Source: Candidatus Aenigmatarchaeota archaeon (GTDB lineage: Archaea > Aenigmatarchaeota > Aenigmatarchaeia > Aenigmatarchaeales > Aenigmatarchaeaceae). From it: a stretch of DNA of 64,000 bases. The DNA is taken from positions 28,083-92,082 of the forward strand of contig JBDRJK010000001.1 in NCBI GenBank assembly GCA_043814985.1, in the 5' to 3' direction. Below the pieces are notes generated by a model. It was not told where the DNA came from and did no database searches. It saw only the letters and a program-made list of their open reading frames with translations. How positions within the stretch are numbered: position 1 is the first letter of the stretch; each line of letters starts with the position of its first letter. The translations under genes and the position numbers were made by a program. Shown here piece after piece: positions 1 through 64,000 of the stretch.

Positions 1-1
1 C

Positions 2-871
2 AAAAGTTTCCTAGAACAAAACGACTATGCCACTTGTGAGTATAAAGGGTGTTTTGACATAGCAGCACAAAGAAACGTGTTATTATTATTGAAGACCCTG
101 ATGAATGTTGATTCTTTCCAGGAAGAGCAGGCAAAGAACCTAAAAATAATATCAAACAACCTTGACGCGCACCCAATGTTAGTAGGAATCCATACAAGAA
201 GGGAGAAACTGAAGTCCGGCATTGTCTACGAGAGGTATGATTTACCTACTGTTTCTCTGAAGACCTTCGAGGACTTGATTTGCAACTCAATATACCCGAA
301 AATATACAGAGACAGGGGGGGCTTGTATGTGGAGATCGACTCGGACGTTCTAAAGGACTCCAGAAAGAGGAAAGGTTTAACACAAAGGGAGCTGGCAGAG
401 GCTGTTGGAATAAACAAGAAAGTCATCTACGAGCATGAGAAGAAGCAAATAAGGATGATGCTGGCAATTGCTGAGAGGTTGGAGCAGATACTCAATAAAA
501 AAATCATAAAGCCGACAGAAGTTTTCAAGAGGTACGAGGAGCACGGCTACCCTAAGGACAGATTGGAAAGCGTAATTGGAAAGAATCTTGAAAAAATAGG
601 TTTCAAAACAGACTTTGTGAAACAGTCTCCCTTTGATGTGTTTGCCAAGGAGAAGGCACTGATCATCTCTGACATTGAACTCAACAGAAGGAAGATGATA
701 AAGCACGCGGCAGACCTGAAAGACTTCATTAAAGTTGTCAAAAAGCCTGCTGTGCTCATAACCCAAGATTTCAAGGAAGATGAGATACACGGCATTCCTG
801 TAATCAAGAAAAAGGAACTGGAAGAAATTGACAAAAGAGAGCTGATAAAGAAGGCCAAGAAGGCAATCTAA
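2..871 (+). CDS. Archaeal Cro/C1-type HTH transcriptional regulator (COG1395-like), 5'-partial
   Basis: The frame of the 77..871 ORF is open back to position 2 (KSFLEQNDYATCEYKGCFDIAAQRNVLLLLKTLMNVDS), so the true start lies upstream of the window. Central HTH segment RKRKGLTQRELAEAVGINKKVIYEHE. Confidence 0.85.
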   Translation, partial: KSFLEQNDYATCEYKGCFDIAAQRNVLLLLKTLMNVDSFQEEQAKNLKIISNNLDAHPMLVGIHTRREKLKSGIVYERYDLPTVSLKTFEDLICNSIYPKIYRDRGGLYVEIDSDVLKDSRKRKGLTQRELAEAVGINKKVIYEHEKKQIRMMLAIAERLEQILNKKIIKPTEVFKRYEEHGYPKDRLESVIGKNLEKIGFKTDFVKQSPFDVFAKEKALIISDIELNRRKMIKHAADLKDFIKVVKKPAVLITQDFKEDEIHGIPVIKKKELEEIDKRELIKKAKKAI

Positions 872-1095
872 ATCTTGTATCTTTCCCTTAGCTTGTCTAT
901 GACAGGCGTGTAGCCCTTCTTTCTAAGCATTATGAAAATTATTATTACAAGGGAAATTGTTATTAAAAACACGGATGCCTCGAGACTGATGGGCGATGGC
1001 ATTATAAAATGCCCTGTATGGAAGGGCTCTATGTTGACCAGTGTAAAAAACAGTACAATAATGAATAACGCGACAATCAGATTTTCCATTCTCAT
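868..1095 (-). CDS. Small hypothetical membrane protein (2 hydrophobic segments)
   Basis: 75-aa ORF with two long hydrophobic stretches and a basic C-terminus; fills the gap between neighbouring genes. Confidence 0.6.
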   Translation of the reverse strand: MRMENLIVALFIIVLFFTLVNIEPFHTGHFIMPSPISLEASVFLITISLVIIIFIMLRKKGYTPVIDKLRERYKI

Positions 1096-1155
1096 AACAA
1101 TAATAGAAGCGTAAATCTTATTAAGGCATCTAACAAATATTGATTTGGTGTTTAT

Positions 1156-1380
1156 ATGGTAGAATGGATAAAAAACCTTACAATAACCTTTGTGACTACT
1201 GTTCTTGTAATTACACTGAGCATAGTTTATTTCGGGTTATTGCTTTGGATAGTTAAGATGTCAAGCGATGCATTCTTCGGACCAGGTCTAGATGCAAACT
1301 GGGCTGTTTTCGCAGCTGCAATAATGTCAGCAGGCACAGTATTAGCAGGCGCCTTGGAAAAGAAACCTTCTAAGAAATAG
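1156..1380 (+). CDS. Small hypothetical membrane protein (2 TM)
   Basis: 74 aa with two TM-like segments; GGTG-type RBS (ttggtgtttatATG). Confidence 0.7.
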   Translation: MVEWIKNLTITFVTTVLVITLSIVYFGLLLWIVKMSSDAFFGPGLDANWAVFAAAIMSAGTVLAGALEKKPSKK

Positions 1381-1443
1381 GCTTTCCTTTTTTTCTTTGA
1401 TTAATTTTATTAACAGTAAATCAGTATTCTTATAAGTGAGAGC

Positions 1444-2274
1444 ATGGCAATAACAGACATCATAACACCACTGAACGTAGTAGAAGCTGTAATAGTCATT
1501 GTTTCAGCTTATTTGCTCTCAAGTCTATTCAAGAGGATGCTGATTAAACCTTTGGAGAAGAGGGGTGAGAAAAGAAGCGTCATCATACCAATGAAAAGGG
1601 CAATATCCTTAGTAATATACCTGATTGCGTTTGTCTTGATTCTCTATATTTTCGAGATTGACATAACCGCAGCTGTCGCTGGTCTTGGAGTTGGAGCAAT
1701 AGTCATAGGCTTCGGCCTGCAGGACATAATAACGAACTGGATATCAGGCATAATAATAACCACGGGAAATATCTACAAGATTGATGATGTCATCAGAATA
1801 GGCGACATAACCGGTGTCGTGAAGGACATAAGACTCAGGTCTACCATACTCACGACATATGACAGGAACGATGTCATAATCCCGAATTCCATGATTGTAA
1901 AGGAAAAGGTCATAAACCTGACTGGAGGGAAGAGAGAGTCTGTGTCCTCGATCAACTTCTCCATAGACTATACCTCTGACACTGAAAAGGCCAAAAAGGT
2001 CATAGAAGCCATTCTAAGGAAAAATGAAAACGTGATAGTCGATGAAAAGAGGAGAAGAGAGATAAGGTTCATCATAAGAAGCAAAGAATGGACTACTGAA
2101 ATAGAGACTCTCTTCTGGATAAACGAGCCCAAAAAAGAGGAATTCATCAAGTCGAGAATCACAGAAGCTATCAAAAAGAGCTTTGAAAAGGAAAACATAC
2201 TGCCACCTGTTCCAGGATTCTTGAGAAAGGACTATCTGGACTCTAAAATCAAGCATGGAAGACGCAAAAGATAA
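1444..2274 (+). CDS. mscS: Small-conductance mechanosensitive channel (MscS family)
   Basis: TM3 signature AGLGVGAIVIGFGLQDIITNWISG, followed by IDDVIRIGDITGVVKDIRLRSTILTTYDRNDVIIPNS. Confidence 0.92.
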   Translation: MAITDIITPLNVVEAVIVIVSAYLLSSLFKRMLIKPLEKRGEKRSVIIPMKRAISLVIYLIAFVLILYIFEIDITAAVAGLGVGAIVIGFGLQDIITNWISGIIITTGNIYKIDDVIRIGDITGVVKDIRLRSTILTTYDRNDVIIPNSMIVKEKVINLTGGKRESVSSINFSIDYTSDTEKAKKVIEAILRKNENVIVDEKRRREIRFIIRSKEWTTEIETLFWINEPKKEEFIKSRITEAIKKSFEKENILPPVPGFLRKDYLDSKIKHGRRKR

Positions 2275-2282
2275 TCTACTAA

Positions 2283-3065
2283 TCATACAAACTTTGCATA
2301 TTTCCTAATATCTGCTGGAGACGACACAACCTCGCTGATTTTCGAACCAGGTATTTCCAGATAATGAGGCCTGCCGCCATACACGTTAGTAGAAGATATC
2401 GTGACTACCCTTTTCTGAGTAATATGGGGCCCTTCACTTGCTAACCTAGGTTGATGGCTTCTTATCAATAGATTGGCTCCAACATTTTTTAACACTGTTT
2501 CAGTTATGTCTTCACCAAACTCTACTCCAGCCCCTCTCCTGTTATATCGTTCTCCCAACGAATTAGATGGATCGCTCCACAAGATGTCTTCCTCAGACCA
2601 TGAGGGATTTCTCAAATTATCCAGACTTCTTATTCTTGAACTTATACCGCCATGAACAAGCATAATCTCTTGGTCAGCTATCGCAGCCAAACCTAAACCA
2701 TCAAAGAAAGGCTTCAAATGTTCTGAGAAATAAGGCAACCAATAACCGCGTTTATTTTTAACTTCTTTAATCAAATCACATGGATTGAATTTCGGCTCAC
2801 CGCGATGGTCATAATCTTCATGGTTTCCCTTGAGAATGACTACATTTTCCCTGTCTTTCAGCTCAACCAACTTCTCATTTATCTCAACACCGTTTTTACC
2901 ACGGTCAGCATAATCCCCGAGAAACACAATATAGTTGTTTTCCATGCCATCCCAGCTGCCTAGAATCTTTTCGAAGGAATCCAAGTCACCGTGCAGGTCA
3001 CCAACCACAGTCAAGCTTTCTGGATTCTCAATTTTGACCAGCTTTCCTTCCGTATTTCTGACCAT
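2283..3065 (-). CDS. PPP-family Ser/Thr protein phosphatase (metallophosphoesterase)
   Basis: Motifs GDLHG, GDYADRG, GNHE, HGG, LWSDP and IRSHQ; likely start is the ATG at 3065 (MVRNTEG). Confidence 0.9.
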   Translation of the reverse strand: MVRNTEGKLVKIENPESLTVVGDLHGDLDSFEKILGSWDGMENNYIVFLGDYADRGKNGVEINEKLVELKDRENVVILKGNHEDYDHRGEPKFNPCDLIKEVKNKRGYWLPYFSEHLKPFFDGLGLAAIADQEIMLVHGGISSRIRSLDNLRNPSWSEEDILWSDPSNSLGERYNRRGAGVEFGEDITETVLKNVGANLLIRSHQPRLASEGPHITQKRVVTISSTNVYGGRPHYLEIPGSKISEVVSSPADIRKYAKFV

Positions 3066-3124
3066 AATATTAATTTGGATATAAATTTTAAATAGCCTCA
3101 AAACAGTATAATTTCGGTGTTTTA

Positions 3125-3409
3125 ATGGGTTTAATAAAAGATTTTATGGATTTCGTGAAAAAGCAGAACATTGTATCAGTTGCACTAGGTTTAATTATAG
3201 GTTTTGCAGCCAAGACATTGATAGACGCTTTGGTAGCAGATCTGATAAGTCCCCTGTACACACCGTATCTGGGGCTTGGAGCTGATGCTGCAATAACAGT
3301 AGGCATGTCAGTATTCAAGATAGGCCACTTCATAGAAGCATTGATCAGTTTTCTGGTGATTCTGCTTGTAGCATTCATTATTGGAAAGAGTATGAACAAG
3401 AAAGCGTGA
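3125..3409 (+). CDS. mscL: Large-conductance mechanosensitive channel (MscL, short form)
   Basis: N-terminal FMDFVKKQNIVSVALGLIIG...ALVADLISP and second TM IGHFIEALISFLVI match the MscL pattern. Confidence 0.85.
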   Translation: MGLIKDFMDFVKKQNIVSVALGLIIGFAAKTLIDALVADLISPLYTPYLGLGADAAITVGMSVFKIGHFIEALISFLVILLVAFIIGKSMNKKA

Positions 3410-3510
3410 ATAAGCTCATACTCACCCCTTTTCTTCTTTTTGATTAGATTTAAATAATTTGGAGATATACTTACATACACATATTTTTGTAATAAAAACG
3501 AGGTGATAAA

Positions 3511-5166
3511 ATGAGTAACGGACAAACACAAATGGGAATGGGAGGACAGCCAATACTAGTGCTACCTGAAGGAACCCTAAGAACCTTGGGAAAGGGTGCC
3601 CAGTACACTAACATAGCAGCTGCAAAAGCTGTGGCAGACGCTGTAAGAACTACACTAGGCCCTAAGGGCATGGACAAGATGCTTGTGGACAACATGGGAG
3701 ACATTGTTATAACCAATGACGGTGTCACAATTCTAGAGGAAATGCAAATAGAGCATCCATCTGCAAAAATGCTTGTTGAGGTTGCAAAGACGCAGAACGA
3801 GGAAGTCGGAGACGGCACAACAACAGCAGCTGTTTTAGCAGGTGAATTACTGAAAAAGGCAGAAGACCTTTTGGACCAGAACATACATCCAACTGTTATA
3901 ACAAAGGGCTACAAGCTTGCCAGGGAAAAGGCATTAAAAATTTTAGACAGTATTTCTGAAAAAATAACGCCCGAAGATGTCAGAGACCTGGAAAAGATAG
4001 CAGTTACTGCAATGACAGGAAAGAGCGCTGAAATGGCTTCAGAGCACTTGGCAAAGCTGAGTGTTGAGGCTGTAATAACTGTCTTAGAGAAGATTGACAG
4101 CAAGATAGAGATTGACAAGGATGATATAAAGCTCAATAAAAAACATGGAGGATCAGCAGATGACACGGAACTGATAAAGGGAGTGATAATTGACAAGGAA
4201 GTCGTGCATCCAGGAATGCCTAAAAGAGTGAAATATGCAAAAATCGCCTTGGTGGACGCTGCTTTGGAAATAGAGAAGACTGAGACAGACGCCCAAATAC
4301 AGATAACATCCCCTGAACAGTTGCAAACCTTCCTAGAACAGGAGGAAAAAATCTTGAAGAACATGGTTGAGAACATTGCCTCTTCTGACTGCAATGTGTT
4401 ATTTTGCCAGAAGGGAATAGACGATGTGGCACAGCACTACCTTTCTAAGAAAGGTATTTTAACAGCCAGAAGAGTTAAGAAGTCAGACATGGAAAAGCTT
4501 GCAAGAGCAACTGGCGGAAGAATAGTCTCAAACCTATCTGACATCTCTGTCAAGGATCTGGGAAGCGCTGGACTTGTTGAGGAAAGGAAAATTTCAGGAG
4601 AGGAAATGATCTTTGTAAGGGACTGTAAGAACCCGAAATCAGTATCAATACTGATCAGGGGCGGGACAGAACATGTTGTCGACGAGGTCGAGAGGGCAAT
4701 GGAAGATGCCTTAGGAGCAATCGTGTCTGCTTTGGAAGTCGGCAAAGTAGTTGCAGGCGGAGGAGCTCCTGAAGAGGCTGTGGCAAAGGGTTTGAAGGAA
4801 TTTTCACAAAGTTATTCAGGAAGAGAGCAATTGGCCATATTAGCATTTGCAGAAGCAATGGAAGTAATTCCCAGGACTCTAGCAGAAAACGCAGGTTTAG
4901 ACCCAATAGACATATTAGTGGAATTAAGGTCTGCACACGATCAGGGCAAGAAGACCTACGGCGTGAATGTCTACACAGGAAAGATAGTAGACATGAAGGC
5001 ATTGGGTGTCATCGAGCCTTTGAAAATAAAGACGCAGGCAATAAAATCTGCTGCAGAAGCTGCTGAGATGATATTGAGAATCGACGATATCATATCTGCC
5101 GGAAAGTTGAGCAAAGGTGGAATGCCGCCAATGCCATCAGGAATGCCTGAAATGGGTGGCTACTAG
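3511..5166 (+). CDS. ths: Thermosome subunit (group II chaperonin)
   Basis: [19 protein letters not shown] and GDGTTT motifs; GGM-rich C-terminal tail; GAGGTG RBS. Confidence 0.98.
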
Positions 5167-5175
5167 CCCCCTCCA

Positions 5176-5190
5176 TTTTTTTCTTTTTCT
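5176..5190 (+). terminator. Oligo-T archaeal terminator after thermosome
   Basis: tttttttctttttct immediately after the stop codon. Confidence 0.55.
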
Positions 5191-5228
5191 TAAGAAGATT
5201 TATATATCGGTTTTATAAAATTATACTT

Positions 5229-5717
5229 ATGCCAGACAATTATGAAAACGATTATGAGATTATACCTGTCACCCCCTTGAAAAAGATGGAAAAAAGATTG
5301 GACAAGCTAGAGGGTGCAGGAACTGTTCCTCAACTACAATCTTTGATAAACCAGATAATAGAGCTAATAAGAAGCAATCAAAAAATAGTGAACGATGTCA
5401 TACAGGCAAACGTCGAACTGAAAAACGAGATGGCAAAGCTGCCTTCAAAGATAGACGAGATGACAACAGAATTGAAAAACTTCATCTCTTTGGTCGAGGC
5501 TGCTGGCAAAGAAGAGTTTTCAGGCCCTAGTCCTGAGATAATGAAGCCTGTGACAAGCGAATTGAAGAAAATGGTCGAGCAGAACCAGAGAATAATGGAA
5601 AGCAACCAGGCCATGCTTGACAAGCTGGATGTTCTCGGGAAAAAGGCCAGGAGAGGCACTCCTGTTTCAGAGCTTTTGACATCCTACCCCAGCGTTAGGT
5701 TTAGGAGAGAAAGATAA
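5229..5717 (+). CDS. Hypothetical coiled-coil protein heading the pilus locus
   Basis: 162 aa with a heptad-like helical composition; 1-nt gap to the next gene. Confidence 0.75.
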   Translation: MPDNYENDYEIIPVTPLKKMEKRLDKLEGAGTVPQLQSLINQIIELIRSNQKIVNDVIQANVELKNEMAKLPSKIDEMTTELKNFISLVEAAGKEEFSGPSPEIMKPVTSELKKMVEQNQRIMESNQAMLDKLDVLGKKARRGTPVSELLTSYPSVRFRRER

Positions 5718-5718
5718 A

Positions 5719-5943
5719 ATGTTATTCAGAAACGTTGTAAAGGTAATAGCAGTTTTGGTGGAAATAATACTGGCCCTAGTTATTTTAGTGGTGTTCACAG
5801 CATTTGCATTGCAACCAACGGAACTTTTAATATTCACAAATGCTCTAATACTGGTAATGATAATGGTACAGTTGTATACTGTAAACACACTAACAGATTT
5901 ATATGAGGAAATAGATAAAATAAAGGTGGTGAAAAAGAAATGA
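5719..5943 (+). CDS. Small 2-TM membrane protein
   Basis: Two hydrophobic segments; its end overlaps the pilin start codon (ATGA overlap). Confidence 0.7.
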   Translation: MLFRNVVKVIAVLVEIILALVILVVFTAFALQPTELLIFTNALILVMIMVQLYTVNTLTDLYEEIDKIKVVKKK

Positions 5944-6377
5944 AAGGCGTTAGCGCGGTAATAGCAATAATTTTGATTTTGATGATAGTTGTTGCTCTAG
6001 CTGCTTTGGCTTACACGTGGTTCACAGGCATATTCAGTGACTTGACAGCAAGCGCAGGTGAAAGTATAACTCAATCAACATCGCAGATGTCACTGAGTTT
6101 TAGCTTAGAATCAGTAACATGTGGTACTGCTGGTTGTCCATCAGGTAGCACATTGACAGTGGTGATTAGAAACACGGGAACTGGAGACATTGTGGCGGAT
6201 TCTGTAGGTGTATACTTGGATGAATTCTTCCAAAGCACAACATGCGGATCAGGTGTAGATGTAGATTCATTGGCATCATGCACAGTCACTACGAACAGGA
6301 TTGGAAATTGTGGTACCAGTGTAGTGAAAGCAACAATCGGAAGCGGCATAGTAGGAACAAAGACACTTGCATGCTAG
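5940..6377 (+). CDS. Archaeal type IV pilin (class III signal peptide)
   Basis: MKG|VSAVIAIILILMIVVALAALAYTWF signal and hydrophobic helix, then a Ser/Thr/Cys-rich globular domain. Confidence 0.9.
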   Translation: MKGVSAVIAIILILMIVVALAALAYTWFTGIFSDLTASAGESITQSTSQMSLSFSLESVTCGTAGCPSGSTLTVVIRNTGTGDIVADSVGVYLDEFFQSTTCGSGVDVDSLASCTVTTNRIGNCGTSVVKATIGSGIVGTKTLAC

Positions 6378-6411
6378 TTGTACTGGAAAACAAAGCAGAT
6401 TAATAACTATC

Positions 6412-6480
6412 ATGAAGACACAGATAGACTCAGTTATTTTTTATTCTTTTTATTTAATTATTCTTATTTTTTCAATTTAA
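6412..6480 (+). pseudogene. 22-aa pilin-N-terminus-like remnant (MKTQIDSVIFYSFYLIILIFSI)
   Basis: Read by hand. Resembles the start of the next pilin (MKGQSEAIVFILLFIVSIF), and its upstream sequence (ataactatcATG) resembles ataactattATG before 6536. Confidence 0.3.
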
Positions 6481-6535
6481 ATATCAGAATGTATTTTTTG
6501 CAATTTATTTAAACAAAATAACTTAGATAACTATT

Positions 6536-7036
6536 ATGAAAGGGCAGTCTGAGGCAATAGTTTTCATTCTTTTATTTATTGTCAGCATTTTTCTTTTTAC
6601 ATTCGCAGCCCAATGGAGCAGAAATATTTTCCAGGAGAACATGGATTTTTCAAGGCTCGAGGCCTCGGAAAGGTTCATGAAGGAACTGGACAACGACATC
6701 TCGAACATCATAAGATTCGGGGGCCTGAGGGAAATAGAGTTCAACCTTGATGGAACAGTAGAGCTGGTTGATAGCAGGACAATAGGGATAAGGGTTCCAA
6801 GTTCCCTAGATATCCAAAATAACTGGGTCAACATATCTGAAGGCGCTTCCTTTATACGGGAAAGGAAGGAGGGGGAAACCATTGTCCTTCACCTGATTTA
6901 TCCTCAAAGCGACTACAGGGTAGAGTTCTTCACTGACGGTTCTAGATTGTCCCAGCCATCATATGTGAAACTGGAAAAAAACGACACTTTTTTCGATACA
7001 ACGACTGTCATTAGAATAAAAATAAGCTTTGTGTAA
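6536..7036 (+). CDS. Minor pilin-like protein (class III signal)
   Basis: MKG|QSEAIVFILLFIVSIFLF N-terminus. Confidence 0.8.
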   Translation: MKGQSEAIVFILLFIVSIFLFTFAAQWSRNIFQENMDFSRLEASERFMKELDNDISNIIRFGGLREIEFNLDGTVELVDSRTIGIRVPSSLDIQNNWVNISEGASFIRERKEGETIVLHLIYPQSDYRVEFFTDGSRLSQPSYVKLEKNDTFFDTTTVIRIKISFV

Positions 7037-7044
7037 TTATTCTT

Positions 7045-7467
7045 ATGAAAGGGCAGTATCTAACAATAGAATATCTTCTTTTCTTCACAATCGGAGTAAT
7101 CATGATAGTCTCAGTGTACTATATTTTTTCAGGCCTCAACCAGCAGTATGAAAAGGCCACCACAGAATACCAGCTCCAGATGACAGGCCAGATGATAATG
7201 GGAAGTGTGATAAATGTGTTCGAGGCATCAAATTCAACGAACAGCCAAGTGATATATAATCTTACAATACCGACCAAACTATCCAATTGCATCTATTCCA
7301 TAAGGGAACTTAACGGCTTCCTGCTATTGGAATGTGTGGAAATAAGAGGCATGAATGCCAATTTAACACTATACAATTTCAATATTAAAATAAAAAATAA
7401 TATAATATACAGCACAAATGGTTTACTGGAAATATATGCCAATGGCGGGGAGATTGATATAAAATGA
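7045..7467 (+). CDS. Minor pilin-like protein (class III signal)
   Basis: MKG|QYLTIEYLLFFTIGVIMI, with the Q+1/E motif typical of DUF361/DUF515-type pilins. Confidence 0.8.
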   Translation: MKGQYLTIEYLLFFTIGVIMIVSVYYIFSGLNQQYEKATTEYQLQMTGQMIMGSVINVFEASNSTNSQVIYNLTIPTKLSNCIYSIRELNGFLLLECVEIRGMNANLTLYNFNIKIKNNIIYSTNGLLEIYANGGEIDIK

Positions 7468-9252
7468 AAATTGTTTTGAGGAGACCACCAAAAAAAGTAA
7501 ATCTATACAAAGTTTTCCACAAAGCTGTCGATGGATACAAAAACCTGCAAAAAAGGGCCATGGAAAACATGCCGCATGTTCAATTATTGTCCTCAATGAT
7601 AGGCGAGCCTCCCCAACCAGGAGCATATGGTCCAATGCCTGGTCTAAAACCTCATATTGGCCTAGGGAAGACGGCAGTTGAAAAAATTGCTGAGGAGGAA
7701 AAGGAAAGCGATATAATAAAAAAGAAGACTCCTTTGGCGTTCAATGAGCCTGAAGTTAATCTAAAGTCTATAAATATTGTTTACACTTTGATACAGTCTG
7801 AAGAGAGGGTACCACTTGCCAGCGCCAACATAAAATGGAGCCGTACGGAAAACTCTCTGATATACTACCTAATCGAACCTGTCCTGAACGACAGTGAAAA
7901 GAATTTACTGAAAAGAATAAAAACCGCAATAATGGAAAAACTTGACATTGACTTCACATCAATGAGAAAGGGTGAGGCAAGAACTTACCTGAAAAAGAGG
8001 TTCGAGGAAACCATAGACCTTATGACAGCAGAGCTGCCAGTTGAAAAAAGAAAGCAATTTCTCTACTATGTCGAGAGGGACTTTGTCGGTATGGATAAGA
8101 TAGAACCCATGATGCAGGACCCCAACATAGAGGATATTTCCTGCGACGGTATTGGAATTCCGCTTTTTGTATTTCATAGGAACCCTGTATTAGGAAGCAT
8201 ACAGACAAACGTGAAGTTTGAAAGCAAGGAAGAGCTTGACACATTTGTCAGCAAGGTTGCACAAAGATGTGGAAAGAATATTTCAATTGCTGTTCCTCTC
8301 ATTGGAGGCAGCTTGCCTGACGGTTCCAGAGTTCAGGCAACATTGGGAACAGACATAGCCAGAAGAGGAAGCAACTTTACAATAAGAAAGTTCACAAAAA
8401 GGCCTCTGACTCCTATTCAGTTGATAAATTTCAAGACAATCGACCCGAAGATTGCCGCGTTCCTGTGGCTGTCGATCGAGTACGGAAGGTCTATCTTAAT
8501 GAGTGGCGGTGTTGCATCAGGAAAAAACCACTCTACTCAATGCACTGTCACTTTTCATAAGGCCTGAACTTAAGATTGTTTCAATAGAAGACACTGCCGA
8601 ACTTAAACTGCCACACCCACACTGGGTTCCAGGCGTTGCCAGAACAGCAATAACCCAAATAGAGGGGAAGAAGATAGGTGAAGTGGACTTATTCGACTTG
8701 TTGAGAGAGTCATTGAGACAGAGACCTGACTACCTGATTGTAGGAGAGGTTAGGGGCAGGGAAGCGTATGTACTGTTCCAGCAAATAGCAACAGGGCACT
8801 CGAGCATGTCAACCATACACGCTGACTCTATGGAGAGGCTTATGGACAGGCTGACAACACCACCAATTAACCTGCCTGCAACCTTGATTGCAGCTTTGGA
8901 CATTGTGATATTTATTGTGAAAATGAAGTACGGACAAACCTATGTAAGAAGGATCAAAAGTATATACGAAGTCACTGGTTTTGATAGGGACAAAAACTTC
9001 CCTCTTGTCAATGAAGTATACAAATGGAATTCTTTAACAGACAAGTACGATCAAATAAACCCTTCAACTGTTCTAAAAAAAATAACTGAACAATACGGCA
9101 TTCCGCAAGAAAAACTAAAAACTGAGATCAAAAACAGGGCGGCAGTAATAAACTGGATGATAGAAAGCAGAATTGAGGACTACGTGGATGTTGCAAAAAT
9201 AATTAAGCTTTACTACGTCAGGGCGCAGGACCTATTAGATGCAATTGGATGA
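7464..9252 (+). CDS. Type IV pilus/T2SS assembly ATPase (VirB11/CpaF/ArlI family), split by a +1 frameshift in Walker A
   Basis: ORFs 7464..8567 and 8503..9252 join to give SGGVASGKTTLLNAL if one A is removed from the A6 run at 8522-8527. Downstream motifs SIEDTAE, LRQRPDYLIVGEVRG and TIHA are intact. Confidence 0.9.
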
Positions 9253-9257
9253 TTTGA

Positions 9258-10136
9258 ATGGATTTGTGGAAAACCCTTAAACCATTGTCATTCAAGTTCT
9301 TTGGAAGAAGTCTAGAGCCCTTTATAGGTTATTTCGATAGCATAAAGCCAGACTTGCAAAGAGCCAACATAGGTCTCAGCCTGCAGGAATACATCTACAT
9401 AATATTTTTTGTGATGCTTGGAACCTTCATCATAGAATTCCCCTTCGTAGTCATAATAACATCCCTACTGCTTGGGGATGCCATCAGTGCATTCCTATTA
9501 TCTTTTACCTTGACTGTCCTGATTATGATTGTCCAGTTCTTTATATTCTACACTTATCCGAGCATGTCTGCCGGAAGGAGAAGAAAGAGCATAGAAGCTT
9601 CATTGTCTTTCGCAACAACGTACATGGCAACAATAGCAAGCTCTGGAGCGCCGCCAATAACCATGTTCAAGGTTCTTGCTGACTTCGAAGATTATGGGGA
9701 GATGTCAAAGGAGGCGGGAAAAATCTACACGGACGTGGAAGCCTTTGGAATGGAGCTTGTTGCAGCCATAAGAAAAACTGCAAGGAGAACACCCTCAGAA
9801 GAACTAAAGGAGCTTTTGTGGGGTCTTGACACTATTCTAACAAGCGGCGGTAATGTAAGCGACTTTCTTCATGAGAAGTCCAGACTTTTCATAGCAGAGT
9901 ACAGGAGAAAACTGGAAAAGTATTCCAGAACCCTGTCAATGCTCATAGAAGTTTACCTGACTGTTGTACTGATTGGTTCAATATTCTTCATAATCATGAC
10001 AGCTTTGATGTCAATAATAGGAGGCGGTTCAAATCTACTCATGATATTCCTCCAGTTCCTAGTTGTTTTTGTTGTTCTGCCGTTTGTCTCAATAGGTTTC
10101 ATACTGCTAGTGAAATCAATATCGCCAACCATGTGA
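9258..10136 (+). CDS. Type II secretion system F-family membrane platform protein (TadC/ArlJ-like)
   Basis: Multi-TM protein with the MATIASSGAP...TPSEELKELL pattern; follows the ATPase. Confidence 0.9.
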   Translation: MDLWKTLKPLSFKFFGRSLEPFIGYFDSIKPDLQRANIGLSLQEYIYIIFFVMLGTFIIEFPFVVIITSLLLGDAISAFLLSFTLTVLIMIVQFFIFYTYPSMSAGRRRKSIEASLSFATTYMATIASSGAPPITMFKVLADFEDYGEMSKEAGKIYTDVEAFGMELVAAIRKTARRTPSEELKELLWGLDTILTSGGNVSDFLHEKSRLFIAEYRRKLEKYSRTLSMLIEVYLTVVLIGSIFFIIMTALMSIIGGGSNLLMIFLQFLVVFVVLPFVSIGFILLVKSISPTM

Positions 10137-10140
10137 TAAA

Positions 10141-11148
10141 ATGAATTTTAAAAATATGTTAAGTTTTGGCTCGGGAAAGCCTAAAAAAGGCGGGCCCAAA
10201 AAGGAAGGGTTAAACATAGAGTACAAATATATACCCTTGATAGTAGCAGCTATCATAATCGCCATTGGATTATTTTTCTACGAAATTCCAGCAATAATGT
10301 ACAACCTCATTGTTCTTGGGGTCATAATAGGAGTGGCCCCACTAGTACTCATTTCTTATTTTGAATATTCTAGAATCAAGGCAATAGAGGACCAGCTGCC
10401 AATTTTCTTGCTTGATCTGGCCGAGTCACAAAAGGTCGGGTTGACCCTACACGAGTCACTGAAACAAGCAGCAAAAACTGACTACGGCAAGCTGACGCCT
10501 GAGATAAGAAAGGTCTACAACCAACTGTCATGGGGCTTGAGAGTACAAGACGTGTTTTTGAATTTTTCCAAAAGAATGAAGAAGTCAAAGCTAATAGGAA
10601 GGATTGTCAGGATAATAAATGAGACCTATATATCCGGAGGGGATATAGGAAGGACAATGGAATCGACCGCATCAGACATAACAGCCATAAAGGAGGCTGA
10701 GAAGGAAAGGAAGTCAGTAACCTCGGAGCACACCTTCATCATGTATGCAATATACTTCATATTCATCGGGATTGTCATTGGTCTTTCCCAGACACTTATA
10801 CCGCTGTTGAGCATGGGAGAGCAGGCCGGAGCAGCAGGTGGGGGAATGGGGGGAATATTCGAATTCAAAGACCCCTGCGTGGCATGTGAAGGCAGCGGCA
10901 ACATATACTGCATAAACTGCTCGATTTTTGGTGTTGTCTGCCAGATGTTCAGTCTAAAGGAAGGCGGAACATGCTATTACAATGCCTTATTCCTCGTGAT
11001 GGCAGTTGTGCAGGGCATCTTCTCAGGCCTGGTGGCCGGGCAGATAGGTGAGGGCTCTGTTTATGCTGGCGTCAAGCACAGCATTATAATGACAATCTCC
11101 GGCTTTGCAATACTTATAGCCCTAATGCTGTCAGGTTTCATGGGATAA
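10141..11148 (+). CDS. Second T2SS F-family platform protein (TadB/C-like)
   Basis: IEDQLPIFLLDLAESQKVG...YGKLTPEI...SWG motifs, plus a Cys-rich external loop. Confidence 0.9.
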   Translation: MNFKNMLSFGSGKPKKGGPKKEGLNIEYKYIPLIVAAIIIAIGLFFYEIPAIMYNLIVLGVIIGVAPLVLISYFEYSRIKAIEDQLPIFLLDLAESQKVGLTLHESLKQAAKTDYGKLTPEIRKVYNQLSWGLRVQDVFLNFSKRMKKSKLIGRIVRIINETYISGGDIGRTMESTASDITAIKEAEKERKSVTSEHTFIMYAIYFIFIGIVIGLSQTLIPLLSMGEQAGAAGGGMGGIFEFKDPCVACEGSGNIYCINCSIFGVVCQMFSLKEGGTCYYNALFLVMAVVQGIFSGLVAGQIGEGSVYAGVKHSIIMTISGFAILIALMLSGFMG

Positions 11149-11149
11149 T

Positions 11150-11596
11150 ATGCTCGGTCAAATAAGAATTGAATTCATTGCTGGCATCTTGATATTTTCA
11201 ATAATAATAACGTTTGTCGTAAACCAGACCAACATAACTTTCTCAAACCTGCTGACAGATTCAAAGGCTGACATCCTGAAGGCAAAGGCCTTAAATTCAA
11301 TAACAATCCTTGTTGAGGACACGGGACAACCATCAAACTGGAATCCGTCAAATGTTGAAAGAGTCGGACTTGCATACAAGCCGCATAGCCTTTCCCGCAA
11401 CAAGATAAACATGCTCAACACTAACTGTGATATCTTGGACAATTTCGTACTTAGGACCTACAGGCTAACGATATATAATTCCACTGATTTGATGTTGTTT
11501 TGCGGCAGCGAGAATTTAAACCCGGCTGCAGCATTTGAAGTGGAGTATGTTGAGATCGAGGGAGACTACGGCAATGTCTCATTAGAGATGTGGTAA
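11150..11596 (+). CDS. Minor pilin-like protein
   Basis: MLG|QIRIEFIAGILIF class III-like N-terminus and a GQPSNW motif. Confidence 0.75.
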   Translation: MLGQIRIEFIAGILIFSIIITFVVNQTNITFSNLLTDSKADILKAKALNSITILVEDTGQPSNWNPSNVERVGLAYKPHSLSRNKINMLNTNCDILDNFVLRTYRLTIYNSTDLMLFCGSENLNPAAAFEVEYVEIEGDYGNVSLEMW

Positions 11597-11597
11597 A

Positions 11598-12761
11598 ATG
11601 AAAGGTTTTGTATATTTGTTGGAGATAGCAATCGCAGCAATACTTATGGTAGTTGTCCTGAGCACTTTCTTTGCCATCAGAGTGAAACAGAGCTGGGAAA
11701 GCTCTGACCTCATAGACGCCGGAAACAACATTCTTAGCTACATAAAACAAGACGACAATTATTTTGTAGACATACTGGATGGAAACTTTTCAGATATGAT
11801 TGAAAATATTAAGGTGGCAAGCATTGGTTATGGTATCAGCATCAAAGGCTCGCCAAAGTCAAACATAATAGTTGGCTGTGCTCAGAATTATCAATGTGCT
11901 TATATTCAAAGCCTTTTGACAGATGTTTATTTGAACGAACGCCAAATCACTTTTCTTGTTGAGGAATTCAACATCACGGCCGGAGTTCCGAATTACTATG
12001 ATGCAATTGTTTTTGTTGATTATAATGGATACACAACATATAAAACAGAAATCATTGATTTTTTGAACACTGGAGGCATGGTTCTTGGAATAAACCCAGT
12101 AATCAACAACAATGATTTTTATGACATTTTCGGCTTAAGTGAAAGCCTTAATCCCCTTCCCCCTCCAGGCGAGTCTAACCATTTCACAGCATATGACCCT
12201 GCAATAGAGGACATAGAAAAGTATTTCATGGGAATTGGTTTTGACCTAAATAGAAGCTGGTATATCTGGGAGGATGAGTGGACAGTTGATTATGGTACGA
12301 ATTATATAAACTTATCAAGAGGCGGTGAGGAGAGGAATTTACGTTACGAAGAGGATACTATTGTCCTGAGAGGACCAGATTCCATTGATTATTCATTCCA
12401 AGTAAAGGAAATATGGTCTGGGATTCAAAAAGCAAATGTCCAAACCTTGAGTACTGGCTTTGTTTTTGAAGATTTTTCAGATGCAATCCCTGTTGAAGGC
12501 AATAAAAACGTTGTTGGTTATTTTTCAAACAGTTATGCAGAAATGGCATCAAATGGAAGCGCAATCTGGATTTCAGACTTTCCGTTTAGCAGCGAATATG
12601 TAACATTGTTAAAATCTGCCATAATTTCAAGGTGTGATGAATGGGTCGCCAAGGGAGTTTACACAGAAAGGGAGACTGTAACAACATCATCCTTCTTTTC
12701 TTTGTGCTGTGACATGCCAGAAACAGCAGAATTGGAAATCACCTTGTGGAATATTGTCTAA
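11598..12761 (+). CDS. Large pilin-like/adhesin protein with class III signal
   Basis: MKG|FVYLLEIAIAAILM N-terminus followed by a large acidic extracellular domain. Confidence 0.75.
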   Translation: MKGFVYLLEIAIAAILMVVVLSTFFAIRVKQSWESSDLIDAGNNILSYIKQDDNYFVDILDGNFSDMIENIKVASIGYGISIKGSPKSNIIVGCAQNYQCAYIQSLLTDVYLNERQITFLVEEFNITAGVPNYYDAIVFVDYNGYTTYKTEIIDFLNTGGMVLGINPVINNNDFYDIFGLSESLNPLPPPGESNHFTAYDPAIEDIEKYFMGIGFDLNRSWYIWEDEWTVDYGTNYINLSRGGEERNLRYEEDTIVLRGPDSIDYSFQVKEIWSGIQKANVQTLSTGFVFEDFSDAIPVEGNKNVVGYFSNSYAEMASNGSAIWISDFPFSSEYVTLLKSAIISRCDEWVAKGVYTERETVTTSSFFSLCCDMPETAELEITLWNIV

Positions 12762-13057
12762 ACTTCCTCTGTTTTTCCATTAATCTTGACAATTTCCTTC
12801 ATTGCCTTTGTCAATGTCCTCTTCTTGTAATGCTCTATGCTCATGTGCCAGTAGAGGTTGCCGTGAGCCACTTTCCTCTTCATTATCTTGCCTTCATTGC
12901 AAAGCCAGTCAAGTTTCTTCCTGATTGTCTCCAAGGTATTGGGTTTTACAGGGATTCCTTCTATTTTCAGCAAATCTGTTGGCATACAGGGAGAATTAGC
13001 TAAGACAAGTATCTCCAATCTCTCCTCATCAGGATAATCGTAAATTTTCTTGGGCAA
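12758..13057 (-). CDS. Small hypothetical protein, possibly winged-helix
   Basis: 99 aa with a TTG start; ETIRKKLDWLCNEGKIMKRKVAHGNLYW resembles a recognition helix plus wing. Confidence 0.55.
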   Translation of the reverse strand: MPKKIYDYPDEERLEILVLANSPCMPTDLLKIEGIPVKPNTLETIRKKLDWLCNEGKIMKRKVAHGNLYWHMSIEHYKKRTLTKAMKEIVKINGKTEEV

Positions 13058-13219
13058 AAAACCACGTATAAACTCTACTTATTCTTATTATAACTTAATT
13101 AGTATAAAAGAATAACTGCACTTACAAAAGAGATAACTAGACTTATAGAAAATTTAAATTTCCTTTGGCACCTTTTAGGCACGGAAGGTATACTAAACCA
13201 TCTCATCTTTTCCGAAGAA

Positions 13220-13516
13220 TTAGTCTAAGGAGATTTTCTTCAACATGCCTTTTTTCTTAATCCATAAAGACTGTGCTCTTGAGTATTTCCAAATAACGTC
13301 TGCCCTTTCCTCAGTCTGTACTACCCATGGTGTCACTAATACCAGATCGCCGGCCTTAGCCCACATTCTTCTTCTTACCCTACCGGGTATCCTGCATATC
13401 CTAGTAAAACCATCATCGCACTTGACTTCCATTCTTCCGCCTCCCAAAAGAGCATTAACAGTTCCCAAAATCTCCCCTTTCTTGGGCATTCTAACTCTTA
13501 TGATCACTTCTTCCAT
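13220..13516 (-). CDS. eif1a: Translation initiation factor aIF-1A
   Basis: LLGGGRMEVKCDDGFTRICRIPGRVRRRMWAKAGDLVLV. Confidence 0.96.
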   Translation of the reverse strand: MEEVIIRVRMPKKGEILGTVNALLGGGRMEVKCDDGFTRICRIPGRVRRRMWAKAGDLVLVTPWVVQTEERADVIWKYSRAQSLWIKKKGMLKKISLD

Positions 13517-14155
13517 TCAATCAATCCTTACTAATATCGAACTTCTATAAATATCTTTACCTTTCTTTCTAGTAACCAGCTTGTAATTCTTTTTTACTTC
13601 GGCGTCAAATTTCTTTTTTAACTCGTTTGCTACTCTGTCCGCGAAATTATTGTCTGCCAGATAGATGTCCATCCCGTTCTTTAGTTCCTCCACCCTGAAA
13701 GTCTTGTTCTCCCTTATTATCTGATCATCTATGAAGTTCATGGCCTCGGCTGTATTGCCTCTCAGCTGAATAACAGCTTCAAAGTATCCGCCACTTCTTC
13801 TAGAGCAGTCTATACAAACCTTCTTAATTGGCTTGAGAGCTATAACATGCTCCTCTTTTTCTTTAATTTTCTTAGAGCCCTTAAGATAGCCCTTGGCGAT
13901 AACATGGAGGACATCGTTCTTATTGATTTTAATGCTGACATTCTTTCCCATAATCTTAATCTTGTCCCTCAGAAGCTCCCCAACCTCAATTTCCTCCCAA
14001 TTGTTCCTGTGCTTTATGCGGTCGCACCTCTTGCACACTGTAAAGGTCATTTTCTCAGGAACTTCTATCAGGTTAAACTCCTTGTTGTAGCAGTCCTCGC
14101 AGTAGCCCTCTACCAATTCTTCAGTATTCTTACCACACAAAAAACAAAACTTCAT
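13517..14155 (-). CDS. nmd3: NMD3-family ribosome biogenesis protein
   Basis: Four CxxC pairs (CFLC, CEDC, CKRC, CIDC) and SGGYFEAVIQLR. Confidence 0.92.
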   Translation of the reverse strand: MKFCFLCGKNTEELVEGYCEDCYNKEFNLIEVPEKMTFTVCKRCDRIKHRNNWEEIEVGELLRDKIKIMGKNVSIKINKNDVLHVIAKGYLKGSKKIKEKEEHVIALKPIKKVCIDCSRRSGGYFEAVIQLRGNTAEAMNFIDDQIIRENKTFRVEELKNGMDIYLADNNFADRVANELKKKFDAEVKKNYKLVTRKKGKDIYRSSILVRID

Positions 14156-14156
14156 A

Positions 14157-14651
14157 CTAATCATTCCTTACCTTTTGTAAGAAGCCGTATACCTTTGAAT
14201 GTTTTGATCCTCTAAGTATCATGTTAACAGCGTCTCTAGCTATTTCAAGCTGTTGGTATTTGCCTATCAGGGATACTGTCTTGCCGCACACGGACATGAA
14301 GCAGCCACTGTCCTTCTCAATAATTATCCTTGTCTTGCCTCTGGTGCCTATCAGCCTTGACTTTATCAGCTTCAATTTATTGTCCTTGAAGCCTTCCAGC
14401 TCTATTATTTCCAAAACTTCTTCTTCATCAAACAATCTAAAGGCCTTTTTCGGAACAAAACCCTTTGCTATTGCCTTCACTATGCACTTTGCCTGTAAAA
14501 GCTCTATGCCCTCGCCTTTGATTTCAACCAGATTGTCCTGGAACTCGATTTTCACATTGAGGGTATTTTCTATCTTATGATTGACAGGTCTGTCTTTAAT
14601 TACCTTTATCCTATCCAGGGGAACAATCACTGTTTCTAAAATCTCTCTCAC
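14157..14651 (-). CDS. KH-domain RNA-processing protein (Dim2/Pno1/KRR1 family)
   Basis: KAIAKGF, SRLIGTRGKTR and GSKHSKVYGFL motifs; typical synteny with aIF-1A and topo VI. Confidence 0.9.
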   Translation of the reverse strand: MREILETVIVPLDRIKVIKDRPVNHKIENTLNVKIEFQDNLVEIKGEGIELLQAKCIVKAIAKGFVPKKAFRLFDEEEVLEIIELEGFKDNKLKLIKSRLIGTRGKTRIIIEKDSGCFMSVCGKTVSLIGKYQQLEIARDAVNMILRGSKHSKVYGFLQKVRND

Positions 14652-14782
14652 CTATATTCATAAATTGAAAAGACAAACTTATATTAAACACAAGTGTATT
14701 TATATAAAAAATAGAACTTAACTTCTAAAAAATGCAATTAAGTTTAAAAGGAATAAGTGTCAATTCAATTGAGTGGTAAAAA

Positions 14783-16366
14783 ATGGCAGATAATTCGAAA
14801 AACGCAACAGAACTGGGAAAAAGTCTGAAAGAAATATCTGTGGCCGAATTCTTCGAGAAGAACAGGCACTTGTTGGGTTATGACAACCCTACAAAGGCAT
14901 TGCTGACCATTGTAAAGGAGACAGTAGACAATTCAATTGATGCTTGCGAAGAAGCAGGCATACTTCCTGACATAAAGGTTACTATAAAGCAGATTGGAGA
15001 CAGCAGATACCGCTTAAAGGTCGAAGATAATGGCCCTGGAATAATTGAAGAGAAGCTTTCCCTAGCTTTTGGCAAGTTCCTTTACGGAAGCAAGTTCCAC
15101 AGATTAAGGCAGGCAAGAGGTACACAGGGCATTGGAGTTGCAGGAGCCATCTTATATTCTCAATTAACAACAGGAAAACCAGTTAAAATATCATCAAGTA
15201 TAGGAAATGAGATTACAGACCTTGTCTTGATGCTTGATGTTATCAAAAACGAACCTCACATAATATCTTCTACTAAATCAAAAAACCCCAACAAGTGGCA
15301 TGGCATAAAAATCGAGATGGAAATGGAGGCAAGATACATAGAAAAGGGTGTGTCTGTCCCAGAATACCTGAAGCAAACAGCAATAATGAACCCTTATACA
15401 AAGATAGTTTACAACGGCCCCAACGAAAAGATAACATTCTCAAGAGCAGTGCAAAAACTTCCTAAGATGCCAAGGGAAATCAAACCTCATCCGCACGGAG
15501 TTGAGCTTGGAATCCTAAGGAGAATGGCAAAACTATCAAAGGAAAAGGACATAAAGAGGTTTTTGAAAAAGGAATTCTCAAGAATAGGAAGCACATCAGC
15601 TGAACAGATATTCAAATTGGCGAAAATCGATCCTAAGAAGAAGCCAATAAATCTTGCTCACGATGATATTGTAAAATTGCACAATGCAATGAATAAAATA
15701 AAACTCATTGCCCCATCAACAGACTGCCTGTCTCAGATAGGAGAGGAAATGATAGAAAAAGGTTTGAGAAAGCAGATAGATGCAGAGTATTTTGTTGCAA
15801 TATCAAGGTCACCGACAGTCTACAGGGGAAGGCCTTTCGCAGTTGAGGTCGGAATAGCATACGGAGGAAGTCTGAACCCGAAAGACAAGGCGGAGCTTTT
15901 GAGATTCGCAAACAAGGTTCCTCTGATGTATCACAAGGGAGACTGCGCAATAACAAAGGCTGTACAGCAGACTGACTGGAGAAGATACGGCTTGCAGCAG
16001 TCAGGAGGTTCCATACCAAACGGTCCTGTGGCAATTACTGTTCATTTCGCATCTGTCTGGGTTCCCTACACTTCAGAAGGAAAGCAGGCAATAGCAAGCT
16101 ATCCTGAAATCGTAAAGGAAATCAAACTGGCGCTTCAAGACGCTGGCAGGAAACTCAAACTTTTCATTTCAAGAAAGAAGAAAAGGCACGAACTTGAAAA
16201 AAGGAAGAACCTTTTTGAGAAATACATACCAGAAGTTGCAATAGCCTTGTCAAAAATAACAGACACGCCAGAAGGGAAAATCAGAAAAGGTCTGGAAGAC
16301 TTATTAAAGAGAGGTACTAAAAATGGCGAAAACGGAGAAGCTGAAGCAGGGGAAGAAAAACCTTAA
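14783..16366 (+). CDS. top6B: DNA topoisomerase VI subunit B
   Basis: GHKL motifs KETVDNSIDA, EDNGPG and QARGTQGIG, plus RFANKVPL. Confidence 0.98.
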   Translation: MADNSKNATELGKSLKEISVAEFFEKNRHLLGYDNPTKALLTIVKETVDNSIDACEEAGILPDIKVTIKQIGDSRYRLKVEDNGPGIIEEKLSLAFGKFLYGSKFHRLRQARGTQGIGVAGAILYSQLTTGKPVKISSSIGNEITDLVLMLDVIKNEPHIISSTKSKNPNKWHGIKIEMEMEARYIEKGVSVPEYLKQTAIMNPYTKIVYNGPNEKITFSRAVQKLPKMPREIKPHPHGVELGILRRMAKLSKEKDIKRFLKKEFSRIGSTSAEQIFKLAKIDPKKKPINLAHDDIVKLHNAMNKIKLIAPSTDCLSQIGEEMIEKGLRKQIDAEYFVAISRSPTVYRGRPFAVEVGIAYGGSLNPKDKAELLRFANKVPLMYHKGDCAITKAVQQTDWRRYGLQQSGGSIPNGPVAITVHFASVWVPYTSEGKQAIASYPEIVKEIKLALQDAGRKLKLFISRKKKRHELEKRKNLFEKYIPEVAIALSKITDTPEGKIRKGLEDLLKRGTKNGENGEAEAGEEKP

Positions 16367-17417
16367 GGAACTAGGTCAGAAAATAGTGAAGGATATTGAG
16401 AGTGAGAAGAATCCCTCAATGGATGTTCCTGTGAGAAGCCTCTCTAATGTTTATTATGATGAGAAGAACAGGATACTGAAACTTGGGATAAACAAGTCAA
16501 AAAGGTATTTCTTCAATGTTGCTCATGTGAGAAAGTTCACACAGACCGCTGAGGTTGCCGCACTGGCAAAGCAGTTGCTTGATGTTGACAAGCACATAAG
16601 TCTGAGAGAGGTTTTCTATGCAATGAGGAGAACGCTTCCCGATTCTGACATAGACATAGTCAACGAGCAGGATGAGTCTAACATGGCCGTTGAAGACTTG
16701 GAGCTGATAACAAACCTTCTCAGAGAACAGCTTCACATAAACGCTAACAAACTAGGAGCAGCTGCGGGAAGAATAGTAATTAAGGACAAGGGAGACCTTA
16801 TCGACTGGTCAAAGCTGGGAAGTGGTGGATGGGCTATCCCCTCCAATGTCGAGGAGATTGAGTTCAAGAAAGTGGATGCCAAGTTTATAATCTACATGGA
16901 AAAGGCTGCTGTGTGGGAAAGACTGCACGAAGATAGGTTATGGGACAAGATGAACTGTGTGATAATCGCATCCCAGGGTCAGGCAACAAGGGGAATAAGG
17001 AGACTGCTCAAAAGAATGAATCAGGAACTGAAACTTCCTGTTTATATCTTGACAGATTTCGACCCATGGGGGATTTACATATATTCTGTCATCAAGACAG
17101 GTTCAATATCATTGGCCCACATATCAGAAAGACTGGCAATACCTGACGCGAAATTCCTTGGGTTATCAGGGGATGACATAATAAAGTATGGCCTGAAAAA
17201 ACACATAATAAAATTCAAGGATGTTGACATTAAGAGAATAAAGCAAATTTCCAACTACGAGTGGTTCAAGGACAAGAAAGAATGGAAAAGGCAGTTCAAA
17301 CTGATGATGGACATGAAGGGGAAGGTGGAACTAGACGCCCTAGTTTCCAAGGGAATAACATTCACTTCTGACGTATACATACCAGAAAAAATTAAAAACA
17401 AAGAATTTATTGACTAA
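16323..17417 (+). CDS. top6A: DNA topoisomerase VI subunit A
   Basis: LREVFY (catalytic Tyr), EKAAV, and the TDFDPWG TOPRIM motif. Confidence 0.98.
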   Translation: MAKTEKLKQGKKNLKELGQKIVKDIESEKNPSMDVPVRSLSNVYYDEKNRILKLGINKSKRYFFNVAHVRKFTQTAEVAALAKQLLDVDKHISLREVFYAMRRTLPDSDIDIVNEQDESNMAVEDLELITNLLREQLHINANKLGAAAGRIVIKDKGDLIDWSKLGSGGWAIPSNVEEIEFKKVDAKFIIYMEKAAVWERLHEDRLWDKMNCVIIASQGQATRGIRRLLKRMNQELKLPVYILTDFDPWGIYIYSVIKTGSISLAHISERLAIPDAKFLGLSGDDIIKYGLKKHIIKFKDVDIKRIKQISNYEWFKDKKEWKRQFKLMMDMKGKVELDALVSKGITFTSDVYIPEKIKNKEFID

Positions 17418-17493
17418 TTTCTATAAAATATTTTTATTTTATTTTTGCGTAAAAAAGACATAACTATAAATATCAAAAAATTATAATTTAAAT

Positions 17494-17518
17494 TACGAAA
17501 TAAAAAAATTATTTCGTA
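17494..17518. promoter_or_regulatory. Perfect 10-bp inverted repeat (TACGAAATAA-N5-TTATTTCGTA) upstream of the Lys-rich microgene
   Basis: Read directly from the sequence; lies between AT-rich TATA-like boxes and the GAGGTG RBS. Confidence 0.6.
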
Positions 17519-17549
17519 TTATTTTATAAAAAAAATTGAGGTGTAAAAA

Positions 17550-17627
17550 ATGGCAGCAAAAAGGAAAGCAGCAAAGAAGAAAGTAACAAAGAAAAAGACA
17601 ACAAAAAAGAAAAAAACCAAAAGATAG
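17550..17627 (+). CDS. 25-aa Lys-rich microprotein MAAKRKAAKKKVTKKKTTKKKKTKR (histone-H1-tail-like)
   Basis: GAGGTG RBS before the ATG, tandem stops TAG TAA, its own promoter-like region and a downstream terminator; below the ORF-track size cutoff. Confidence 0.75.
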   Translation: MAAKRKAAKKKVTKKKTTKKKKTKR

Positions 17628-17644
17628 TAAATAAATTGCCTGAG

Positions 17645-17697
17645 AAAACGATGATGGCGTTTTTATTTTTTCGAACTTTCTTTCTTTAAATTTTTAT
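17645..17697 (+). terminator. Hairpin plus oligo-T terminator
   Basis: AAAACG-atgatgg-CGTTTT followed by long T tracts. Confidence 0.55.
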
Positions 17698-17740
17698 TAT
17701 CAGCTCATTCTAAAACCGGATTCAAAACAGCACTAAAAGG

Positions 17741-17748
17741 TTTAAATA
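17741..17748 (+). promoter_or_regulatory. TATA box for tRNA-Phe
   Basis: TTTAAATA preceded by a purine-rich BRE-like AAAAGG, about 24-31 nt upstream of the tRNA 5' end. Confidence 0.65.
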
Positions 17749-17771
17749 TTATAATCCTTTATCAATTTGTA

Positions 17772-17845
17772 GGGGCAGTAGCTCAGCCTGGGAGAGCGCA
17801 CGGCTGAAGACCGTGATGTCGCGTGTTCAAATCACGCCTGTCCCA
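17772..17845 (+). tRNA. trnF: tRNA-Phe(GAA), no intron, CCA not encoded
   Basis: Acceptor stem GGGGCAG/CTGTCCC, anticodon arm CACGG-CTGAAGA-CCGTG, T arm GCGTG-TTCAAAT-CACGC. Confidence 0.97.
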
Positions 17846-17881
17846 CTTATTTTTTAATCTTTAAAATCCAATTTTTAGTAT

Positions 17882-18433
17882 ATGTTTCTTCGTATAGTGC
17901 CGGTCAGCAACATAGCCCAGGGCATATTGGACAAGGTACGAAACGACCTGGAGAGCAACCTGAACATAAAGTGCAGGATAATGCCGGGACTCCAGCTTCC
18001 CGAGGGCTCATTCAACAGGTGGAGAAAGCAGTACAATGCAGAAGTGATACTCAGTCTGCTGTCTGAAAAGTCAGCAGTCAAGTTCATAGACAAGAACATC
18101 CCGACCTTACTGATAACTGACGTTGACCTCTATTACGGTGGCCTGAACTTCGTTTTCAGCCTGGAATATCCTGCAAAGAGCTCTGCCATTGTCTCTATCA
18201 CAAGACTGAGACCAGAGTTCTACGACGAGAGAGCCAACATGAACCTTCTCGGTGATAGGACTGTCAAGGAGGTCATACATGAGATAGGGCACCATCTCAG
18301 CTTGGGGCACTGCTGCAACACATGGTGTGTCATGTGCTTTTCCCCATCTGTAGGAGACATCGACATAAAGCAAAAGTATTTTTGCGAGAACTGCAAGATT
18401 AAACTAATGACAAGAGGAATAAACATAGGTTGA
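17882..18433 (+). CDS. amzA: Archaemetzincin zinc metalloprotease
   Basis: HEIGHHLSLGHC-x4-CVM motif and C-terminal FCENC; RQYNAE-like N-terminal motif. Confidence 0.92.
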   Translation: MFLRIVPVSNIAQGILDKVRNDLESNLNIKCRIMPGLQLPEGSFNRWRKQYNAEVILSLLSEKSAVKFIDKNIPTLLITDVDLYYGGLNFVFSLEYPAKSSAIVSITRLRPEFYDERANMNLLGDRTVKEVIHEIGHHLSLGHCCNTWCVMCFSPSVGDIDIKQKYFCENCKIKLMTRGINIG

Positions 18434-18437
18434 TTTT

Positions 18438-19022
18438 ATGGTTACCGAAACTGTTTTAGTAAGAATTGTTGAAGAATATGTGTTTAGTAATCCTCCTCCT
18501 AGAGACATTCTTTACCTTAGTCATGTAGATTCTGTCAGAAATTATGCTTTATTGTTGGCGTCAAAAATAAAGTCTGACAAACTGGTAGTAGAATTAACAG
18601 CTCTACTTCACGATATTGGAAAAACAAAGGATTTGAAAAACCACCATATAGAAAGTGCAAAAATAGCAGAACCACTTCTGAGGAAACATGGTTGTGATGA
18701 AAAAACAATACAAAAGGTCGTCAATTGTATTCTAACTCACAGAGCCGAAAGAGATGACAAAGCTGAAACAATAGAGGCTCAGATAATCAAAGACGCCGAT
18801 GGTATAGCTTTTCTGGATATTGAAACAGGCACATGGATAGCCTTTCTATATTATATGTGGTTAGAAAGAAAGCTTAGTTTTGAAGAGGGTGTGAAAAAAA
18901 CCATAATTAAAACTGAAAATATGTACGAAAAGATAGAAACAGAAGAAGGTAAGTCGATTGCTAGCTCAAATTATAATAAAATAAAAAGTCTACTCTCATT
19001 CCCAATTAAGAAAATGTTTTAA
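18438..19022 (+). CDS. HD-domain protein
   Basis: H...LHDIG...H...DAD residues; visibly more AT-rich codon usage than the flanking genes. Confidence 0.85.
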   Translation: MVTETVLVRIVEEYVFSNPPPRDILYLSHVDSVRNYALLLASKIKSDKLVVELTALLHDIGKTKDLKNHHIESAKIAEPLLRKHGCDEKTIQKVVNCILTHRAERDDKAETIEAQIIKDADGIAFLDIETGTWIAFLYYMWLERKLSFEEGVKKTIIKTENMYEKIETEEGKSIASSNYNKIKSLLSFPIKKMF

Positions 19023-19046
19023 ATAGTGCAAACCTAAAGTGATTAT

Positions 19047-19595
19047 ATGCCTGACAAAACTCCGAAAGCAGAACTCCAAGAAGACAAGGTAATAGTCTGG
19101 AACACGGGAGACGGCAGAAAGATATTTGACAAGGGATGGTTCGGCGAAATCTTTGATGACAGGCTGGAGCTTTCCGTAATAGAGGCCACTTACCTTCTGG
19201 AGAGGAAGAAGATCGAGATCAAGGAGGACAAGAAGAAGGTCACGCTGAAAAGCATCTACAAGCACGCCCAGAAAAGGGACAAGAGGTTCCTGATAAAATA
19301 CAATGCCTACAAGGACTTGAGAGAGAGGGGACTGCCTGTGAGGACAGGCTTCAAGTTCGGCTGCGACTTTCGAGTATACGAGAGAGGCGTATCACCAATC
19401 AAGAGGGGCCCCAAGTCTGCAAGAGAACATACTAAATGGATTGTTTTCTGCGTCTCAGAGGACTACGACTGCTCGTTCCAGGAGCTGTCAAGGGCAGTCA
19501 GGCTCGCGCACAACATAAGATCCAACATGCTCTGGGCTGTCGTGGACAATGAGGGCGACTGCACTTACTACAGCGTCACTTACATATCTCCGTAG
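19047..19595 (+). CDS. endA: tRNA-intron endonuclease (single-unit, alpha4-like)
   Basis: DLRERGLPVRTGFKFGCDFRVYERG...EH...RLAHNIR...VDNEGDCTYY aligns with the M. jannaschii-type EndA. Confidence 0.95.
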   Translation: MPDKTPKAELQEDKVIVWNTGDGRKIFDKGWFGEIFDDRLELSVIEATYLLERKKIEIKEDKKKVTLKSIYKHAQKRDKRFLIKYNAYKDLRERGLPVRTGFKFGCDFRVYERGVSPIKRGPKSAREHTKWIVFCVSEDYDCSFQELSRAVRLAHNIRSNMLWAVVDNEGDCTYYSVTYISP

Positions 19596-19600
19596 GTTTT

Positions 19601-20743
19601 ATGATGATTGTCAAAGATATAATGTCAAAAAACGTGATTTGCCTGTCTCCTGAGGACACTGTATCAGAACTGATTTCCCTGGTGGAAAAAAATCATATAA
19701 GGGAAATCCCGATAGTGGAAAACAAGAAGCTGAAGGGCATTGTCTATTCCAAGGACATTGCAAGGAAGAATGTCACCAATCCCCAAAAGACAAAGATAGC
19801 CAAGGTTGTCAAGTCGCATCCTGCAACTGTCTCTCCCGACCAAGACATAAACGAGGCAGCTGAGCTGATATTGAAGAACGGGCTGATAGGCCTGCCTGTT
19901 GTGGAAAAGGGCAAGGTGGTCGGCATAATCTCCATGCACGACATAATAAACTTCTCCTCAAAGACAAAGCAGTTCAGGCAGACCAAAGCAGAGCAGATAA
20001 TGTCCATGCCAGAGACCATAACCAATGATGTTGACATCGGGAAGGCCAGATTGCTGATGAGGGAGAAGAACATATCAAGGCTCCCTGTTGTTGACAGCAA
20101 AAACAAGCTGTCAGGAGTTGTGACCATATTCGATCTGCTGAAGGCAGTAAAGCCAAGGGATAGAATGGGTTTCTACTCAAAAGCAGCTGAAAAGGAGACA
20201 ATGATGGGCATACCAGTGTCAACAATAATGGACAGGAATCCGGTAACTGCTGAAAGAAGCAATTCTTTGAACGAGATTGTAAGCCTGATAGACAAGAACA
20301 GGACAGACGGCATCATTGTTCTGGAGGGGGGACAACCAATCGGTGTTGTCACTGAAAAGGACCTGCTGGAAGTCTATGTTTCCAGTTTCAAGCAGAAGGG
20401 CATATTCTACCAGATAAGCGGTCTTAAGGACGAGGATGATTTCATACTAGCAACAGTTAACAGGATGATAAGGGACAGCCTGCAAAAACTAACAAAGATG
20501 ACCAAATCCGAATTCTTCTTCCTGCATGTCAAAAGGTACGATAAGAAGGGAAAGGTAAAGTACTCGATAAGGACCAGGCTGATGACTGAGAGGGGAATTT
20601 TCGTGAGCAAGTCGTACGCGTGGGACCTTAGGGAAGCTGTTGACATGTCTCTGGACAGGCTGGAAAAAATAATAATAAGAGGCAAGGAACACAAAAAGGA
20701 CAAAATAGAAGATATGTTAAGGTTTAAGAAGTTGCTAAGATAA
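19601..20743 (+). CDS. Four-CBS-domain protein with C-terminal HPF/RaiA-like domain (candidate archaeal ribosome hibernation factor)
   Basis: Four CBS repeats (VKDIMS, LPVV..GKVVGIIS, LPVV..KLSGVVT, VGVVTEKDLL). The C-terminal FLHVKRY...YSIRTRL...FVSKSYAWDLREAVDMSLDRLEKII resembles the HPF beta-beta-beta-alpha end. Confidence 0.8.
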   Translation: MMIVKDIMSKNVICLSPEDTVSELISLVEKNHIREIPIVENKKLKGIVYSKDIARKNVTNPQKTKIAKVVKSHPATVSPDQDINEAAELILKNGLIGLPVVEKGKVVGIISMHDIINFSSKTKQFRQTKAEQIMSMPETITNDVDIGKARLLMREKNISRLPVVDSKNKLSGVVTIFDLLKAVKPRDRMGFYSKAAEKETMMGIPVSTIMDRNPVTAERSNSLNEIVSLIDKNRTDGIIVLEGGQPIGVVTEKDLLEVYVSSFKQKGIFYQISGLKDEDDFILATVNRMIRDSLQKLTKMTKSEFFFLHVKRYDKKGKVKYSIRTRLMTERGIFVSKSYAWDLREAVDMSLDRLEKIIIRGKEHKKDKIEDMLRFKKLLR

Positions 20744-20763
20744 GATATATTCAAGGTGTTTTT

Positions 20764-20895
20764 ATTCAAGTTATCTGCGATCGTTGCAAAAAGTCAGTCA
20801 AGGAAGTAGGAAGGCTTACCAATGTCAAGTGGAAGGGCGTCAACCAGAAGATATGCAAGTTCTGCAGAAGGAACCTGAAGATAAGGGTCAGATAA
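20764..20895 (+). CDS. 43-aa CxxC-x22-CxxC zinc-finger microprotein with apparent ATT start
   Basis: (M)QVICDRCKKSVKEVGRLTNVKWKGVNQKICKFCRRNLKIRVR. GGTG lies 5 nt before ATT, and there is no in-frame ATG/GTG/TTG after the upstream stop at 20725. Confidence 0.7.
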   Translation: MQVICDRCKKSVKEVGRLTNVKWKGVNQKICKFCRRNLKIRVR

Positions 20896-20925
20896 GTATA
20901 AAAAATTTTCTTTACCTATATCTGT

Positions 20926-21183
20926 ATGAACGCTTGTGCTGTTTCTGAAGAGAAATGGGATCAACTCGGAGAAAAGGTAAAAGAACTTGATCCTTCTTTT
21001 AATCCCTGTAATTTTAATGGTCCATGTTATGTTCTGCGTGTACCTGAAGATAATCTTGAAAAATACAAGAACTTTCTTATAGAGGAAGCAAAAAAGCTGG
21101 GAATTGAAGATTCTATATCTATTAAATCTTCAGATGATTTTATGAGAAAGAGGCATTATCAAATCAAAGTGTCTATGAAATAA
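20926..21183 (+). CDS. Hypothetical protein
   Basis: 85-aa AT-rich ORF filling the gap; converges exactly on the rhomboid gene. Confidence 0.55.
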   Translation: MNACAVSEEKWDQLGEKVKELDPSFNPCNFNGPCYVLRVPEDNLEKYKNFLIEEAKKLGIEDSISIKSSDDFMRKRHYQIKVSMK

Positions 21184-21804
21184 TCACATCCAGTCGTCTT
21201 CCCATTCCTCGAACTCTTCCTCATTGATGTTTATTCTGGATTTTCTCTTTGATATTATTCTTTCCCCGTACTTCTTTTTCAGATAGAAACCAATGATTAA
21301 ACCGAAACCTAAGCCAAACAGATGAGCTGCATTGGCCACATTAGAAGGAGCGAAGAAGCCTATCAAGTCTCCTGCAGCCCAGACGACAACAGCAGCAGCC
21401 ATTGGCATGGGAACATAACTAATATAGACCCTCATCCCAGGCCTTAACACAGCCAATGTTCCCAGAATACCCATTATGGCTCCTGAGGCCCCTAGTGAAG
21501 CCTCGTAGAATGGGATAGTGCCCAAACCTGCTATTATTCCTGCGAGAAAATAAAGGACAAGGAACTTCTTTCCTCCTATTATCCTTTCTAGAATGGAACC
21601 GAACAAAGCAAGAGCAAACATGTTATAGAACAGGTGCTCAATGCTCCCGTGGAGGAAAATGCTGGTTACTAAAATCCAGGGCCTTGAGAATACATCTGAA
21701 GATTCTAAAAGATACTGGTCTGTTATTGCCTCATTACTAATCTGCAGGACAAAAACAGCTACGCATATTATCACAAGTGTTATTGCAAACCAATTAAATC
21801 TCAT
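21184..21804 (-). CDS. Rhomboid-family intramembrane serine protease
   Basis: HLFYNM, GASG (catalytic Ser) and AHLFG (catalytic His). Confidence 0.95.
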   Translation of the reverse strand: MRFNWFAITLVIICVAVFVLQISNEAITDQYLLESSDVFSRPWILVTSIFLHGSIEHLFYNMFALALFGSILERIIGGKKFLVLYFLAGIIAGLGTIPFYEASLGASGAIMGILGTLAVLRPGMRVYISYVPMPMAAAVVVWAAGDLIGFFAPSNVANAAHLFGLGFGLIIGFYLKKKYGERIISKRKSRININEEEFEEWEDDWM

Positions 21805-21805
21805 A

Positions 21806-22591
21806 TTAGGTACCTGTTGAGCTATAATTCTTTATGCCGTATTTCCAAAACGAATAGGCTATGAAAAACATCATCAAGCCTACTAGGGGAGTGAGAAACG
21901 ATATGAAACTTACTGTTGTTTTTTGAAGAAAGTACTGTGATGGATAATAGTTAATGAAACCGAAAGGTATCACAAATGTCAAAAAGAAATTTATTACAGG
22001 ATTGTATATCTCAAGGGGGTAATCTGTAAATTTAGTCAAAGGCCATAATAGCTCTGAAATTGCACTTGATCTGGTCACCCAAAACGAAGTTGTAGATATA
22101 ATCAAATTGAATGAAAAGAATATCAGAACACCTCCTGTTATAGTAAGTATCAAGAATAATATGTTAGGAATTGTCCATGCTATTGAGAGAGCACTTGAAG
22201 AATACCAGAGTATCATTATACCGGCTATCATATCGCCTATACCATCGTCATCTATATTTCCCATTAGAAGGAATAGTAGGGTGTTGACTGGTCTTAATAG
22301 GAACATGTCAAATTTACCATCTCTTATATGCCTTTCCACCCTATGGGCAGATGCCCCTACTAGGAAAACATGCCATATACTGATGGAAAAGTATGATATA
22401 CCTATAAGGAAAAGCATCTGCTCAAAGGTCCAACCGTTTATGGTAGGTATGTTCTGGAATATTATCCAAAAAAATGTTACTGATAAAAGATTAGTCAAAA
22501 ATATTGCTATTATGCCTATGAAAAAGTCTGCCCTATACTCTGCCATTCTCTTAATATTCATCTTCAATAGCTGTTTCCATAGTCTTAGCAT
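21806..22591 (-). CDS. ABC-2 type transporter permease (DUF990 family)
   Basis: EYRADF, G.FDMFLLRPVN, YPLEIY and KNYSSTG motifs. Confidence 0.92.
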   Translation of the reverse strand: MLRLWKQLLKMNIKRMAEYRADFFIGIIAIFLTNLLSVTFFWIIFQNIPTINGWTFEQMLFLIGISYFSISIWHVFLVGASAHRVERHIRDGKFDMFLLRPVNTLLFLLMGNIDDDGIGDMIAGIMILWYSSSALSIAWTIPNILFLILTITGGVLIFFSFNLIISTTSFWVTRSSAISELLWPLTKFTDYPLEIYNPVINFFLTFVIPFGFINYYPSQYFLQKTTVSFISFLTPLVGLMMFFIAYSFWKYGIKNYSSTGT

Positions 22592-23380
22592 CTAACCACC
22601 ATGAACAATTACCTTTCTCTCCGCTTTCTTCCAAACCAGATAGCAAATGGAACCTAACAATGCTATCCAAAACAATTGAACACCGATAGAGTATAAAATA
22701 TCAAAATCGGCTATCTTCCCCAAATATATTGAAATTGGTATGTGGAATAATGTCTGGAATGGCAAGAAACTAGTTATGTTTGAGAGCCACTGGGGAAAAA
22801 AATAAAGAGGTATCAATGCACCTGACAATATCTCTGCTATTATTTGCCTTGAGAGTCTAAGACCCCAGACTCTTCCAGAGGACCAAAAGACCCACATGCC
22901 AGTAAGGAAAGCCAACAAATAATCAACAAAGAAACCCAGCACAACACTCAACGCAAAGGCAAGGGGATTCACTGGCAAAGATATGTTTAGTATAAGGATT
23001 GAGACCAAAAAAATCGGCATTGAATTCGTCAAGGCATTCATCAAAACATTGCTGAACCCCTTTAAGCTCCTGAAGATAGGATAGCTTATTGGCTTTGTCA
23101 TATCAGTACATATTGCTCCTGATATCACATCATCCTGAAATATGTATTCTATGTCTGAAAATGTCAGTGGCCTCAGGCACGATGATATCACAAGGTAAGT
23201 CAACATCACTGGAAGAGTAAAGCCGTTTATAGAATCCACGCCAGAAGCAGCAAAGATGGAATTCCAAACAAACCAAAGCACTATTAAGTTAAGGATGGCG
23301 CCGAAAAGGCTTGCAAAAAAACGAATTCTGTAGGCAAATCTCTCCCTAAGGCCAATAGAAATCACATGCAAATATCTCAT
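22592..23380 (-). CDS. ABC-2 type transporter permease
   Basis: AYRIRF, SG.I..DM.KPI, LSGALIPLYFFP and VHGG C-terminus. Confidence 0.92.
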   Translation of the reverse strand: MRYLHVISIGLRERFAYRIRFFASLFGAILNLIVLWFVWNSIFAASGVDSINGFTLPVMLTYLVISSCLRPLTFSDIEYIFQDDVISGAICTDMTKPISYPIFRSLKGFSNVLMNALTNSMPIFLVSILILNISLPVNPLAFALSVVLGFFVDYLLAFLTGMWVFWSSGRVWGLRLSRQIIAEILSGALIPLYFFPQWLSNITSFLPFQTLFHIPISIYLGKIADFDILYSIGVQLFWIALLGSICYLVWKKAERKVIVHGG

Positions 23381-24357
23381 ATGCCTTCACAATAAATTTT
23401 TCTGATAATGTCCTCTATTTTGGGCTCTTCTATGGAAATGTCATATATAGGCCATTTCGAAAGTATTTTCGTTATTACACCAGAAACAGAAGTTTTCTTA
23501 GTATCTATACCTAGGAACACCTTGTCAGCTTCAGAGTCAAGAAATCTGACGCCCTTCCACTTTAGGTCTTTCTTGCTGACATCTTTCTTAAAGTCTACAA
23601 TCAATACCCTTTCTGTTCCAAACCTCTTTTTTATATCATCAACCAGACCGTCATAAATCTTCTTGCCCTTGTCTATGATCACTATCCTCTCACACAACTC
23701 TTCAATATCTCCCATGTCATGGGTCGTTATTATTATTGTTACCTTTCTTTCCTTGTTTATCTTTGTTAGAAACTCCCTAGTCTTCTGCTTAGCAACAATA
23801 TCCAAACCTATTGTAGGCTCGTCCAAGAAAACAATTTCCGGATCATGGAGCAAGCTTGCTGCGATATCACATCTGACCCTTTCACCTAGGGAAAGCTTTC
23901 TGACAGGCTTTTTCATATATTTGTCTATTTCCAATATTGAAGAGAACATTTCCAGATTTTCTCTGAACCTGTATTCAGGTATCTTATACAGATGTTTCAG
24001 CAAATCAAAGGAATCTTTTACCATCAGATCCCACCAGAGCTGTGTTCTCCATCCAAAAACAACACCAATGTTCTTTGCATTCTCCTTTCTATTCTCATAG
24101 GGTTTCAAACCAAGTACTTTAGAATAGCCTGATGTTGGAGTGAGTATACCTGTGAGTATCTTTATCATTGTTGACTTTCCAGCGCCGTTTGGACCAATGA
24201 CACCAACAAATTCTCCCCTCTCTATCTTGAGATTTACCCTGTTCAGAGCCTTTACTTTCTTATAGTCCCTGCTAAACAAATCCCTGAAAAATGATTTTCT
24301 TTGCAAATCTTTGAATTCCTTGCTAAGATTTTTTGCTTCTATAACAGTTTTTGACAT
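23377..24357 (-). CDS. ABC transporter ATP-binding protein (DrrA-like)
   Basis: Walker A GPNGAGKST, signature LSLGE, Walker B FLDEPTIGLD, and TTHDM. Confidence 0.95.
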   Translation of the reverse strand: MSKTVIEAKNLSKEFKDLQRKSFFRDLFSRDYKKVKALNRVNLKIERGEFVGVIGPNGAGKSTMIKILTGILTPTSGYSKVLGLKPYENRKENAKNIGVVFGWRTQLWWDLMVKDSFDLLKHLYKIPEYRFRENLEMFSSILEIDKYMKKPVRKLSLGERVRCDIAASLLHDPEIVFLDEPTIGLDIVAKQKTREFLTKINKERKVTIIITTHDMGDIEELCERIVIIDKGKKIYDGLVDDIKKRFGTERVLIVDFKKDVSKKDLKWKGVRFLDSEADKVFLGIDTKKTSVSGVITKILSKWPIYDISIEEPKIEDIIRKIYCEGI

Positions 24358-24423
24358 TAACTCACCACAAAAAGTAAATAGAATTTGACTAAATTTAAAT
24401 AAGTTACTATCGAAATTTTAGTT

Positions 24424-24537
24424 ATGGGACTTGTTTGCAACAGATGTAAATCAGAGAATCTGCACTATAGAAAAGGTTCTTCCATAAAATGCGATCAGAT
24501 GATACTTGTTTGTATGGACTGTGGGTTTGAGTTCTAA
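24424..24537 (+). CDS. 37-aa zinc-ribbon microprotein MGLVCNRCKSENLHYRKGSSIKCDQMILVCMDCGFEF
   Basis: Read by hand. CxxC...CxxCG.EF pattern; fills the gap between divergent ABC and convergent glyS genes. Confidence 0.65.
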   Translation: MGLVCNRCKSENLHYRKGSSIKCDQMILVCMDCGFEF

Positions 24538-24540
24538 AAA

Positions 24541-26001
24541 TTATTTGAACTTTTCGGAAATAATCTTCGCTAAGTCATCTATCTTGACCCTTTCCTGCTC
24601 TGCCGTGTCCCTATATCTTAACGTAACCGTCGAGTCTTTTTCTGTATCAAAATCAATTGTGACTGCAAAGGGCGTACCTGCCTCATCAGACCTAGCATAT
24701 CTCCTACCAATGGAACCAGAACCATCATAGAAAACATCAAAATGCTTATCAAGTTCCTTGCAGACAATCTCAGCTTTCTTATCTAAACCATTTTTATTTA
24801 CCAAGGGGAACACTGAAACTGTTATTGGTGCCACATGGGCAGGCAATTTCAAAACAACCTTTTCGTCCTTTATTGAATAGGACAAATCCAACAATGAATA
24901 TAATATCCTGTCAACACCGAAAGAGAGTTCCAATACGTGGGGTATAAATTTCTTGTTGTCAAAGAACACTTCCTGCTTCTGCTTTGACACTTTCTGATGA
25001 CCTAGAAGATCGTGGTCAGACCTGTAATGAACACCACCTACCTCCTTGAAACCACCTAAGCTCTCAGTATCCAATTCCATGTCCCAGTGAATCTTATTGT
25101 AGAAAGCTCTTTCATCTTCTGACAACTCTCTGAACCTGAACTTATCTTTTTCAATTCCTAAAACATCAAAAAAGAACTTTTGTACCTTTGCCATGTAACG
25201 AACATAAAATTTAGGGACTGTCTTTGATAGCTCCTGACAGCTCATCTGAATGCTGGCCTTCTTATCACTCTCTGATACAGGCAAAACTGTTAACTTGTAA
25301 CTTTTAACATCCTCCCAATCCTCGTGCTCATCAATCTTCTCAGGATCGAAAAATATCTGCAACTCAGCCTGCGTGAACTCCCTCATCCTTATAGTTAACT
25401 GCCTGGGGGATATTTCGTTCCTAAATGATTTGCCAACAATAGCCAGACCCAAAGGAATCCTTTTCCTCAGGGCTGTAAATTGGTTAGAAAAATTAACATA
25501 AGCGCCCTGAGCAGTCTCAGGTCTAAGGTAACCTTTTGCATTCTTTTCTGCACCGACCTCCATTGAGAACATCATATTGAGTATTCCAGATTCTCCCAAT
25601 TTTCCCTTACATTTAGGACATTTGATGTTGTTTTCTATTATCAATTTTGTCAGTTTTTCTGGAGTCATGCCCTCGAATGTTCTTCCCAAAAATGACTCTA
25701 GAATATGATCCGCCCTATGCGACGTATTGCACTTGGTGCACTTTGCAACAGGGTCAACAAAACCTTTCAAGTGACCAGAAGCCTCGAAAACCTTTTCAGA
25801 CATTATAAGAGGCGGGTCAATCTCGTAAAAGTTATCCTCGTTCAAGAAATATTTTCTCCATATATTTTCAAGCTTCCTCTTCATCAATGTTCCCATATGA
25901 CCATAGGTATAGAAGCCAGCAAAGCCTCCGTAAATCTCGTCAGACTGGTAGAAGAATGCCTTCTTCTTTGCCAACAACTCAATAGTCTCTATATCAGCCA
26001 T
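24541..26001 (-). CDS. glyS: Glycyl-tRNA synthetase (alpha2, archaeal/eukaryal type)
   Basis: YLRPETAQG, FRNEISPR, REFTQAE and SIGRRYARSDEAG motifs. Confidence 0.97.
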   Translation of the reverse strand: MADIETIELLAKKKAFFYQSDEIYGGFAGFYTYGHMGTLMKRKLENIWRKYFLNEDNFYEIDPPLIMSEKVFEASGHLKGFVDPVAKCTKCNTSHRADHILESFLGRTFEGMTPEKLTKLIIENNIKCPKCKGKLGESGILNMMFSMEVGAEKNAKGYLRPETAQGAYVNFSNQFTALRKRIPLGLAIVGKSFRNEISPRQLTIRMREFTQAELQIFFDPEKIDEHEDWEDVKSYKLTVLPVSESDKKASIQMSCQELSKTVPKFYVRYMAKVQKFFFDVLGIEKDKFRFRELSEDERAFYNKIHWDMELDTESLGGFKEVGGVHYRSDHDLLGHQKVSKQKQEVFFDNKKFIPHVLELSFGVDRILYSLLDLSYSIKDEKVVLKLPAHVAPITVSVFPLVNKNGLDKKAEIVCKELDKHFDVFYDGSGSIGRRYARSDEAGTPFAVTIDFDTEKDSTVTLRYRDTAEQERVKIDDLAKIISEKFK

Positions 26002-26052
26002 ACAAATCATTTGTCACTTTGATTTATATGTATATTTAGAAAAAAGTATTTA

Positions 26053-26652
26053 TTATTCTTCTGCTAAGAGCCTCAATCCAATCATGTCCTTAGAAAGCGG
26101 TGGAGTCATGCAAGCAGCATAGATATCTCCTCCGTTCTCATAGTTTTTTGTTCTAACAACAGCCGCCCTGTCATACTTATCCCTGTTAAGACCAAGCCAT
26201 TGAATGTTCTCCCTAAAGTCTTCAAACAGATTATAAATAACAAAACCTATTCCTGATGACGGATGTGATGGAATAAAGAATTCATACTCTCTGGGCATGT
26301 CAACTTTTCTCACTTCTGGATTTATCATCATAAAACTACCGTCCACGTATTCGGCCTTCCATTCAGGAGGTGAGGAAAGAACAGTTTCCTTGTATTTGTC
26401 ATCCAATCTCTTGAAGGCCATATAGTCTTCTTCAAGGCTTGGTAGTCTTACCTTGATTCCATTGCTTAGCTCTCTTGTCAGCAATTGGGCCTCCGGGAAA
26501 CTAACGCAACTGACATAATTTCCATTGGAATATCTGAGCTTGTCCGGGGCAATACGCCCGGACAAACCCTTCACTTCCAGGAAGCTTTCTGTTTTCAACG
26601 GCTCTATTCTTGACAATAGTTCTTCAAGCCTGCTCTTTCTCCTAAGGAACAT
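26053..26652 (-). CDS. Hypothetical protein
   Basis: 199-aa ORF with no recognisable motif. Confidence 0.65.
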   Translation of the reverse strand: MFLRRKSRLEELLSRIEPLKTESFLEVKGLSGRIAPDKLRYSNGNYVSCVSFPEAQLLTRELSNGIKVRLPSLEEDYMAFKRLDDKYKETVLSSPPEWKAEYVDGSFMMINPEVRKVDMPREYEFFIPSHPSSGIGFVIYNLFEDFRENIQWLGLNRDKYDRAAVVRTKNYENGGDIYAACMTPPLSKDMIGLRLLAEE

Positions 26653-26738
26653 GAGAATAATAGAAATCAGGGGAACATCTATTTTGTTTCCTACTCAGGG
26701 TGGTAAACCAATAAATAAATTACAGCCGAATATCTATT

Positions 26739-27551
26739 ATGAGTCTTTTCACTAACCCTGCTATTCTGGAACAGACCTTCCTGCCTAAGCTGCTGCCGCA
26801 CAGGGAGGAGCAGCACAAGTACATAGCAGAGTGCATAAAGCCGTTGTTCGAGAGGAGAAATGGCACTAATTTAATCATAACAGGCACGCCCGGAATAGGC
26901 AAGACAGCCTGCGTCAAATACGTATTCAGGATGCTCGTTGAAGAGACAGACAATATAATGCCCATCTATGTTAACTGCTGGAAGAGGGACACTAGTCCTA
27001 AGATAATAAACGAGATTGCAAAGAAGATGGACCTGAAGCTGATTGACAGGATGTCCTCAGACGAAATATTCGACAGGCTCATAGAAAAGTTCAGCAAGTA
27101 TGACGGCGTTGTTTTCGCCTTTGACGAGCTGGACAAGGTAAAGGACTTTGATTTTCTTTACAGGATTCTGGAGGATGTCCCATACAAGACCATATTCCTC
27201 ATAACCAACATAAGCGATATAGTTACTAAAATGGACAGGAGATTGTTATCAAGATTATTATTGGAAAGAAATGATTTTAAGCCTTACAAATTCGAAGAGA
27301 CCAAAGAAATTCTATATGAGAGGCAGAAGCACGCCTTCTCTCCTGGCTCTTGGGACTATGACGCATTCGAAATGGTAATAAGGAAGACCTATAACGTAAA
27401 GGACATAAGGACCGGACTGTTCTTGATGAAAAGCACTGGAGAGATTGCCACCAAGAGGAACGCGCCCAAGATAGGGGTGGAGGACGTAAACAAGGCATTG
27501 GAAAAGCTTAAGGACTTCTACAGCAAGACTGAAATAGGAAAGTTCGTATAA
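26739..27551 (+). CDS. cdc6: Orc1/Cdc6-family AAA+ ATPase lacking the C-terminal winged-helix domain
   Basis: LPHREEQ, Walker A GTPGIGKT, YVNC, Walker B FDELD, SRL, F.PY and DIRTGL. It ends at 270 aa, and the next gene starts 20 nt later. Confidence 0.85.
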   Translation: MSLFTNPAILEQTFLPKLLPHREEQHKYIAECIKPLFERRNGTNLIITGTPGIGKTACVKYVFRMLVEETDNIMPIYVNCWKRDTSPKIINEIAKKMDLKLIDRMSSDEIFDRLIEKFSKYDGVVFAFDELDKVKDFDFLYRILEDVPYKTIFLITNISDIVTKMDRRLLSRLLLERNDFKPYKFEETKEILYERQKHAFSPGSWDYDAFEMVIRKTYNVKDIRTGLFLMKSTGEIATKRNAPKIGVEDVNKALEKLKDFYSKTEIGKFV

Positions 27552-27571
27552 TTTTCTTTTTAAAGAGGTAA

Positions 27572-28588
27572 GTGAAAATGAAGCCTAAAACAAAAGATTT
27601 GATTGATTTTGAGAAGAAGGTTTTTAATATAGAGAACGAATCCAGACCGAGAGGGGCTTGGTGGTGGTGGTTCTGGCTGTTCTTTTTCAACAATCCTAAA
27701 AATCCTGGAAAGCCGAGGCAGCTAATGATTCTATGGTCAACCAAGAATGTGAAAGAGATAGAGTGCAACAAGCTGAAGATAAGGCTGAACCGCAATAGTG
27801 ACAGAAAAAACCTGGACGGCGCAGTGGCTGTCTGGTACTTTGATGGAGAAAAGATGAACCACAACTTCGTCCTAGAGCAATGCAACCTAAAGCTGTCAGG
27901 CAACGAGCTTTCATCTGATTCAAAAACACCAACTTCCTTTTCCACAGACAATAACAAGAACATGGTAAAGATAGGAAATGATTTCACTTTCATTGCAGAA
28001 AGTAATAAAGGTCATAAGTTTTCAATGCCAGTTTATCGTTCCAACAATTATCTGGGAAATGTGGGATACTCAATATTGAAAATGAACCGTCTCAGCCTAA
28101 GGGGAAAAATAAGGAATGAACCGATAAGTGGAAGCGCCTACTTCCAGCGAGTTTTCGTTAATGCCCCTTCAGTCCCGTGGTACTGGGGCATATTCCACTT
28201 TGAGAACGGCGGCATACTGACATACTTCAACCCGCATGTGTTTGGGAAGTCAATCAAGAAGGACATATCCTTTTTTGACGGCAGGAGCATGCACAAGTTC
28301 GACAACATAAAAGTAAGGAGATTGGGCAAGTATCTGCCGACTTTTCTTATAACAGGAATCAATGAAAAGGAAAGAATAAGTTTCAAAGTGAAGAGCTATT
28401 CTCACTCCTCATGGTCCTTCAAGAAAAAATCACTGGGTATAATACCCAACAAACTTGTCTACAATGAGTATCCATCTGTTATTTCTGATTTGAAACTGAC
28501 AAACAACAAGACAGGCAGAAGTATTCTTTTGAAGAAGCTGGGTAAGTCAGTGGGCAATGCCGAGCACACAACTGGTTTGTTGCTTTAA
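27572..28588 (+). CDS. Conserved-looking hypothetical protein, aromatic- and beta-strand-rich (AttH/tocopherol-cyclase-like fold possible)
   Basis: GAWWWWFWLFF and SGSAYFQRV...PWYWGIFHF pattern; the fold assignment is inference. Confidence 0.7.
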   Translation: MKMKPKTKDLIDFEKKVFNIENESRPRGAWWWWFWLFFFNNPKNPGKPRQLMILWSTKNVKEIECNKLKIRLNRNSDRKNLDGAVAVWYFDGEKMNHNFVLEQCNLKLSGNELSSDSKTPTSFSTDNNKNMVKIGNDFTFIAESNKGHKFSMPVYRSNNYLGNVGYSILKMNRLSLRGKIRNEPISGSAYFQRVFVNAPSVPWYWGIFHFENGGILTYFNPHVFGKSIKKDISFFDGRSMHKFDNIKVRRLGKYLPTFLITGINEKERISFKVKSYSHSSWSFKKKSLGIIPNKLVYNEYPSVISDLKLTNNKTGRSILLKKLGKSVGNAEHTTGLLL

Positions 28589-28738
28589 GATAATTTTATA
28601 TATTTTTGACTTCAAATAATCCTCTAGGCGATTACATGGGATGGGATTCACTTCAATTTATTTAGAAGATTTGTCTATTTCTAGTAAGCTTAAAAATAAA
28701 GCTAGAGTAATTTATCTATTAGCTGTAAAGGTGAGTAT

Positions 28739-29824
28739 ATGAAAAATGAAAGAATAGATCCGTGGGGCTCAATCGAAATAAAGGATTATTCAAATGTCTT
28801 CAAGGAATTCGGCCTAAAGCCCTTTCCAGAAGAATACAGAAAGAATCTGAATCATCTAGCCTTTAGAAGAAAAATCGTGATAGCCCACAGGGATTTTGAG
28901 AAGGTTTACAATAGGATAATGAACAAAAAGCCCTTCATAAACATGACAGGCATAGCTTCCAGCGGATATCTGCACATGGGCCACAAGGCTGTGATAGACC
29001 TATTCATATTTTTCAAAAATTGCGGAGCCAAAAACCTTTTCGGCATATGTGATATAGACGCCTACACGAGCAGGAAGAAGATTCCCGACTTGAAAACAGC
29101 AAAGGAGTTTGCTGTAAGCAACTTGGCAGATGTCCTAGCATTAGGCCTGACAAAGAATGATGTTTACATACAAAGCAAGAAAGAGCAGAGATATTATGAA
29201 TTCACTTTCGAGCTTTCTAAAAAAATCACTGGGGCGACTTTTCAAGCAATTTACGGAACTCTGGACCTGGGAAAGGTTTCAGCAAACCTCCTACAATACG
29301 CAGACATCTTGCACGGCCAACTGAAAGAGTATTGCGGAAAGATGCCATCCATAACTGCAATTGCAATCGAGCAGGACCCTCACATAAGGGCTGTCAGGGA
29401 TGTTGCCAAAAGGCTTCCGTATGATATGGAACTGCCGTCCTCAATATACATCACCCATCAACCAGGCCTTAAAGAGGGCATGAAGATGAGCTCTTCAGTG
29501 CCTGACACTGCCATTTTCTTAAGGGACAAGCCAGAAGTAGCCAAAAAGAAAATACTGAACTCATTCACTGGAGGCAAAGACACTGTTGAAGAGCAGAAAA
29601 AAACAGGGGGCAATCCCGACATATGCAAAGTCTATAATATTTTTAAATTCCACCATCCTGACGATAAACAAGTTGAAGATATTTATAAAAACTGCAAGTC
29701 TGGAAGTCTTATGTGTGGAAATTGCAAAAAGATTTGCATAAAATTCGTTGAAGAATTCTTAAAAGAGCATCAAAAGAAATACAAAAAGTTTGAACCAGTT
29801 GCAAGAAAAATGGTATTTGGTTGA
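28739..29824 (+). CDS. trpS: Tryptophanyl-tRNA synthetase
   Basis: IDPWGS, HIGH-like HMGH, EQDPH, KMSSS and GGNPDIC motifs. Confidence 0.95.
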   Translation: MKNERIDPWGSIEIKDYSNVFKEFGLKPFPEEYRKNLNHLAFRRKIVIAHRDFEKVYNRIMNKKPFINMTGIASSGYLHMGHKAVIDLFIFFKNCGAKNLFGICDIDAYTSRKKIPDLKTAKEFAVSNLADVLALGLTKNDVYIQSKKEQRYYEFTFELSKKITGATFQAIYGTLDLGKVSANLLQYADILHGQLKEYCGKMPSITAIAIEQDPHIRAVRDVAKRLPYDMELPSSIYITHQPGLKEGMKMSSSVPDTAIFLRDKPEVAKKKILNSFTGGKDTVEEQKKTGGNPDICKVYNIFKFHHPDDKQVEDIYKNCKSGSLMCGNCKKICIKFVEEFLKEHQKKYKKFEPVARKMVFG

Positions 29825-29825
29825 T

Positions 29826-31154
29826 ATGTACAAGTTAACACCTGAGGGTCAGGATTATCTAAAGAACGGTTTGCCGGAGAAGCAATTGCTAAAGTCATTA
29901 GGAGATGAGAAGCCATTGGAAGAGGTTTCCAAATCACCAAAATCCGGGATATCAATTGGATGGGCAAGAAGGAATGCATGGATAGAGATTGAGAACAAGA
30001 AAGTCAAAATAACTGAACTCGGTAAAAAGGCAATTAGTGAGAGAACTGAAATTGAAAAATCATTAGATGATATTGATAAGAATGGAACAACAGATGAAAA
30101 ACTAACAAAGATTCTATTGAGCAGAAAACTGATTGCGGAGATGGAAGATACTGTAACCGAAACGGAAACAACAGAAAAAGTTTCTTTTTGGCAGAGACTA
30201 ATTAATTTCTTCTACAAGAAAGAAAGACCTGTTATAGAAATAACAAATTCAACAGAAATAGCGCAGCTGACACCACAACTAATCAAAACAGGAGAATGGA
30301 AAAACAAGGCCTTCAGGAAATATGATGTGAATGCTCCTGCTCCCAAAGTCTATGCTGGTAAAAAGCAGCCCTATGTCCAATTCGAAGAAGACATAAGAGA
30401 CAAGTTAATAGGTTTGGGGTTCCAGGAAATGAAAGGCCCTCTGGTCGAGACTTCTTTTTGGAACTGCGACGCTTTGTTCATACCGCAGGACCATCCTGCC
30501 AAGAGCATGCAAGACATATTCTACATGAAAAACCCGAGCACAGGAAGACTGCCTGACGAGAATCTCATTTCAAAGGTCAAGGCAACGCACGAGGGCGGCT
30601 GGGTTACTGAAAGTACTGGATGGGGTGGCCACTGGTCAAAGGAAGAAAGCAAAAAGGTTCTATTAAGATCACACACAACAGCTGTTTCTGCCAGAACACT
30701 TTACGAGATTGGTGAAAAACCAGGAAAGTATTTTACAATAGATAGGAACTTCAGGCCTGATATCATAGATGCAAGTCATCTAGCAGAATTCTACCAGTGT
30801 GAGGGCATAGTTGTTGGTAAGGACTTGTCATTCAGGAATGTTTTAGGATACTTGAAGGAAATATCGCAGAGCTTGGGCTCAATAGAGGTTAAGTTCAAGC
30901 CAGGCTTCTTCCCCTACACAGAACCTTCTGTTGAGGGTTTTGTCAAGCACCCCCAGATGGGATGGATAGAAGTATTGCCTGCAGGTTTGTTTAGACCTGA
31001 ACTATTGAGACCGCTAGGTATAGAAGACTATCAGGTGCTGGCATGGGGAATCGGGATTAGCAGGCTGGCCATGGCAAAGCTGAACATAACTGACATCAGG
31101 ATGCTGTTCTCTGATGATCTAGAATGGTTAAGGAAAACTCCAATGGTGAAATAG
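29826..31154 (+). CDS. pheS: Phenylalanyl-tRNA synthetase alpha subunit (archaeal type)
   Basis: FWNCDALFIPQDHPA, LRSHTT, HLAEFYQCEG and FFPYTEPS; likely start is the ATG at 29826. Confidence 0.97.
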   Translation: MYKLTPEGQDYLKNGLPEKQLLKSLGDEKPLEEVSKSPKSGISIGWARRNAWIEIENKKVKITELGKKAISERTEIEKSLDDIDKNGTTDEKLTKILLSRKLIAEMEDTVTETETTEKVSFWQRLINFFYKKERPVIEITNSTEIAQLTPQLIKTGEWKNKAFRKYDVNAPAPKVYAGKKQPYVQFEEDIRDKLIGLGFQEMKGPLVETSFWNCDALFIPQDHPAKSMQDIFYMKNPSTGRLPDENLISKVKATHEGGWVTESTGWGGHWSKEESKKVLLRSHTTAVSARTLYEIGEKPGKYFTIDRNFRPDIIDASHLAEFYQCEGIVVGKDLSFRNVLGYLKEISQSLGSIEVKFKPGFFPYTEPSVEGFVKHPQMGWIEVLPAGLFRPELLRPLGIEDYQVLAWGIGISRLAMAKLNITDIRMLFSDDLEWLRKTPMVK

Positions 31155-31406
31155 ATGGCAGACTTAATTATTGAGATAATCGGCTGGTTTGGCATGGCAC
31201 TTGTATTAGTGGCATATCTTTTGATTACTACCAAGAAGGTCAAGATTGGATCTTTCATATATCATGGTTTGAATTTTATTGGAGCAATAACACTGGGATT
31301 CAATGCTCTAGCCAACGAGGCATACCCATCTGCTCTCTTGAATGCAATATGGTTGGTTATTGCAGTATACGGTCTACTGGAAGGTATGAAAATATTCAAA
31401 AGGTGA
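31155..31406 (+). CDS. Small 3-TM membrane protein (CBU_0592-like)
   Basis: IGWFG..L.L.AY.L...Y..LN.IG...N..W pattern. Confidence 0.75.
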   Translation: MADLIIEIIGWFGMALVLVAYLLITTKKVKIGSFIYHGLNFIGAITLGFNALANEAYPSALLNAIWLVIAVYGLLEGMKIFKR

Positions 31407-31410
31407 TTGA

Positions 31411-31830
31411 ATGAAAATAAGGAACGCAACATCAAAGGACAGAAAGAAGATAACTGAACTTTATTTCGGTCTTTATCCTGACTGGAAGAGGAAGGTTAAG
31501 GGAAAGGTACCACTAGATACGAAAGTCAAGAAGATTGTTCTTCTGGCTGAAGATAAAAAAGATGTTGTGGGGTTCTGTTGGGCCAATCTTATCCAACACG
31601 GCTTTTCAAAGTTCGGTTACATCGAGGACTTGTTCGTCAGCGAGGGTTCCAGAAAAAAAGGTGTAGGAACCATGCTTGTCAAAAGAGTCGTAAAAGAGAT
31701 GAAGAAAAAGGGAGTAGCAGCCATCTTCATCACAACCAGTAGGAAAAACAAAAATGCCATAGAATTTTACAAAAAATCAGGTTTCATAGTGGACAAGAAT
31801 GTATGGTTGTACTGGAGCAGAAAAAAGTGA
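31411..31830 (+). CDS. GNAT-family N-acetyltransferase
   Basis: IEDLFV...RKKGVGTML motif A and N.NAIEFYKKSGF. Confidence 0.92.
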   Translation: MKIRNATSKDRKKITELYFGLYPDWKRKVKGKVPLDTKVKKIVLLAEDKKDVVGFCWANLIQHGFSKFGYIEDLFVSEGSRKKGVGTMLVKRVVKEMKKKGVAAIFITTSRKNKNAIEFYKKSGFIVDKNVWLYWSRKK

Positions 31831-31834
31831 TTGA

Positions 31835-32575
31835 ATGGCAAAGATAAACTCGATTGTAAGATTTTTGAACAAGGAATTGAAAGTCAAAAAAATAAAAGAC
31901 CCTTGGTGTAAGAACGGTCTTCAAGTAAAGTCATCTACTGAAGTGAAAAAAATTGGTTTGTCTGTAGATGCATGTATGGATGTTTTTGAAAAGGCCAAAA
32001 AGTTAAATTGCGACCTCATTATAGTTCATCATGGTATTCTTAAGCCCAAACAAAAAGACACTACAGGTTTAATAAAGAAGCGTATGAAATTCCTGAAGAA
32101 AAACAAAATATCTCTGTATGCTTCTCATCTTCCTTTAGACATTCATAAGAAATATGGTAACAATGCTAACATACTAAGAATGATTGGACTGGAACCAAAG
32201 GCTTCTTTCTCAGAAGTAGGATACCTAACATACTCGAAAGGTAGAAGCATTGACTCAATAGCAAAAGAATTGGGAAAGAAGTTGAAGACAAGATTTAAAA
32301 TATGGAGATTTGGTAAAAAGAGGGTAAGAAAAATAGCTGTGAACTCAGGCTATGGCGGTCCTGAAGTTAGTCTGGCAATCAAGAAGGGTGTGGACCTTTT
32401 GATTGTTGGAGAGCTAGGTCATGGACCTTATCTTCGTGCAAAGGAAGGGAAATTAAACGTGATTTTAGGGGGCCATTACAAAACAGAAACAGTAGGTATC
32501 AAGATATTGGGAAATATATTGGAAAGAGAGTTCGACTTAAAGACTGTCTTCATAGACAATCCAACGGGAATGTGA
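31835..32575 (+). CDS. Nif3-like dinuclear metal-centre protein (YbgI/DUF34)
   Basis: NGLQV, IVHHG, SHLPLD.H and GHYKTE motifs. Confidence 0.93.
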   Translation: MAKINSIVRFLNKELKVKKIKDPWCKNGLQVKSSTEVKKIGLSVDACMDVFEKAKKLNCDLIIVHHGILKPKQKDTTGLIKKRMKFLKKNKISLYASHLPLDIHKKYGNNANILRMIGLEPKASFSEVGYLTYSKGRSIDSIAKELGKKLKTRFKIWRFGKKRVRKIAVNSGYGGPEVSLAIKKGVDLLIVGELGHGPYLRAKEGKLNVILGGHYKTETVGIKILGNILEREFDLKTVFIDNPTGM

Positions 32576-32660
32576 TTAAAATGATTTTTACAGAACTAAG
32601 ACAAAAAAACTACTTGAAAAGGTTAAAGAGTATTACAAAGAGGCTGGTTTGAGTGATTAG

Positions 32661-34265
32661 ATGGTTGTAATTGAGATTAGCAAAAAGGATTTGTTGAATT
32701 TATTGGGAAAGGAAATGACAGACGATGAAATAGAGGAAGTCCTGTTCCTGATAAAGATAGAGTCAAGGATTGACGGCGATGTCATAGAATGTGAGATGAA
32801 TCCTGACAGGCCTGACTTTTTCTCTGTTGAGGGAATAGTAAGGTGGATGAAAGGCTTCTTGGAAATAGAAAGCGGTTTGAAAAAGTATGATGTCTCTGAC
32901 TCAAAGGTTGTATTGAAAAAAGAGAACTCTGAAGTGAGACCATACATAGGATGCGGCATAATAAAGGATGTTGAGCTCACTGACAATCTGGTAAAGAGCC
33001 TGATGCAAGTCCAGGAAAAACTGCACGACAGCATTGGAAGGGGAAGGAAGAAGGTTGCGATTGGTGTTCATGATTTTGACAAGATGAAGCCTCCCCTGGT
33101 TTACAGGGATGTGGAAGAGGAGACATTTGTTCCTTTAGGCAAAACAAAAGAAATGACCATAAAGGAAATACTTACCAAGCATCCCAAGGGAGTTGCATTC
33201 GCGCATCTTGTAAAAGACAAGTATCCTCTGATTTATGACAAGGAAGGTGTGATAAGTTTTCCTCCAATAATAAACTCTGAAAGAACCAGGGTAACTGAAA
33301 ACACGAAAACATTATTCCTTGATGTTACAGGAACGGATGAGAAGACAGTCAATGTTGCATTGAACATACTGGCCTGCAACATACTAGAAAGGTGCGGTAA
33401 ATTAGAAACAGTAAAGGTCGGCAACAAGAAGATGCCTGACCTCACACCAGTCCAGAAAACAATAGACATTGAATACATAAACAAAATCATAGGATTGGAA
33501 TTAACCGGAGACGAAATAGTAAAATTATTTGAGAAGATGAGGTACAGCGCCTCAAAACCAAGAGGCGGTAAAATAACAGTCTCAATACCTCCTTATCGTG
33601 CTGACATACTGCATGCAATTGACCTGGTAGAAGATGTTGCAATCGGTTATGGCTATAATAATCTGGAGCCAGAGATTCCTGAACTGGCAACAATTGGAAA
33701 AGAAGCTGGAATAGAAGTATTGACAAGGAAGATAAGAGAGCTAATGGTCGGTTTGGAATGCCAGGAGATTGTCAACTTTGTTTTAACGAGCAAAGAGAAC
33801 AACTTCTCAAAAATGAATGTTGATGGGACTGCAGCAGAATTAATGAATCCTATATCAAGCGAATACACAATATGCAGGACATGGCTTCTTCCCTGTTTGA
33901 TAAGGAACCTGGTGTCGAACAAGCACAGGGACTACCCGCAGAGAATATTTGAAATAGGTGACTGCGTTGCTCTTGATGAAACAGAAGAAACAGGAACCAA
34001 GACTATCAGAAAGCTGGCAGGAGTTGTTTCATATGACAACACCAACCTGACAGAGATGAAGTCAATAATAGAGAGCGTCCTGAAGAATTTAGGATATGAC
34101 TACCAGATAAATGATTACAAGCATCCGAGCTTTATTGAGACAAGGGTCGGAGAGATAACAGTCAATGAAAAGCAGATAGGATTCTTCGGGGAAATCAAGC
34201 CTGAAATACTTGAGAAATGGAAGCTTGAGAAACCAGTGATTGCCTTTGAGATCGAGGTTGTTTAG
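32661..34265 (+). CDS. pheT: Phenylalanyl-tRNA synthetase beta subunit (archaeal type)
   Basis: PDRPD, QEKLH..IGRGRKKVAIG.HD, SFPPIINS and DLVEDVAIGYG. Confidence 0.97.
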   Translation: MVVIEISKKDLLNLLGKEMTDDEIEEVLFLIKIESRIDGDVIECEMNPDRPDFFSVEGIVRWMKGFLEIESGLKKYDVSDSKVVLKKENSEVRPYIGCGIIKDVELTDNLVKSLMQVQEKLHDSIGRGRKKVAIGVHDFDKMKPPLVYRDVEEETFVPLGKTKEMTIKEILTKHPKGVAFAHLVKDKYPLIYDKEGVISFPPIINSERTRVTENTKTLFLDVTGTDEKTVNVALNILACNILERCGKLETVKVGNKKMPDLTPVQKTIDIEYINKIIGLELTGDEIVKLFEKMRYSASKPRGGKITVSIPPYRADILHAIDLVEDVAIGYGYNNLEPEIPELATIGKEAGIEVLTRKIRELMVGLECQEIVNFVLTSKENNFSKMNVDGTAAELMNPISSEYTICRTWLLPCLIRNLVSNKHRDYPQRIFEIGDCVALDETEETGTKTIRKLAGVVSYDNTNLTEMKSIIESVLKNLGYDYQINDYKHPSFIETRVGEITVNEKQIGFFGEIKPEILEKWKLEKPVIAFEIEVV

Positions 34266-34862
34266 ATGGACAGCATGTTTCATTTCATATTCCCGATAAT
34301 TGCCGCGCTTGCAGCAAGGCTGAATGTCAAGCATCCCATAAAGTCAATACTGGCAGCTGCTGTTTTAACAGTATTGATAGATGTGGACCACTTCATTGGT
34401 TTGGAAAGGGCGACATTCCATAATGTCTTTGTAATAATCCTACTTCCATTGGTATTGTTGTACCTAGCATTCCATTTCAGAATGAACCGTTATGCCAAAG
34501 GGTTCTTACTTCTATTGTTGGTATTTTCTTCAAGCCACCTTTTCCTAGATTTGTTCTCCTCGCCTAGCTTCGGAACCGGCATAGGAATAGTAGAAGGTGC
34601 GGGCCCTGCCTTGTTTTACCCCCTAAGTAACACTCAGTACTCAATAGACTTCAACATAAAGATTCCAATGAGCACTGACAACCCGCCATACCTAATAGAA
34701 GGGTATGTGATATCTTCTCTAGGTTTTGGAATTTTATTGTATTTCATAATTATTTTGCTGCCCTGCCTGTTCTTGGATGACATAATAGAAATAGCAGAAA
34801 GAAAACGAGAAAACTTAGGAAAGGCAACACAGAGCTTCCTCAAGAAATCTTTTAGAGACTAG
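34266..34862 (+). CDS. Membrane-bound metal-dependent hydrolase (YdjM-like)
   Basis: N-terminal H, DVDH, R..FHN and SHLFLD motifs within TM segments. Confidence 0.8.
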   Translation: MDSMFHFIFPIIAALAARLNVKHPIKSILAAAVLTVLIDVDHFIGLERATFHNVFVIILLPLVLLYLAFHFRMNRYAKGFLLLLLVFSSSHLFLDLFSSPSFGTGIGIVEGAGPALFYPLSNTQYSIDFNIKIPMSTDNPPYLIEGYVISSLGFGILLYFIIILLPCLFLDDIIEIAERKRENLGKATQSFLKKSFRD

Positions 34863-35623
34863 TCCCACCAGAAGAACAATCTTTCAAAAAAGCTCTTCTT
34901 CTTGGCTCCGTAATAAGTTTCGCCAAGTATCCTTGATGCGAGCTTCTGGAACTGTATCGATGATTTGCTTCTTGGTTTGTGATGTACAACAGGAGTTTTT
35001 TTAGAAATTGACTTGGGAACAGCCAAATCCTCAGGAATTATAGAGATTATCGGGACCTCAAGCATGGACCTTATCTCGTCCATTGACAATTCATGACTCA
35101 TACCCCTGACCCTGTTTACCACGACTCCCAAAACATTGGTATTGTTGTCCTGGGCTATCTTTATTGTCTTCAAAGCGTCTGCAACAGCTGGCAGCTCTGG
35201 ATTGGTCACAATCAAAATATCGTCTGCAACATCCATTGCAGTCAATGCCTCCTTTCCAAGACCAGCTGCAGAGTCAACAATGATTATGTCGTTCTTGTCA
35301 ACAAGGTGTGAGAGTGCCTTTTCCAACTTGCTCATGTCAATTCCTTTCAAAGCTTCAGTTGACAATGAAGCAGGAACTATCTTCAACCCAGTGTGATGGT
35401 CGTAGATGGCTGATTCTATAGGCGTGTCATTCCTTAGAACATCATGAAGAGTGACTGGATAGAGAGGAATGCCTAAATGTAAGCTTAAATTGGGCGTTGT
35501 GACATTGGCGTCGAGTATTGTTACCTTCTTTCCCCTCTTCACCAAGGCAGTACCAAGATTAGAAACCAAAGTTGTTTTGCCAACACCACCTTTTCCAGAC
35601 AATACAGATATTATCCTTGCCAT
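34859..35623 (-). CDS. minD: Archaeal cell-division ATPase MinD
   Basis: Deviant Walker A GKGGVGKTT, DANVTTPNL, DSAAGLG, and a C-terminal amphipathic helix KKSFFERLFFWWD. Confidence 0.93.
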   Translation of the reverse strand: MARIISVLSGKGGVGKTTLVSNLGTALVKRGKKVTILDANVTTPNLSLHLGIPLYPVTLHDVLRNDTPIESAIYDHHTGLKIVPASLSTEALKGIDMSKLEKALSHLVDKNDIIIVDSAAGLGKEALTAMDVADDILIVTNPELPAVADALKTIKIAQDNNTNVLGVVVNRVRGMSHELSMDEIRSMLEVPIISIIPEDLAVPKSISKKTPVVHHKPRSKSSIQFQKLASRILGETYYGAKKKSFFERLFFWWD

Positions 35624-35661
35624 TTAACCAAAAAATAATTTGTTTAATACAGATAAAAAGA

Positions 35662-35961
35662 TTATTCAGAGCAACTTATTGACTCATATACGAATTTTTC
35701 TATAGAATAATCTTCTTTGAAACCTATTTTAGGATCGATTAATTTCAAATCACCAACAACTCCCTCACACCTTTCCAAGTCACTGGGTGGGTCCATAAAA
35801 GCTAGAGACAAGTTCTCTCCTTGGTAACAATTGAGCACTTTACATCTTTTCTTACAGCCTTCTCTATCACAGCTTGCTCTATACAAAATTCTTTGGTCGT
35901 CAGGATTTGATTCAATTACAGCTGTAAGATGGGTTTTTTTACCCTCTATTCTATTACTCAT
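35662..35961 (-). CDS. Hypothetical protein
   Basis: 99-aa AT-rich ORF with 6 Cys and no recognisable family. Confidence 0.5.
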   Translation of the reverse strand: MSNRIEGKKTHLTAVIESNPDDQRILYRASCDREGCKKRCKVLNCYQGENLSLAFMDPPSDLERCEGVVGDLKLIDPKIGFKEDYSIEKFVYESISCSE

Positions 35962-36111
35962 TTAATCACATCTGTTAATTAGAAAAAAAGCTTTAAATTC
36001 TCTTTGATTAAAACCAATTGGTACCAACGGACTTTACAGAAAAATGTTAACTAAAACATCCCTTTAAAAAGGTTAAAAGGAAAATCTGGAATATCAATAG
36101 GAGGTATTAAT

Positions 36112-36417
36112 ATGGTAACAGGTGTTGTAAAGTTTTATAATCCAAACAAAAGCTTTGGATTTATAACTGGCGATGATGGAAAAGATTATTTCGTCCACTC
36201 AAGTGGATTGAAAGAAGGCGTTGACATCACAGAAGGCGACAAAGTTTCCTTTGAAGTTGTTGAAGGCGACAAGGGACTAAAAGCTGAACAAGTTGAAAAA
36301 ACAGGTGCAGCTGCAGAAAAGCCAGAAGAAGCTGAAGAATCAGAAGATGTAGAAACGGACGAAGGCGTAGAAACAGATGATTCAGACGATGATGATTCGG
36401 ACGAAGACGAAGAATAG
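36112..36417 (+). CDS. csp: Cold-shock protein with acidic C-terminal tail
   Basis: RNP1 KSFGFI and RNP2 YFVH; GGAGGT RBS; D/E-rich last ~30 aa. Confidence 0.95.
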   Translation: MVTGVVKFYNPNKSFGFITGDDGKDYFVHSSGLKEGVDITEGDKVSFEVVEGDKGLKAEQVEKTGAAAEKPEEAEESEDVETDEGVETDDSDDDDSDEDEE

Positions 36418-36515
36418 TAAAACATATTCTAAAAGAGTTTTGTAATTGTTTTTTTATATTTAATTATTGTAGCCACAGCTATAGCCTTAAATGCATATTT
36501 TTCTATATTTTTAGT

Positions 36516-36815
36516 ATGGCAAGTAATCCTCTTGGTATTAAAATAGAACCAATTGATTTAGGTTTTAATTCCTCAAGAAAGAGTGGTAGAGATAAAAGAA
36601 GGTCCTTTACTAGAAGCCAAAAAAATGAAATTCTTTATCAACAAGGTAATAAATGTGCTATATGTCATAAGCCTTTAGATCCAAGAGATATTGAATATGA
36701 CCATAAAAAACCTTGGGCTTCTGGAGGTAGAACTATAACCATTAATGGTAGAGCATTATGTGGTTCTTGTCATAATAAAGTTAGCCACAAGACCAGATTA
36801 AAAAAAAGTAGATAA
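36516..36815 (+). CDS. HNH endonuclease (may extend to 36876 if one A of the A8 run at 36800-36807 is spurious)
   Basis: CAIC...EYDHKKP.ASGG...NGRALCGSCH. Confidence 0.88.
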   Translation: MASNPLGIKIEPIDLGFNSSRKSGRDKRRSFTRSQKNEILYQQGNKCAICHKPLDPRDIEYDHKKPWASGGRTITINGRALCGSCHNKVSHKTRLKKSR

Positions 36816-36885
36816 GAAAAGGGAATCTAAGAAAAATAATATTCTTGGTGGATCATTAATTGACTTTGATGTTTAAAACGAGAAA

Positions 36886-36995
36886 TGCCCCCGGAGGGAT
36901 TTGAACCCTCGGCCCCTTGATTTCTTCATCTTCGAATCAGAACTTCTAAGTTATTTAGAAGTCAAGTGCTCTAATCCAAACTGAGCTACGGAGGC
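36886..36995 (-). tRNA. trnR: tRNA-Arg(TCT) with a 34-nt canonical 37/38 intron (36922..36955)
   Basis: Acceptor stem GCCTCCG/CGGGGGC, anticodon stem CTTGA/TCAAG, T arm GAGGG-TTCAAAT-CCCTC. BHB: exon CTTC pairs with intron GAAG, with bulges TA|A and AA|A. Confidence 0.95.
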
Positions 36996-37042
36996 ATATT
37001 GAATTTATTTATTGTGTTGCTTATAAATTTATAGTGATTGAA

Positions 37043-37594
37043 ATGGACAGGGAAGAGGCACTAAGTTTGATAAAAGAAGGCACGGACAAGAAGAATCTCA
37101 TAAAGCACATGCTCGCAGTCGAAGCAATAATGAAAGGGGCAGCGGAATTCCTAGGGGATGATATTGAGAAGTGGGACATGACCGGATTATTGCATGACGT
37201 TGACTTCGAAAAGACCGAAGAAAACCCGAAGGAGCACGGAGTTATGGCAGAGACTATACTCGAGGGGAAAGTTGACAAAGAGATAATTGATGCCATAAAA
37301 TCCCATAATTTCGAATATACAGGAGTTCAGCCAAAGACAAAGATGGACTTTGCTCTAATAGCTGCAGACGCTGTATCAGGGCTCATAATAGCCAATGCAT
37401 TGATAATATCGTCAAAAAAGCTGGCAGACATCACACCAGAGAATGTTGCCAAAAGATTCAAGGAAAAGGACTTCGCAAGAAGATGCAGAAGGGAATTAAT
37501 TCTATATTGTGAGAAGGTAGGCATCCCCAAAGAAAAGTTCTTTGAAATATCGCTGAAGGCGCTGCAAAACATTTCGGATGAGTTAGGCTTGTGA
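37043..37594 (+). CDS. HDIG-type HD-domain hydrolase
   Basis: KHMLAVEA, GLLHDVD, IKSH and AADAVSG motifs; the stop codon coincides with the right end of the IS element. Confidence 0.9.
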   Translation: MDREEALSLIKEGTDKKNLIKHMLAVEAIMKGAAEFLGDDIEKWDMTGLLHDVDFEKTEENPKEHGVMAETILEGKVDKEIIDAIKSHNFEYTGVQPKTKMDFALIAADAVSGLIIANALIISSKKLADITPENVAKRFKEKDFARRCRRELILYCEKVGIPKEKFFEISLKALQNISDELGL

Positions 37595-37700
37595 CATTCT
37601 CATGATAAATCAAGAGATTCTAACTTCTTGAGTTAGTTACAGGCATTGTCACGGATGCCCCGTTCTTAGAGATATACTCTAAAAACCTCTTTTTGATGTT
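37571..37700 (-). ncRNA. Predicted TnpB omegaRNA (3' scaffold plus flanking guide); 5' boundary uncertain
   Basis: Stem-loops at 37642-37659 (GGCAT/ATGCC, loop containing GTGACA), 37620-37636 and 37598-37617. The loop GTGACA can pair with terminal TGTCAC (37591-37596) as a pseudoknot. Confidence 0.7.
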
Positions 37701-38720
37701 TTTAGCCCCATTAAAGTCAGCATTAACTTGGTATCCGCACTTCTTACATTTGAACAAACTTTGTGATTTTCTGTTTGCTTTATTCTTGTATCCACACTTG
37801 GAAGATGTTATAGACGTCTCTTTTTCTTCAATTTTAATTACTTTTATTCCTTTCCAACTTGCTTTATAGGTTATATACTGACTTAACTTGAAGTATGGCA
37901 TATTAGAAACTATTCTATTAAACCTCTTGCCTCTAGCTGATTTTCTAATTCCTTTCAAGTCCCCAAGTAGAATTAAGGAATTGTGCTGGTAAGCAAGGCT
38001 TACTATCTGCTTTGATATTTCATGAAGTTTTAGATTAACAGTTCTTTGTTCCTTGTTACCAATTTGTTTGATTTTCTTTAATAGTTTCTTTTCTCCTAGT
38101 CGTTTTCTCAACCAGGCATAATGCCTTCTAATTCCTCTAATCTCCCTTCCCATAAATATTGGTTTTCCGTTTAGCAGCACGGTTGCCAAAACCTTCTCTC
38201 CTATATCTATGGCAAGAATAGATGAGTATGATTTTTTGATCTCAATTTGTTTTTTTAACAACAATATGAATTTCAAAATTATTGTCTTTCTTAAATATTT
38301 TACTCTCGCATAATTTGTAATCTTTAGGAAATTTACAATGTGGCTTTATTGGTAACCACAAACCACCTCTACGTTGTTTAACAGGAATTCTTACCCAATA
38401 TTTACAGAATTTATGTTTAGTTTTTTTGAGTATAATCTGATCTTTTCTAATTGAAATAGGATACCTTTTATCTGATTTAATTTTCTTGTAATATCTTAAT
38501 GATTGTTGCTTGTTAGCAGAATGTAAAGGTATATTTTCTGCAATCCAATCTGCACCTATTCTCTCCAATTCTAGAAATTTTTGTAGATTGTCATATTCTT
38601 GTTTAAGAGCTTGATATTTTAATTTTGTTGGTTCAAATACTCTACATTTAATTGTCTTACTCGAGAACACATTAATTATTAGTATTCTAAAAATAAATAA
38701 TAGTATTAAAATTAGAGATT
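37591..38720 (-). mobile_element. Non-autonomous IS200/IS605-family (tnpB-only, IS1341-like) element; left end approximate
   Basis: tnpB plus a right-end signature on the minus strand, GAATCTCTTGA-TTTA-TCATGAGA-ATGTCAC. No Y1 or serine transposase nearby; AT-rich compared with the flanks. Confidence 0.8.
37620..38670 (-). CDS. tnpB: TnpB RNA-guided endonuclease (about 349 aa when joined), split by a +1 frameshift
   Basis: Removing one A from the A7 run (T-run 38250-38256) joins IHIVVKK to QIEIKKSYSSILAIDIGEK. RuvC-I IDIG, RuvC-II region LGDL, C-terminal CG...CKKCG..NADFNGAKNI. Confidence 0.9.
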
Positions 38721-38747
38721 ATAATTTAAAAACGGTGTTATAGGATT

Positions 38748-41360
38748 ATGGAGCTCAGGGGAATAGAGCAAAAGTGGAGAAAGAAGTGGGCAGACGCCAA
38801 GATATTCGAGGCAAAGGAAGGTAAAGGCAAAAAGTTCTATGTTCTGGAGATGTTGCCCTACCCCTCAGGAACTGCAGGACATGTGGGGCATGCAAGAAAT
38901 TATATAATAGGGGACAGCTTTGCCAGGTTCATGAGAATGAGAGGCTTCAATGTTCTCTATCCAATGGGCTGGGACGCATTCGGCCTGCCATCAGAGAACT
39001 CAGCAATAGAAAAGGGCATACACCCTGCGAAAAGCATAGCCCAGAACATAAAGACTTTCAAAGAGCAGCTTAATCTCTTATCTAACAGCTATGACTGGTC
39101 AAAGGAAATTACAAGTTGCGATCCAAAATACTACAAATGGAATCAGTGGCTTTTCTTGAAACTTTTCGAGAAAGGATTAGCTTACAAGAAGCTTGCTTTG
39201 GGCAACTGGTGCCCCGAATGTAAAACAACTCTGGCTAACGAGGATGTAAAGGATGGCAAATGCTGGAGATGTGATGCGGAGGTTGAACAGAAAAAAATCA
39301 ACCAATGGTTCTTCAAGATAACGGATTATGCTGACAGATTACTTGATGATTTGGACAAGATTAACTGGTCAGAAAATCTGAAGACGCTACAAAGAAACTG
39401 GATTGGCAAGAGCCAAGGAATCAATTATATTTTCAAGATCAAAGATTCAAACAAAAAAATAAGGACATTCACAACAAGACCGGACACTTTCTTCGGAATA
39501 ACCTTCATGGTAGTAGCTCCAGAAAACCAGTTGATAGAAGAGTTAATCAAGGATGCTAAAAACAAGAAAGGAATTGAAAAGTTCATAGAGGAGTCAAAGA
39601 AATTGTCAGAGCTTGAAAGGACAATGCTTACAAAGGACAAGAAGGGAATCTTCACTGGAAAGTATGCTATCAATCCTGTATCAAAGGATGAGATTCCGAT
39701 ATGGGTTGCAAACTATGTTGTAGGTACGTACGGAACCGGTGTTGTGATAGGAGTTCCAACCCAGGACCAGAGAGACTTCGAGTTCGCAAAGAAGTATGGC
39801 ATCAACTTGAAGAATGTGATCAATCCTCCTGGAAAGGATTTGAAAGAGAGTGAGATGAAGGAAGCCTATGTCGAGGAAGGCATAATGACCAACTCTCAAC
39901 AATTCAATGGAATGAAAAGTTCCGAAGGTATCAAGGCAATAGCAGACTTCCTTGTTGAAAAGGGCTATGCTGAGAGAACTATAAACTATAAAATAAGGGA
40001 CTGGTGCATCTCAAGACAGAGGTACTGGGGAACGCCAATACCGATTGTTTATTGTGACAAGTGCGGCATTGTTCCGGTTCCTGAAAAGGAATTGCCCGTT
40101 CTCTTACCAATAGATGTTGAGTTCGGGAAGGAAGGGGCTGCTCCTCTTGCAACAAATGAAGATTTCGTGAACACCAAATGCCCCAATTGCGGAGGTCCAG
40201 GCAAAAGGGAAACAGACACAATGACAACCTTTGTCGACTCATCATGGTATTACCTGAGGTATACTTCTCCCAATGATGACAAGGCTATATTCGATAAGAA
40301 GAAAGTGAACTACTGGCTCCCTGTTGACCAGTATATTGGCGGCATTGAGCATGCTGTTGGCCATCTTATGTACTCAAGATTCATAACAAAGTTCCTGAAA
40401 GACCAGGGTTATCTTGACTTTGAAGAGCCATTCTTGAAATTAACAAATCAGGGCATGGTAAATATGGGTGGAGTGAAGATGAGCAAATCAAAGGGCAATG
40501 TTGTTGACCCCAGAGATGTGATAAAGAAGCATGGAGTCGATCCATTGAGAACTTATTTGCTTTTCATGGCAGCTCCTATGAAGTCTGTTGAGTGGTCTGA
40601 CAAGGAAATGGGTGGAGTGAGCAGGTTCCTGGACAAGGTTGCAAACATGCTGGATGAAATGAAGAAGGCAAAAGGAGACAAGTATATTGAAAGTGTGACA
40701 CACAGAAAAATAAATGCTGTAACAAACGCTATGAAGAATCTTGAGCAGAACATTGCCATCATAGAGATGATGGACTTTGCAAACAAACTATCAAAGCATC
40801 CTTCTAAGGATTCTTACAAGACATTCTTGAAATTACTGACACCATTTGCTCCGCACACAACAGAGGAACTGTGGGAAATGCTAGGAGAAAAGCAAATGAT
40901 TTCAAAACAGAAGTGGCCTGAGCATGACGAATTCAAGATAAATATGAAAGTGGAGGCCGGTGAAGATTTTATAAACGATGTTATAAAGGACATCAAGGAA
41001 ATACAAAAGCTTTCCAAGATAGAGAAACCGGAAAAGATATCAATATTCGTGACACCCCACTGGAAGTACGAGGTCTTCAATGCGGTTCTGGAGGAAGTTG
41101 AGATGAAAGAACTGATGCAGAATCAAGAATTAAAGAAACTAGGAAACGCTGTTATCAAATACTACAAGAAGTTACAGAAGAGAAAGCCTTTGGAAGAGAT
41201 ATTCCTTACAGCTGGTTACGAGCATGAGATTTTAGAGGACAATAAAAAATTAATTGAAGGTGAGTTTGATTCAAAAGTTGAAATAATCAAAGCAGAGGAA
41301 GCAAAGAACCCAAAAGCACTGGTAGCAGAGCCTAGCAAGCCAGGAATTCTGGTTGAGTGA
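38748..41360 (+). CDS. leuS: Leucyl-tRNA synthetase
   Basis: MLPYPSG, HIGH-like HVGH, editing TTRPDT, DWCISRQRYWG and KMSKS. Confidence 0.97.
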   Translation: MELRGIEQKWRKKWADAKIFEAKEGKGKKFYVLEMLPYPSGTAGHVGHARNYIIGDSFARFMRMRGFNVLYPMGWDAFGLPSENSAIEKGIHPAKSIAQNIKTFKEQLNLLSNSYDWSKEITSCDPKYYKWNQWLFLKLFEKGLAYKKLALGNWCPECKTTLANEDVKDGKCWRCDAEVEQKKINQWFFKITDYADRLLDDLDKINWSENLKTLQRNWIGKSQGINYIFKIKDSNKKIRTFTTRPDTFFGITFMVVAPENQLIEELIKDAKNKKGIEKFIEESKKLSELERTMLTKDKKGIFTGKYAINPVSKDEIPIWVANYVVGTYGTGVVIGVPTQDQRDFEFAKKYGINLKNVINPPGKDLKESEMKEAYVEEGIMTNSQQFNGMKSSEGIKAIADFLVEKGYAERTINYKIRDWCISRQRYWGTPIPIVYCDKCGIVPVPEKELPVLLPIDVEFGKEGAAPLATNEDFVNTKCPNCGGPGKRETDTMTTFVDSSWYYLRYTSPNDDKAIFDKKKVNYWLPVDQYIGGIEHAVGHLMYSRFITKFLKDQGYLDFEEPFLKLTNQGMVNMGGVKMSKSKGNVVDPRDVIKKHGVDPLRTYLLFMAAPMKSVEWSDKEMGGVSRFLDKVANMLDEMKKAKGDKYIESVTHRKINAVTNAMKNLEQNIAIIEMMDFANKLSKHPSKDSYKTFLKLLTPFAPHTTEELWEMLGEKQMISKQKWPEHDEFKINMKVEAGEDFINDVIKDIKEIQKLSKIEKPEKISIFVTPHWKYEVFNAVLEEVEMKELMQNQELKKLGNAVIKYYKKLQKRKPLEEIFLTAGYEHEILEDNKKLIEGEFDSKVEIIKAEEAKNPKALVAEPSKPGILVE

Positions 41361-41361
41361 A

Positions 41362-41766
41362 ATGGTAAAGATTTACTTAAGCAGCAGGGCAATAATCAGA
41401 AGGGGTAAGAAGATTCTTTTGATCAGAGAGGAAGAACACTGGGAAACCCCTGGAGGAAAATTAGAACCTGATGAAAATCCAATACAGAACGTTCATAGAG
41501 AAATGAAAGAGGAGCTGGGGACAAGAGTAAAGATACTAGACAGGGTTCCTTATTTTTATAAAAGGGTGTATAAAGGGAATCACACTGTAATGTGTTACTT
41601 CTTTATCAAGCTTCTTGGAAAACCAAAGATTACCAAGGACAATCATGAGGCATTGGAAATAAAGTTTCTCAGCAAAAAGGAAATTATGAAACTAAAGAGG
41701 GAAAAGAATTTGATGGGTTGGGATTCTATTTGCCTGCCAAAAATTATGAAAGAACTTGGACTATAA
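41362..41766 (+). CDS. NUDIX hydrolase
   Basis: Nudix box PGGKLEPDENPIQNVHREMKEELG. Confidence 0.92.
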   Translation: MVKIYLSSRAIIRRGKKILLIREEEHWETPGGKLEPDENPIQNVHREMKEELGTRVKILDRVPYFYKRVYKGNHTVMCYFFIKLLGKPKITKDNHEALEIKFLSKKEIMKLKREKNLMGWDSICLPKIMKELGL

Positions 41767-42129
41767 TTCAATGTATTTCTTGAAATTACTCTCGACTTTC
41801 TTTCTTGTGACATAAGGTCTATGACTTCTGAACCCACCACCGAAGTTTTTTGGTATGTGCATCAGTTCATGTATCAGGGTCTTTATTTTGTCCTCTCTGT
41901 TAAGCTTGTCGAACTTCTCAGAAATTAATTCAATAACATAGAAGGCCTTTGTGTTGAATGCTATCTGCATTACCTTGGACAACCCGTGTATCCTGGCAAG
42001 AGTACTCCTGCTCTTCGATCCCCTGCTCCTCAGGCAGAGAATCTTATCAGTGTCTATGTGATTGAGATTGAGCTTTCTTATAACGTCGTTGACAATTTCC
42101 TGCGACTCGCTGTCCATTTCGTACTTCAT
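41761..42129 (-). CDS. Putative zinc metallopeptidase (HExxH)
   Basis: ARIHGL and TLIHELMHIP.NFGGGFRSH. Confidence 0.8.
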   Translation of the reverse strand: MKYEMDSESQEIVNDVIRKLNLNHIDTDKILCLRSRGSKSRSTLARIHGLSKVMQIAFNTKAFYVIELISEKFDKLNREDKIKTLIHELMHIPKNFGGGFRSHRPYVTRKKVESNFKKYIEL

Positions 42130-42211
42130 AGATAGTTATTCACCCCGAGAATATTAATTGCTACCTGGAGTGGTAAGCAAGGGTTAAGGGCGGTTTCAAT
42201 ATACAAGTTCT

Positions 42212-42649
42212 ATGAAGAAGTCAGTGATGGTTTTTTTCATAATCCTAGGTATAGGCTTTGTTGTCACCATTTATATGGAGGACTATAAAGAGGTCAGGGT
42301 CACTGAAGTCATTGACGGCGACACAATAAAGATAGGTTACAATTCTGTAAGGCTTTTAGGAATCAACGCACCTGAAACAAAAGAGCCTTGCTATGAGGAG
42401 TCAAAGGAACTACTGGAAGACTTGGTCGGCCATAAGGAGGTTAGGCTTGAGAAGGATGCTGAAGACAAGGATGATTATGGAAGACTGTTAAGGTATGTTT
42501 ATGTTGACGACATGTTGGTCAATGGGGAAATAATCAGACTTGGTTTAGCAAGGTTCGAGGAAATAGAGCCTAATACAAGATATTCTGATTTATTTTTGGA
42601 TTTAGAAAATAGGGCCAGAAAAGCTGGAAGATGTATTTGGGGGTCATGA
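42212..42649 (+). CDS. Membrane-anchored thermonuclease (SNase family)
   Basis: VIDGDTI, VRLLGINAPE and DDYGRLLRYVY motifs after an N-terminal TM segment. Confidence 0.93.
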   Translation: MKKSVMVFFIILGIGFVVTIYMEDYKEVRVTEVIDGDTIKIGYNSVRLLGINAPETKEPCYEESKELLEDLVGHKEVRLEKDAEDKDDYGRLLRYVYVDDMLVNGEIIRLGLARFEEIEPNTRYSDLFLDLENRARKAGRCIWGS

Positions 42650-43672
42650 GCTAACAAAATTTATGCAGTCCTTTATACCCTCGATGTACTCGCTTGATGG
42701 TACCATCCCAGCATAGCTTCCCTCAATCTGAAAATACTTCACACCATCATCGTAACCATACCTGCAAAGGTTATCAGTTTCGATAGAAGTTGCTTGTTTT
42801 TGCTGATCAATAAAATACCAATCCTGAACACTCTCCCCGAAAGGGATATTAAACTTGTCGGATATATGCTTTGCATAATTTTTGGATGCATCTATCTGGT
42901 CAGGGAAGTTTGTAGCGAACATTATTATGACAGTGTCCCCCCACTCCTCAAACCAATGGTCTAGGCTAGTATCATTGTATACGGTCTGCCAAGCATAGCT
43001 TGGTTCTGACCATATGACTTTCTTGTTTCTTTTTTTGCTCTCATATATTGTCCTGTTCGCCCAAGACCAGTCAAACTGTTCCACCGCAACATTCCAATCC
43101 CAATTATTATCAAAAGAAATATAAGTCAGTGCTTCATGCATATAGAGCCCTTCACATGCATCTCTTTCAAGTACTGGAATTATTTCAGCCTCAATATCCC
43201 TGTGTATGCTCTGCTTGTCATAACTAGCATAATCCGAAGATGCTGAACTGTAATAATATTTAGAATCTTTATTTTCCAAAACAATCATTTCATTCGTGGG
43301 AATAGTACCTATGTCCCTGGTTCTATAATATATCCCAACTTCTTCTGTTTCCATGTCTTTGTAATCATCCCACCATTGATCATAGCAGCAAAAGATGAAT
43401 TGAAAATCTTTTGGAATGGGAGTTTCTATTTTCGGTGTTGTTTCCACTATTGTTTCTGGTACTGTTTCGTCTATTTCTTGAACATCAGCAGTCTCATCCT
43501 GAACTATAGGTTCCACCTTTGCCATTGCTTCACTTACATTCGGAACAGCAATAGTATCATTCTGGGTTACATACACTATGTCTTGTTCAGGAACATTAAA
43601 GAAAATAATATAGATTGATAATCCTACAACAATTATAGCTGATAATATAAGGATTATCTGTACTTTGTTCAT
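42644..43672 (-). CDS. Membrane-anchored hypothetical extracellular protein (acidic/aromatic, possibly glycoside-hydrolase-like)
   Basis: N-terminal TM, a Thr/Glu/Pro linker, then a ~250-aa D/E/Y/W-rich domain; function is inference. Confidence 0.7.
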   Translation of the reverse strand: MNKVQIILILSAIIVVGLSIYIIFFNVPEQDIVYVTQNDTIAVPNVSEAMAKVEPIVQDETADVQEIDETVPETIVETTPKIETPIPKDFQFIFCCYDQWWDDYKDMETEEVGIYYRTRDIGTIPTNEMIVLENKDSKYYYSSASSDYASYDKQSIHRDIEAEIIPVLERDACEGLYMHEALTYISFDNNWDWNVAVEQFDWSWANRTIYESKKRNKKVIWSEPSYAWQTVYNDTSLDHWFEEWGDTVIIMFATNFPDQIDASKNYAKHISDKFNIPFGESVQDWYFIDQQKQATSIETDNLCRYGYDDGVKYFQIEGSYAGMVPSSEYIEGIKDCINFVSS

Positions 43673-43781
43673 ATTTTATAATTAAAATTTCTGCTTATAT
43701 AGAATCTATATCTCGGAAATTTGTACGACCTAAAGTGTATTTGGAGATGATTTATTAATTAATAGAAATAGAATATAAATT

Positions 43782-44407
43782 ATGGCACGATTACTTGTAT
43801 TTGGAGATAGCATTGCTTGGGGGTACTACGACATAGAAGGAGGATGGGTTGAAAGGCTCAAAAGATTCTTTATGGAAAAAATGTTGTCGGGTGATAGTTC
43901 CGGTTTTGCTGTTTACAATCTAAGTATTTCAGGGGATTATACAAAGGACTTGTTGGATAGATTCAGGTCTGAAACGAAACAGAGAACAGAAGAAGAGGAA
44001 GGTGGTGAAATTATAATTTTTAACATAGGAATTAATGACTCTCAAATTCTCAACAAAAGTGGAAAACATGTAATTTCAAAGGACGAATTAAAAAGGAATA
44101 TCAAAAAATTGATTGACTTACCAAGAAAGTTTTATTTGTTGGCCTCACTCCTGTAGACGAACCAAAAGTTACACCTGTTCCATGGCGACCTGAAATTTCA
44201 TATAATAACAAATGTATAGAAACATATCATAAAATTATCAAGGAATTATGCGAGGCGAATAAAATATATTTCATAGACTTCTTCCAAATATGGCTCAATT
44301 CAAACTATAAAATTTTGCTTGAAGATGGAGTTCATCCAAATTCTGAAGGTCATAAGAAATTATTCGAAACTGTAAGGGATTATTTAATAGAAAATAAAAT
44401 GATCTAA
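43782..44407 (+). pseudogene. SGNH/GDSL hydrolase, frameshifted near 44118-44120
   Basis: Block I FGDSI, block II NLSISG and block III IGIND lie in the first frame. TKKVLFVGLTPVDE...EDGVHPNSEGH (block V) continues in another frame from 44120 to the stop at 44407. Confidence 0.85.
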
Positions 44408-44410
44408 TTA

Positions 44411-45052
44411 TCATTCGACTTCTTTTAGAACAAGTTCCATTTCATCGAGCCTAACATACTTGAATCCTTTTGTTTTTTCCAAAATCTGGGGCAATGCCTC
44501 AATCATCTGATCTGGACGGCTACCTCTGTCTACCTTATGGTCACCATCATGCATAGTTATCACAGAACATTTAGCTATGTTTTTTGTATAATAACCCACT
44601 GTCGCTTCAACCCCCTTCAGCCTCCAGTCATAAGAATGGAAAGTTGAACCGACAATCTTTTTACCCTTCATACTCTTAAGACTAGGAAAGCTCTTCCAAT
44701 CGTTGTAAGGAGCCCTTATGAATATTATTTTCTCTCCTGTAATTGTTTCCACTGTTTCAAGGCCTTTTTCAATATCATCATTTTCCCTAGAATGGGAATA
44801 GCTATGACCTCCTATCAAATGACCTCTCTTCTGTATTTCCATAACAGTCTCAGGAAATAATACTGCATGCTTACCCAGAATGAAAAATGTTGCTTTTGCA
44901 TTATACATGTCCAAAATATCCAGAACCTTATCTGTTCTGGGGGGATTGGGACCATCATCAAATGTTAGAGCGACCTTGTTCTTACTTTGGTCCCCATTGA
45001 AATATACAATCTGTCTTTTTCCATATAACCATCTTATAAAATCTCTTATAAT
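44411..45052 (-). CDS. Polysaccharide deacetylase (NodB/CE4 family), start upstream of the tracked ORF, possibly ATT at 45052
   Basis: VALTFDDGP lies in frame upstream of the tracked 44914 start; HSYSH, IRAPY and MHDG motifs present. Confidence 0.88.
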   Translation of the reverse strand: MIRDFIRWLYGKRQIVYFNGDQSKNKVALTFDDGPNPPRTDKVLDILDMYNAKATFFILGKHAVLFPETVMEIQKRGHLIGGHSYSHSRENDDIEKGLETVETITGEKIIFIRAPYNDWKSFPSLKSMKGKKIVGSTFHSYDWRLKGVEATVGYYTKNIAKCSVITMHDGDHKVDRGSRPDQMIEALPQILEKTKGFKYVRLDEMELVLKEVE

Positions 45053-46131
45053 TAAATGTAATCAGTCTTGTGAAGATACTCACCGATTAGTATTGCACCA
45101 TCTGCTCCACCTATCCTGGTATTATGCGAACATGTTACAAAAGCTATTTCATCATGTACTTTCCTAACTCTACCAACAGACGTTATCATACCTTTACCTG
45201 CTTCTGCATCTATTTTAGGCTGCGGTCTGTAAGTCTCATAAATTCCTGAAGTTGGATCACCAAAAACAACTATTGGCCTTTCTGGTGCAGAGGGGAGTTT
45301 AAGCTTTTGAGGCATTCCAGTAAAATTCTTCAGAGCCTTCATGACATCGTCAACACTGCATTCCTCTCTGGTCTTCACAAAAACATTTTCCGTATGGCCG
45401 TCTTCAACAGGAACCCTATTGCAGGCAGGATATATTCTCATCTCAGCATCAACAATTCTCCCGTTTTCATAGCTTCCAAGTATTTTCTTTGTTTCCACAT
45501 CAACCTTTTCTTCTTCTCCTGGAATGAAAGGAATTACATTGGCTTCCGCAATAGTTCTGTATACGGAATTTTTTCTTACTCCCTCTTCTCCTGCTCCAGA
45601 CAATGCCTGCATTGAACCCATGTGCAGTTCTTTAATACCCCAATTGTCATAAATAGGCTTGAGCGGCAATACTAAAGTTCTTGTTGTACAGTTTGAAATT
45701 GTTGAAAGGCTTTCCCAGCCTCTTTTCTTTTTCTGCGTTCTTACAATCTCAGCATGCTCAGGATTGACATGAGGCAAAAGAATAGAAACATCAGAATCAA
45801 GTCTGAATGCTGAGGAAGTACTTATCATGTGTGTGTATTCTGCTATTTTTGGTTCTATCTTTCTGCCTACATCAGCTTCCAAACCAGAAAAGCACAAATC
45901 TATTTTATGATTAAATATGTCTTGAGTTGGATAAACTCTCATTTCCAAAATTTCCTCTGGTATATCTCCATATTCTCTACCCTTTATTGCTTCACCTAAC
46001 TTTTTTCCTGCAGACCTTTCAGAAGCATAGAGGCCTGCTATTTCGAACCATGGATGTTTGTACAAGGACTCTACAAACTGCTGGCCTATCACACCAGTTG
46101 CAGCAACTATTCCAACTCTGAGTTTATCCAT
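45052..46131 (-). CDS. asd: Aspartate-semialdehyde dehydrogenase (archaeal-type)
   Basis: GIVAATGVIG Rossmann motif, SNCTT (catalytic Cys), QALSGAG, NVIPFI.GEEEK, RVPVEDGH and HNTRIGGA. Confidence 0.9.
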   Translation of the reverse strand: MDKLRVGIVAATGVIGQQFVESLYKHPWFEIAGLYASERSAGKKLGEAIKGREYGDIPEEILEMRVYPTQDIFNHKIDLCFSGLEADVGRKIEPKIAEYTHMISTSSAFRLDSDVSILLPHVNPEHAEIVRTQKKKRGWESLSTISNCTTRTLVLPLKPIYDNWGIKELHMGSMQALSGAGEEGVRKNSVYRTIAEANVIPFIPGEEEKVDVETKKILGSYENGRIVDAEMRIYPACNRVPVEDGHTENVFVKTREECSVDDVMKALKNFTGMPQKLKLPSAPERPIVVFGDPTSGIYETYRPQPKIDAEAGKGMITSVGRVRKVHDEIAFVTCSHNTRIGGADGAILIGEYLHKTDYI

Positions 46132-46196
46132 TATTATCAAAGAACTAATAGTAAGAAAAGGATTTAAGTTTTATTTCTTATAAGGCCGAAAATAAT

Positions 46197-46472
46197 CTAA
46201 TCCTTCTTATCCCAGAACTTCTCTGCTTCCTTTTCCATCTTGTACAATCGTGTGTAGTAGTCAGGGAACTCGTTCAAGTGAGCCAAAGCAATCTTGCCTG
46301 TCACAAGAGGATCGTCATCACTCACATTGGTGTTAGCATCAACCAAACCATGTTCTAGTTCTACATCCATTCCCATCCTGAGTTGCTCGATATCAAACTT
46401 GGTCCAGTCGATTCCCAGCATTTCCCCAACTCTTCTAGCTTCTTCAGCAGTAAAAACTTTTTGACTAGTCAT
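46197..46472 (-). CDS. DUF5661-like small protein
   Basis: GMDVELEHG...DPLVTGKIALAHLNEFPDYYTRL. Confidence 0.8.
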   Translation of the reverse strand: MTSQKVFTAEEARRVGEMLGIDWTKFDIEQLRMGMDVELEHGLVDANTNVSDDDPLVTGKIALAHLNEFPDYYTRLYKMEKEAEKFWDKKD

Positions 46473-46496
46473 AAAAGAATTATAGAAGCTCAGAAC

Positions 46497-47249
46497 TTAT
46501 ATAACATGGGCCTTCTGCCAGAACTGCTCGAACTTGTCCTTATAATCTGTCTTACAATTCAGGAACCAGATGCCTTTCTCGTTCTGGTCAATTGTCATGC
46601 CATGCTTCTCGTCAGCAACTATCAGATACGGCAAAGCCCTTCCAAGCCTCATATCAATGTCTATCTTCTTCAGCTTCTCCTTCATTGGCGGGAACATCTC
46701 AGCCGCGATTATCCTTATCTTGACGCCCCTCTCAACAGCCCTTTTAATCGCCTCAAGAAGAACAATGTCGTCATAGAACTTGTCTGTTGTAACAAGTATC
46801 TCATCATTGGCAAGATCGAAAAGCAAAGCTGCCCTTCTAACGAAATCCCCCTCGTACTGCTCGTAGGCCTTCTCACCCTGCCATATGCTCTTTCCCCTTG
46901 TCTCGAGAAAATCGTCATAGGTCTCTTCTAATTTACCAAATAATTCCTTTAATCGTAAGTAATCTTTGCCAACATAGCTCATTATTCTTGGGAAGGGATT
47001 AGTGGACATGGTCAACCAGAATACCTTGTTCTTGTCCTGTCCGGATTCTACCAGCCCCTTCTTCTCCAGAGAGTAAAGATACTTGTAGGCATTGGTAACA
47101 GAAATATTAACTTCATTTGCAATGAGGTTCGCGCTTGCCTTTATCATGTCCCTGTTAGTTAACTTAAGCATAGCCCTAATAATCCTTATTTCCAAATCGT
47201 CAAACTGCTTGCTATCTTTGAGCATTGAGCAAAACTCATTTGTGTCCAT
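46497..47249 (-). CDS. TrmB-family transcriptional regulator
   Basis: N-terminal wHTH (AYKYLYSLEKKGLVE) and C-terminal PLD-like effector domain (AVERGVKIRII). Confidence 0.85.
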   Translation of the reverse strand: MDTNEFCSMLKDSKQFDDLEIRIIRAMLKLTNRDMIKASANLIANEVNISVTNAYKYLYSLEKKGLVESGQDKNKVFWLTMSTNPFPRIMSYVGKDYLRLKELFGKLEETYDDFLETRGKSIWQGEKAYEQYEGDFVRRAALLFDLANDEILVTTDKFYDDIVLLEAIKRAVERGVKIRIIAAEMFPPMKEKLKKIDIDMRLGRALPYLIVADEKHGMTIDQNEKGIWFLNCKTDYKDKFEQFWQKAHVI

Positions 47250-47365
47250 AGATAACTTATGAATCTTGTGATTTAAATTTATATTGTCTCTTATAAAATA
47301 TAGGGCATAAAGAAATAGAAAAACATATTTAAACTACATCCTATAACTAATTAGAAAGTGATTTC

Positions 47366-48013
47366 ATGCAAGAAAACGATTTCATAATAGTCAATTATAC
47401 AGGAAAGGTCAAGGAAACTAACAAGGAGTTTGACAAGGCTGACAATGCTCCAATGATTATAAAGACAGGTTTTGTGCTGAAAGGACTGGAACAGCCTCTG
47501 AGACTGATGAAATTAGGCGAGAAAAAAACAATAGAAGTTAATTCAGAGAATGCCTTTGGAAAGAGGGACTTCAAGCTTATCAAGCTGGTTCCATTAGGAG
47601 AATTCAGAAAGCACGGGACAAAGCCAGTTCCTGGAATGTTCGTAGAGGCAGACAACAGGAGAGGAAAGGTGGTATCTGTTTCTGGCGGAAGGGTCAGGGT
47701 TGACTTCAACCATCCATTGGCAGGAAAAACTTTACTATATAATATAGAAATAAAGAAGAAGATAGAGACTCCCGAGGACAAGATAAAGACTCTGGTACAA
47801 ATCTACACGAAAGTTGACAAGGCCAAACTTAATGTCATAATCAAAGAGAAGCAGGTTGACATTGATGTTCCCCCCATGATAAATTCCCTGTTCAAGAAAA
47901 GGATTTCTGACGACATCATGAAGATAATGGGAATGGAAAAGGTAAGGTTCATCGAGACTTTCGAGAAACCAAAGCAAGAAACTGAAAAACCTAAAGAAGA
48001 AGTTAAAAAATAG
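47366..48013 (+). CDS. FKBP-type peptidyl-prolyl isomerase (archaeal long/SlyD-like)
   Basis: VNYTGK, AFGKRD and RVRVDFNHPLAGKTL. Confidence 0.93.
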   Translation: MQENDFIIVNYTGKVKETNKEFDKADNAPMIIKTGFVLKGLEQPLRLMKLGEKKTIEVNSENAFGKRDFKLIKLVPLGEFRKHGTKPVPGMFVEADNRRGKVVSVSGGRVRVDFNHPLAGKTLLYNIEIKKKIETPEDKIKTLVQIYTKVDKAKLNVIIKEKQVDIDVPPMINSLFKKRISDDIMKIMGMEKVRFIETFEKPKQETEKPKEEVKK

Positions 48014-48088
48014 AATTATATTTCACTTTATAACACACTACTTAATTATAAATTGTTTAGTTCTCTAAAATATTACAAGGGTTTTTTA

Positions 48089-49168
48089 ATGGCAGTTAGA
48101 AGTATAGCAGGTAGGGAAAAAATTTCTGATACAGACGAAGATTTGAGGAAGTTGTTGGAAGCAAGAAAGGCAGACATAAAGGTCATAGGAGTCGGAGGAG
48201 CTGGAAACAACACTATTTCTAGAATGATGCAAGTCGGTATTGTTGGCGCGCAGATATTGGCAGCAAACACTGACGCCCAAGATTTGCTATACACTGATGC
48301 AGACGAGAAAGTTCTTTTGGGAAAGGACCTGACAAGAGGTTTGGGAGCAGGTGCTGATCCGAAAGTCGGATGCGAATCCGCAAGGGAGAGCAGGGAAATG
48401 ATAAAGGAAGTTTTGCAAGGCGGGGACATGGTCTTCATCACATGTGGATTAGGTGGCGGAACTGGAACAGGAGCCTCGCCAGTAATTGCGGAGATTGCAA
48501 AGAAGATGGGATTACTGACTGTTGGCGTTGTGACCTTGCCGTTCACAATGGAAGGCAAGCAGAGAATGGAAAATGCAAGGTACGGCCTGGAAGAACTGGA
48601 AAAGAACGTTGACACATTAATAGTAATACCAAACGACAAGCTTCTGGAGATTGTACCTGATGTTTCAATTGTTACAGCATTCAAGATTTGTGACGAGATC
48701 CTTGTCAACGCAGTCAAGGGTGTGACAGAACTGGTAACCAAACCAGGTTTAGTCAACCTAGACTTCGCAGACATAAGGGCTGTAATGACTGCTGGCGGAT
48801 TGGCAATGATCGGCCTGGGAGAATCCAACACAGAGAACAGGGCATTGGAAGCTGTTGAAAAGGCTTTGAACAACCCGTTGCTTGATGTTGAGATTGATGG
48901 AGCATGCGGAGCATTGGTGAATGTCAGCGGCGGAACAGACGTCACAATAAAGGAGTGCCAAGAGATAGTGGAGGCAATATCAGCAAAGATATCACCTGAC
49001 GCAAAGATTATTTGGGGAGCACAGATAGAGAAGGACATGGGTGAAATGGTAAGGGCCTTGATAATAGTGACCGGAGTGAAGGCATCCCAACTGTACGGAA
49101 CTGGAACTTTCTTTTCAACAGAAAAGCAACAGCAAATAGAAAAGATACTTGGAATAGAATTTGTCTGA
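48089..49168 (+). CDS. ftsZ: Cell division protein FtsZ (FtsZ1-type context)
   Basis: GVGGAGNN, GLGGGTGTG tubulin signature and NLDFADIR; ftsZ-secE-spt5-rpl11 synteny. Confidence 0.98.
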   Translation: MAVRSIAGREKISDTDEDLRKLLEARKADIKVIGVGGAGNNTISRMMQVGIVGAQILAANTDAQDLLYTDADEKVLLGKDLTRGLGAGADPKVGCESARESREMIKEVLQGGDMVFITCGLGGGTGTGASPVIAEIAKKMGLLTVGVVTLPFTMEGKQRMENARYGLEELEKNVDTLIVIPNDKLLEIVPDVSIVTAFKICDEILVNAVKGVTELVTKPGLVNLDFADIRAVMTAGGLAMIGLGESNTENRALEAVEKALNNPLLDVEIDGACGALVNVSGGTDVTIKECQEIVEAISAKISPDAKIIWGAQIEKDMGEMVRALIIVTGVKASQLYGTGTFFSTEKQQQIEKILGIEFV

Positions 49169-49239
49169 TAGCAAAGGAAAAGCTTAGATAAACATTTAAA
49201 TACTATTCAGTATAATAGAAAATAGTTCTAGGTGCTAAC

Positions 49240-49497
49240 ATGGAAGAGGCTAATGAATCAAAACAGCAGGAAAAGGCTAGCCATAAGGCTAAGAAAATAG
49301 ACAAGCCCAAAGGACCTGGTTTATTCACTAAACTAAAAAACAAGATAGCACAGTTCAAGCGTGTTGTAAGCATAGCCAGGAAACCAGAGAAGGAGGAGTT
49401 CATCTCTTCTGTCAAGATAACTGGAACTGGAATGGCATTGATCGGAGTGATAGGCTTTATAATATTTCTCCTATATTTTCTAGTAAGGTCTTTGTGA
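49240..49497 (+). CDS. secE: Protein translocase subunit SecE/Sec61gamma
   Basis: RVVSIARKPEKEEF...G..LIGVIGFII. Confidence 0.93.
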   Translation: MEEANESKQQEKASHKAKKIDKPKGPGLFTKLKNKIAQFKRVVSIARKPEKEEFISSVKITGTGMALIGVIGFIIFLLYFLVRSL

Positions 49498-49501
49498 TAT
49501 T

Positions 49502-49951
49502 ATGATTTACACTGTAAGGACAACTGTCGGCAGGGAAAACGCGGTCATTGAGACATTGACAAGAAAGATAAAGTGTAGGACACTGGACATAAGAACGGTC
49601 TTCCATCCAGGCGAATTGAAAGGCTACATATTCGTGGAAGGGGGGGAGGAGGACATAGACACCATAATAAAGGCTGTCCCGCATGTCAAAGGCCTAATCA
49701 GAAGGGAAGTTAAGATTGATGAAATTAAAAACTTCCTGGAAGTCAAGAAGATTGAAATCAAGATTAACAGAGGAGATGTTATTGAGGTCACAAGCGGTCC
49801 CTTCAAGAACGAAAAGGGCAAGGTGACAAGGGTTGACGAGGCAAAGGAAGAGGTCACAATAGAACTGCTTGAAGCTGCAATACCAATTCCCATCACAGTT
49901 CCAATAGACTCTGTCAGGGTCTTGGAAGCAATTGAGAGTGAAAAGAAATGA
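49502..49951 (+). CDS. spt5: Transcription elongation factor Spt5/NusG
   Basis: LKGYIFVE and a KOW domain, GDVIEVTSGPFKNEKGKV. Confidence 0.96.
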   Translation: MIYTVRTTVGRENAVIETLTRKIKCRTLDIRTVFHPGELKGYIFVEGGEEDIDTIIKAVPHVKGLIRREVKIDEIKNFLEVKKIEIKINRGDVIEVTSGPFKNEKGKVTRVDEAKEEVTIELLEAAIPIPITVPIDSVRVLEAIESEKK

Positions 49952-50448
49952 CAATAATAAAGGCCGTAATCAAAGCTGGCAAAGCAAGCGCAGCACCACC
50001 TTTGGGTCCGTCTTTAGCTGCATTAAAAATGAACACTCAGGATGTTATTAATGCTATAAATGAGAAGACAAAGGACTTGGAAGGCATGGAGATTCCTGTT
50101 ACAATAGACGTTGAACCCTCGACAAAGGAGTTCAAGATATCAGTGGGAACGCCGACTTTAACAGCCCTGATTAGAAAGGAACTGAAGGTCAAGAAGCTAT
50201 CAAAGGCTCCATTCAATGTTTATGAGAAAGAGGAAGTCAAGGAAGAGTTCAAGGAAAGCATCAAGTTCGAGCAAATCGTCAAACTAGCCAAGATGAAGAT
50301 GGATGACATGAAAACAGACGACCTCAAGAACGCTGTCAAGCAAACTGTCTCTTTCTGTGTGAGTGCTGGAGTCCTTGTAGAGGAAAAAAGGCCCAAAGAG
50401 ATACTAAAAGAGATTGCAGAAGGCAAATGGGACGAGAAGATTGTCTGA
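49948..50448 (+). CDS. rpl11: 50S ribosomal protein uL11
   Basis: GKASAAPPLGP...GMEIPV...VGTPT. Confidence 0.95.
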   Translation: MTIIKAVIKAGKASAAPPLGPSLAALKMNTQDVINAINEKTKDLEGMEIPVTIDVEPSTKEFKISVGTPTLTALIRKELKVKKLSKAPFNVYEKEEVKEEFKESIKFEQIVKLAKMKMDDMKTDDLKNAVKQTVSFCVSAGVLVEEKRPKEILKEIAEGKWDEKIV

Positions 50449-50497
50449 TTCTAGCTAAAAATAACCTTTAAATGCTTTTAGAGAGCATTATTTTCTT

Positions 50498-51007
50498 ATG
50501 ATTTTGTCAAAGATGTTTTTGTTCCTGATTGCAATTACAATAGCAGTATCAGGCATGCAGATACTGGGATACCAGGTTCTGGAATTGATCATAGTAATGA
50601 TGGTGGTTGACTTCCTTACACTGGGAGCATTGTTCCATCTGGAAAAGGCCCCTTCCCTGATAAAGAACAACCCAATAAATGTGGAAGATGACATAGTTCC
50701 CAGGCTCAAGAAGATTGACAAGCTTGATGCCATAGAGGAGAACTCCAAAAACATACTCAGCCAATTATCTAATTCTGGCTTTGAGGACAAGCTGAAAAAG
50801 CAGAGCGACGACATAACCTATCTTTTAGACAAGATGGGGAGGAAGACACTAGAACTGGAAGAGAGAATAAACAAGTTCGGAAACGGCCTTTTAGACTCAT
50901 TAACAAACCTGAACAAAAGGGTAGATGGCCTAGAAAAGACAGACGAGAAAAACAACCAATTTTCCTCAAACGAGTTTGTTTATCTGAAAGCAGATGAAAA
51001 AGCTTAA
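50498..51007 (+). CDS. Hypothetical N-terminally membrane-anchored coiled-coil protein
   Basis: Two TM segments followed by about 100 aa of heptad-like helix. Confidence 0.75.
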   Translation: MILSKMFLFLIAITIAVSGMQILGYQVLELIIVMMVVDFLTLGALFHLEKAPSLIKNNPINVEDDIVPRLKKIDKLDAIEENSKNILSQLSNSGFEDKLKKQSDDITYLLDKMGRKTLELEERINKFGNGLLDSLTNLNKRVDGLEKTDEKNNQFSSNEFVYLKADEKA

Positions 51008-51032
51008 ATTCTTTTGCAATTAACTGTTTTCT

Positions 51033-51311
51033 ATGGAAAGGTTTTTTTGGATAACAATGTTAACTGTAATAGCAGGATTGTTCCAGCTATTATTCTACAA
51101 AAGCATAGAATTGACCATAATACTCTTTTCTATTAATTTCATGGTTTTCGGGCTAGAACTGGCAAGAACAACATCCAAAAGGGGTGTTTTGCTAAAGCTT
51201 GAAAGCATAGAAAGGGACCTCAATGACACAGTAAGCAACCTGATTTCCCCCCAAATAGCCAAAATAGGGGGAAGTAAGAAGGAAATCATAGAGTGGCTGA
51301 ATAAATTCTAA
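51033..51311 (+). CDS. Hypothetical small membrane protein
   Basis: Two TM segments, a short coiled coil and a KEIIEWLNKF end. Confidence 0.7.
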   Translation: MERFFWITMLTVIAGLFQLLFYKSIELTIILFSINFMVFGLELARTTSKRGVLLKLESIERDLNDTVSNLISPQIAKIGGSKKEIIEWLNKF

Positions 51312-51329
51312 TACGACAAAAAACTATTT

Positions 51330-51375
51330 TTCAAGTATATATCTATAGATATTTGAACTGTCGGGCTACTGTCGG
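51330..51375. repeat. 14-bp palindrome ATATCTATAGATAT (51339-51352) and tandem ACTGTCGG repeats (51357-51364, 51368-51375)
   Basis: Read directly at the junction of convergent genes. Confidence 0.7.
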
Positions 51376-51764
51376 AGGCTATAGAACTTTTTTCGACTTA
51401 ATGTCTTTGATATTGTTAGACCATCATCTTCCATTTGCTTCAGGTATTCATTGCACCTTGTTCTCGACAGTTTTATGAGTTTACTCAATTGATAGGGAGT
51501 GATCTCCCTGTATTTCTGCAGTATCAGCCTGATTGCTTCCTTTGTCTTTACTGATACAGTGCGCCTTTGGAGTGTTATGCCGCTTGCCGAGATCACGTCA
51601 TTGACACTTCTCAAATTCGACTCTATCTTGTCGATTTTCTGGTTTAAACCCTTTAATCTCTCAATCTCAATTGCTATCTGAGCATAGCGCATGTCCAGCT
51701 GCTTCAACAAAGTTTCTATTGAATCCTTCTCTTCATCCTTGGACTTGAAAAAAGACATAAACAT
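51366..51764 (-). CDS. Coiled-coil plus C-terminal winged-helix DNA-binding protein
   Basis: N-terminal heptads; C-terminal ITPYQLSKLIKLSRTRCNEYLKQMEDDGL..KT..RKKFY wHTH. Confidence 0.8.
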   Translation of the reverse strand: MFMSFFKSKDEEKDSIETLLKQLDMRYAQIAIEIERLKGLNQKIDKIESNLRSVNDVISASGITLQRRTVSVKTKEAIRLILQKYREITPYQLSKLIKLSRTRCNEYLKQMEDDGLTISKTLSRKKFYSLRQ

Positions 51765-51887
51765 TACTATATTCTTTCATTTTCCTATATTTAAAAATTT
51801 TTCGACAGCACTGTTTTTCTCGTATTGTCGGGATTCTGCCTGTTTTTCCTTTTTAACAGGTTTAATATCATCGACATGAATCTTTTG

Positions 51888-51927
51888 TTATAAAATCTGG
51901 CCAGGTCTGTTGTACAATATTGTACAA
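51888..51927 (+). promoter_or_regulatory. TATA box (51888-51895) and perfect 18-bp palindromic operator TTGTACAATATTGTACAA (51910-51927)
   Basis: The palindrome consists of two TTGTACAA half-sites, lies 11 nt before the ATG at 51939 and spans the expected transcription start. Confidence 0.75.
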
Positions 51928-51938
51928 AAGGTTTTTCA

Positions 51939-52961
51939 ATGACAATAAAGGAACCTAGAAAAATTATAATCGAAGCTCTGATGAAGAATCCAGAAGGTTT
52001 GACACTTCTTTCACTAGCTGAGGTAACTGGATTGCACCGACACACAGCCACCAAATATGTCCATGAATTGATTGGAGCAGGGGTTGTCTACCAGAGAAGT
52101 GTCGGGGCTGCAAAGCTCTGTTATTTGAAGAAAAAAATAGAGACTGAAACTGACGAGAAAAGGGTTCTGGATATGCTTAGGAAAAAGAGGAAAGGAAGCG
52201 TCCAAATGAAGCTTTTGATTGCTGTGGTTGTCTTGTCGTTCCTGTTGAGCGAATCTGTGATCATAGCATATGAGAACAGCTCCTTCATCAACAATACCAA
52301 CTTCTCGAACACCAGCCCAGTCACATCAAGCCTCAATAATTCTGACTTGAATATCAATTTCAATATAACTGAAAATATCAACAGTACACAAAATAGTTCT
52401 GTCGAGCCATCGACAAATGAAACTGAGTTTAATAATAATGGAACTGTCGGAGGAACTAACGGAACATCCCTAAACACTACTAATGAAACAATAGAAGCCC
52501 CGATTATTGAAAATACAACCAATGTAACTGAGCCTGTAAATGCTACAGAGGACATTAATCAGACTATAGACCTTAACTTGACTTTTAATGAAACTTTTGA
52601 AGAAAATGAAACTGTTTTTGAAAACATAACAGAAATTATTGAAAGCATAACTTCTGAAATAGGAAATATTACATCTATAGAACCGATTCTTGATGTAAAG
52701 TTGCTGTATCCGCAGAAAATAATAAGGGGTGAAAGCCTGGATATAAGAGCTGACCTTGAAAACAGCGGTTATTTGGCTAAAAATGTTGTTCTCAACTGGC
52801 TGCTACCTGCTGGTTTTAACATGGTTTCTGGGAATATGAGTGAAAATTGCGGGGATTTGGATACTGGTGGTTCCTGCTATTCAGAGATTAGCGTTATGAC
52901 TAATCTGACAACAGGCATTGGCCTGAATGAAATAAGAGTTGTGGTTGATTATGAAGAGTAG
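51939..52961 (+). CDS. Membrane-tethered regulator: N-terminal wHTH, single TM, Asn/Thr-rich stalk, C-terminal Ig-like (CARDB/DUF11-like) domain
   Basis: GLTLLSLAEVTGLHRHTATKYVHELIGAGVVYQRSVGAAKLCY (wHTH), then LLIAVVVLSFLLSESVIIA (TM), many N-x-S/T sequons, and a C-terminal beta-rich domain with a Cys pair. Confidence 0.85.
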   Translation: MTIKEPRKIIIEALMKNPEGLTLLSLAEVTGLHRHTATKYVHELIGAGVVYQRSVGAAKLCYLKKKIETETDEKRVLDMLRKKRKGSVQMKLLIAVVVLSFLLSESVIIAYENSSFINNTNFSNTSPVTSSLNNSDLNINFNITENINSTQNSSVEPSTNETEFNNNGTVGGTNGTSLNTTNETIEAPIIENTTNVTEPVNATEDINQTIDLNLTFNETFEENETVFENITEIIESITSEIGNITSIEPILDVKLLYPQKIIRGESLDIRADLENSGYLAKNVVLNWLLPAGFNMVSGNMSENCGDLDTGGSCYSEISVMTNLTTGIGLNEIRVVVDYEE

Positions 52962-55900
52962 CACTAAGTCAGGACAGAGCCAATTATTGATTCCCCTACT
53001 CTTGATTATCTCATCGGCAATGGTATTTGCCACAAATGTCACTCTAAATTTGACCAAAAACACAACACCATCAGGAGCTTTTGTAGGCATTCCAAACAGT
53101 ACAAATGAAACTAATAATTCGCAAGAATTTGTATTCCCAATAGAGGTTTGGGCTGAAACCTACATTGGTATGAACATAGATGGAAATGTTGTTAAAGCTC
53201 ACTTGTTCTTGGACAACCAAACAAAAATTGAGAACCACCAAATCAATCTTTACCTGAATGGTGTTTTCTTTGGTTCTGATTTAACTGATGTTGAAGGCAT
53301 TGCTGAATTCACTGTTTCTGAATTTGGGGAATATAAGATATTTGCTGTTTTTGAAGGCAGAGACTTCTTGAACCCATCTGAAATCAACCTAACTGAGATA
53401 ATTCAAGAAAATGAGGTTATTTTCGAGATTCTTGGAACAGAGCAGGGTGATATTGAGATTGGGGAACCTGTTAAATGGGAGAAGAAATTCAGATTATTTA
53501 ACCCGAATGACAGGGATGCCTTAGCAGATTTCGAATTGGACTTTCCTGAAGATGCTTTTAGCGTTAATGTCGCTGAAAAGGACACGAAAAAGATGTTGAA
53601 TTTGATTAAGAAATCCATTAGGGAATGGCTCAAAGCCAATGAGAGTAGGGAATATATGCTGGAATACTTCACAGATTCACCAGTCGTAATCGAGGAACTG
53701 GTAAACAAGTACAAGAAAGTGATTAACATCAGCTCTCCGATACACTATGAGAATGTTCCTGTCTACACTGACATTGAAGAGACTTCCCAAGATTCCATAA
53801 GGATTTACTGGATTGTTGATGGTGAGAGAGTAGATATTACTAATAATCCTTCATTCAATGTTATTTTCATTGATTCCAATGGAAATGGCCTAATAGATAG
53901 AGTAGAGTGGGTTGTTCCACATCTTTCAGACCAGATATTCGAAATTTCAATTACTGTCTTGAATGTAGATACTCTTGTAAGAGATGGTGATAACTGGGTA
54001 GTCGCATTCAATACAACTGGAACAGCCAATTTGACCATTAATTCCACAAATGCTGGATGGACTGAGTTTCTGACAGACAACACAAGCACATTTGACGAAA
54101 TGTTACTGTTGGATATTAATTGTGGCAATGTTTCTTTGAAAGACTCATTACAATTGATTGATGAATTTGATAATGTTTACAATTACTCTGACTTAACTGC
54201 AAATGACACAATAGACATAAAGCATTTGTTTGTTGAGAATTATTCTTGCAATGATACTGGTCTCATAAGCAATAACATGTTAAAAGCTGGTTATGCTGCT
54301 CTACAATTCACCTTCGGAGACCAGATTGCTTATGCTTATGATGCTGCAGTAGTATGTAACTGGTCAACAGATACTGTTAACTGGGCAGATCAACAAGGTG
54401 GTGGTGGTTCTGCATGGGGAACTTCAAATACAACATGGAATCTAGGATATAATTGTAGCGAAGCAGGCGGTCCTTCAACTGGCTGCTATATCGCAAACAT
54501 AACAATAAACATGTATGGTGCTTCGGCGAGCCCTGCATCTGGTGGATTAGGTTTTGTAATATTTAGCAATGACTCAACACAATTCTTTCCTCTTGCGATT
54601 AATGTGGGTGGCGCATATACTTATGGTCCTGTAGATTCTTGTGGAGCTAATAACAACTATACTGGTGGAACAGGTTATCCTGGTAGTACACCAAACAGCA
54701 CTCCAAATACATGTAACATAAGTTTTACTGACTGGTTTAATGTAACATCATACACGGTTAATTGGTATATACCTGGTAAGGGTTCTGTGTCAATTCCAAC
54801 AATTAGTTACCAGTGGTGTTGGGAAGACGCGCTTCCAAAATTAGATAATCCAGCTGTTAATGGCACACAATCAGGATATAGTGCAGGTTGGGGAAGTATA
54901 TTCAACTTTTCAGTAGAAATATGGGAACCTCAAGGCAGTGAAAGTAATGTGAGTTTATGGTATACTCCAACTGCAGGAACAGGTTGGATGTTTGCAGGAT
55001 CAAGAAACGATACTTCGCCTCCAACTTCTTCTCCAGGCAACTTGACTAATTTTACTATAAACTATAGCTGTAGTGGAGGAACAATTACAGACAGTTTATC
55101 AAATGATTTGGGTGTTGTTGGGGCAGCAAAATACTATAAATTCAATGCTACTGACCCTTACTCCAATAAAAACGATACTTTTGATTCTTATGGAAACATA
55201 TATTTCACACCTACAAAAGATGATGTAAATGTTGTGAACGAGACTCCTACAGCTAATATTATTATAAACAGAAGTGACACAACTGATTTTGTTGTAGAGG
55301 TATATGACAGGGAAAAACAGAGTTACGGTAGTGGACAGTCTGGAAAAATATGGGTGTCTACCTATGAATATGATCAGAACACCAGTTATTTGGTAAGTAC
55401 TAATTCCACTGGGCATTTAGTACAAACATTTACGAATGCTATCTGGTGTGGGGACGAAAAATATTATCTTGGTGTTCATAAATGGAGTGGTGGAACAGAC
55501 AGTGATTCTTGTGTACAAAACAATGTAACTGAAAGTTCAAATTTCACCCTGTTGGGTAGTTTATACAACACATTAAACATTCCAGATGGAAGTTCAAATT
55601 TCACCCAAGCTCAAACAATAGATTTTACTGCAAGTGTGGCTGATGACTGTAGTGTTGGAAGAACAGCAACTTCCACAATTAACATCACTATGGTTAATAA
55701 CGACACTGAATATTTTTGTATTGCTTCAGCAGCTGGTGAATGTTCTATAAGCACAGACATTTCTTTCCCGACAGGATGGTACAATGTTACCATAGTTTCA
55801 AACAAATCTTACCATAATGATGGTTATTCTATTGATCAGGATGTTTTCTATCTATTACCTTACAGGAATGTTTTCAATGAGTCAGTAAATCCAGACTCTG

Positions 55901-58900
55901 CATATTGGAGCTATCCAAATTGGAACTTCTCTGTTTTAGCAACTTCAGGCGACAACGACCAAATGAATGTATCGCTTTATCTAAGGAAACAAGGTGAAAG
56001 TTATTCAGAATGCACTGGGTGTTTTAATCAGACCCCAACAATTTGTGTTAACTGTGAAAACCAGTCAGTATTCTGGTATCGTAATTTCACTGAACCAGAT
56101 TCAGGTAGCAATTGGTACTATCAGTTCAGGATGTATAACAACCTAACTGGTGAACTTGAAGACCAAACAACCGAGCATTCATTCTACGTGGACAGTATTC
56201 CAGATGAAAAAATATATTTGGAGAACGTAACTCAAAGCCCGTCTTCAGGGCAATGGGGTGGAACTCCATTCACTTTCAATATTACTGTTAACACGACAGG
56301 TATAAACAATGTAAGTGTATTCCTTTGGACTTCAGACAGTGCTACTGGTCCATGGTCATTGGTGGAATACCAGAACTACACTATCCCTCCTGGTGGCTGG
56401 CAAATAATAAATTACACGACATATTTCGACTGTAATGACATTGACACTGACAAGTATTTCTTCTTCAATGCAACCAACTACAACATGTCAACAAATACAA
56501 CAACACCCCAAAGTTTTGAAATAACAAGAGATAGAATAGAGCTTGATTACTACTGGGGGCATGACTCGACAGCTAACAGGTCAGGTGACCAGACTGATTT
56601 CTTGCTTTTCCGTGCAACCAATGTTAATGGCAGTGACATGGGAAGCTTCCCAATAAAATACTCTGTAACATCTGGTAATTCAACAGAAACATATTATACA
56701 GATAATAATTTTGTAACTAATACAAATAGTACTGGATTTGCTGAATTTTATTTCAATGCTACTTGTTTGAATGATTACATTGGAGCACCAAAATTCCAAG
56801 TCAGAGAACAGCAATGGAAGGCTCAGTTAAATGACTCTGAACTAGATTGTTACTATCAGAATGATAGTTCTGATATCTGGTATAGAAACATGAGTGTTAT
56901 GGGTAATATCCTGATAACACTATCAAACCCCGACGGAACTGAAAATGTGACTCAGGAGAATATAATGACTTTCCTTGGTTCCAGCGATGATGACTGTGGG
57001 GATTCTCTGAAATTGAACTATACCTTTGGATATGAGGAGATAAAGTACTATGCAAACAATACTCCGACAACTGGTTTTGACTGTGGTAATTCAACTCTGA
57101 TTGGTGCCAACGCTTATCGTTGCTACTGGCAGACTGACACTGATACGCCTGTCCAGGATTACAATGCATCAATGTTTGTGAACAGAATTGGTTACTATCC
57201 CAACCAGACATTGGATGATGCTTCCAGAGGATGGCTGTTCTATGTTGATGCACTAAGGCAATTCACAAACATAAGTGTTGTGCCTTCGTCAGCCCTATGG
57301 GATACAACAGACTGGAACTTCTCCGTCATTGCAACATCAGGAGATTACAACAATGAAACAATTGTGCTGCAATTGAAACAGGGTGCTGGTGCATGGCAGA
57401 ACTGTGAAGATGCTTTAGCACAATGCTACAACATGACTCCAACCAACTGTACACACTGCATAAATGAGACATACTTCTGGCATGCCAACTTCACTGCAGA
57501 CGATGCAGGAACGTGGTTCTACAAGTTCCAGATGAACAACAGCGATACCTATGTCATAGACGAGGAAACAACTGGCACTGATAGTTTTGACGTGCTGGCA
57601 AGCGATGTAAAGATATATATGGAGAATGTCACCAAGTATCCAACGACAGGAAGCTGGGGTGGTGGCAACTTCACTTTCAATGTTACTGTTAACACGAGTG
57701 GTATAAACAATGTTTCTGTATTCCTGTGGACTTCCAACAGCTCCACTGGGCCTTGGACATTAATTGAAGAGCAGAATTATACTATTCCACCAGGAGATTG
57801 GCAACAATTTAATTTTAGTAATGCTTATTATTGTGATGATATAGGGACCAATTATTTCTTCTTCAATGCAACGAACTATAACCTGTCGACAAACATGACA
57901 AGTCCCCAGAGCTTCACAGTGACAAAGGATACTGTGATATTAGAATACATAGAGGGTAACAACACAATTGCAAACAGGTCAGGAAGTCAAACTCAGAATC
58001 TATCTATAAGATTGAGTGATGGCAACGGTACATACCTAACTGATTTCAATATGACCTACTATGTGGAGACAAATAGTTTCGAATATGATTCTGGTAACAA
58101 TGTGACTTCTGACTCTTCTGGTTATGCCAATTATTCATTTGAACCAACATGTTCCGGTCCAAGATACGAAGTCGGGAATCAAAACTGGAAAACTGCTGCC
58201 TTGGAACAGCAGTGTTATCAGACCAATGACACTGACACTGCAGGGTTTGCCTTGAATCTGACAGTGATGGGCGACTTCAACATTAGCTTCAATTATCCTG
58301 AAACTGTTAACCAAAGTCTTGGCGATCAGGTAATATTCGAATCTGTCATAAAGGACAATTGTAATGTGGAATTAGGGGGAATAGAAGTAAGATACAATGC
58401 AACAAATGAAAACTTCAATGACGAATGTTCTTTGGTTACAAGTCCAGCCACTGGTCTTTACAGGTGTTTTGAGGGCGGAACAAACGGCTGGGATTCAACA
58501 GGAGCTAGGCAGGGTTGGTACAACGCAACTATTAACGCTACCAAAGATTTCTACTGGAACAATGTCACAACCAAAGCAGAGGAAGGCCTTGGTCATTTCT
58601 ATCTATACAGAAAACCAACATTGAGTGGAGATATTGTTGTTCCTTCAATTGGAGGATGGGCTTTGGACAGAAACTTCTCAGTCAATGTTACTGATGATCC
58701 TATTGACAATGTTACTGTTTTCCTATGGCATAGGAGCTCTGGAGGAACTGGAAATGTCTGGGAACAGATAAGCACATCTAAATTATGTTCTGATTGCGAC
58801 AATACCAATGTGAACTGGACTGATGTCAGTTACAACTGTTCATTCGCGTCTGCTGGAGGTTCTGTTGATTATAAGTTCAATGCCACTGATTTGGATTTGA

Positions 58901-61900
58901 ATAATACTGAAGCTTCAGGATCGTTCACTGTTAATTACGACAATGTCAGTGTTACCAACATAACACCTGTTGCTACTGCCACTATTAACAGAACAGACAC
59001 CACATCCTTTATCATCGGACTATATGATTTGGACAATAGCACTTCTCCAAATAACACACAAAGTAAGATATGGTTCACAACAACTGATGCAGCCACATGG
59101 GAAAGCGATGTTGCTGCTCCAACGATTTATTCAAACTCAACTGGTCATTTGAACAGGTCAATGACAGCAAGTGGTTGGACCAACCTTTTGGGTTGTGACA
59201 ATACATACAGCCTGGGTGTTCATTATTGGAAGGGTGGTTCTTACGGATCCAACTGTCCTCCAGGTTTGGTTGACAACATAACCTCCTCTATTATATTCAC
59301 CTTGATGGGAGAATTGAGCAATACCATTTACTGGCCTGTTGGAACCCAAAACTACACTGTCGGAAGCGGTATCCACTTGAATGGAACTGTTGTCAGGGAT
59401 AGCAGCTGTGGTGCAGCTACTGGCATAAGCGTTCTATATAACATTACAAACGGGACTCATGCGTACAGCTGTGACGGTGTTCACAGGGGCAACGGTGTTT
59501 ACAACTGCAGCTGGGATTCCAGCGACAAGGCAACAGGTTGGTACAATATCACAATGATATCTTACGGCAGCAATTACCATAATGGGACTGATGTTCAGAG
59601 TGATGCATTCTACTTGAGAAGTGGAATTCAATTAGAAGACATTTCAATGGAACCTGTTGGTGGTGGGAGCTATGGATATTCACCGTTTAACTTTACTGTA
59701 AATGTAACATCATCAGACAATGAGAATGTCACTGTTTATTTGTATTTGCAAAATGTTTCTGGCTGGTTCCTGGAGAATCAAAGTTCCTGTGTAAGTTGTG
59801 ATAACACCTACTTCAAGTTCTCCAAGGATTATGACTGTTCGAACATTGGTTCTTGGGATTACAAGTTCAATGCCACATCTGTCACAGGAGCAGTTAACAA
59901 CTCATTATCATCCAATAGCTTTACTGTAACAACAGATACAATAAGTATTAACTATGGTTCTGGCAACGAGTCTTACGTAAACAGAAGCAACACTAATCCT
60001 GAATACGAGATTCCACTTGTTGTCCAAGTTTGGGATACTGTCAAGAACGAGTTGACAACTGACATAACACTAAGCAACATAAACGCATATGTTACAACAA
60101 GCGGTTCAAGTTGGATGGAGTTGTCTGGTGGGCTGGGAACTGTTGTCAATAACACAACTCACTTTAATGTAACATTCGATCCTAACTGTTCATTCTCCGC
60201 AGGAAAAAGAAACTGGAAGTTCAACATATCTGGTGAGACTTGTTATGGTGATGCTGAATCCAGCAACTATAATGTAACTGTTGTTGGTAATCTGTCTGCT
60301 TATTACATGAGTCCTACTGGAGGAGCAATATATGATTTAGGAGATAATGTTCCATTGTTGGGTAATCTAACAGATGAGTGTAGCAATGACATCATCAATT
60401 CAAATGTCGGGTTCCAGCTGAACTCAAGTCCTTCCACAAGTTATTTCTGTACTTCACCTGGCAATGTCACTGGTAACTTCTATTCATGTGATTGGGATTC
60501 AAACAGTTATGATGTAGGCTATTATAATGTCACAATGATATCTTGGAATGATTCTTATGTCAATGGAACAGACTTTGAAACAGATGCAATCGAGATAAAG
60601 TCTATACCTGATCTGGATGTTGCTGATGTCAACCCAAGAGCGGAGGGGTGGGTCAAGACATTCAACTTTACTGTAAATGTAAGCGATAATGCTGGTGACA
60701 CTGTCAATGTTTATCTTTGGGAATCTACTGATGGAAGCGAACCATGGATTCAGATAGGTGGAATAAATAACTGCACAACTTGCGTTAACGAAACCATGAC
60801 ATGGAACAAGACATACATTTGTGATGATGTCGGGAACAACAGGGTATTCAAGTTCAATTCAACAGACACAGAAGGTAACAACTATAGCACATCTCTAGTG
60901 GCGGGTGATTATGTTGGTGGAAGCAACACTTTCAATATTGAGAAGAATAACATAGGCATTGAATACATAATTGGAAATGAAACCAATGCTAGTACTGTCG
61001 ACCCTGCATTGTTTATTGTGAGGGTGTATGACATTGACAATTCATCCAGTTACTATATGACACCTAGCATTGATATTTCATTCAATGTAACCAAACAAGG
61101 TTTGAGTAATACTTTCTTTACTGTTGGCAGCAATACAAGCAATGCAACAGGTCACATTATCTACTATTTCACACCAGACTCAAGCTTTGCTTCTGTAAAA
61201 CAAAACTGGACAGCATTTACTTCTGCAGGTGAGGGATGCTACAAACTAAACCAAAGCGATTATTACAATGTAACAACCCAAACACACGTTCCAAAAATAG
61301 AGAACGAGACAGTTGATCCTCAAGTAGGAGGATGGGGAGACGCCAGACAGTTTAATGTGTCGATATACGATGCCAATGACACTGCCGTTGTAAGATTGTG
61401 GAAGTCAACAAGCACTGGAGGACCTTGGACATTTGTAGCTTATCAGAATTATACTGATGTTGGAAATTGGGAAAATGTATCCTTCTTGATTAATTTCACT
61501 TGCACTGATTACAGAACAGAGCCGTGGTACTTCAAGCTAAATGTTAGTGATGATTTCAACAACACGAACTCGACTGATACACCAGAACCCGAGAACAATT
61601 ACACTGTCAACAAGGATGCTGTAATATTTGAAGAATTTTATGGCAATAACTCAACTGCGAATCGTATTGGAAGCCAAACCGATTTATTGTCTTTAAGATT
61701 AAGAGATGGAAACGGAACCTATTTGACTGATTTCAATGCCACTTTTTATGTGACTACTGACGGAGTCAGCTGGCCTGGTAGTGGTGTTGTCAATCAGAGC
61801 AATAGCAGTGGTTATGTTCACTATAACTTTAATCCCATTTGTTCACCAAAGAACCAAGTAGGTGACCAGATGTGGAAGGTTGAAGTCGGTGACTCGTGCT

Positions 61901-64000
61901 ATCAGACCAACAGCACCAACACATCAGATTTATTCTTGAACCTGACAGTTATGGGCAACATAAACCTTACTTTCACTAGGCCTGATGGAACTACAAACTA
62001 TACACAGGAAGATCCAATACTGTTCCAGGGTTATACTTACGATGATTGTGGAGGTGCTATTGCGCCAACAGTAAAGTTCTATGCAAACAATTCAACTGAT
62101 TATGGCTTTGATTGCGGTAGTGTACAAAAAATAGGTGAAAACGTATTTGAGTGTACCTGGCAAACCCAGATAACAACACCAAGGGGTTGGTACAACACAA
62201 CAATGGATGCGAACATAACAGGCCATTATAACAACTTCAGCATAAACTCTGGCACTTCTGGTTTGTTCTACTTGAACCCAATATATAAAATAGAAAACAT
62301 TTTAGGAACACCAACTACAGATGGTTGGGGATACACCAACTGGAACTTTTCAGCAATAATATCTTCTGGCGATCCTGACACAAGCTATCCTTTGGAGATA
62401 TTCATGAACAAAGGTTCCCCTGACTTCACAACAGCTTGTTCAGGTTCAACATGTTTTAACCAGACAACTGTAGAGTGCATTTATCCCGAATGTGTCAACA
62501 AAACAGTTTTCTGGTACAGGAACTTCTCTTACAATGATCAGGGAACATGGTTCTTCAAGTTGAGCTTAGCAGCTGAAGAAACTTCTGGTAATGATATTGT
62601 GACAGTGGTAAAAGATGATATACTCATAAACCATTCGTTTGGTAATGGTGAGAGTGTAAACAGAAGCGGTGATCAATCAAAGCTTTTGGTTGTTTTTGTA
62701 AATGATACGGACAGAAACCTGTCAGCAGCAAATCCTTTTGTAAATGTTTATTTCAATGTAACCAACAACACAGCCAGCAATTATTTAATTTACGGCGCTA
62801 ACTCTACAAACACAACTGGTTATTCCAATGCAACATTTAACCCGAACTGTGATTATTCCAATGGAACTCAGAATTGGTTTTCCTATGTTTCAGGGGATTC
62901 AAACTACAATGATGCGAATTCCAGTATATTCAATATAACAATCTACGGAGACCTAAACCCATCTGAAATTAGAACTTACAACACAACGCATGAAACAAAT
63001 TATTTCTTCCATGGTCAAAATGTAAACATTACTGGAATTGTAGAGGATGACTGTGGTAACAGAATCTCAAATGAAACAGGAATAAACGTAACATTCGAGG
63101 TTTTCAAAAATAATACTTATCCAGCATCGGCAGATACGTACTGTTTTGATGTAACCTATCTTGGAAACGGAATATACAGCTGCCTATGGGACACCAAAAC
63201 ATATGAGAATGATACTTACAAGATAAGAATGGATGCAAGCAATGTAAGCTTCCATAACAATGGGACATATTCGAAGCCCGGAGCATTTGGTTTGAATGTA
63301 CCTCCAAACACGCCTCCAGTTGTAAGCGATGGGAGCGTAACACCAGACCCGGGTGGCTGGGGTTCAACATTCAACTTCTCAGTGAATGTAACAGATGGGG
63401 ATGAATTCCAAAACGTTACTGTTCATTTCTGGGAATCTCCTGACGGAAGCGAGCCATGGACCTTAATAGAAGATCAAACATGCACAGATTGTGTTAACAC
63501 TACTGTAAAAACTGTTTACTTCAGCAAAAACGATTACAGCTGCCAGCAAATAGGAATTAGATATTACAAGTTCAATGCAACTGATAATTCAAGTGAGGCA
63601 AATGCAGGTTCTGATTCTGATGATGGACCTTACAGTTTTAACCTGACAAGGGATAATGTTGAATTCATTAATCCTGTTGGTAGTGCTGGTACTGTAAACA
63701 GAAGTGGTAGTCAGGACATATTCCTTGCAGTCCGGATTAACGACACCACTAAAGGTGTTTTAGTTGAATCTAATGTAACCGCTGGAAGGTTCTGGATAAC
63801 TTATGATGAACTAAACTGGAACAGTGGAAGCAGTAACAGAACCTCTAACTCATCTAGTTATGTAAACTACACATTCGACCCAACATGTACACCTACAAGG
63901 TACAATGTAAGCAATGCACAACAATGGAAAGTAGGAGTTTTGAATGATTCTTGTTATATTGATGCTAACAGTTCTAATTACACCTTGACAATAAAGGGTG
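52951..64000 (+). CDS. Giant secreted/surface glycoprotein, >3,680 aa, 3'-partial
   Basis: ATG at 52951 overlaps the regulator's 3' end by 11 nt; MKSSTKSGQSQLLIPLLLIISSAMVFA signal. The frame was open at every position spot-checked through 64000 (..NYTLTIKG), consistent with its absence from a stop-terminated ORF track. Confidence 0.92.
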   Translation, partial: MKSSTKSGQSQLLIPLLLIISSAMVFATNVTLNLTKNTTPSGAFVGIPNSTNETNNSQEFVFPIEVWAETYIGMNIDGNVVKAHLFLDNQTKIENHQINLYLNGVFFGSDLTDVEGIAEFTVSEFGEYKIFAVFEGRDFLNPSEINLTEIIQENEVIFEILGTEQGDIEIGEPVKWEKKFRLFNPNDRDALADFELDFPEDAFSVNVAEKDTKKMLNLIKKSIREWLKANESREYMLEYFTDSPVVIEELVNKYKKVINISSPIHYENVPVYTDIEETSQDSIRIYWIVDGERVDITNNPSFNVIFIDSNGNGLIDRVEWVVPHLSDQIFEISITVLNVDTLVRDGDNWVVAFNTTGTANLTINSTNAGWTEFLTDNTSTFDEMLLLDINCGNVSLKDSLQLIDEFDNVYNYSDLTANDTIDIKHLFVENYSCNDTGLISNNMLKAGYAALQFTFGDQIAYAYDAAVVCNWSTDTVNWADQQGGGGSAWGTSNTTWNLGYNCSEAGGPSTGCYIANITINMYGASASPASGGLGFVIFSNDSTQFFPLAINVGGAYTYGPVDSCGANNNYTGGTGYPGSTPNSTPNTCNISFTDWFNVTSYTVNWYIPGKGSVSIPTISYQWCWEDALPKLDNPAVNGTQSGYSAGWGSIFNFSVEIWEPQGSESNVSLWYTPTAGTGWMFAGSRNDTSPPTSSPGNLTNFTINYSCSGGTITDSLSNDLGVVGAAKYYKFNATDPYSNKNDTFDSYGNIYFTPTKDDVNVVNETPTANIIINRSDTTDFVVEVYDREKQSYGSGQSGKIWVSTYEYDQNTSYLVSTNSTGHLVQTFTNAIWCGDEKYYLGVHKWSGGTDSDSCVQNNVTESSNFTLLGSLYNTLNIPDGSSNFTQAQTIDFTASVADDCSVGRTATSTINITMVNNDTEYFCIASAAGECSISTDISFPTGWYNVTIVSNKSYHNDGYSIDQDVFYLLPYRNVFNESVNPDSAYWSYPNWNFSVLATSGDNDQMNVSLYLRKQGESYSECTGCFNQTPTICVNCENQSVFWYRNFTEPDSGSNWYYQFRMYNNLTGELEDQTTEHSFYVDSIPDEKIYLENVTQSPSSGQWGGTPFTFNITVNTTGINNVSVFLWTSDSATGPWSLVEYQNYTIPPGGWQIINYTTYFDCNDIDTDKYFFFNATNYNMSTNTTTPQSFEITRDRIELDYYWGHDSTANRSGDQTDFLLFRATNVNGSDMGSFPIKYSVTSGNSTETYYTDNNFVTNTNSTGFAEFYFNATCLNDYIGAPKFQVREQQWKAQLNDSELDCYYQNDSSDIWYRNMSVMGNILITLSNPDGTENVTQENIMTFLGSSDDDCGDSLKLNYTFGYEEIKYYANNTPTTGFDCGNSTLIGANAYRCYWQTDTDTPVQDYNASMFVNRIGYYPNQTLDDASRGWLFYVDALRQFTNISVVPSSALWDTTDWNFSVIATSGDYNNETIVLQLKQGAGAWQNCEDALAQCYNMTPTNCTHCINETYFWHANFTADDAGTWFYKFQMNNSDTYVIDEETTGTDSFDVLASDVKIYMENVTKYPTTGSWGGGNFTFNVTVNTSGINNVSVFLWTSNSSTGPWTLIEEQNYTIPPGDWQQFNFSNAYYCDDIGTNYFFFNATNYNLSTNMTSPQSFTVTKDTVILEYIEGNNTIANRSGSQTQNLSIRLSDGNGTYLTDFNMTYYVETNSFEYDSGNNVTSDSSGYANYSFEPTCSGPRYEVGNQNWKTAALEQQCYQTNDTDTAGFALNLTVMGDFNISFNYPETVNQSLGDQVIFESVIKDNCNVELGGIEVRYNATNENFNDECSLVTSPATGLYRCFEGGTNGWDSTGARQGWYNATINATKDFYWNNVTTKAEEGLGHFYLYRKPTLSGDIVVPSIGGWALDRNFSVNVTDDPIDNVTVFLWHRSSGGTGNVWEQISTSKLCSDCDNTNVNWTDVSYNCSFASAGGSVDYKFNATDLDLNNTEASGSFTVNYDNVSVTNITPVATATINRTDTTSFIIGLYDLDNSTSPNNTQSKIWFTTTDAATWESDVAAPTIYSNSTGHLNRSMTASGWTNLLGCDNTYSLGVHYWKGGSYGSNCPPGLVDNITSSIIFTLMGELSNTIYWPVGTQNYTVGSGIHLNGTVVRDSSCGAATGISVLYNITNGTHAYSCDGVHRGNGVYNCSWDSSDKATGWYNITMISYGSNYHNGTDVQSDAFYLRSGIQLEDISMEPVGGGSYGYSPFNFTVNVTSSDNENVTVYLYLQNVSGWFLENQSSCVSCDNTYFKFSKDYDCSNIGSWDYKFNATSVTGAVNNSLSSNSFTVTTDTISINYGSGNESYVNRSNTNPEYEIPLVVQVWDTVKNELTTDITLSNINAYVTTSGSSWMELSGGLGTVVNNTTHFNVTFDPNCSFSAGKRNWKFNISGETCYGDAESSNYNVTVVGNLSAYYMSPTGGAIYDLGDNVPLLGNLTDECSNDIINSNVGFQLNSSPSTSYFCTSPGNVTGNFYSCDWDSNSYDVGYYNVTMISWNDSYVNGTDFETDAIEIKSIPDLDVADVNPRAEGWVKTFNFTVNVSDNAGDTVNVYLWESTDGSEPWIQIGGINNCTTCVNETMTWNKTYICDDVGNNRVFKFNSTDTEGNNYSTSLVAGDYVGGSNTFNIEKNNIGIEYIIGNETNASTVDPALFIVRVYDIDNSSSYYMTPSIDISFNVTKQGLSNTFFTVGSNTSNATGHIIYYFTPDSSFASVKQNWTAFTSAGEGCYKLNQSDYYNVTTQTHVPKIENETVDPQVGGWGDARQFNVSIYDANDTAVVRLWKSTSTGGPWTFVAYQNYTDVGNWENVSFLINFTCTDYRTEPWYFKLNVSDDFNNTNSTDTPEPENNYTVNKDAVIFEEFYGNNSTANRIGSQTDLLSLRLRDGNGTYLTDFNATFYVTTDGVSWPGSGVVNQSNSSGYVHYNFNPICSPKNQVGDQMWKVEVGDSCYQTNSTNTSDLFLNLTVMGNINLTFTRPDGTTNYTQEDPILFQGYTYDDCGGAIAPTVKFYANNSTDYGFDCGSVQKIGENVFECTWQTQITTPRGWYNTTMDANITGHYNNFSINSGTSGLFYLNPIYKIENILGTPTTDGWGYTNWNFSAIISSGDPDTSYPLEIFMNKGSPDFTTACSGSTCFNQTTVECIYPECVNKTVFWYRNFSYNDQGTWFFKLSLAAEETSGNDIVTVVKDDILINHSFGNGESVNRSGDQSKLLVVFVNDTDRNLSAANPFVNVYFNVTNNTASNYLIYGANSTNTTGYSNATFNPNCDYSNGTQNWFSYVSGDSNYNDANSSIFNITIYGDLNPSEIRTYNTTHETNYFFHGQNVNITGIVEDDCGNRISNETGINVTFEVFKNNTYPASADTYCFDVTYLGNGIYSCLWDTKTYENDTYKIRMDASNVSFHNNGTYSKPGAFGLNVPPNTPPVVSDGSVTPDPGGWGSTFNFSVNVTDGDEFQNVTVHFWESPDGSEPWTLIEDQTCTDCVNTTVKTVYFSKNDYSCQQIGIRYYKFNATDNSSEANAGSDSDDGPYSFNLTRDNVEFINPVGSAGTVNRSGSQDIFLAVRINDTTKGVLVESNVTAGRFWITYDELNWNSGSSNRTSNSSSYVNYTFDPTCTPTRYNVSNAQQWKVGVLNDSCYIDANSSNYTLTIKG
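54880..64000 (+). repeat. Degenerate tandem protein-domain repeats within the giant ORF
   Basis: About 11 copies of a (G)W(G)-x3-4-(F/W)NF(S/T)V module start (near 54886, 55905, 56251, 57295, 57652, 58651, 59660, 60645, 61327, 62322, 63352), plus recurring NR(S/I)G(D/S)Q and Cys-pair motifs. Confidence 0.85.

What the first reader, a model, noticed from the sequence alone, without database searches (positions are those of the whole stretch)
37571..37660. omegaRNA scaffold with pseudoknot; the IS right end forms the host gene's stop codon
On the minus strand there are three stem-loops and a terminal ATGTCAC. The first loop (GTGACA) is complementary to that terminus, as in the TnpB/Cas12 guide pseudoknot. 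The terminal TCAC is the complement of GTGA at 37591-37594, which includes the TGA of the HD gene, so the insertion left the ORF intact. The predicted guide (AAGCCTAACTCATCCGAAATG) targets the empty HD allele. If the empty allele read GGC TTA TAA, the TAM would be TTAT or TTTAT, and matching ATAA motifs exist at 38693, 38697 and 38721 (inference).
Basis: partly seen in the sequence, partly recalled or inferred. Interest (0 to 1): 0.65.

Follow-up and report, generated by a model that had tools for sequence, protein, structure and literature searches.

The report
TnpB transposon end and guide RNA
This is the right end of an ordinary TnpB-type insertion sequence in a tiny groundwater archaeon: its guide-RNA scaffold, pseudoknot, target motif and the way it replaced the neighbouring gene's stop codon all check out, but it is a new example of a known system and this copy's nuclease gene is decaying.

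Summary
Window 37591-38720 (minus strand) is a 1130-bp, tnpB-only IS200/IS605-type element. It sits between an HD-domain gene and leuS in an Aenigmatarchaeota (DPANN) genome. A same-genus genome has the empty site, GGC TTA TAA, exactly as predicted. That fixes the TAM as TTAT (ATAA at 38721-38724 on the plus strand). It fixes the right end at ...AUGUCAC and the guide as AAGCCUAACUCAUC.... It also shows that the IS end changed TTA TAA to TTG TGA, so the HD protein still ends ...ELGL.

Four copies of a sister element independently show TTAT on the left and a GTCAA right end. In 17 relatives all four helices covary (93% of cells paired against 69% when shuffled). The pseudoknot between the SL-B loop and the last six scaffold bases is 98% paired and occurs as at least eight sequence pairs.

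Three things were not foreseen. This tnpB has a real A6-to-A7 frameshift. It has lost one zinc-finger cysteine. Its left end is short and has no hairpin, and the genome has no TnpA, so the copy is probably inactive. Stop-codon replacement is not enriched among relatives. No RNA data exist. It is a new member of a known kind, of modest interest.

The parts
37591..38720 (-). Whole insertion sequence (1130 bp): a tnpB-only IS200/IS605-type element. The limits have a 2-nt (TT/AA) ambiguity.
   Evidence: Comparison with the empty site in congener G002. Contigs from three metagenome runs break on the empty-site reference exactly here, with loose ends ...GAGAATGTCAC and TCTCTAAT. Single copy in its own genome.
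37570..37590 (-). Guide-equivalent flank, AAGCCUAACUCAUCCGAAAUG. It is the antisense of the last 21 nt of HD coding sequence.
   Evidence: It lies directly 3' of the right end. In the empty site the same bases directly follow TTAT. Use as a guide is inferred from the TnpB mechanism (PMC10097598; 10.1101/2023.03.14.532601).
37591..37596 (-). Right-end terminus UGUCAC, the 3' half of the pseudoknot. Its complement GTGA(CA) supplies the last base of HD's Leu codon and the TGA stop.
37598..37617 (-). SL-D, the subterminal right-end hairpin UCUCUUGA-UUUA-UCAUGAGA.
   Evidence: Its five outer pairs covary (helix 4, 84.7% paired, all 5 with both-side changes).
37617..37620 (-). Conserved GAAU just 5' of the hairpin foot. 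It occupies the position of the IS608-type DNA guide tetranucleotide, an assignment made from memory of IS608.
   Evidence: GAA is conserved in nearly all relatives. Its 4th base does not covary with the terminal base.
37620..37636 (-). SL-C, a variable stem-loop CUAACU-CAAGA-AGUUAG that contains the tnpB stop codon UAG (37620-37622).
   Evidence: Relatives have a hairpin at the same place, of variable length and sequence.
37641..37660 (-). SL-B, GGGCAU-[CCGUGACA]-AUGCCU. The loop GUGACA (37647-37652) is the 5' half of the pseudoknot.
   Evidence: Helix 2 is 100% paired with 3 covarying pairs. The pseudoknot helix 3 is 98% paired with 3 covarying pairs.
37662..37687 (-). SL-A, GGUUUUUAGAG-UAUAU-CUCUAAGAAC, inside the tnpB coding region.
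   Evidence: Helix 1 has 10 pairs, all with both-side changes, 90% paired.
37620..38276 (-). tnpB C-terminal ORF (218 aa): RuvC plus zinc ribbon. It has Gly at the canonical RuvC-II Glu, a conserved Glu about 46 aa downstream, and Ser in place of the first zinc-finger Cys (codons at 37791-37808).
   Evidence: Pfam PF07282, 2.4e-21. Alignment with 16 relatives. PDB alignment to Cas12f/TnpB-like chains.
38242..38670 (-). tnpB N-terminal ORF (142 aa, GTG start).
   Evidence: It aligns over residues 1-140 with the N-termini of intact 343-394-aa relatives.
38250..38256 (-). A7 run (T7 on the plus strand) that splits tnpB. One A fewer would give ...VVKKQIEIKK..., like the relatives' ...KKEIEIKK....
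   Evidence: The same run length is found in contigs of two runs, X1 (groundwater) and X3 (biofilm, a different study), with no indel reported in any of the three runs.
38671..38720 (-). Left end, only 50 nt, AT-rich with a TATA-like box and no significant hairpin.
   Evidence: DNA fold z-score -0.2. Relatives have left ends of about 95 nt, and several of them (L068, L075, L059) carry a hairpin resembling their right-end hairpin.
38721..38724 (-). TAM, TTAT on the element strand (ATAA on the plus strand). These bases are the last base of the original Leu codon plus the original TAA stop of HD.
   Evidence: Empty site. Four copies of a sister element are all preceded by TTAT. A TTAT TAM is known for ISDge10 TnpB (PMC13507860).
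37034..37594 (+). HD-domain gene. The likely start is the ATG at 37043. Its stop TGA (37592-37594) lies inside the IS.
   Evidence: Pfam HD. Fifteen homologues in the family end at the same residue, and most are followed directly by leuS.
38748..41360 (+). leuS (leucyl-tRNA synthetase), separated from HD by the insertion.

Best explanation
The stretch is the right end of a non-autonomous, tnpB-only IS200/IS605-family insertion sequence (37591-38720, minus strand).

How it arrived. The element inserted, without target duplication, immediately 3' of a TTAT motif. That motif overlapped the stop codon of the HD gene: GGC TT|A TAA on the plus strand. Shown.

The RNA. The last ~98 nt of the element (37591-37688) encode the omegaRNA scaffold. 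It consists of SL-A, SL-B, a variable SL-C and the subterminal hairpin SL-D. A 6-bp pseudoknot joins the SL-B loop (GUGACA) to the final six bases (UGUCAC). The structure is shown by covariation. That it exists as RNA is inferred.

The guide. Transcription that runs out of the element would add the flanking AAGCCUAACUCAUC... as the guide. A TnpB-omegaRNA complex would then cut any copy of the locus that has lost the element, because only there does TTAT sit next to that sequence. This forces re-copying of the IS. The step is inferred from the published homing mechanism.

Effect on the host gene. The right end reads GTGA on the host gene's strand, so the insertion changed TTA TAA to TTG TGA and left the HD protein unchanged. 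Shown. This harmlessness explains why the insertion is tolerated in a streamlined 0.8-Mb genome.

Current state. This copy is probably no longer active. Its tnpB has an A6-to-A7 frameshift and a Cys-to-Ser change in the zinc finger. The left end is short and has no hairpin. No TnpA is encoded in the genome.
For: Element and protein: Pfam Cas12f1-like_TNB on the 218-aa ORF; the N-terminal ORF aligns with intact relatives.

Insertion site: empty site in a congener; HD-leuS adjacency and the ...ELGL* end are conserved in the family; contigs from three metagenome runs break exactly at both junctions.

Sister element: four copies each have TTAT on the left, end in GTCAA, and diverge immediately beyond.

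RNA structure: covariation of all four helices, 93% against 68.7% paired, 0/500 shuffles, and 41-49% for slid controls. The pseudoknot is 98% paired, with GC/UA/CG, AU/CG/UG and CG/AU/UG at three positions. Further pseudoknot pairs occur in other relatives: GGUUC/GAACC, GGCUUU/AAAGCC, UGCUU/AAGCA, GCUU/AAGC.

Literature: a pseudoknot using the bases just 5' of the guide is a core feature of TnpB and Fanzor2 RNAs (PMC10097598, PMC11832414); homing of TnpB (10.1101/2023.03.14.532601); TTAT TAM (PMC13507860).

Decay: the A7 run is identical in contigs of two independent runs, with no indel in a third; Ser aligns with the first zinc-finger Cys of all 15 full-length relatives aligned and of the two PDB homologues whose alignments were shown; the left-end fold is not better than shuffles; no PF01797 hit in the own genome.
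Against: No RNA data exist, so neither transcription nor the 5' end of the RNA is known. Rfam 15 gives no match to any family in this region, so there is no external model to confirm against. The 2-nt TT ambiguity means a 2-bp target duplication cannot be formally excluded from this one site. The pseudoknot covariation could in principle serve single-stranded DNA recognition by TnpA rather than the RNA. The frameshift might be bypassed by slippage on the A7 run, in which case the copy could still be active. The genome is 91% complete, so a TnpA gene could have been missed.
Confidence: 0.88

Rival explanations
1. The loop-terminus complementarity is a single-stranded DNA feature used by a Y1 transposase (TnpA) to find the right-end cleavage site, as in IS608, and is not an RNA pseudoknot.
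For: IS200/IS605 ends are recognised as folded single strands, and cleavage sites are read by base pairing with an internal DNA guide (established for IS608; from memory). The right end here has the IS608-like layout of GAAU, hairpin and UCAC. TnpA genes occur in 76 of 371 genomes of the phylum, including a congener.
Against: In IS608 the DNA guide is the tetranucleotide at the 5' foot of the subterminal hairpin. Here that position is a conserved GAA whose 4th base does not covary with the terminal base. The covarying partner is a hairpin loop 45-60 nt upstream, which is where the cryo-EM pseudoknots of TnpB and Fanzor2 sit relative to the guide (PMC10097598, PMC11832414). Six to seven contiguous Watson-Crick or GU pairs are kept, more than a 4-nt cleavage-site contact needs.
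Confidence: 0.08
2. The copy is still a working homing system: RNA polymerase or the ribosome slips on the A7 run to make full-length TnpB, and the Ser-for-Cys zinc finger is tolerated.
For: The split lies exactly in a 7-A homopolymer, and removal of one A restores a frame that aligns with relatives. The RuvC Asp, the shifted Glu and the second Asp are all intact. Every scaffold helix is still perfectly paired in this copy. The same sequence is fixed in contigs of three metagenome runs from two studies.
Against: All 15 full-length relatives aligned have a single uninterrupted ORF there (L067 is truncated) and no frameshift. The first zinc ligand is invariant in them and in the two PDB homologues whose alignments were shown. 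GTG replaces the relatives' ATG start, and the left end is half the usual length. Together these look like early decay.
Confidence: 0.15
3. The supply of a stop codon by the IS end is an evolved property of the family, not luck. TAM TTAT reads ATAA and the right end TCAN reads NTGA on the opposite strand, so landing on a convergent gene's xxA TAA always swaps in xxN TGA.
For: The geometry is exact in the window. It appears again in one copy of a sister element (L035/L096), where an 81-codon membrane-protein-like ORF ends ...GGA AT|T TGA and the left flank predicts an original GGA ATA TAA. All right ends seen in this subgroup end in TCA(A/C/G).
Against: Only 2 of 17 relatives have 60 or more open codons running into the right-end TGA, against a 5.2% background for TGA sites in the same loci (p = 0.22). 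Only 1 of 4 sister copies does. TCA at the right end is already explained by the pseudoknot and the cleavage site. Other relatives end in GAACC or AAGC(A/C), with no stop on the opposite strand.
Confidence: 0.1
4. The element belongs to another IS family that makes a 2-bp (TT) target duplication.
For: The junction has a 2-nt TT ambiguity.
Against: The protein is TnpB. Four sister copies share TTAT on the left and TCAA on the right, with no shared duplication. A close relative's left end also starts TTAT|AATCT (L059).
Confidence: 0.02

Closest known systems
ISDra2 TnpB-omegaRNA (Deinococcus radiodurans; cryo-EM PDB 8H1J, PMC10097598)
   Same: The RNA is encoded at the 3' end of tnpB, overlaps the end of the ORF and stops at the right-end boundary. 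It has several stems plus a pseudoknot that uses the bases just 5' of the guide. The guide is the DNA flanking the right end. The target is TAM plus flank in the empty site.
   Different: The scaffold conserved here is about 98 nt, and the pseudoknot partner is about 56-61 nt upstream rather than about 103-105. The TAM is TTAT rather than TTGAT. There is no tnpA in the element. The protein has Gly at the canonical RuvC-II Glu. The host is archaeal (DPANN).
ISDge10-lineage TnpB (TTAT TAM; PMC13507860)
   Same: The same 4-nt TAM, TTAT.
   Different: No sequence comparison was made here. It is bacterial, and its catalytic layout was not compared with this clade's.
TnpB2 / 'pro-Fanzor' clade and Fanzor2 (PMC11832414, PMC10711439)
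   Same: [quoted passage not shown] Relatives fit the published pattern ExxxxxxCxxCx(12,18)CxxCx(4,8)D with a D-not-P-G RuvC-I. The Fanzor2 RNA also has a pseudoknot using positions -4 to 0.
   Different: Membership in that clade was judged from motifs only, not from a phylogeny. The elements here look like IS200/IS605 (TTAT/TCAN ends with a right-end hairpin). The RNA is far shorter than Fanzor2's 205-nt scaffold.
IS608 (Helicobacter pylori) right-end architecture
   Same: A subterminal hairpin with GAAT at its 5' foot and a TCAA-type cleavage site a few bases 3' of it. Insertion occurs 3' of a TTAC/TTAT-type tetranucleotide without duplication. This comparison is from memory of the IS608 literature.
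   Different: There is no TnpA here, and no left-end hairpin in this copy.

Membership tests
IS200/IS605 family, tnpB-only (IS1341-like) element | Encodes TnpB (RuvC-like nuclease with a C-terminal zinc ribbon) | tested here: met
   PF07282 at 2.4e-21. PDB hits to Cas12f/TnpB chains at 1e-21. The gene is split by a frameshift, and the first zinc ligand is Ser.
IS200/IS605 family, tnpB-only (IS1341-like) element | Inserts 3' of a short conserved motif without target-site duplication | tested here: met
   Empty site GGCTT|ATAA in a congener. Four sister copies all have TTAT on the left. A 2-nt ambiguity remains at this one site.
IS200/IS605 family, tnpB-only (IS1341-like) element | Subterminal imperfect hairpins at both ends | tested here: inconclusive
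   The right-end hairpin is present and covaries. The left end is 50 nt with no fold better than shuffles (z -0.2). Several relatives have left-end hairpins.
IS200/IS605 family, tnpB-only (IS1341-like) element | Y1 transposase TnpA available (in cis or in trans) | tested here: not met
   No PF01797 hit in the own 91%-complete genome. It is present in 76 of 371 genomes of the phylum, including a congener. It is not required for the tnpB-only subclass, but it is required for mobility.
omegaRNA (OMEGA guide RNA of TnpB) | Lies at the 3' end of tnpB, overlaps the end of the ORF and ends at the transposon's right boundary | tested here: met
   The scaffold is 37591-37688, the tnpB stop is at 37620-37622, and the right-end boundary at 37591 comes from the empty site.
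omegaRNA (OMEGA guide RNA of TnpB) | Conserved secondary structure supported by compensatory changes | tested here: met
   21 of 27 pairs change on both sides; covariation score 0.709 against 0.241 when shuffled and 0.10-0.16 when slid.
omegaRNA (OMEGA guide RNA of TnpB) | Pseudoknot between the bases just 5' of the guide and an upstream segment | tested here: met
   Helix 3 (98% paired, 3 covarying pairs). At least eight sequence variants of the pair. Position as in PMC10097598 and PMC11832414.
omegaRNA (OMEGA guide RNA of TnpB) | The guide matches the TAM-adjacent sequence of the unoccupied site | tested here: met
   TTAT|AAGCCTAACTCATC in the congener's empty site.
omegaRNA (OMEGA guide RNA of TnpB) | The RNA is expressed, processed and bound by TnpB | not testable with these tools
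   No RNA run holds the stretch. There is no Rfam family for it.
TnpB with rearranged RuvC-II glutamate (TnpB2 / pro-Fanzor type) | The canonical RuvC-II Glu is absent, and a conserved Glu lies six residues before the first CxxC | tested here: met
   LLGDLKG against xxEDL, and IEEKETS against DPQYTS, in the PDB alignment. Both are conserved in the 15 full-length relatives aligned. The pattern is that of PMC10711439. No structure or tree was made.

The most novel reading that the evidence does not exclude
The end sequences of this TnpB lineage may be co-adapted for harmless landing on stop codons. The TAM TTAT is the complement of xA-TAA, and the right end TCAN is the complement of N-TGA. Insertion into the stop codon of a convergent gene would therefore automatically replace TAA with TGA and keep the protein intact. 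This would let the element persist in extremely gene-dense, AT-rich DPANN genomes.
Probability: 0.1. Interest if true: 0.5.

Novelty: new member of a known kind. Interest (0 to 1): 0.3.

Why it matters
This is a clean natural example in which every part of the TnpB homing model can be read from sequence: the TAM, the right-end boundary, the guide and the empty target in a congener. It also gives comparative evidence, without any structure, for the omegaRNA pseudoknot in an archaeal clade whose nuclease has the shifted catalytic glutamate. That combination offers a compact scaffold of about 98 nt and a short TTAT TAM, which people mining small RNA-guided nucleases could test using the intact relatives. 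For the biology of the host, it shows how an insertion can be tolerated in a 0.8-Mb genome by replacing the stop codon it destroys. None of this changes what is known about the system.

Tried and rejected
Rfam 15 with permissive thresholds over 36800-39000 found only the neighbouring tRNA and chance-level hits, and no omegaRNA family.

BLAST and tblastn of the element against its own genome found no second copy, so the ends could not be defined from paralogues. The congener's empty site and a sister element were used instead.

A plain MAFFT alignment of the scaffolds left the 3' termini misaligned by 1-2 columns. I re-aligned with an artificial 18-nt tail added to every sequence, only to right-align the termini, and left the tail unpaired in the counted structure. 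I did not build a covariance model, because the tail would have entered it.

RNA runs: none. DNA runs were available only as contigs. They show the occupied site in three runs and no empty-site joint, but contigs drop rare variants, so a minority empty allele is not excluded.

The idea that stop-codon replacement is a recurrent property was tested and not supported.

A DNA-level (TnpA) reading of the pseudoknot was considered and judged unlikely (see rivals). ARAGORN did not find the intron-bearing tRNA that Rfam finds.

Full report
**What is in the sequence.**
The window comes from an 808-kb, 21-contig, 91%-complete genome. Its relatives are Aenigmatarchaeota (DPANN) MAGs, and it occurs in groundwater and biofilm metagenomes. 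Four features lie around the finding:
- An HD-domain gene on the plus strand, 37034-37594 (Pfam HD). Its likely start is the ATG at 37043.
- Two overlapping minus-strand ORFs, 38242-38670 (142 aa) and 37620-38276 (218 aa). The second carries the Cas12f1-like TNB domain, PF07282, at 2.4e-21.
- leuS, from 38748.

The two minus-strand ORFs are the N- and C-terminal parts of one TnpB. They align end to end with intact 343-394-aa relatives.

On the minus strand, downstream of and overlapping the end of tnpB, the sequence reads:
- SL-A: GGUUUUUAGAG-UAUAU-CUCUAAGAAC
- SL-B: GGGCAU-[CCGUGACA]-AUGCCU
- SL-C: CUAACU-CAAGA-AGUUAG
- GAAU, then SL-D: UCUCUUGA-UUUA-UCAUGAGA
- the terminus AUGUCAC, followed by AAGCCUAACUCAUCCGAAAUG.

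**The empty site.**
A same-genus genome (G002) carries the HD gene at 85% nucleotide identity, followed directly by leuS. It reads ...GATGAGTTAGGC TTA TAA TTTGTAAACGGTGTTATAGGATT ATG GAGCTC. The window reads ...GAGTTAGGCTT[GTGACATTCTC ... TTAGAGATT]ATAATTTAAAAACGGTGTTATAGGATTATGGAGCTC.

The insert is therefore 37591-38720 (1130 bp), with a 2-nt TT ambiguity. On the element's strand the junctions are 5'-AAATTAT|AATCTCTAATTTT...GAGAATGTCAC|AAGCCTAACTC-3'.

- The empty allele is GGC TTA TAA.
- The TAM is TTAT, which is ATAA at 38721, the third of the three candidates named.
- The guide-equivalent flank is the sequence that follows TTAT in the empty site. It matches the congener's allele at 14 of 14 proximal bases, with mismatches at positions 15 and 18.

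HD followed by leuS is the conserved arrangement in the family. Fifteen HD homologues all end at the same residue...(E)LGL*. The insertion is thus derived, and the HD protein is unchanged: TTA TAA became TTG TGA, with G+TGA supplied by the IS. None of the three congeners has this TnpB.

Contigs from three public metagenome runs (two studies) carry the occupied site with no differences. Laid on the congener's empty site, they break exactly at the junction, with loose ends ...GAGAATGTCAC and TCTCTAAT. No empty-site contig was seen.

**Independent support for the ends.**
A sister element has several copies in one genome (G359), at 87-90% identity to each other. All four copies compared are preceded by TTAT (TTTAT three times, ATTAT once) and end in ...GTCAA. 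Their flanks diverge immediately beyond. TTAT is already a known TnpB TAM, in the ISDge10 lineage (PMC13507860).

**The RNA scaffold and the pseudoknot.**
Relatives of the TnpB C-terminal part were collected from genomes and metagenomes at 48-80% amino-acid identity. Their 3' regions share the same layout.

For 17 distinct sequences I counted the pairs of SL-A, SL-B, the outer part of SL-D and the pseudoknot. An artificial tail had to be added to each sequence to right-align the termini, and it was left unpaired. The results:

| Measure | Observed | Shuffled | Partners slid 1-3 columns |
|---|---|---|---|
| Cells forming standard pairs | 93.0% | 68.7% (0 of 500 shuffles reach it) | 41-49% |
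| Covariation score | 0.709 | 0.241 | 0.10-0.16 |

In total, 21 of 27 pairs change on both sides.

The pseudoknot helix (SL-B loop with the last six bases) is 98% paired. Three of its positions covary: GC 10 / UA 5 / CG 2; AU 8 / CG 8 / UG 1; CG 8 / AU 5 / UG 2.

In words, the loop/terminus pairs are:
- GUGACA/UGUCAC (window)
- UUGAC/GUCAA
- CUGA(C/U)/GUCAG
- GUGACC/GGUCAC
- GUGAAC/GUUCAC

Further relatives add GGUUC/GAACC, GGCUUU/AAAGCC, UGCUU/AAGCA and GCUU/AAGC.

A pseudoknot that uses the bases just 5' of the guide is the core of the ISDra2 TnpB RNA (-5 to -3 with -103 to -105; PMC10097598) and of the Fanzor2 RNA (-4 to 0; PMC11832414). Rfam has no family that matches, and no RNA-seq run holds the stretch. 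Expression is inferred, not shown.

**RNA or DNA?**
IS200/IS605 ends are also read as folded single-stranded DNA by TnpA. The right end here has the IS608-like layout: GAAU at the hairpin foot and TCAC a few bases after it.

The conserved GAA does not covary with the variable terminal base. The covarying partner is instead a loop 45-60 nt upstream, and 6-7 contiguous pairs are kept. I therefore give the DNA-only reading a probability of about 0.08.

**State of this copy.**
- The two tnpB ORFs are separated by an A7 run (T7 at 38250-38256). One A fewer gives ...VVKKQIEIKKSYSS..., matching the relatives' ...KKEIEIKKSYSS....
- The run length is the same in contigs of two independent runs, X1 and X3, and no indel was reported in any of the three runs, so it is very unlikely to be an assembly error.
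- All 15 full-length relatives aligned have TC(S/C)KCG-type zinc fingers. The window has TSSKCG, with the first zinc ligand replaced by Ser.
- The start codon is GTG, where the relatives have ATG.
- The left end is 50 nt with no fold better than shuffles. Relatives have left ends of about 95 nt, and several carry a hairpin like their right end's.
- The genome has no Y1 transposase, although 76 of 371 genomes of the phylum do, including a congener.

Every scaffold helix is still intact in this copy. The simplest reading is a fairly recent insertion that is now immobile and whose nuclease is starting to decay. Slippage on the A7 run that restores the protein cannot be excluded (about 0.15).

**Is the stop-codon supply more than luck?**
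The geometry is built in. TTAT reads ATAA, and TCAN reads NTGA, on the other strand and in the same frame. One sister copy (L035/L096) repeats it: an 81-codon ORF ends ...GGA ATT TGA inside the right end, and the left flank predicts an original GGA ATA TAA.

The numbers do not support a general pattern. Only 2 of 17 relatives have 60 or more open codons running into the right-end TGA, against 5.2% for TGA sites in the same loci (p = 0.22). Only 1 of 4 sister copies does. Other relatives end in GAACC or AAGC(A/C). I treat it as a fortunate and therefore tolerated insertion, and keep the adaptive reading as the low-probability novel case.

**Comparison with known systems.**
The element works like ISDra2- or ISDge10-type TnpB elements, with a homing nuclease guided by a transposon-end RNA (10.1101/2023.03.14.532601). 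It passes the membership tests for a tnpB-only IS200/IS605 element and for an omegaRNA, with three exceptions: the left-end hairpin is inconclusive, TnpA is absent, and expression is untestable.

The protein clade has Gly at the canonical RuvC-II Glu (LLGDLKG) and a conserved Glu six residues before the first CxxC (IEEKETS). This is the rearranged site described for TnpB2/pro-Fanzor and Fanzor (PMC11832414; pattern in PMC10711439).

**Verdict.**
This is a new member of a known kind. Interest is modest (0.3): a well-documented natural example with good covariation data, but no new principle.

Noticed in passing
window 37620-38670 (-), and relatives L019-L085: The whole TnpB clade has Gly at the canonical RuvC-II glutamate (LLGDLKG). 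It has a conserved Glu about 46 residues downstream, six residues before the first CxxC. This is the rearranged 'TnpB2/pro-Fanzor' layout, here in DPANN archaea with IS200/IS605-like ends.
   Followed up: partly
L035 = L096 (G359:C11), right end at L096 2345: A second case of stop replacement. An 81-codon membrane-protein-like ORF on the opposite strand ends ...GGA ATT TGA inside the IS right end, and the left flank (TTTTAT|) predicts an original GGA ATA TAA.
   Followed up: partly
L059, L060, L062, L063, L065 versus the window: The closest protein relatives (74-80% identity in the C-terminal part) share SL-A and the SL-B stem. They have a different SL-B loop, terminal hairpin and terminus (UGGUUC ... 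GAACC(A)). The 3' half of the RNA and the right end therefore change faster than, or are exchanged independently of, the protein.
   Followed up: no
window 37641-37661 (-), TnpB residues ~205-211: The conserved C-terminal peptide motif (D/N)G(A/V) of the clade is encoded by the invariant GGGGC of SL-B. The protein conservation there may be a by-product of the RNA constraint.
   Followed up: no
window 36886-36995 (-): A tRNA gene with a 36-nt insertion next to the anticodon loop. Rfam scores it 57 bits; by eye the anticodon is UCU (tRNA-Arg). ARAGORN in its default mode does not report it.
   Followed up: partly
window 36516-36815 (+): A small (99 aa) stand-alone HNH endonuclease gene between a cold-shock-like gene with an acidic tail (36112-36417) and the tRNA. 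It may be a second mobile or selfish gene.
   Followed up: no
window 38715-38747 (+): The insertion site is also the AT-rich stretch (TTATAATTTAAAAA) about 20-33 nt upstream of the leuS ATG, which looks like its TATA box. The last two bases of the IS (TT) regenerate TTATAA, so the leuS promoter may have survived as well.
   Followed up: no
window 38680-38741: Logan contigs from all three metagenome runs end within or near the AT-rich left end (38680/38711, 38686/38718, 38355/38741). This could be low coverage of AT-rich sequence, or heterogeneity at the left junction.
   Followed up: no

Follow-up and report, generated by a model that had tools for sequence, protein, structure and literature searches.

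The 64,000-nt stretch of archaeal DNA analyzed here (the window) carries a compact tnpB gene at 37620-38670 on the minus strand, and the RuvC site of its predicted product has no glutamate at the usual RuvC-II place. The question raised by this locus is whether the protein has a relocated catalytic Glu, where such a protein stands among known RNA-guided nucleases, and whether this copy can still work. Altae-Tran et al. 2023 (PMC10691335) found rearranged RuvC-II sites in TnpB/Cas12, affecting two major clades and eight large branches. In the largest rearranged branch, Gly takes the place of Glu and β-5 bears the alternative Glu; some of the rearranged (RIIr) branches are nearly confined to archaea (PMC10691335). 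Rearranged proteins have also been named TnpB2, with the alternative Glu about 45 residues off (Jiang et al. 2023, PMC10530073). Our overall reading, of which we are highly confident, is that the locus is a TnpB-only passenger of the IS200/IS605 family encoding a TnpB with a relocated Glu, and that the copy in the window is a recent pseudogene. The host of the element is an uncultivated archaeon from groundwater, probably a DPANN archaeon.

The gene consists of two open reading frames on the minus strand that overlap at a run of seven A (38250-38256). The N-terminal frame (38242..38670, 142 aa) covers the WED/REC part and starts with GTG, where relatives have ATG. The C-terminal frame (37620..38276, 218 aa) contains RuvC-I Asp155, Gly236, Glu282, the zinc finger, and RuvC-III Asp318. 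A joined protein of 349 aa is obtained when the A7 run is read as six bases. This query, read through the frameshift, scored 156 bits against the NCBIfam model NF040570 for guided TnpB (cutoff 100) and 75 bits against Pfam PF07282 (cutoff 26.3), which agrees with the proposal of the earlier note that a compact archaeal TnpB is encoded at these positions. The NCBIfam Cas12f2 model gave 133 bits on the joined protein, far under its cutoff of 450.

A search of 5.8 billion proteins returned 849 relatives, the best of them 72% identical. Among the matches listed, relatives are mostly about 340-370 aa long, and the few that are named belong to Aenigmarchaeota and Nanoarchaeota. By these matches, the gene belongs to a populous clade of archaeal TnpB with members of about 345 aa, found abundantly in DPANN and other archaea. 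The earlier note had called the protein a very small nuclease; the length of about 349 aa holds, but it is not unusual, as judged by the family norm of about 340-370 aa. For the residue counts given below, 152 loci were taken from genome and metagenome collections, which yielded 112 non-redundant intact relatives; each count covers only those relatives with a residue at the position concerned.

All elements of the rearranged site were found in the joined protein. RuvC-I Asp155 lies in IDIG (codon 38207-38205, minus strand) and RuvC-III Asp318 in NADFN (codon 37718-37716, minus strand). Gly236, in LLGDLKG (codon 37964-37962, minus strand), stands at the usual place of the RuvC-II Glu, and Glu282, in IEEKETS (codon 37826-37824, minus strand), stands 46 residues downstream at the place of the Pro in VxPxxTS. 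When the family profile was aligned to AsCas12f, Gly236 fell on the RuvC-II Glu (iqmEDL) and Glu282 fell on the Pro of IDPQYTS. The reading of the motifs from the letters alone, with an alternative Glu 45-46 residues downstream, was thus accurate, and the arrangement matches what has been described for Fanzors and TnpB2 (PMC10530073, PMC11832414, PMC10691335).

The arrangement is shared by the relatives. Asp155 is kept in 108/108 intact relatives, and Glu282 and Asp318 are each kept in 107/107; position 236 is Gly in 106/107. An alignment of 62 sequences shows no variation at Asp155, Glu282, or Asp318, and conservation of at least 90% at Gly236. The earlier note had made its reading depend on conservation of the alternative Glu in the clade, and this residue is invariant. 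As far as aligned sequences can tell, relocation of the Glu is a fixed, conserved trait of the clade. An AlphaFold2 model was made for P0003, an intact relative that is 72% identical to the window copy (pLDDT 87.1, pTM 0.79). In this model, β-4 comprises residues 231-237 and holds Gly236, and β-5 comprises residues 277-281, with Glu282 directly after it. By analogy with known TnpB proteins (ISDra2, TvTnpB), the invariant Glu282 after β-5 would complete an Asp-Glu-Asp site and act as the metal-binding Glu. One intact relative, P0007 (L003/L004/L080, 67% identical), has Glu at both places, in LILLENLKE for the canonical RuvC-II site and in KIDEKGTS for the relocated site. The double Glu could be a reversion or an intermediate form.

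The window copy carries two lesions. The first is the A7 run, at which one extra base shifts the frame by +1, so that the N-terminal frame runs into a stop at 38244-38242. Relatives read AAA AAA GAA at this place, and the window has AAA AAA A CAA; by this comparison, the lesion is an extra base plus a G-to-C change and not a pure homopolymer slip. The second lesion lies in the zinc finger, which in the window copy consists of Ser289, Cys292, Cys308, and Cys311. Ser289 (TCT, codon 37803..37805, minus strand), in TSITSSKCG, stands at the first zinc-finger Cys and is one base from TGT. The four zinc-finger cysteines are each kept in 106-107 of 107 intact relatives, and position 289 is Cys in all 107. 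Ser289 is the sole departure of the window copy among 19 columns that are invariant in the relatives, and the copy departs at 1 of the 47 columns with at least 90% conservation. Asp155, the relocated Glu282, and Asp318 are all present; what the copy lacks is the first zinc Cys and an unbroken frame. Among recorded sequences there is no intact variant nearly identical to it, the best protein match being the 72% one. The window tnpB is probably a dead, recent pseudogene, a reading in which loss of function is deduced from the two lesions. Besides these, the gene is barely degraded, so the inactivation is recent or some function could persist.

The suggestion that some function persists can be put as follows: full-length TnpB would still be made, because transcriptional slippage at the A7 run, or a +1 shift of the ribosome there, would restore the frame, and the protein would tolerate a Ser-Cys-Cys-Cys zinc site. 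The shift does lie within a run of seven A, the N-terminal frame stops only two codons on, the remaining gene and its omegaRNA are nearly undamaged, and some TnpB branches lack any zinc finger (PMC10691335). Against this, 124 of the 141 relatives with a usable C-terminal match give one uninterrupted match to the query across the region, and the 15 nearer relatives that were inspected have no shift site and read AAA AAA GAA. Since the relatives are uninterrupted, frameshifting is no family trait, and a programmed frameshift was rejected. No known stimulator of a +1 shift on AAA AAA A is present here, and the Cys that Ser289 replaces is invariant in 107 relatives. We regard production of a functional full-length protein from this copy as improbable.

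An error of sequencing or assembly, under which the true gene would be one open frame, was judged from Logan contigs, with a depth of 3-9x. Homopolymers are error-prone, and in one groundwater run (X2) two contigs end and begin in or next to the A run (38244-38252); the contigs of the other two runs (X1 and X3) read through it. The break in X2 may reflect low depth or a minor length variant, and a minority A6 variant may exist alongside A7. However, contigs of three runs, two from groundwater and one from a biofilm of another study, match the window across the A run without difference: X1 over 37400-38680, X2 over 38244-38686, and X3, from the other study and habitat, over 37909-38355. The presence of A7 in contigs of three runs indicates that the extra base is present in the DNA, and Ser289 is a lesion independent of the A run. 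An error is therefore very improbable. The two caveats of the earlier note, a +1 frameshift in an A7 run and a Ser in place of the first zinc-finger Cys, were well founded, and together they weigh against its proposal that this copy may be active, given that the frameshift recurs in three runs and that 107/107 relatives have Cys where it has Ser289.

A relative (P0124, locus L153) has an empty site, whose flanks align to window 36999-37590 and 38719-39366 with about 83% identity. In this relative, the HD protein is 89% identical to that of the window, and the HD stop codon is followed by 23 bp and the leuS start. Comparison with the empty site delimits a whole TnpB-only element of IS200/IS605 type at 37591..38720 (minus strand, 1,130 bp), without a target-site duplication; a 2-nt ambiguity makes 37589-38718 equally possible. 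The empty site in a relative with such a similar HD protein indicates that the insertion is recent. The whole insert between the two housekeeping genes consists of tnpB and its ends. No tnpA was seen beside the window copy, and tblastn found no second tnpB copy in the 64,000-nt window.

In the window, the element separates a host gene for an HD-domain phosphohydrolase (37043..37594, plus strand; Pfam HD) from a leucyl-tRNA synthetase-like gene (leuS, 38748..41360, plus strand), named from reading its translation. The HD gene ends in GGC TTA TAA at the empty site and in GGC TTG TGA in the window, with its stop at 37592-37594. On insertion, the element split the final Leu codon of the HD gene, and its end (G TGA) restores Leu and supplies a stop, so that the HD protein stays at 183 aa, as in homologues. 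In tnpB orientation, the 3' terminus of the element is ...GAGAATGTCAC. The left end (38671..38720, minus strand) comprises 50 bp upstream of the GTG start; it is AT-rich, and its border was set from the empty site. The DNA of the left end shows no convincing hairpin (fold z-score 0.12). The adjoining flank, AAATTAT(AA) at 38721..38727 (minus strand), contains a candidate TAM, TTAT or TATAA.

Two further features of the neighborhood were observed. In window 38715-38747, leuS has retained a TATA-like TTATAATTTAAAAA about 20-33 nt before its ATG, re-formed where the left end joins the flank. The corresponding box of the relative overlaps the stop codon of HD; the element's AT-rich target and a promoter-like box thus coincide. 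At 200 bp upstream of the HD gene is a small gene for an HNH endonuclease (window 36516-36815, plus strand; Pfam PF01844, 36 bits).

The right end of the element carries the omegaRNA. DNA-level conservation in the relatives covers the last ~100 bases of the gene and ~30 bases past the stop, and flanks diverge directly after a terminal (G)TCAC, TTCAC, GTCAA, or AAGCA. A covariance model (R1) was built from 26 sequences; MAFFT alone misaligned the 5' side by a register shift, and the sequences were realigned with the model. In the window, R1 scored 59.5 bits (E 1.3e-13) at 37591-37660, within a scaffold that spans 37591..37686 on the minus strand. R1 matched the 3' end of tnpB in 85 of 99 loci of relatives. 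Two matches lie away from tnpB, at L031:4347-4439 (minus strand) and L111:1640-1735 (plus strand), and these are maybe solo right ends or remnants. No Rfam family matched the omegaRNA region, and no RNA-seq runs containing the stretch were found.

The predicted scaffold has four helices and a pseudoknot. Stem 0 (37686-37662, minus strand; 10 bp with a UAUAU loop) lies inside the coding region. Within the same minus-strand scaffold (37591..37686) follow stem 1 (GGGCAU/AUGCCU, loop CCGUGACA), stem 2 (CUAACU/AGUUAG), and stem 3 (CUCUUGA/UCAUGAG, one mismatch), and the terminal UGUCAC pairs with the stem-1 loop. Across 86 distinct sequences, 92.5% of cells are paired, compared with 67.6% in shuffles, and the proportion drops to 34-47% when the partners are slid. 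Two-sided changes number 527 in the same 86 sequences versus 160 in shuffles. The pseudoknot helix, which lies outside the model, is 92.7% paired and occurs as GUGAAC/GUUCAC, GUGAC/GUCAC, UUGACAC/GUGUCAA, and UGCUUU/AAAGCA. Stem 0 covaries across 82 loci, with a mean folding energy of -13.1 kcal/mol versus -6.9 kcal/mol in shuffles. The window retains every omegaRNA helix, apart from the one mismatch in stem 3. On covariation, the scaffold overlaps the 3' end of tnpB, ends at the right end of the element, and is still intact. From 37590 downwards, the bases after the scaffold are AAGCCUAACUCAUCC... The putative guide, AAGCCUAACUCAUCCGAAAU (37571..37590, minus strand), would be antisense to the 3' end of the HD gene; it is placed there because it lies directly past the conserved scaffold end, where the flanks of the relatives diverge.

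The wider family shows signs of mobility. One Aenigmarchaeota genome (LH_S7) contains four copies with 87-90% identity over about 1,200 bp, as well as a miniature element of about 135 bp with left and right ends only (L012:4819-4954). Left ends in LH_S7 are preceded by TTATAA, TAATTA, or TATTTA; these flanks would fit a presumed AT-rich TAM like the TTAT(AA) of the window. A Y1 TnpA gene (PF01797, 145 bits) adjoins tnpB in 7 of about 141 loci, and the other copies, including those with neighbor genes that were read, stand alone between host genes. The family belongs to IS200/IS605, and the lone copies and few Y1 neighbors indicate that its members are mostly non-autonomous.

Two further relatives were noted for their settings. 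P0015 (L006:1-5457 and L007) is flanked by genes of portal-like and terminase-like type, which places it in a virus or provirus whose host is uncultivated. Another copy (L026:2501-3596), 45% identical and with an omegaRNA of the same type, is on a contig that carries the label Candidatus Woesebacteria (CPR bacteria) and reflects either a cross-domain transfer or mis-binning of the contig.

From a copy that stands alone without tnpA nearby in the window and has a predicted guide antisense to a host gene, one might suspect domestication, with an immobile TnpB derivative now serving the host as a TldR-like regulator or a toxin, but the empty site in the relative with the 89% identical HD protein marks a recent insertion, relatives are multi-copy and some have Y1 TnpA, the catalytic residues are kept, unlike those of nuclease-dead TldRs, and the gene is broken, so that this explanation was rejected as almost certainly wrong.

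The preferred reading of a passenger element, inactivated recently, can be put in mechanistic terms. A 1,130-bp non-autonomous element inserted without target duplication into the last codon of the HD-hydrolase gene, just upstream of leuS. In intact members of the clade, TnpB would bind an omegaRNA that arises by transcription of the 3' end of tnpB itself and folds into four covarying helices and a pseudoknot. The complex would cut guide-matching DNA beside an AT-rich TAM (about TTAT/TATAA), and, once a Y1 TnpA acting in trans had excised the element, this cleavage would restore it at the donor site. We infer the nuclease activity of intact members, the TAM, and the guide by analogy with known TnpB (ISDra2, TvTnpB).

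As it stands, the locus matters little, because the rearranged RuvC site is published and widespread and the copy is a pseudogene. Its value is modest and descriptive: the TnpB-only element is cleanly bounded, with an empty site as control, and its omegaRNA covaries strongly and includes a pseudoknot. Although insertion of the element interrupted the final codon of a host gene, the codon was restored and a stop provided. Intact members such as P0003 or P0004, rather than the window copy, could be candidates for compact editors, and intact members of the clade could help to test whether relocation of the Glu arose more than once.

Among known systems, TnpB2/RIIr proteins are alike in several respects. 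As in these proteins and in archaeal TvTnpB, the RuvC-II Glu is Gly and an alternative Glu is conserved ~45-50 residues further downstream, either on β-5 or after it. Shared with TnpB2/RIIr are also an NADxN RuvC-III motif, a C4 zinc finger, an IS200/IS605 context with Y1 TnpA in autonomous members, and archaeal hosts. Unlike them, the window copy is frameshifted and lacks one zinc ligand. TvTnpB, from Thermoplasma volcanium, cuts DNA with the TAM NTGAC and without collateral activity (PMC10530073). The Fanzor2 protein ApmFz2 (PDB 9B0L) has a relocated triad of Asp324-Glu467-Asp501 (PMC11832414). That the alternative Glu lies near both Asp and is needed for cleavage was shown for ApmFz2 and inferred for TvTnpB (PMC10530073, PMC11832414). 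The relocated-Glu class has thus already been published and an archaeal member shown to cut DNA, and the present element is an ordinary, well-documented example.

Fanzor1 and Fanzor2 share with the present protein the TnpB fold (Foldseek E 2.5e-10) and a relocation of the Glu of like type; they differ in being proteins of eukaryotes or giant viruses with N-terminal extensions and an NLS. The kinship with Fanzors proposed by the earlier note was not borne out. The closest solved relatives by profile and fold are the Cas12f1 proteins AsCas12f, OsCas12f, and CnCas12f1 (PDB 8J3R, 7WJU, 9NZQ, 8HR5). In the profile search, AsCas12f scored 118 bits, Fanzor2 46 bits, and ISDra2 TnpB 37 bits, and Fanzor1 was absent among the matches listed; the five top-scoring alignments were all to AsCas12f variants, and the coordinate ranges of the Fanzor2 (9B0L) match do not by themselves align Glu282 with Glu467. 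The fold search was led by AsCas12f, OsCas12f, and CnCas12f1 with TMq 0.56-0.66 (AsCas12f 0.64-0.66), with ISDra2 TnpB at TMq 0.55 and Fanzor2 at rank 25 with TMq 0.49; the greater closeness to Cas12f1 than to Fanzor is one of similarity scores, not of phylogeny. Membership among Fanzors or pro-Fanzors is not supported, in view of the archaeal host, the weak Fanzor2 scores, and the far closer Cas12f1. The relocation of the Glu in this clade may have been an event separate from that in Fanzors.

The layout of RuvC, zinc finger, and WED is shared with Cas12f1. In contrast to the window TnpB, Cas12f1 retains the canonical RuvC-II Glu and the Pro in IDPxxTS, has 420-500 aa, depends on a CRISPR array, and acts as a dimer, whereas the insert here holds only tnpB and its ends. 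A CRISPR effector (Cas12f, type V-F) was rejected because there is no array, the Cas12f2 score lies below its cutoff, and the insert is fully accounted for. ISDra2 TnpB (PDB 8H1J, 8EXA) is likewise of the RNA-guided nuclease family and has an omegaRNA overlapping the 3' end of its gene. In both systems, the final scaffold bases ahead of the guide pair with an upstream loop to form a pseudoknot, and insertion takes place without duplication beside a TAM, a candidate one in the present element. Unlike the window TnpB, the ISDra2 protein has the canonical Glu, 408 aa, and a RuvC-III motif of DRDxN type. We put forward tentatively, as a possibility that we doubt more than we favor, that the clade relocated its Glu from β-4 to β-5 independently of pro-Fanzor TnpB2, on a branch that has Cas12f1 proteins as its nearest solved relatives, and that its intact members are active nucleases smaller than the TnpBs used for editing, with a ~100-nt omegaRNA scaffold and an AT-rich TAM.

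Follow-up and report, generated by a model that had tools for sequence, protein, structure and literature searches.

Gene organization of the locus

The locus lies within a 64-kb window, by which we mean the whole stretch of DNA analyzed. Comparison of loci defined a three-gene cassette in Aenigmarchaeota, which are symbiotic archaea of very small size: a divergently transcribed gene, P0085 (51366–51764, minus strand; 132 residues), the gene P0001 (51939–52961, plus strand; 340 residues), and the gene of a giant surface protein (52951–64000, plus strand), whose open reading frame (ORF) runs off the window after more than 3,683 residues. P0085 and P0001 share an intergenic control region of 174 bp with two invariant motif families, a TGTACA dyad and at least three CGACA boxes around both promoters. 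No RNA runs with sequence of the window or of locus L002 were found; the matching runs were DNA metagenomes only (groundwater, biofilm).

P0001 is a membrane-spanning winged helix protein

The ORF, Pfam, AlphaFold, and the ortholog alignment identify P0001 as a type-II membrane protein with a cytoplasmic MarR/IclR-like winged helix-turn-helix (wHTH), a basic linker, and one transmembrane (TM) helix, followed on the exterior by a disordered stalk with many potential glycosylation sites and by an Ig-like DUF11/NEW3 head that bears a disulfide. The wHTH occupies residues 6–63 (51954–52127, plus strand; AlphaFold pLDDT >95). The sole hydrophobic segment, at about residues 91–111 (52209–52271, plus strand), lies within a single unbroken helix (residues 70–118) that AlphaFold predicts for linker and TM together. 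Beyond it, the sequon-rich stalk (residues 113–245; 52275–52673, plus strand) is predicted to be disordered over residues 122–224 and leads into the beta-sandwich of the head (residues 251–339; 52689–52955, plus strand; pLDDT >90). Of the 24 N-x-S/T sequons, 22 fall within residues 113–243. The KKRKG sequence preceding the TM (positive-inside rule) and the restriction of sequons to the part beyond it give an N-in/C-out topology, with the Ig-like head outside.

Residues 10–53 match HTH_IclR in Pfam (24.2 bits; cut-off 22), as does the ortholog P0074 (22.7 bits), and a Pfam scan at E ≤ 10 listed HTH_IclR, MarR_2, and HTH_24 among others; in Foldseek, the wHTH matches MarR-family structures (E about 1e-3). 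Neither the IclR C-terminal domain nor the N- and C-terminal helices of MarR are present in P0001, where only the linker and the TM helix follow the wing. The C-terminal domain of P0001 itself has no Pfam match, while the aligned ortholog P0074 matches DUF11 (34.9 bits; cut-off 24.6) and NEW3 (30.8 bits; cut-off 24.4), and precomputed matches to DUF11/NEW3/CARDB-type Ig-like families exist for six other homologs. Searches with P0001 returned no NCBIfam match and no meaningful PDB sequence match. The top Foldseek matches of the ectodomain, the Ig domains of TRAP subunits, were set aside as a generic Ig-fold likeness (TM-score 0.43).

P0001 has 83 homologs, mostly full length; at E ≤ 1e-3, the number of cluster representatives is 456. 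Across 63 aligned orthologs the wHTH is the best-conserved portion, and the TM helix has a conserved polar Ser-Glu pair (FLLSE[ST]) in its outer half. The fusion of wHTH, TM, stalk, and Ig-like head in one polypeptide, which a preliminary description of this DNA had reported, is thus genuine and conserved. An alternative start at an internal methionine (MKLLIAVV), which would have left the wHTH unfused, is refuted because this residue is replaced by L or I in most orthologs and the wHTH upstream of it is the most conserved part of the protein.

The giant surface protein and its coupling to P0001

The stop codon of P0001 (52959–52961) overlaps the start of the giant gene, as had been described previously; the overlap measures 11 nt. 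The junction (52941–52961, plus strand) consists of the Shine-Dalgarno (SD)-like GTGGTTGA (52941–52948) and the giant ATG (52951), both inside the last P0001 codons (…VVVDYEE*), and is indicative of translational coupling. At least 15 loci have an equal overlap and a GGTGA-like SD, and the placement of the junction inside the end of P0001 explains the conserved C-terminal VVVxYE[EK]. The database copy of the giant protein has 5,801 residues without a terminal feature and is therefore probably cut by the contig end.

The giant protein begins with a conserved MKSSxKSG-QSQLLIPL… and an Ig-like first domain; G8, Q9, and S10 of this motif are invariant in 21 sequences, and the structure model of the N-terminus has a helix at residues 13–28 followed by the Ig-like domain. 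A class III (prepilin-type) signal has a short, charged leader whose last residue is G/A; a cleavage site and a hydrophobic helix come next, and then a beta-sandwich. The sole pilin match of the giant N-terminal domain in the structure-model search was weak (a Pyrobaculum pilus at rank 33, E 0.02). The body of the protein diverges fast and is rich in cysteines (73) and sequons (239). No Pfam match was obtained in the 3,683 residues of the window and none is on record for the 5,801-residue copy, and P0001 and the giant protein share no sequence similarity. The term "adhesin" of the preliminary description is a putative designation for this protein.

Distribution of the cassette

Fused wHTH-TM genes with a giant ORF downstream, which the preliminary description had proposed to search for in DPANN genomes, were recovered at more than 40 loci, nearly all of them from Aenigmarchaeota and with giant proteins of up to 14,201 residues. 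The operon link holds in every locus with enough 3′ DNA (5,824+, 14,201, 12,873, and 12,232 residues), and in the remaining loci the downstream ORF still exceeds 3,300 residues where the locus ends. In some genomes, the wHTH-TM part is joined directly to proteins of 2,300–2,500 residues or more, while a paralog in locus L031 is split into a separate wHTH, a TM-Ig protein, and a large protein, with the coupling retained. As the fusion, the link to a giant ORF, and the dyad all recur in dozens of independent loci, the arrangement reflects more than chance.

A conserved dyad in the operon promoter

The candidate operator of the operon is TTGTACAATATTGTACAA (51910–51927), a TGTACA-N4-TGTACA dyad singled out by its uniqueness and conservation. 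It is an 18-bp perfect palindrome that doubles as a direct repeat of TTGTACAA, and it lies 11 nt 5′ of the P0001 ATG and 15–22 nt past the TATA-like TTATAAAA. One helical turn separates the two hexamers. The window holds no second copy, even allowing three mismatches, and lone TGTACA hexamers occur in it at chance frequency. A search for upstream TGTACA dyads, also proposed previously, found one per locus in 22 loci, always 68–109 nt upstream of the HPEGLT codon, and only one further copy elsewhere in the 497 kb searched. The dyad persists just upstream of P0001-type genes down to about 30% protein identity, with fixed hexamers and a free N4 (ATAT, ATAC, ACAA, TTAA, CTAC, CTGG, CCGG, CTAG). 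It is degenerate in L016, L019, and L020, although the HRHT helix of the wHTH is kept there. A metagenome scan with the exact 18-mer placed a family gene directly beside the dyad in 16 of at least 120 stretches; the others came from unrelated organisms or repeats, which makes the scan uninformative about the regulon.

TTATAAAA (51888–51895, plus strand) is, judged by its sequence, the probable TATA box of the operon; its center lies 27 nt before that of the dyad, and orthologs carry the TATA-like blocks TTTATAGTA, CTATAATAG, and TTATTTCTA at this position. The assignment is ambiguous because another TATA-like block, TTTAATAT (51861–51868, plus strand), lies about 25 nt farther upstream, just before CGACA box 3; if it were used, the dyad would lie well within a 5′ UTR of about 50 nt. 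We infer that the transcription start of the operon overlaps the dyad. Downstream, an SD-like AAGGT (51928–51932, plus strand), which we take to match the archaeal anti-SD, is found 6 nt before the P0001 ATG, and orthologs have AGGT, GGGT, or GTGAT in its place. The palindrome between TATA-like box and start codon, first noted in the window alone, is therefore a conserved element, and the order of TATA-like block, dyad, and SD-ATG is kept in orthologs.

A second palindrome, CTGGCCAG (51897–51904), differs in its letters between lineages while its symmetry is kept (TTGGCCAA, CCGGCCGG, GTCTAGAC; arms of 3–8 nt). Because the GGCC-type sites are out of register with the CTAG-type sites in the alignment, the arms were measured against shuffled sequence: their mean length was 5 in the 22 promoters and 2.8 in shuffled intervals.

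The dyad could also be read as RNA, namely as a 7-bp hairpin by the SD in the 5′ UTR that would act on translation or on the stability of the mRNA. In favor of this, the dyad directly adjoins the SD, its N4 "loop" varies freely while the arms are kept, TGTACA/TGTATA variants could still pair through G-U, and the neighboring palindrome changes letters yet stays palindromic. However, the predicted fold (−7.6 kcal/mol, z = 0.01) is no stabler than shuffled sequence, half of the dyad would be untranscribed if the nearer TATA-like box serves, and the arms show no compensatory changes over about 40 loci, which argues for sequence-specific recognition and makes the hairpin highly improbable.

The divergent gene P0085 and the CGACA boxes

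Pfam and synteny characterize P0085 as a protein with an N-terminal coiled coil and a C-terminal wHTH, the latter matching HTH_24 (26.6 bits; cut-off 21.9). The family alignment has an invariant recognition helix, LSRTRCxEY, and a P0085 homolog is located divergently upstream of the wHTH-TM gene in 28/28 loci (25/25, plus 3/3 found starting from P0085). P0085 is a second dedicated regulator gene, which the preliminary description had overlooked. The TATA-like TATATTTAAAAA (51786–51797), a conserved block of the intergenic alignment (A3) about 25–30 nt from the P0085 start codon, is probably the promoter of this gene and would yield a near-leaderless transcript.

Three CGACA boxes (plus-strand coordinates) surround the two promoters. 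Box 1 (TCGACA, 51802–51807) is invariant in A3 and abuts the TATA-like element of P0085. Box 2 (51826–51831) is inverted and reads TGTCGG here and TGTCGA at most orthologous loci, with TGTCG invariant in A3. Box 3 (TCGACA, 51871–51876), 11 nt upstream of TTATAAAA, is invariant in 22/22 aligned promoters. TCGACA clusters near the locus, with 6 of its 24 copies in the window located within 51464–52415. An additional inverted repeat of the CGACA type, TGTCGAGCCATCGACA (52400–52415), is embedded in the stalk-coding region of P0001; L005 and L006 have it at identical codon positions, and so does L001 with a single mismatch, although the surrounding stalk diverges; it is possibly an internal operator. 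At more distantly related loci, the first two boxes come together as a tight inverted repeat, TGTCGA-N0-4-TCGACA, adjoining the P0085-type gene, which fits an operator of P0085 itself.

Assignment of the regulators to the motifs

The preliminary description had called the dyad the operator of P0001 itself. Its conservation upstream of P0001 agrees with this; the claim nevertheless goes too far, because a second conserved wHTH gene shares the intergenic region with invariant CGACA boxes, and self-binding is therefore no more than likely. In the converse arrangement, soluble P0085 would bind the dyad and regulate the operon, while the tethered wHTH would bind the CGACA boxes, DNA nonspecifically, or P0085. 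P0085 could do so, as it is always present with an equally invariant recognition helix, and its coiled-coil dimer would suit a symmetric dyad; as both motif families are invariant, co-occurrence alone cannot separate the two assignments.

The discriminating loci are few, and in all three the presence of the dyad tracks the HRHT helix of the P0001-type wHTH. In L030, the helix reads NRNT and the dyad is lost just where the helix has changed, yet P0085 and the CGACA boxes are retained. In L031, the helix is SRHA and a CGAC box is present without a dyad. L027 encodes a soluble 77-residue HRHT paralog with the dyad-like TGTACAGCTTGGTACA at its own start and no P0085 adjacent. Together with the tight CGACA repeat at the P0085 promoter in distant clades, L030 and L027 speak against the converse arrangement, which we consider unlikely. 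GTTAAC had been considered as an alternative operator of soluble paralogs with changed helices and was dropped, as the hexamer is common throughout those loci.

Proposed mechanism and its significance

In the model we favor, a dimer of P0001 would stay in the membrane and bind the dyad via its invariant HRHT..KY recognition helix, with P0085 provisionally placed on the CGACA boxes of both promoters, its own and that of the operon. Since the dyad covers the predicted transcription start, its occupancy would most likely block recruitment of RNA polymerase. The result would be negative autoregulation, with the direction (repression as opposed to activation) deduced from position only. As P0001 would be made in a fixed ratio with the giant protein, such a circuit would meter the amount of giant protein delivered to the envelope. 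The part outside the cell, stalk and Ig-like head, would most likely touch the conserved module at the N-terminus of the giant protein, as a putative anchor or partner; the direct fusion of the wHTH-TM part to a large surface protein in some genomes supports such a contact. Whether the giant protein is assembled or engaged could then influence dimerization or DNA binding of P0001 across the membrane. For P0001 as both a membrane-tethered autoregulator and a partner of the giant protein, we judge the case to be evenly balanced. As far as the sequences tell, the cassette looks like an undescribed route by which expression of a surface giant is coupled to the cell envelope.

P0001 might instead be a tether and not a switch. 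The nascent wHTH would bind its own gene in cis and the TM would insert, pinning locus and mRNA to the membrane so that translation and export of a protein of 5,000–14,000 residues take place at the translocon (transertion), with regulation secondary or absent. Such a geometry is suggested by the N-terminal wHTH with its candidate operator at the 5′ end of the same transcript, by the obligatory translational coupling to a giant exported protein, and by the direct wHTH-TM-giant fusions in several genomes, which give an equal geometry. The 497 kb searched also contain no other dyad site if the one further copy is disregarded, and the ectodomain resembles, weakly and generically, Ig domains of the translocon-associated TRAP subunits. 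This likeness is, however, an ordinary Ig-fold match, a site that covers the transcription start should impede transcription rather than promote it, and the split paralog in L031 has a soluble wHTH that cannot tether. We therefore regard a pure tether as improbable.

The mechanism first put forward for this locus was host-surface contact followed by intramembrane proteolysis, by a rhomboid or a similar protease, with release of the wHTH and derepression of the giant gene. Bacteria and eukaryotes have well-known examples of membrane-tethered factors freed by proteolysis, and the conserved Ser-Glu pair in the TM could destabilize the helix. A rhomboid gene is indeed encoded in the window (21184–21804, minus strand; Pfam 111.5 bits), but the proposed link to P0001 fails, as the gene is 30 kb away and no rhomboid is found in the neighborhoods of the other loci. 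Rhomboids are also common housekeeping genes, a repressor leaving the membrane would not by itself derepress, and cleavage in the fused variants would also free the giant from its anchor. This pathway is very unlikely.

A bolder reading, which we think rather unlikely, is that the cassette provides a direct physical link from the chromosome to a megadalton surface fiber. The wHTH would bind its own gene in cis while the TM and Ig head hold the giant protein or are fused to it, and either the locus would be pinned at the export site (transertion) or fiber pull or host engagement would be relayed through a single helix to promoter occupancy. If the second version were true, an archaeal symbiont would possess a pathway for contact sensing or mechanosensing that consists of one protein.

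DPANN archaea cannot do without host-cell contact, and their giant surface proteins are prime suspects in this process; we know of nothing on how their 15–43 kb genes are controlled or how the products are held on the cell. The cassette offers a concrete conserved module of two small, expressible DNA-binding domains, two short invariant motifs, and a 174-bp control region, of which fused, split, and paralogous versions exist in nature. More broadly, it indicates that DNA-binding heads and giant envelope proteins have been tied together repeatedly in evolution.

Comparison with known systems

The SPEARE proteins of Nanohaloarchaeota and other DPANN archaea are multi-thousand-residue, mostly extracellular, membrane-anchored proteins thought to act on the host, with a cytoplasmic type III restriction-enzyme region, conserved close to a C-terminal TM, as their hallmark and with laminin-G, protease, and toxin-like domains (PMC6642349). 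The giant protein is likewise a DPANN surface protein of several thousand residues, with some relatives linked to a cytoplasmic nucleic-acid-related domain, but SPEARE domains were undetected in 3,683 residues, a stretch without its C-terminus. SPEARE genes have no described upstream membrane-tethered regulator, unlike the giant gene with P0001 before it.

In archaeal SlaA/SlaB S-layers, SlaB is a small single-pass glycosylated stalk with beta-sandwich domains, encoded beside the far larger surface protein for which it serves as the anchor. P0001 can be likened to it by description, as a small glycosylatable single-pass stalk whose gene lies next to that of a larger surface protein. In SlaB, however, the TM is C-terminal and there is no DNA-binding domain, and in our cassette the small gene precedes the large one.

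The bacterial regulators ToxR, CadC, and TcpP share with P0001 a cytoplasmic N-terminal winged helix, a single TM, and an external C-terminal domain, and presumably also the binding of DNA while held in the membrane. The designation "ToxR/CadC-like" is thus apt for the topology (a single TM after the DNA-binding domain, N-in/C-out) and not for homology: the OmpR/PhoB-type Trans_reg_C domain (PF00486) is not among the Pfam matches of P0001 at E ≤ 10, its wHTH being MarR/IclR-like, and a ToxR/CadC sensor domain is absent, the exterior being a DUF11/NEW3/CARDB-type Ig-like sandwich. P0001 further differs in being archaeal, in its glycosylatable stalk below the DUF11/NEW3 Ig-like domain, in its obligatory coupling and occasional fusion to a giant surface protein, and in its dedicated soluble wHTH partner.

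The closest archaeal parallel qualifies the earlier statement that no characterized archaeal system with such a layout was known. ArnR/ArnR1 of Sulfolobus acidocaldarius is a membrane-bound HTH one-component regulator of surface-structure genes that acts through defined promoter boxes, and ArnR activates the archaellum operon (PMC6396743). Its architecture of HTH, HAMP-like domain, sensor domain, and two C-terminal TM helices, with sensing from the cytoplasmic or membrane side (PMC6396743), differs from that of P0001. By analogy, both would be archaeal membrane-bound HTH proteins tied to surface-structure genes, but P0001, in place of the HAMP-like, sensor, and two-TM arrangement, has a large external domain and a single TM that follows the wHTH directly, and its candidate site overlaps the predicted transcription start of the operon that it shares with its presumed target. 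With P0001, the very few archaeal transcription factors bound to the membrane would gain a second family, and for the first time one whose external domain is large.

The membrane-tethered regulator and its family

P0001 (51939–52961, forward strand), the gene preceding the giant ORF, encodes a protein of 340 residues whose first 65 form a winged helix-turn-helix (wHTH) domain, scoring 24.2 bits against Pfam HTH_IclR (cut-off 22) and below the respective cut-offs of MarR_2, HTH_24 and other Pfam profiles. An AlphaFold model built on 63 orthologues places the wHTH helices at residues 6–16, 23–30 and 34–46 and the wing at 50–63 (pLDDT >95), followed by an unbroken helix (70–118) holding the sole hydrophobic segment, a disordered stretch (122–224) leading into a short helix, and a seven-stranded β-sandwich (251–339, pLDDT >90). 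Foldseek matched the wHTH to MarR-family proteins and the head to generic Ig-like domains, including TRAP subunits, complement MG domains and CBM2; the orthologue P0074 passes the Pfam cut-offs for both DUF11 and NEW3. The motif KKRKG lies N-terminal to the transmembrane (TM) helix and 22 of the 24 N-x-S/T sequons fall after it, within residues 113–243, giving an N-in/C-out topology. A polar motif, FLLSE[ST], is conserved in the outer half of the TM helix (residues 97–111; 52227–52271). It is pure speculation that its Glu, like Glu5 of type IV pilins, could pair with the N-terminus that processing of the giant protein would create.

A word-indexed search returned 83 homologues, about 70 spanning the whole protein and nearly all of the named ones from Aenigmarchaeota MAGs, and an exhaustive search without a profile gave 456 cluster representatives at E ≤ 1e-3, of which 39 reach E ≤ 1e-30; full-text literature searches yielded no paper describing the family or the cassette. 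Alignments of 26 and 63 members identified the wHTH as the best-conserved part, with G-L-H-R-H-T-x-x-K-Y and V-G-x-A-K-L-C-Y-L nearly invariant, a stalk varying freely in length and sequence, and an Ig-like head that keeps two Cys together with R263, N282 and G328. An internal start at MKLLIAVV, which would have separated the wHTH from the rest, was ruled out since most members have Leu or Ile in place of this Met. The wHTH–TM fusion is therefore real, and the wHTH–TM–stalk–Ig layout claimed in the preliminary description is borne out by Pfam, the model, the sequons, KKRKG and the alignments.

Coupling to a giant surface protein

The giant ORF starts with an ATG at 52951, overlapping the P0001 stop, as had been noted, by what proved to be 11 nt, and leaves the window after 3,683 codons; its database copy has 5,801 residues, the end still lacking a terminal feature. 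We compared context in 30 loci taken from genomes and assemblies, 16 identified by a pattern scan of metagenomes and three reached from the partner regulator P0085. The linkage proposed for relatives holds in every locus with enough downstream DNA, where a very long ORF lies directly 3′ of the wHTH–TM gene, with one small gene in between in L015 and L017. Called lengths are 5,824+, 14,201, 12,873 and 12,232 residues, and at the remaining loci the ORF stays open for >3,300 residues until the fetched DNA ends. The two genes meet in a stereotyped way: the ATG of the giant gene and a GGTGA-like SD lie within the last codons of the small upstream gene (11-nt overlap), which explains the conservation of its C-terminal VVVxYE[EK]. 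The gene inserted in L015 (11004–11507) encodes a Schlafen AlbA_2 domain (82 bits).

Only the first ~150 residues of the giant protein are conserved, comprising a G-QSQLL motif accompanied by a hydrophobic helix, and a single Ig-like domain; divergence beyond them is quick. In the window (52951–53400) the N-terminus reads MKSSxKSG-QSQLLIPL…, with G, Q and S invariant, and resembles an archaeal class III (prepilin-type) signal. In L032 this module is a gene of its own (8764–9651, 295 residues) before the 12,232-residue ORF, and it is likewise separate in L033. Pfam gave no match in the 3,683 residues within the window, where the C-terminus is missing; β-helix, laminin-G-like and Big_9 domains are present in more distant homologues, and "adhesin" is a reasonable guess.

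A dedicated partner and a shared promoter

Divergent from P0001 lies P0085 (51366–51764, reverse strand), encoding 132 residues that form a coiled coil at the N-terminus and then a wHTH (HTH_24, 26.6 bits). A homologue occupies this position in 25 of 25 loci with upstream DNA. The 111 matches of its family lie on the same contigs as the wHTH–TM family, and three members on contigs outside the P0001 matches all face a wHTH–TM gene with the same promoter layout; the recognition helix LSRTRCxEY is invariant. Two small membrane-plus-coiled-coil genes beside P0085 (50498–51007 and 51033–51311; 169 and 92 residues) are kept in the near clade (L001, L006, L008–L011), displaced in L002, and may be cassette members or just local synteny after ftsZ–secE–spt5–L11. 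A TnpB-like gene (Cas12f1-like_TNB) adjoins the partner in L002.

The shared intergenic region contains three invariant CGACA boxes (51802–51807, 51826–51831 and 51871–51876), two of which in distant clades form a tight inverted repeat, TGTCGA-N0-4-TCGACA, adjoining the partner gene. In the window's clade a CGACA inverted repeat, TGTCGAGCCATCGACA, is also found at 52400–52415 within the otherwise fast-evolving stalk-coding region of P0001; L005 and L006 have it at identical codon positions, and L001 does so with a single mismatch. The CGACA-box factor could bind this internal repeat and act by looping or as a roadblock.

The palindrome reported between a TATA-like box (TTATAAAA, 51888–51895) and the start codon is present as TTGTACAATATTGTACAA at 51910–51927, 11 nt upstream of the ATG, and has no second copy in the 64-kb window even when three mismatches are allowed. 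The predicted recurrence at relatives was found: with at most one mismatch, the window and 22 loci each have a single TGTACA-N4-TGTACA, always 68–109 nt upstream of the conserved HPEGLT codon, and the sole other match in 497 kb is located where a soluble HRHT-type paralogue begins. The hexamers are kept even where the proteins share just ~30% identity with P0001, and N4 varies (ATAT, ATAC, ACAA, TTAA, CTAC, CTGG, CCGG, CTAG). Hexamers that stay fixed at a distance of one helical turn, flank a freely varying spacer and show no compensatory changes are the mark of an operator read by a protein, not of an RNA element. The latter is the rival reading of this region, but the predicted hairpin does not exceed shuffled sequence in stability. 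In six metagenome contigs (L064, L070, L140, L148, L150 and L152) the 18-mer occurs twice, 29 nt apart, and the family gene is absent; further contigs carry it in tandem arrays, in elements unrelated to the cassette.

Promoter order in the near clade is fixed: TATA-like block A, TCGACA, 5–11 nt, TATA-like block B, a variable palindrome, 2–9 nt, the dyad, SD and ATG. The variable palindrome (51897–51904, with counterparts at the equivalent position in 21 further promoters) separates the TATA-like box from the dyad and is CTGGCCAG, TTGGCCAA, CCGGCCGG or GTCTAGAC depending on lineage, up to 16 nt long and always palindromic (mean arm length 5 versus 2.8 in shuffles). Were block B the TATA box, transcription would be expected to start on the dyad, as originally suggested; with block A in that role, the dyad would lie inside a ~50-nt 5′ UTR.

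Assignment of the motifs

Two dedicated DNA-binding proteins and two motif families are found at the cassette, so the dyad is not a given as the "own operator" of P0001, and motif co-occurrence by itself does not discriminate between P0001 and P0085 as its binder. The variants point to an assignment. L030 keeps the partner and the CGACA boxes, has NRNT instead of HRHT in its wHTH–TM protein, and has no dyad; L031 has the helix SRHA and a TCGACG box, and likewise no dyad; and L027 encodes a soluble paralogue of 77 residues that has the HRHT helix, TGTACAGCTTGGTACA spanning its own start and, within 10 kb, no gene for the partner. Since, in addition, the tight CGACA repeat is located at the partner's own promoter, our assignment, made with moderate confidence, pairs the dyad with the membrane-tethered wHTH and the partner with the CGACA boxes. 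The swapped assignment is the rival, and L016, L019 and L020, which keep the HRHT helix with a degenerate dyad, are counter-examples to ours.

Fused and split variants

In L016, L023, L030 and L154–L156 the wHTH–TM part forms a direct fusion with a surface protein of 545 to >2,500 residues. L031 (7795–12725), a second, paralogous cassette in the MAG of L001, has a separate 69-residue wHTH (helix MSRHAVTKY) coupled through ATGA to a 197-residue signal/TM–stalk–Ig protein, followed by a DUF7402 protein of >1,380 residues. That the same parts occur fused, split and adjacent argues for the DNA-binding head, membrane stalk and giant protein being physical or functional partners. The external part of the fused proteins in L023 (residues 266–392, ~10770–11150), L016 and L154 contains an intein/Hint-like segment (Pfam Intein_splicing 28.1 bits, under the cut-off of 35.8).

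Proposed mechanism

From the observed parts, their conservation, order and coupling, we infer by comparison that P0001 would remain membrane-bound and bind the dyad as a dimer. Archaeal repressors bound just downstream of the TATA box usually block polymerase recruitment, and occupancy of the dyad probably does the same because it covers or directly follows the predicted start site. P0001 would be made in a fixed ratio with the giant protein and could thus provide feedback on the amount of giant protein at the envelope. The Ig head or TM helix of P0001, both conserved, would most naturally touch the conserved N-terminal module of the giant protein. Host contact, assembly state or tension may modulate DNA binding. 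A rival function for the same parts is a non-regulatory DNA-to-membrane tether serving co-translational export. Another is release of P0001 through intramembrane proteolysis: a rhomboid is indeed encoded in the window (21184–21804, reverse strand; Pfam 111.5 bits), 30 kb from the cassette, and no rhomboid was seen around the other loci.

Comparison with known systems

The observation in the preliminary description is confirmed and its interpretation partly supported. The likeness to ToxR/CadC extends to topology; P0001 lacks an OmpR-type domain, differs in its external domain, and is not a member of that family. For the giant protein, a comparison suggests itself with the DPANN SPEARE proteins, defined by a cytoplasmic restriction-enzyme region and a C-terminal anchor (PMC6642349); of the giant protein, the 3,683 residues in the window lack any Pfam match and the C-terminus is missing. 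A characterised archaeal counterpart had been thought lacking, yet ArnR/ArnR1, an HTH protein that is bound to the membrane, regulates archaellum and pili and has an HTH–HAMP–sensor–2TM layout (PMC6396743), is the closest such case; the claim holds for the particular layout, which no described system shares. Relative to known membrane-bound one-component regulators, the novelty lies in the unusual external domain, the obligatory link to a giant surface protein and the dedicated soluble partner.

Follow-up and report, generated by a model that had tools for sequence, protein, structure and literature searches.

A probable SPEARE-type giant cell-surface protein in a member of the Aenigmatarchaeota (DPANN archaea)

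Is the reading frame of more than 11 kb at the end of a 64,000-nt stretch of DNA from a Candidatus Aenigmatarchaeota archaeon (the whole stretch is referred to below as the window) a real gene and, if so, what kind of protein does it encode? DPANN archaea are tiny cells that attach to other microbes. Among the means by which they may hold and exploit these hosts, giant surface proteins are the leading candidates. The closest relative of the protein encoded here is one named as Aenigmatarchaeota. Archaeal genes for the thermosome, Topo VI, Spt5 and FtsZ were also observed in the window.

The frame is situated on the plus strand (52939/52951..63999) and was found by ORF scanning to be free of stop codons to the window end, over 3,687 codons from a TTG at 52939 or 3,683 codons from an ATG at 52951. 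Since a stop would be expected every ~15 codons at the base composition of the window, the log10 probability of encountering none is -112; in the other frames and on the opposite strand, no ORF across the same region exceeds 118 aa. The ATG was adopted as the start because the orthologues begin MKSSAK... or MKSN... at the same place, so that the gene is given as 52951..63999 (+), open at the window end. The region is represented in three independent metagenomes at ~100% identity with zero frame breaks, and the sequence is present in both groundwater and biofilm metagenomes. Misassembly via the repeats was ruled out: no DNA repeat exceeds 78% identity, and the three metagenomes agree. Two short RNA-seq contigs are identical to parts of the ORF, possibly through DNA carry-over. 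It is apparent from these data that the ORF of more than 11 kb claimed in an earlier note on this DNA is real and that its translation contains no internal stop over 3,683 codons. A 5,801-residue record of this protein (P0002) exists, and it is likewise ended by a contig edge. A frameshift at that end was ruled out, as 'TCLPGT' in this record is in frame with 'NCAPGT' in the orthologue; because its last residues align in this manner, the record must have been cut by the end of its contig.

The part of the protein encoded in the window contains 73 Cys residues and 239 N-x-S/T sequons, compared with 82 expected from its composition, i.e. ~6.5 per 100 residues, or three times expectation. Hydropathy analysis of the 5,801-aa record revealed a sole hydrophobic segment, at residues 10-30, with 384 sequons beyond it, and the ectodomain is acidic (pI 4.1). 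No Pfam family was found in residues 1-3,687 at E<=1, none is precomputed for the 5,801-aa record, and Pfam, NCBIfam and PDB sequence searches with the head and the repeat module yielded nothing useful. The sequon excess, the Cys content and the AlphaFold models described below bear out the proposal that this is a giant, modular, exported surface protein, rich in sequons and Cys and built from beta-sandwiches. Such a protein may be glycosylated and disulfide-bonded, and may bind Ca and a ligand.

Beyond the signal peptide, which is considered below, lies a sequon-dense linker (residues 29-68; 53035..53154, +), predicted to be disordered and containing 15 sequons per 100 aa. The head then opens with an Ig-like beta-sandwich (residues ~69-157; 53155..53421, +), modelled by AlphaFold with a pLDDT of ~90 and showing a weak PGS-family Ig-like match, and then a conserved core of several beta-sandwiches (residues ~158-473; 53422..54369, +), recognized from the AlphaFold model and from relatives. 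This core has no Pfam model of its own but is found in more than 1,000 representative protein clusters, where the bodies to which it is fused vary, and in relatives it is joined to beta-helix, RCC1 and LamG-type binding modules. For the head, Foldseek returned only generic beta-sandwich fold matches, and no ligand-binding domain was identified. An EF-hand-type loop, DSNGNGLIDRVEW (residues 308-320; 53872..53910, +), lies where the head is most conserved. It is the sole PROSITE EF-hand match in the 5,801 aa, matches PS00018 exactly and is retained in 11 of the 35 relatives aligned, in agreement with its earlier description as Ca-binding-like. The head closes with a Gly/Ser/Cys-rich domain (residues ~474-640; 54370..54870, +; 24.6% G+S, 5 Cys), for which AlphaFold confidence is low. 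This domain had been regarded as unique; it is indeed present, but it is common to close relatives, and only to those, with ~47% identity in P0003, P0053 and P0066.

From residue ~641 to the window end, the protein consists of an array of A-B-C tri-domain super-modules of ~335 aa per unit (54871..63999, +), delineated with HMMs. Within the window, the array comprises 11 A, 10 B and 8 C domains in the order ABC, AABC, AABC, ABC, ABC, AB, ABC, ABC, AB (cut), and the protein as recorded has at least 16 super-modules, with 49 A/B/C domains detected by HMM. The super-modules are 19-43% identical to each other, and their sequon and Cys columns are conserved. One of them (residues 1088-1435; 56212..57255, +) was modelled by AlphaFold with a pLDDT of 90.8 and a pTM of 0.78, as three all-beta domains with the form of macroglobulin/Ig-like sandwiches. 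Foldseek matched the model to the MG domains of C5, C3 and alpha2-macroglobulin (E ~6e-10) and to the Ig repeats of an ice-binding adhesin. The beta-rich character proposed for the modules was thus confirmed at the level of the single module, as was their minimum number of 11, which corresponds to the A-type domains counted in the window; the true unit, however, is the A-B-C triplet rather than a single degenerate repeat.

An indication of what may lie beyond the cut end is provided by an orthologue, L002, a single open frame of 20.9 kb located mid-contig, to which residues 2764-5801 of the recorded protein are collinear at 62.6% identity. The last 1,836 aa of L002 are identical to the start of P0020, whose C-terminal end consists of a TM segment, a DUF87/HerA-like ATPase and a coiled coil. 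Read together, L002 and P0020 contain further A-B-C modules, then a beta-sandwich base of ~2,150 aa, one TM helix and, on the cytoplasmic side, a HerA/VirB4-like ATPase followed by a coiled coil. The ATPase matched DUF87 (E 9e-7) and HerA in the PDB (4d2i, E 6e-6), with weak NCBIfam matches to HerA/CedD/TraB/TraD. The orthologue would total ~11,000 residues in about 90 serial domains; a full-length orthologue in one piece was not found by homology search, no single record running from signal peptide to ATPase. The order [ABC]n, ~2,150-aa base, TM and ATPase recurs in seven more proteins, whose sources are Aenigmatarchaeota, a nanohaloarchaeon and a parvarchaeon. By analogy with the orthologue, the missing part of the window's protein would comprise more A-B-C modules, the base, a TM helix and the ATPase, to a total of ~11,000 residues. 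At the C-terminus, where a TM anchor, LamG or peptidase domains had been expected earlier, the collinear orthologue shows a TM helix together with the HerA/VirB4-like ATPase. No ATPase gene of the tail type is encoded in the window, and two Logan fragments (P0184 and P0202) were ruled out as the ATPase tail of the window's organism, since they derive from other sequencing runs.

This design has already been described for the SPEARE proteins, or giant membrane-anchored extracellular proteins, of the Nanohaloarchaeota, among them NAR1_1133 (5,998 aa), AOV94740.1 of Ca. Nanopetramus SG9 (8,553 aa) and SVXNc_0300 (9,409 aa) (PMC6642349, PMC10266531). Hamm et al. (2019) reported relatives of the SPEARE cytoplasmic part in Aenigmarchaeota and at least one laminin-G domain in SPEARE ectodomains (PMC6642349), while LamG was not treated as defining by Reva et al. 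(2023; PMC10266531). The window's protein resembles the SPEARE proteins in several respects. It is encoded in a DPANN genome by an ORF that exceeds 3,000 aa (3,683 codons within the window and 5,801 aa in the record); hydropathy and sequons indicate an N-terminal export signal and a protein situated mostly outside the cell; and the acidic ectodomain (pI ~4) consists almost entirely of tandem Ig-like beta-sandwiches, as judged from the 49 A/B/C domains, the AlphaFold model and Foldseek. The single TM near the C-terminus is present in L002+P0020 and in the seven other array proteins, the contig of the window's protein ending inside the array, and the cytoplasmic HerA/VirB4-like ATPase with its terminal coiled coil was likewise observed in the collinear orthologue. 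A nanohaloarchaeal protein of 7,378 aa (P0296) shares the tail and, at 36% identity, the A-B-C array. Differences are also evident. Pfam detected no LamG in the 5,801 residues of the window's protein, and beta-propeller, protease-like and toxin-like regions were not found there either; its stalk follows a strict A-B-C grammar, its head forms a conserved module of its own that bears an EF-hand-type loop, and the orthologue, at ~11,000 aa, is larger. On balance, the window's protein is probably a SPEARE-type giant cell-surface protein of the Aenigmatarchaeota, of which the N-terminal two-thirds or less is encoded here.

Resemblances to two other systems extend to the fold but not to the family. 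Like the RTX adhesin MpIBP of Marinomonas primoryensis (PDB 5irb, 4p99), whose repeats were matched by Foldseek and in which about a hundred Ig-like domains keep the distal binding region well away from the cell, the giant protein is a long string of such domains. It differs from MpIBP in that a motif search found no RTX nonapeptide repeats, in not being exported by type I secretion, in its predicted C-terminal TM anchor, which replaces an N-terminal outer-membrane plug, and in being N-glycosylated, as predicted from its sequons, whereas MpIBP is rigidified by Ca between every domain. For the A-B-C module, the closest fold (E ~6e-10) is that of the MG domains of alpha2-macroglobulin and complement C3/C5, and relatives match Pfam MG2/MG4. 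The likeness is one of fold only, at 7-11% identity and with no bait region or TED/CUB, and the thioester motif CGEQ is absent from the 5,801 aa. Membership of the thioester proteins and of the RTX adhesins was rejected on the basis of the missing CGEQ and nonapeptide repeats.

According to the architecture proposed here, the protein would be exported via Sec, its signal peptide being removed after VFA, to give an acidic, heavily N-glycosylated ectodomain in the form of a long string of beta-sandwich domains. The distal head would consist of the Ig-like domain, the multi-sandwich core with its EF-hand-type Ca loop, and the Gly/Ser/Cys-rich domain; the stalk, of at least 16 A-B-C super-modules stiffened by the conserved cysteines and by glycans; and the missing part, of more such modules, the ~2,150-aa base, a single membrane helix and the cytoplasmic ATPase with its coiled coil. 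Anchored at its C-terminus, the fibre could project the head some hundreds of nm from a very small cell (at ~4 nm per domain), toward a host cell or a surface. A role as a long, host-reaching adhesin is plausible. Published proposals for the SPEARE ATPase envisage secretion or uptake across the contact.

The composition of the tail and the role of the fibre each admit another reading. The window's protein might belong to the same family but lack the ATPase tail, ending in a TM and a short basic tail or having no anchor, with the HerA-like ATPase encoded by a separate neighbouring gene. Such arrangements exist: P0017 and P0019 have the array and a base of ~2,500 aa, followed by a TM and a basic tail without ATPase; stand-alone versions of the ATPase (~725 aa) are common; in L007 the giant gene is separate from a 728-aa TM-ATPase gene; and P0029, a complete protein of 3,406 aa with the same head but neither the A-B-C array nor a C-terminal TM, has its ATPase encoded apart, by a 728-aa gene 2.4 kb downstream. 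Fusion to the ATPase is nevertheless seen in both of the nearest collinear relatives whose sequence extends to the end (L002+P0020, and L003, which is the same as P0304), and the seven other A-B-C array proteins of known C-terminus all end in it, which makes a tail-less form unlikely. We regard as very improbable the view that the protein is not a host-directed adhesin but a structural component of the envelope or glycocalyx, such as an S-layer-like coat or a sheath. The extreme potential for glycosylation, the acidity and the repetitive beta-sandwiches are typical of archaeal S-layer glycoproteins too, and the generic folds of the head identify no ligand. S-layer membership was rejected, however, as no Pfam or NCBIfam family was matched and profiles A1 and A2 matched no PDB sequence; no module matches an S-layer family, and it was a match of that kind that the earlier note had named as counting against its own reading. 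A single polypeptide of ~11,000 residues in about 90 serial domains suggests a fibre and not a lattice unit, the relatives pair the head core with binding modules, and fusion to a cytoplasmic motor-type ATPase would be left unexplained by a passive coat.

The remaining question concerns the N-terminus, MKSSTKSGQSQLLIPLLLIISSAMVFA↓TNVT (arrows mark putative cleavage sites). A signal peptide was assigned to residues 1-28 (52951..53034, +) from hydropathy, orthologue N-termini and comparison with pilins; it has an n-region MKSSTKSGQSQ, followed by an h-region of 16 residues, LLIPLLLIISSAMVFA, and then VFA↓T, which is likely to be a signal-peptidase I site. The earlier note had pointed instead to a class III-like site, KSG↓Q, which is present as SG↓QS at residues 8/9. 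Were the protein a class III (prepilin-type) substrate, the leader MKSSTKSG would be cut before Gln9 by an archaeal prepilin peptidase, and the retained hydrophobic helix would anchor the head in the membrane or feed it into a type IV pilus-like filament, giving a pilus-borne or doubly tethered mega-adhesin. The locus that would build such a filament is the type IV pilus-like one in the window (5940..12761, +), with one T2SSE ATPase, two T2SSF membrane proteins and five pilin-like ORFs that begin MKG↓VSAV, MKG↓QSEA, MKG↓QYLT, MLG↓QIRI and MKG↓FVYL, three of them thus sharing the G↓Q of the giant protein, where, as in archaeal class III substrates (EppA/PibD, [KR]G↓Q), it precedes a hydrophobic stretch. 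G-Q-S-Q-L is invariant across the orthologue N-termini while the remaining hydrophobic region varies, orthologues P0014 and P0029 read R-G↓Q-S-Q-L, P0029 has this N-terminus without a C-terminal anchor, and the proteins that share the head core include some true pilin fusions, which have unmistakable pilin N-termini (MNKG↓VSSVIAAV, MKG↓ISSSIAAI, MKG↓VSSAVAAV). Against this, a class III signal has K or R at -2, G or A at -1 and a helix of ~20 or more residues, whereas at -2 the window's protein and its nearest relatives have Ser, Thr or Pro, Lys being found only at -3; the leader has 8 residues, not the 3 of the genome's pilins; the hydrophobic stretch past the putative cut is of 16 residues, compared with 21-26 in the five pilin-like ORFs; and the pilins' Glu at +3 to +6 is missing. 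The pilus genes are also 40 kb distant, no A24 prepilin peptidase was found among ~50 window ORFs scanned, the orthologue has its C-terminal anchor with an ATPase, and in the literature the relatives have been assigned Sec signal peptides. The Pfam models Pilin_N, Class_IIIsignal and Arch_flagellin did not match the giant N-terminus, but this test is insensitive, since a genuine pilin-type control (P0094) was missed as well; one window pilin was matched. Given the short hydrophobic stretch and the conserved V/A-x-A↓x-N-x-T site, which suits signal peptidase I, cleavage after VFA and export through Sec are most likely, and class III processing is doubtful. It is less probable again that the invariant [KR]-x(0,1)-G-Q-S-Q-L is a divergent class III signal, with a retained helix by which the distal head is docked to the membrane or to a type IV pilus-like filament of the cell itself, in which case a glycoprotein of ~11,000 residues would be held by a pilin-type helix at one end and by a TM helix and HerA-like motor at the other; if true, it would make the protein a pilus-coupled, motor-tethered mega-adhesin.

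Immediately upstream is a gene (51939..52961, +) whose product combines a wHTH with one TM helix, a stalk rich in sequons and an Ig-like domain. This gene and the start of the giant gene overlap by 11 nt, and the pairing is conserved in relatives; its membrane-tethered product probably regulates, or senses together with, the giant protein. The upstream gene was also found on a Logan contig of 4,950 bp.

To our knowledge, no function has been demonstrated for any giant surface protein of this type. The protein from this groundwater organism would be a new Aenigmatarchaeota member of a design already described, and it leaves the general picture of such proteins unchanged. What the locus adds is a clear domain grammar (head, A-B-C stalk, base and motor), a head module that is widespread but lacks a Pfam model, a conserved gene for a putative membrane-tethered regulator overlapping the start, and a question of N-terminal processing.

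A long open frame was found on the + strand, extending from TTG 52939 or ATG 52951 to the last base of the window, with 3,683 codons from the ATG and no stops. At the base composition of the window a stop would be expected approximately every 15 codons, and the probability of such a frame is about 1e-112; when all other frames were scanned across the same region, no competing frame longer than 118 codons was observed. ATG 52951 was taken as the start, since orthologues begin at the same methionine (MKSSAK..., MKSN...). No internal DNA repeats of more than 78% identity were present in the window's part of the ORF. Contigs from three independent metagenomes (two of groundwater, one of biofilm) match it at ~100% identity, which rules out an assembly artefact, and the hidden ORF of more than 11 kb (52951-64000) described in the earlier note is thus borne out. 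Two short groundwater metatranscriptome contigs, identical to 54481-54681 and 57716-57900, provide a hint, but not proof, that the giant gene is transcribed. Contigs in all three DNA runs were also seen to match only ~50 bases (52932-52982, comprising the end of the upstream wHTH gene and the start and signal of the giant gene) and then to diverge, reading LLIPLIVIIT. The same samples therefore contain a related population in which this junction is nearly identical at the base level.

The giant ORF overlaps the last 11 bases of that upstream gene (51939-52961, +), whose product combines a wHTH with a single TM helix, a sequon-rich stalk and an Ig-like domain. This overlapping wHTH-TM-Ig gene is a conserved partner of the giant gene. 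It precedes a related giant gene in the locus L004 (1207-1998; 36% identity, E value 3e-48), with the same 11-nt overlap, and it is present in pieces in the locus L007 (9145-10008), as two small wHTH genes and a separate TM-Ig gene. Elsewhere in the window are genes for thermosome, topoisomerase VI, Spt5, L11, FtsZ and several aminoacyl-tRNA synthetases, a gene content that identifies the DNA as archaeal. A rhomboid-family intramembrane protease is encoded as well (21184-21804, -).

The same protein is represented in the protein collection by P0002, a record of 5,801 residues (pI 4.1; 641 kDa unglycosylated) that ends inside a repeat module. Its closest relative, P0003, is 68.6% identical over 5,800 aa and is labelled Candidatus Aenigmatarchaeota, partial. 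The last residues of P0002, TCLPGT, correspond in frame to NCAPGT in an orthologue that extends further; P0002 was therefore cut by a contig end, and a mutation is ruled out as the cause.

A regular array occupies the protein from residue 641 onward. Iterated HMMs resolved three domain types of ~95-105 residues each, in the order A-B-C, with 18 A, 16 B and 15 C domains in the 5,801 residues (11, 10 and 8 within the window); A is doubled in two super-modules and C is missing in one. The super-modules share just 19-43% identity, a divergence that marks the array as old. For structure prediction, 46 super-modules of this protein and its relatives were aligned, and the AlphaFold model obtained from the alignment (mean pLDDT 90.8, pTM 0.78) contains three all-β domains. 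In fold, the model is matched best by tandem macroglobulin domains, those of complement C5/C3, cobra venom factor and α2-macroglobulin (E ~6e-10), and by Ig-like repeats in a bacterial adhesin of 1.5 MDa. A scan of the 5,801 residues revealed no thioester motif, RTX repeat or PGF-CTERM. The conserved cysteines occupy set alignment columns (three for A, two for B, three for C), and those of C are present in more than 90% of modules. There are ~22 sequons per super-module, some of them conserved (N-R-S in an invariant 'NRS' motif, N-A-T in 'KFNATD'), and 239 in the window's part, in comparison with 82 expected (384 in the 5,801 residues). The modular, β-rich, Cys- and sequon-rich architecture proposed previously is supported by these data. 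The orthologous gene in the genome contig segment L002 shows recent tandem duplication at two internal sites (1.2 kb with 97.6% identity and 1.8 kb with 91.8%; L002 1-2623 and 10992-15929), representing either ongoing module expansion or an assembly effect; none is found in the window's gene.

Ahead of the array, a signal (residues 1-28), recognized by hydropathy and orthologue comparison, is followed by a sequon-dense linker modelled as disordered (29-68), an Ig-like sandwich in the structure model (~69-157), several confidently modelled β-sandwiches (~158-473, pLDDT >90) and a poorly modelled Gly/Ser/Cys-rich region (~474-640). Foldseek searches with the head model returned only generic multi-sandwich proteins (integrin legs, complement MG domains, adhesins). 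Searching exhaustively by HMMER with residues 1-640 yielded 1,071 representative clusters, nearly all of which match only residues ~230-470, a head core for which there is no Pfam model; in relatives it is fused to β-helix/NosD, RCC1-propeller or LamG/DUF2341-type bodies. Within its most conserved stretch lies DSNGNGLIDRVEW, the sole exact PROSITE EF-hand match in the protein, and this EF-hand-type loop is retained in 11 of the 35 aligned relatives. The Ca-binding loop suggested in the earlier note is, for these reasons, a reasonable, if putative, assignment. In most proteins with the head core (P0032, P0035, P0037, P0040, P0044, P0103, P0114 and others), the N-terminus has a TM segment, and a conserved [KR]-P-x-[IL]-T-G-[FMY] motif comes immediately after it, a feature that may represent a lineage-specific signal for processing or anchoring in DPANN surface proteins.

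It was also proposed that KSG|Q, in the n-region MKSSTKSGQSQ, is a prepilin-type (class III) cleavage site. In its favour, every orthologue N-terminus has an unchanged G-Q-S-Q-L ahead of variable hydrophobic residues, and two orthologues read R-G|Q-S-Q-L. Classic pilin N-termini occur in a few proteins with the same head core, and P0029, a related protein, lacks any other anchor. The window does contain a type IV pilus-like locus (5940-12761, +), with T2SSE, two T2SSF and five pilin-like ORFs with 3-residue leaders (MKG|VSAV, MKG|QSEA, MKG|QYLT, MLG|QIRI and MKG|FVYL). However, these genes are 40 kb distant from the giant gene, and no A24 peptidase was found among the window's ORFs. In the window's protein and its closest relatives, moreover, residue -2 is Ser, Thr or Pro (Ser in KSG|Q). 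The giant's leader is 8 residues long, not 3, and its hydrophobic run of 16 residues is shorter than the 21-26 of the window's pilin-like ORFs and lacks their Glu. A conserved V/A-x-A site (VFA|T) with a sequon immediately after it fits signal peptidase I. Pilin N-terminal models did not match the giant's N-terminus, but they are insensitive, as a genuine control was left unmatched too. Processing at KSG|Q appears unlikely. In the pilus-like locus itself, the T2SSE ATPase domain lies in an ORF at 8503-9252 that overlaps a 367-aa ORF (7464-8567) without a Pfam match; the latter could be the N-terminal part of T2SSE in another frame, or a separate gene.

The C-terminal end was examined in orthologues. 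A genome-contig search identified L002, from the middle of an uncultured archaeon's contig of 197,673 bp; the 20,948 bases retrieved form a single open frame throughout, to which residues 2764-5801 of P0002 align as a single segment of 3,091 residues with 62.6% identity. The C-terminal 1,836 residues of this frame reappear unchanged as residues 1-1,836 of P0020, which then has the remainder of the array, ~2,150 residues of β-sandwich domains of other types (with weak matches to MG4 and NPCBM_assoc, and to MG2 in the relatives P0017 and P0019), a Pro/Gly-rich linker, two further sandwiches and one TM helix, and a ~370-residue cytoplasmic domain, in that order. The latter matches DUF87 (the HerA central domain) and solved HerA structures, gives weak matches to CedD, TraB, TraD and TraC models, and terminates in a coiled coil. 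The joined orthologue has 8,889 residues from the L002 start and about 11,000 in all, and the window's gene would be of the same size if it continues alike.

The order [ABC]n, ~2,100-2,190-aa base, TM helix, ATPase recurs in seven more proteins, including P0304 of another Aenigmatarchaeota MAG (locus L003), P0296 (labelled Nanohaloarchaea) and P0297 (labelled Parvarchaeota), and relatives of the TM-ATPase module alone number 572, with identities of 41-89%. In a Logan contig from another run (L005 780-960), a one-base frame change separates the TM helix from the ATPase of an 89%-identical tail, explained either by an error in sequencing or by a genuine split of the fusion. The unfused relatives P0017 and P0019 end in a TM helix and basic tail. 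In L007 a complete 3,406-residue protein (P0029) has the same N-terminus and head, but neither array nor C-terminal TM helix; a separate 728-residue TM-ATPase gene lies 2.4 kb downstream, accompanied by a coiled-coil gene. This cluster is a split version of the fused design. Its gene order (L007 10001-27313) is the giant, four small membrane/secreted proteins, the 728-aa TM + DUF87 ATPase, a 503-aa coiled-coil protein, a 325-aa CARDB-like TM protein and a ParA-like ATPase; a 796-aa gene upstream (5565-7955, -) carries an intein (Intein_splicing, LAGLIDADG_3) and a faint DUF87 match.

SPEARE proteins of Nanohaloarchaeota reach 8,553 aa and lie largely outside the cell; they have a TM helix close to the C-terminus, and their cytoplasmic part is conserved, with relatives in Aenigmarchaeota, Woesearchaeota and Micrarchaeota (Hamm et al. 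2019, PMC6642349). In a re-analysis that included the 9,409-aa SVXNc_0300, the design was given as a Sec signal peptide and about 75 Ig-like domains, with a TM helix, an ATPase of VirB4/TraG-like type and a coiled coil at the end; a role in adhesion as well as in secretion into the host was put forward (Reva et al. 2023, PMC10266531). Exactly this design is seen in the orthologue of the window's protein. The known part of the latter displays every feature that can be assessed on it, except the LamG domain mentioned by Hamm et al. 2019 (PMC6642349), which was not found there. Taken together, the orthologue tail, the super-module fold, the seven proteins of the same order and these two studies (PMC6642349, PMC10266531) place the window's protein, as a new member, in a known family of giant surface proteins, SPEARE-type, whose function is putative. 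The earlier interpretation is partly supported: the giant modular surface-type protein is retained in that form, and its prepilin-type processing is unlikely. Details that are new, to our knowledge, are the A-B-C grammar, a head core that is widespread but unmodelled, and the conserved regulator partner; they do not amount to a new kind of protein.

The ORF is real, conserved and very long, with an export signal, a tri-domain β-sandwich grammar and enrichment in sequons and cysteines, and its orthologue has a TM-ATPase tail. Judging from sequence features, the protein would be exported by Sec and cleaved after Ala27, its ectodomain would be N-glycosylated, its conserved cysteines may form disulfides and its head may bind Ca. 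A C-terminal anchor is presumably encoded in the window's genome as well. Ig-like domains measure ~4 nm each, so that about 90 domains would span some hundreds of nm, and a fibre of that length may present the head to a host cell. By analogy with the proposals for SPEARE proteins (PMC6642349, PMC10266531), the ATPase may play a role in transport across the contact.
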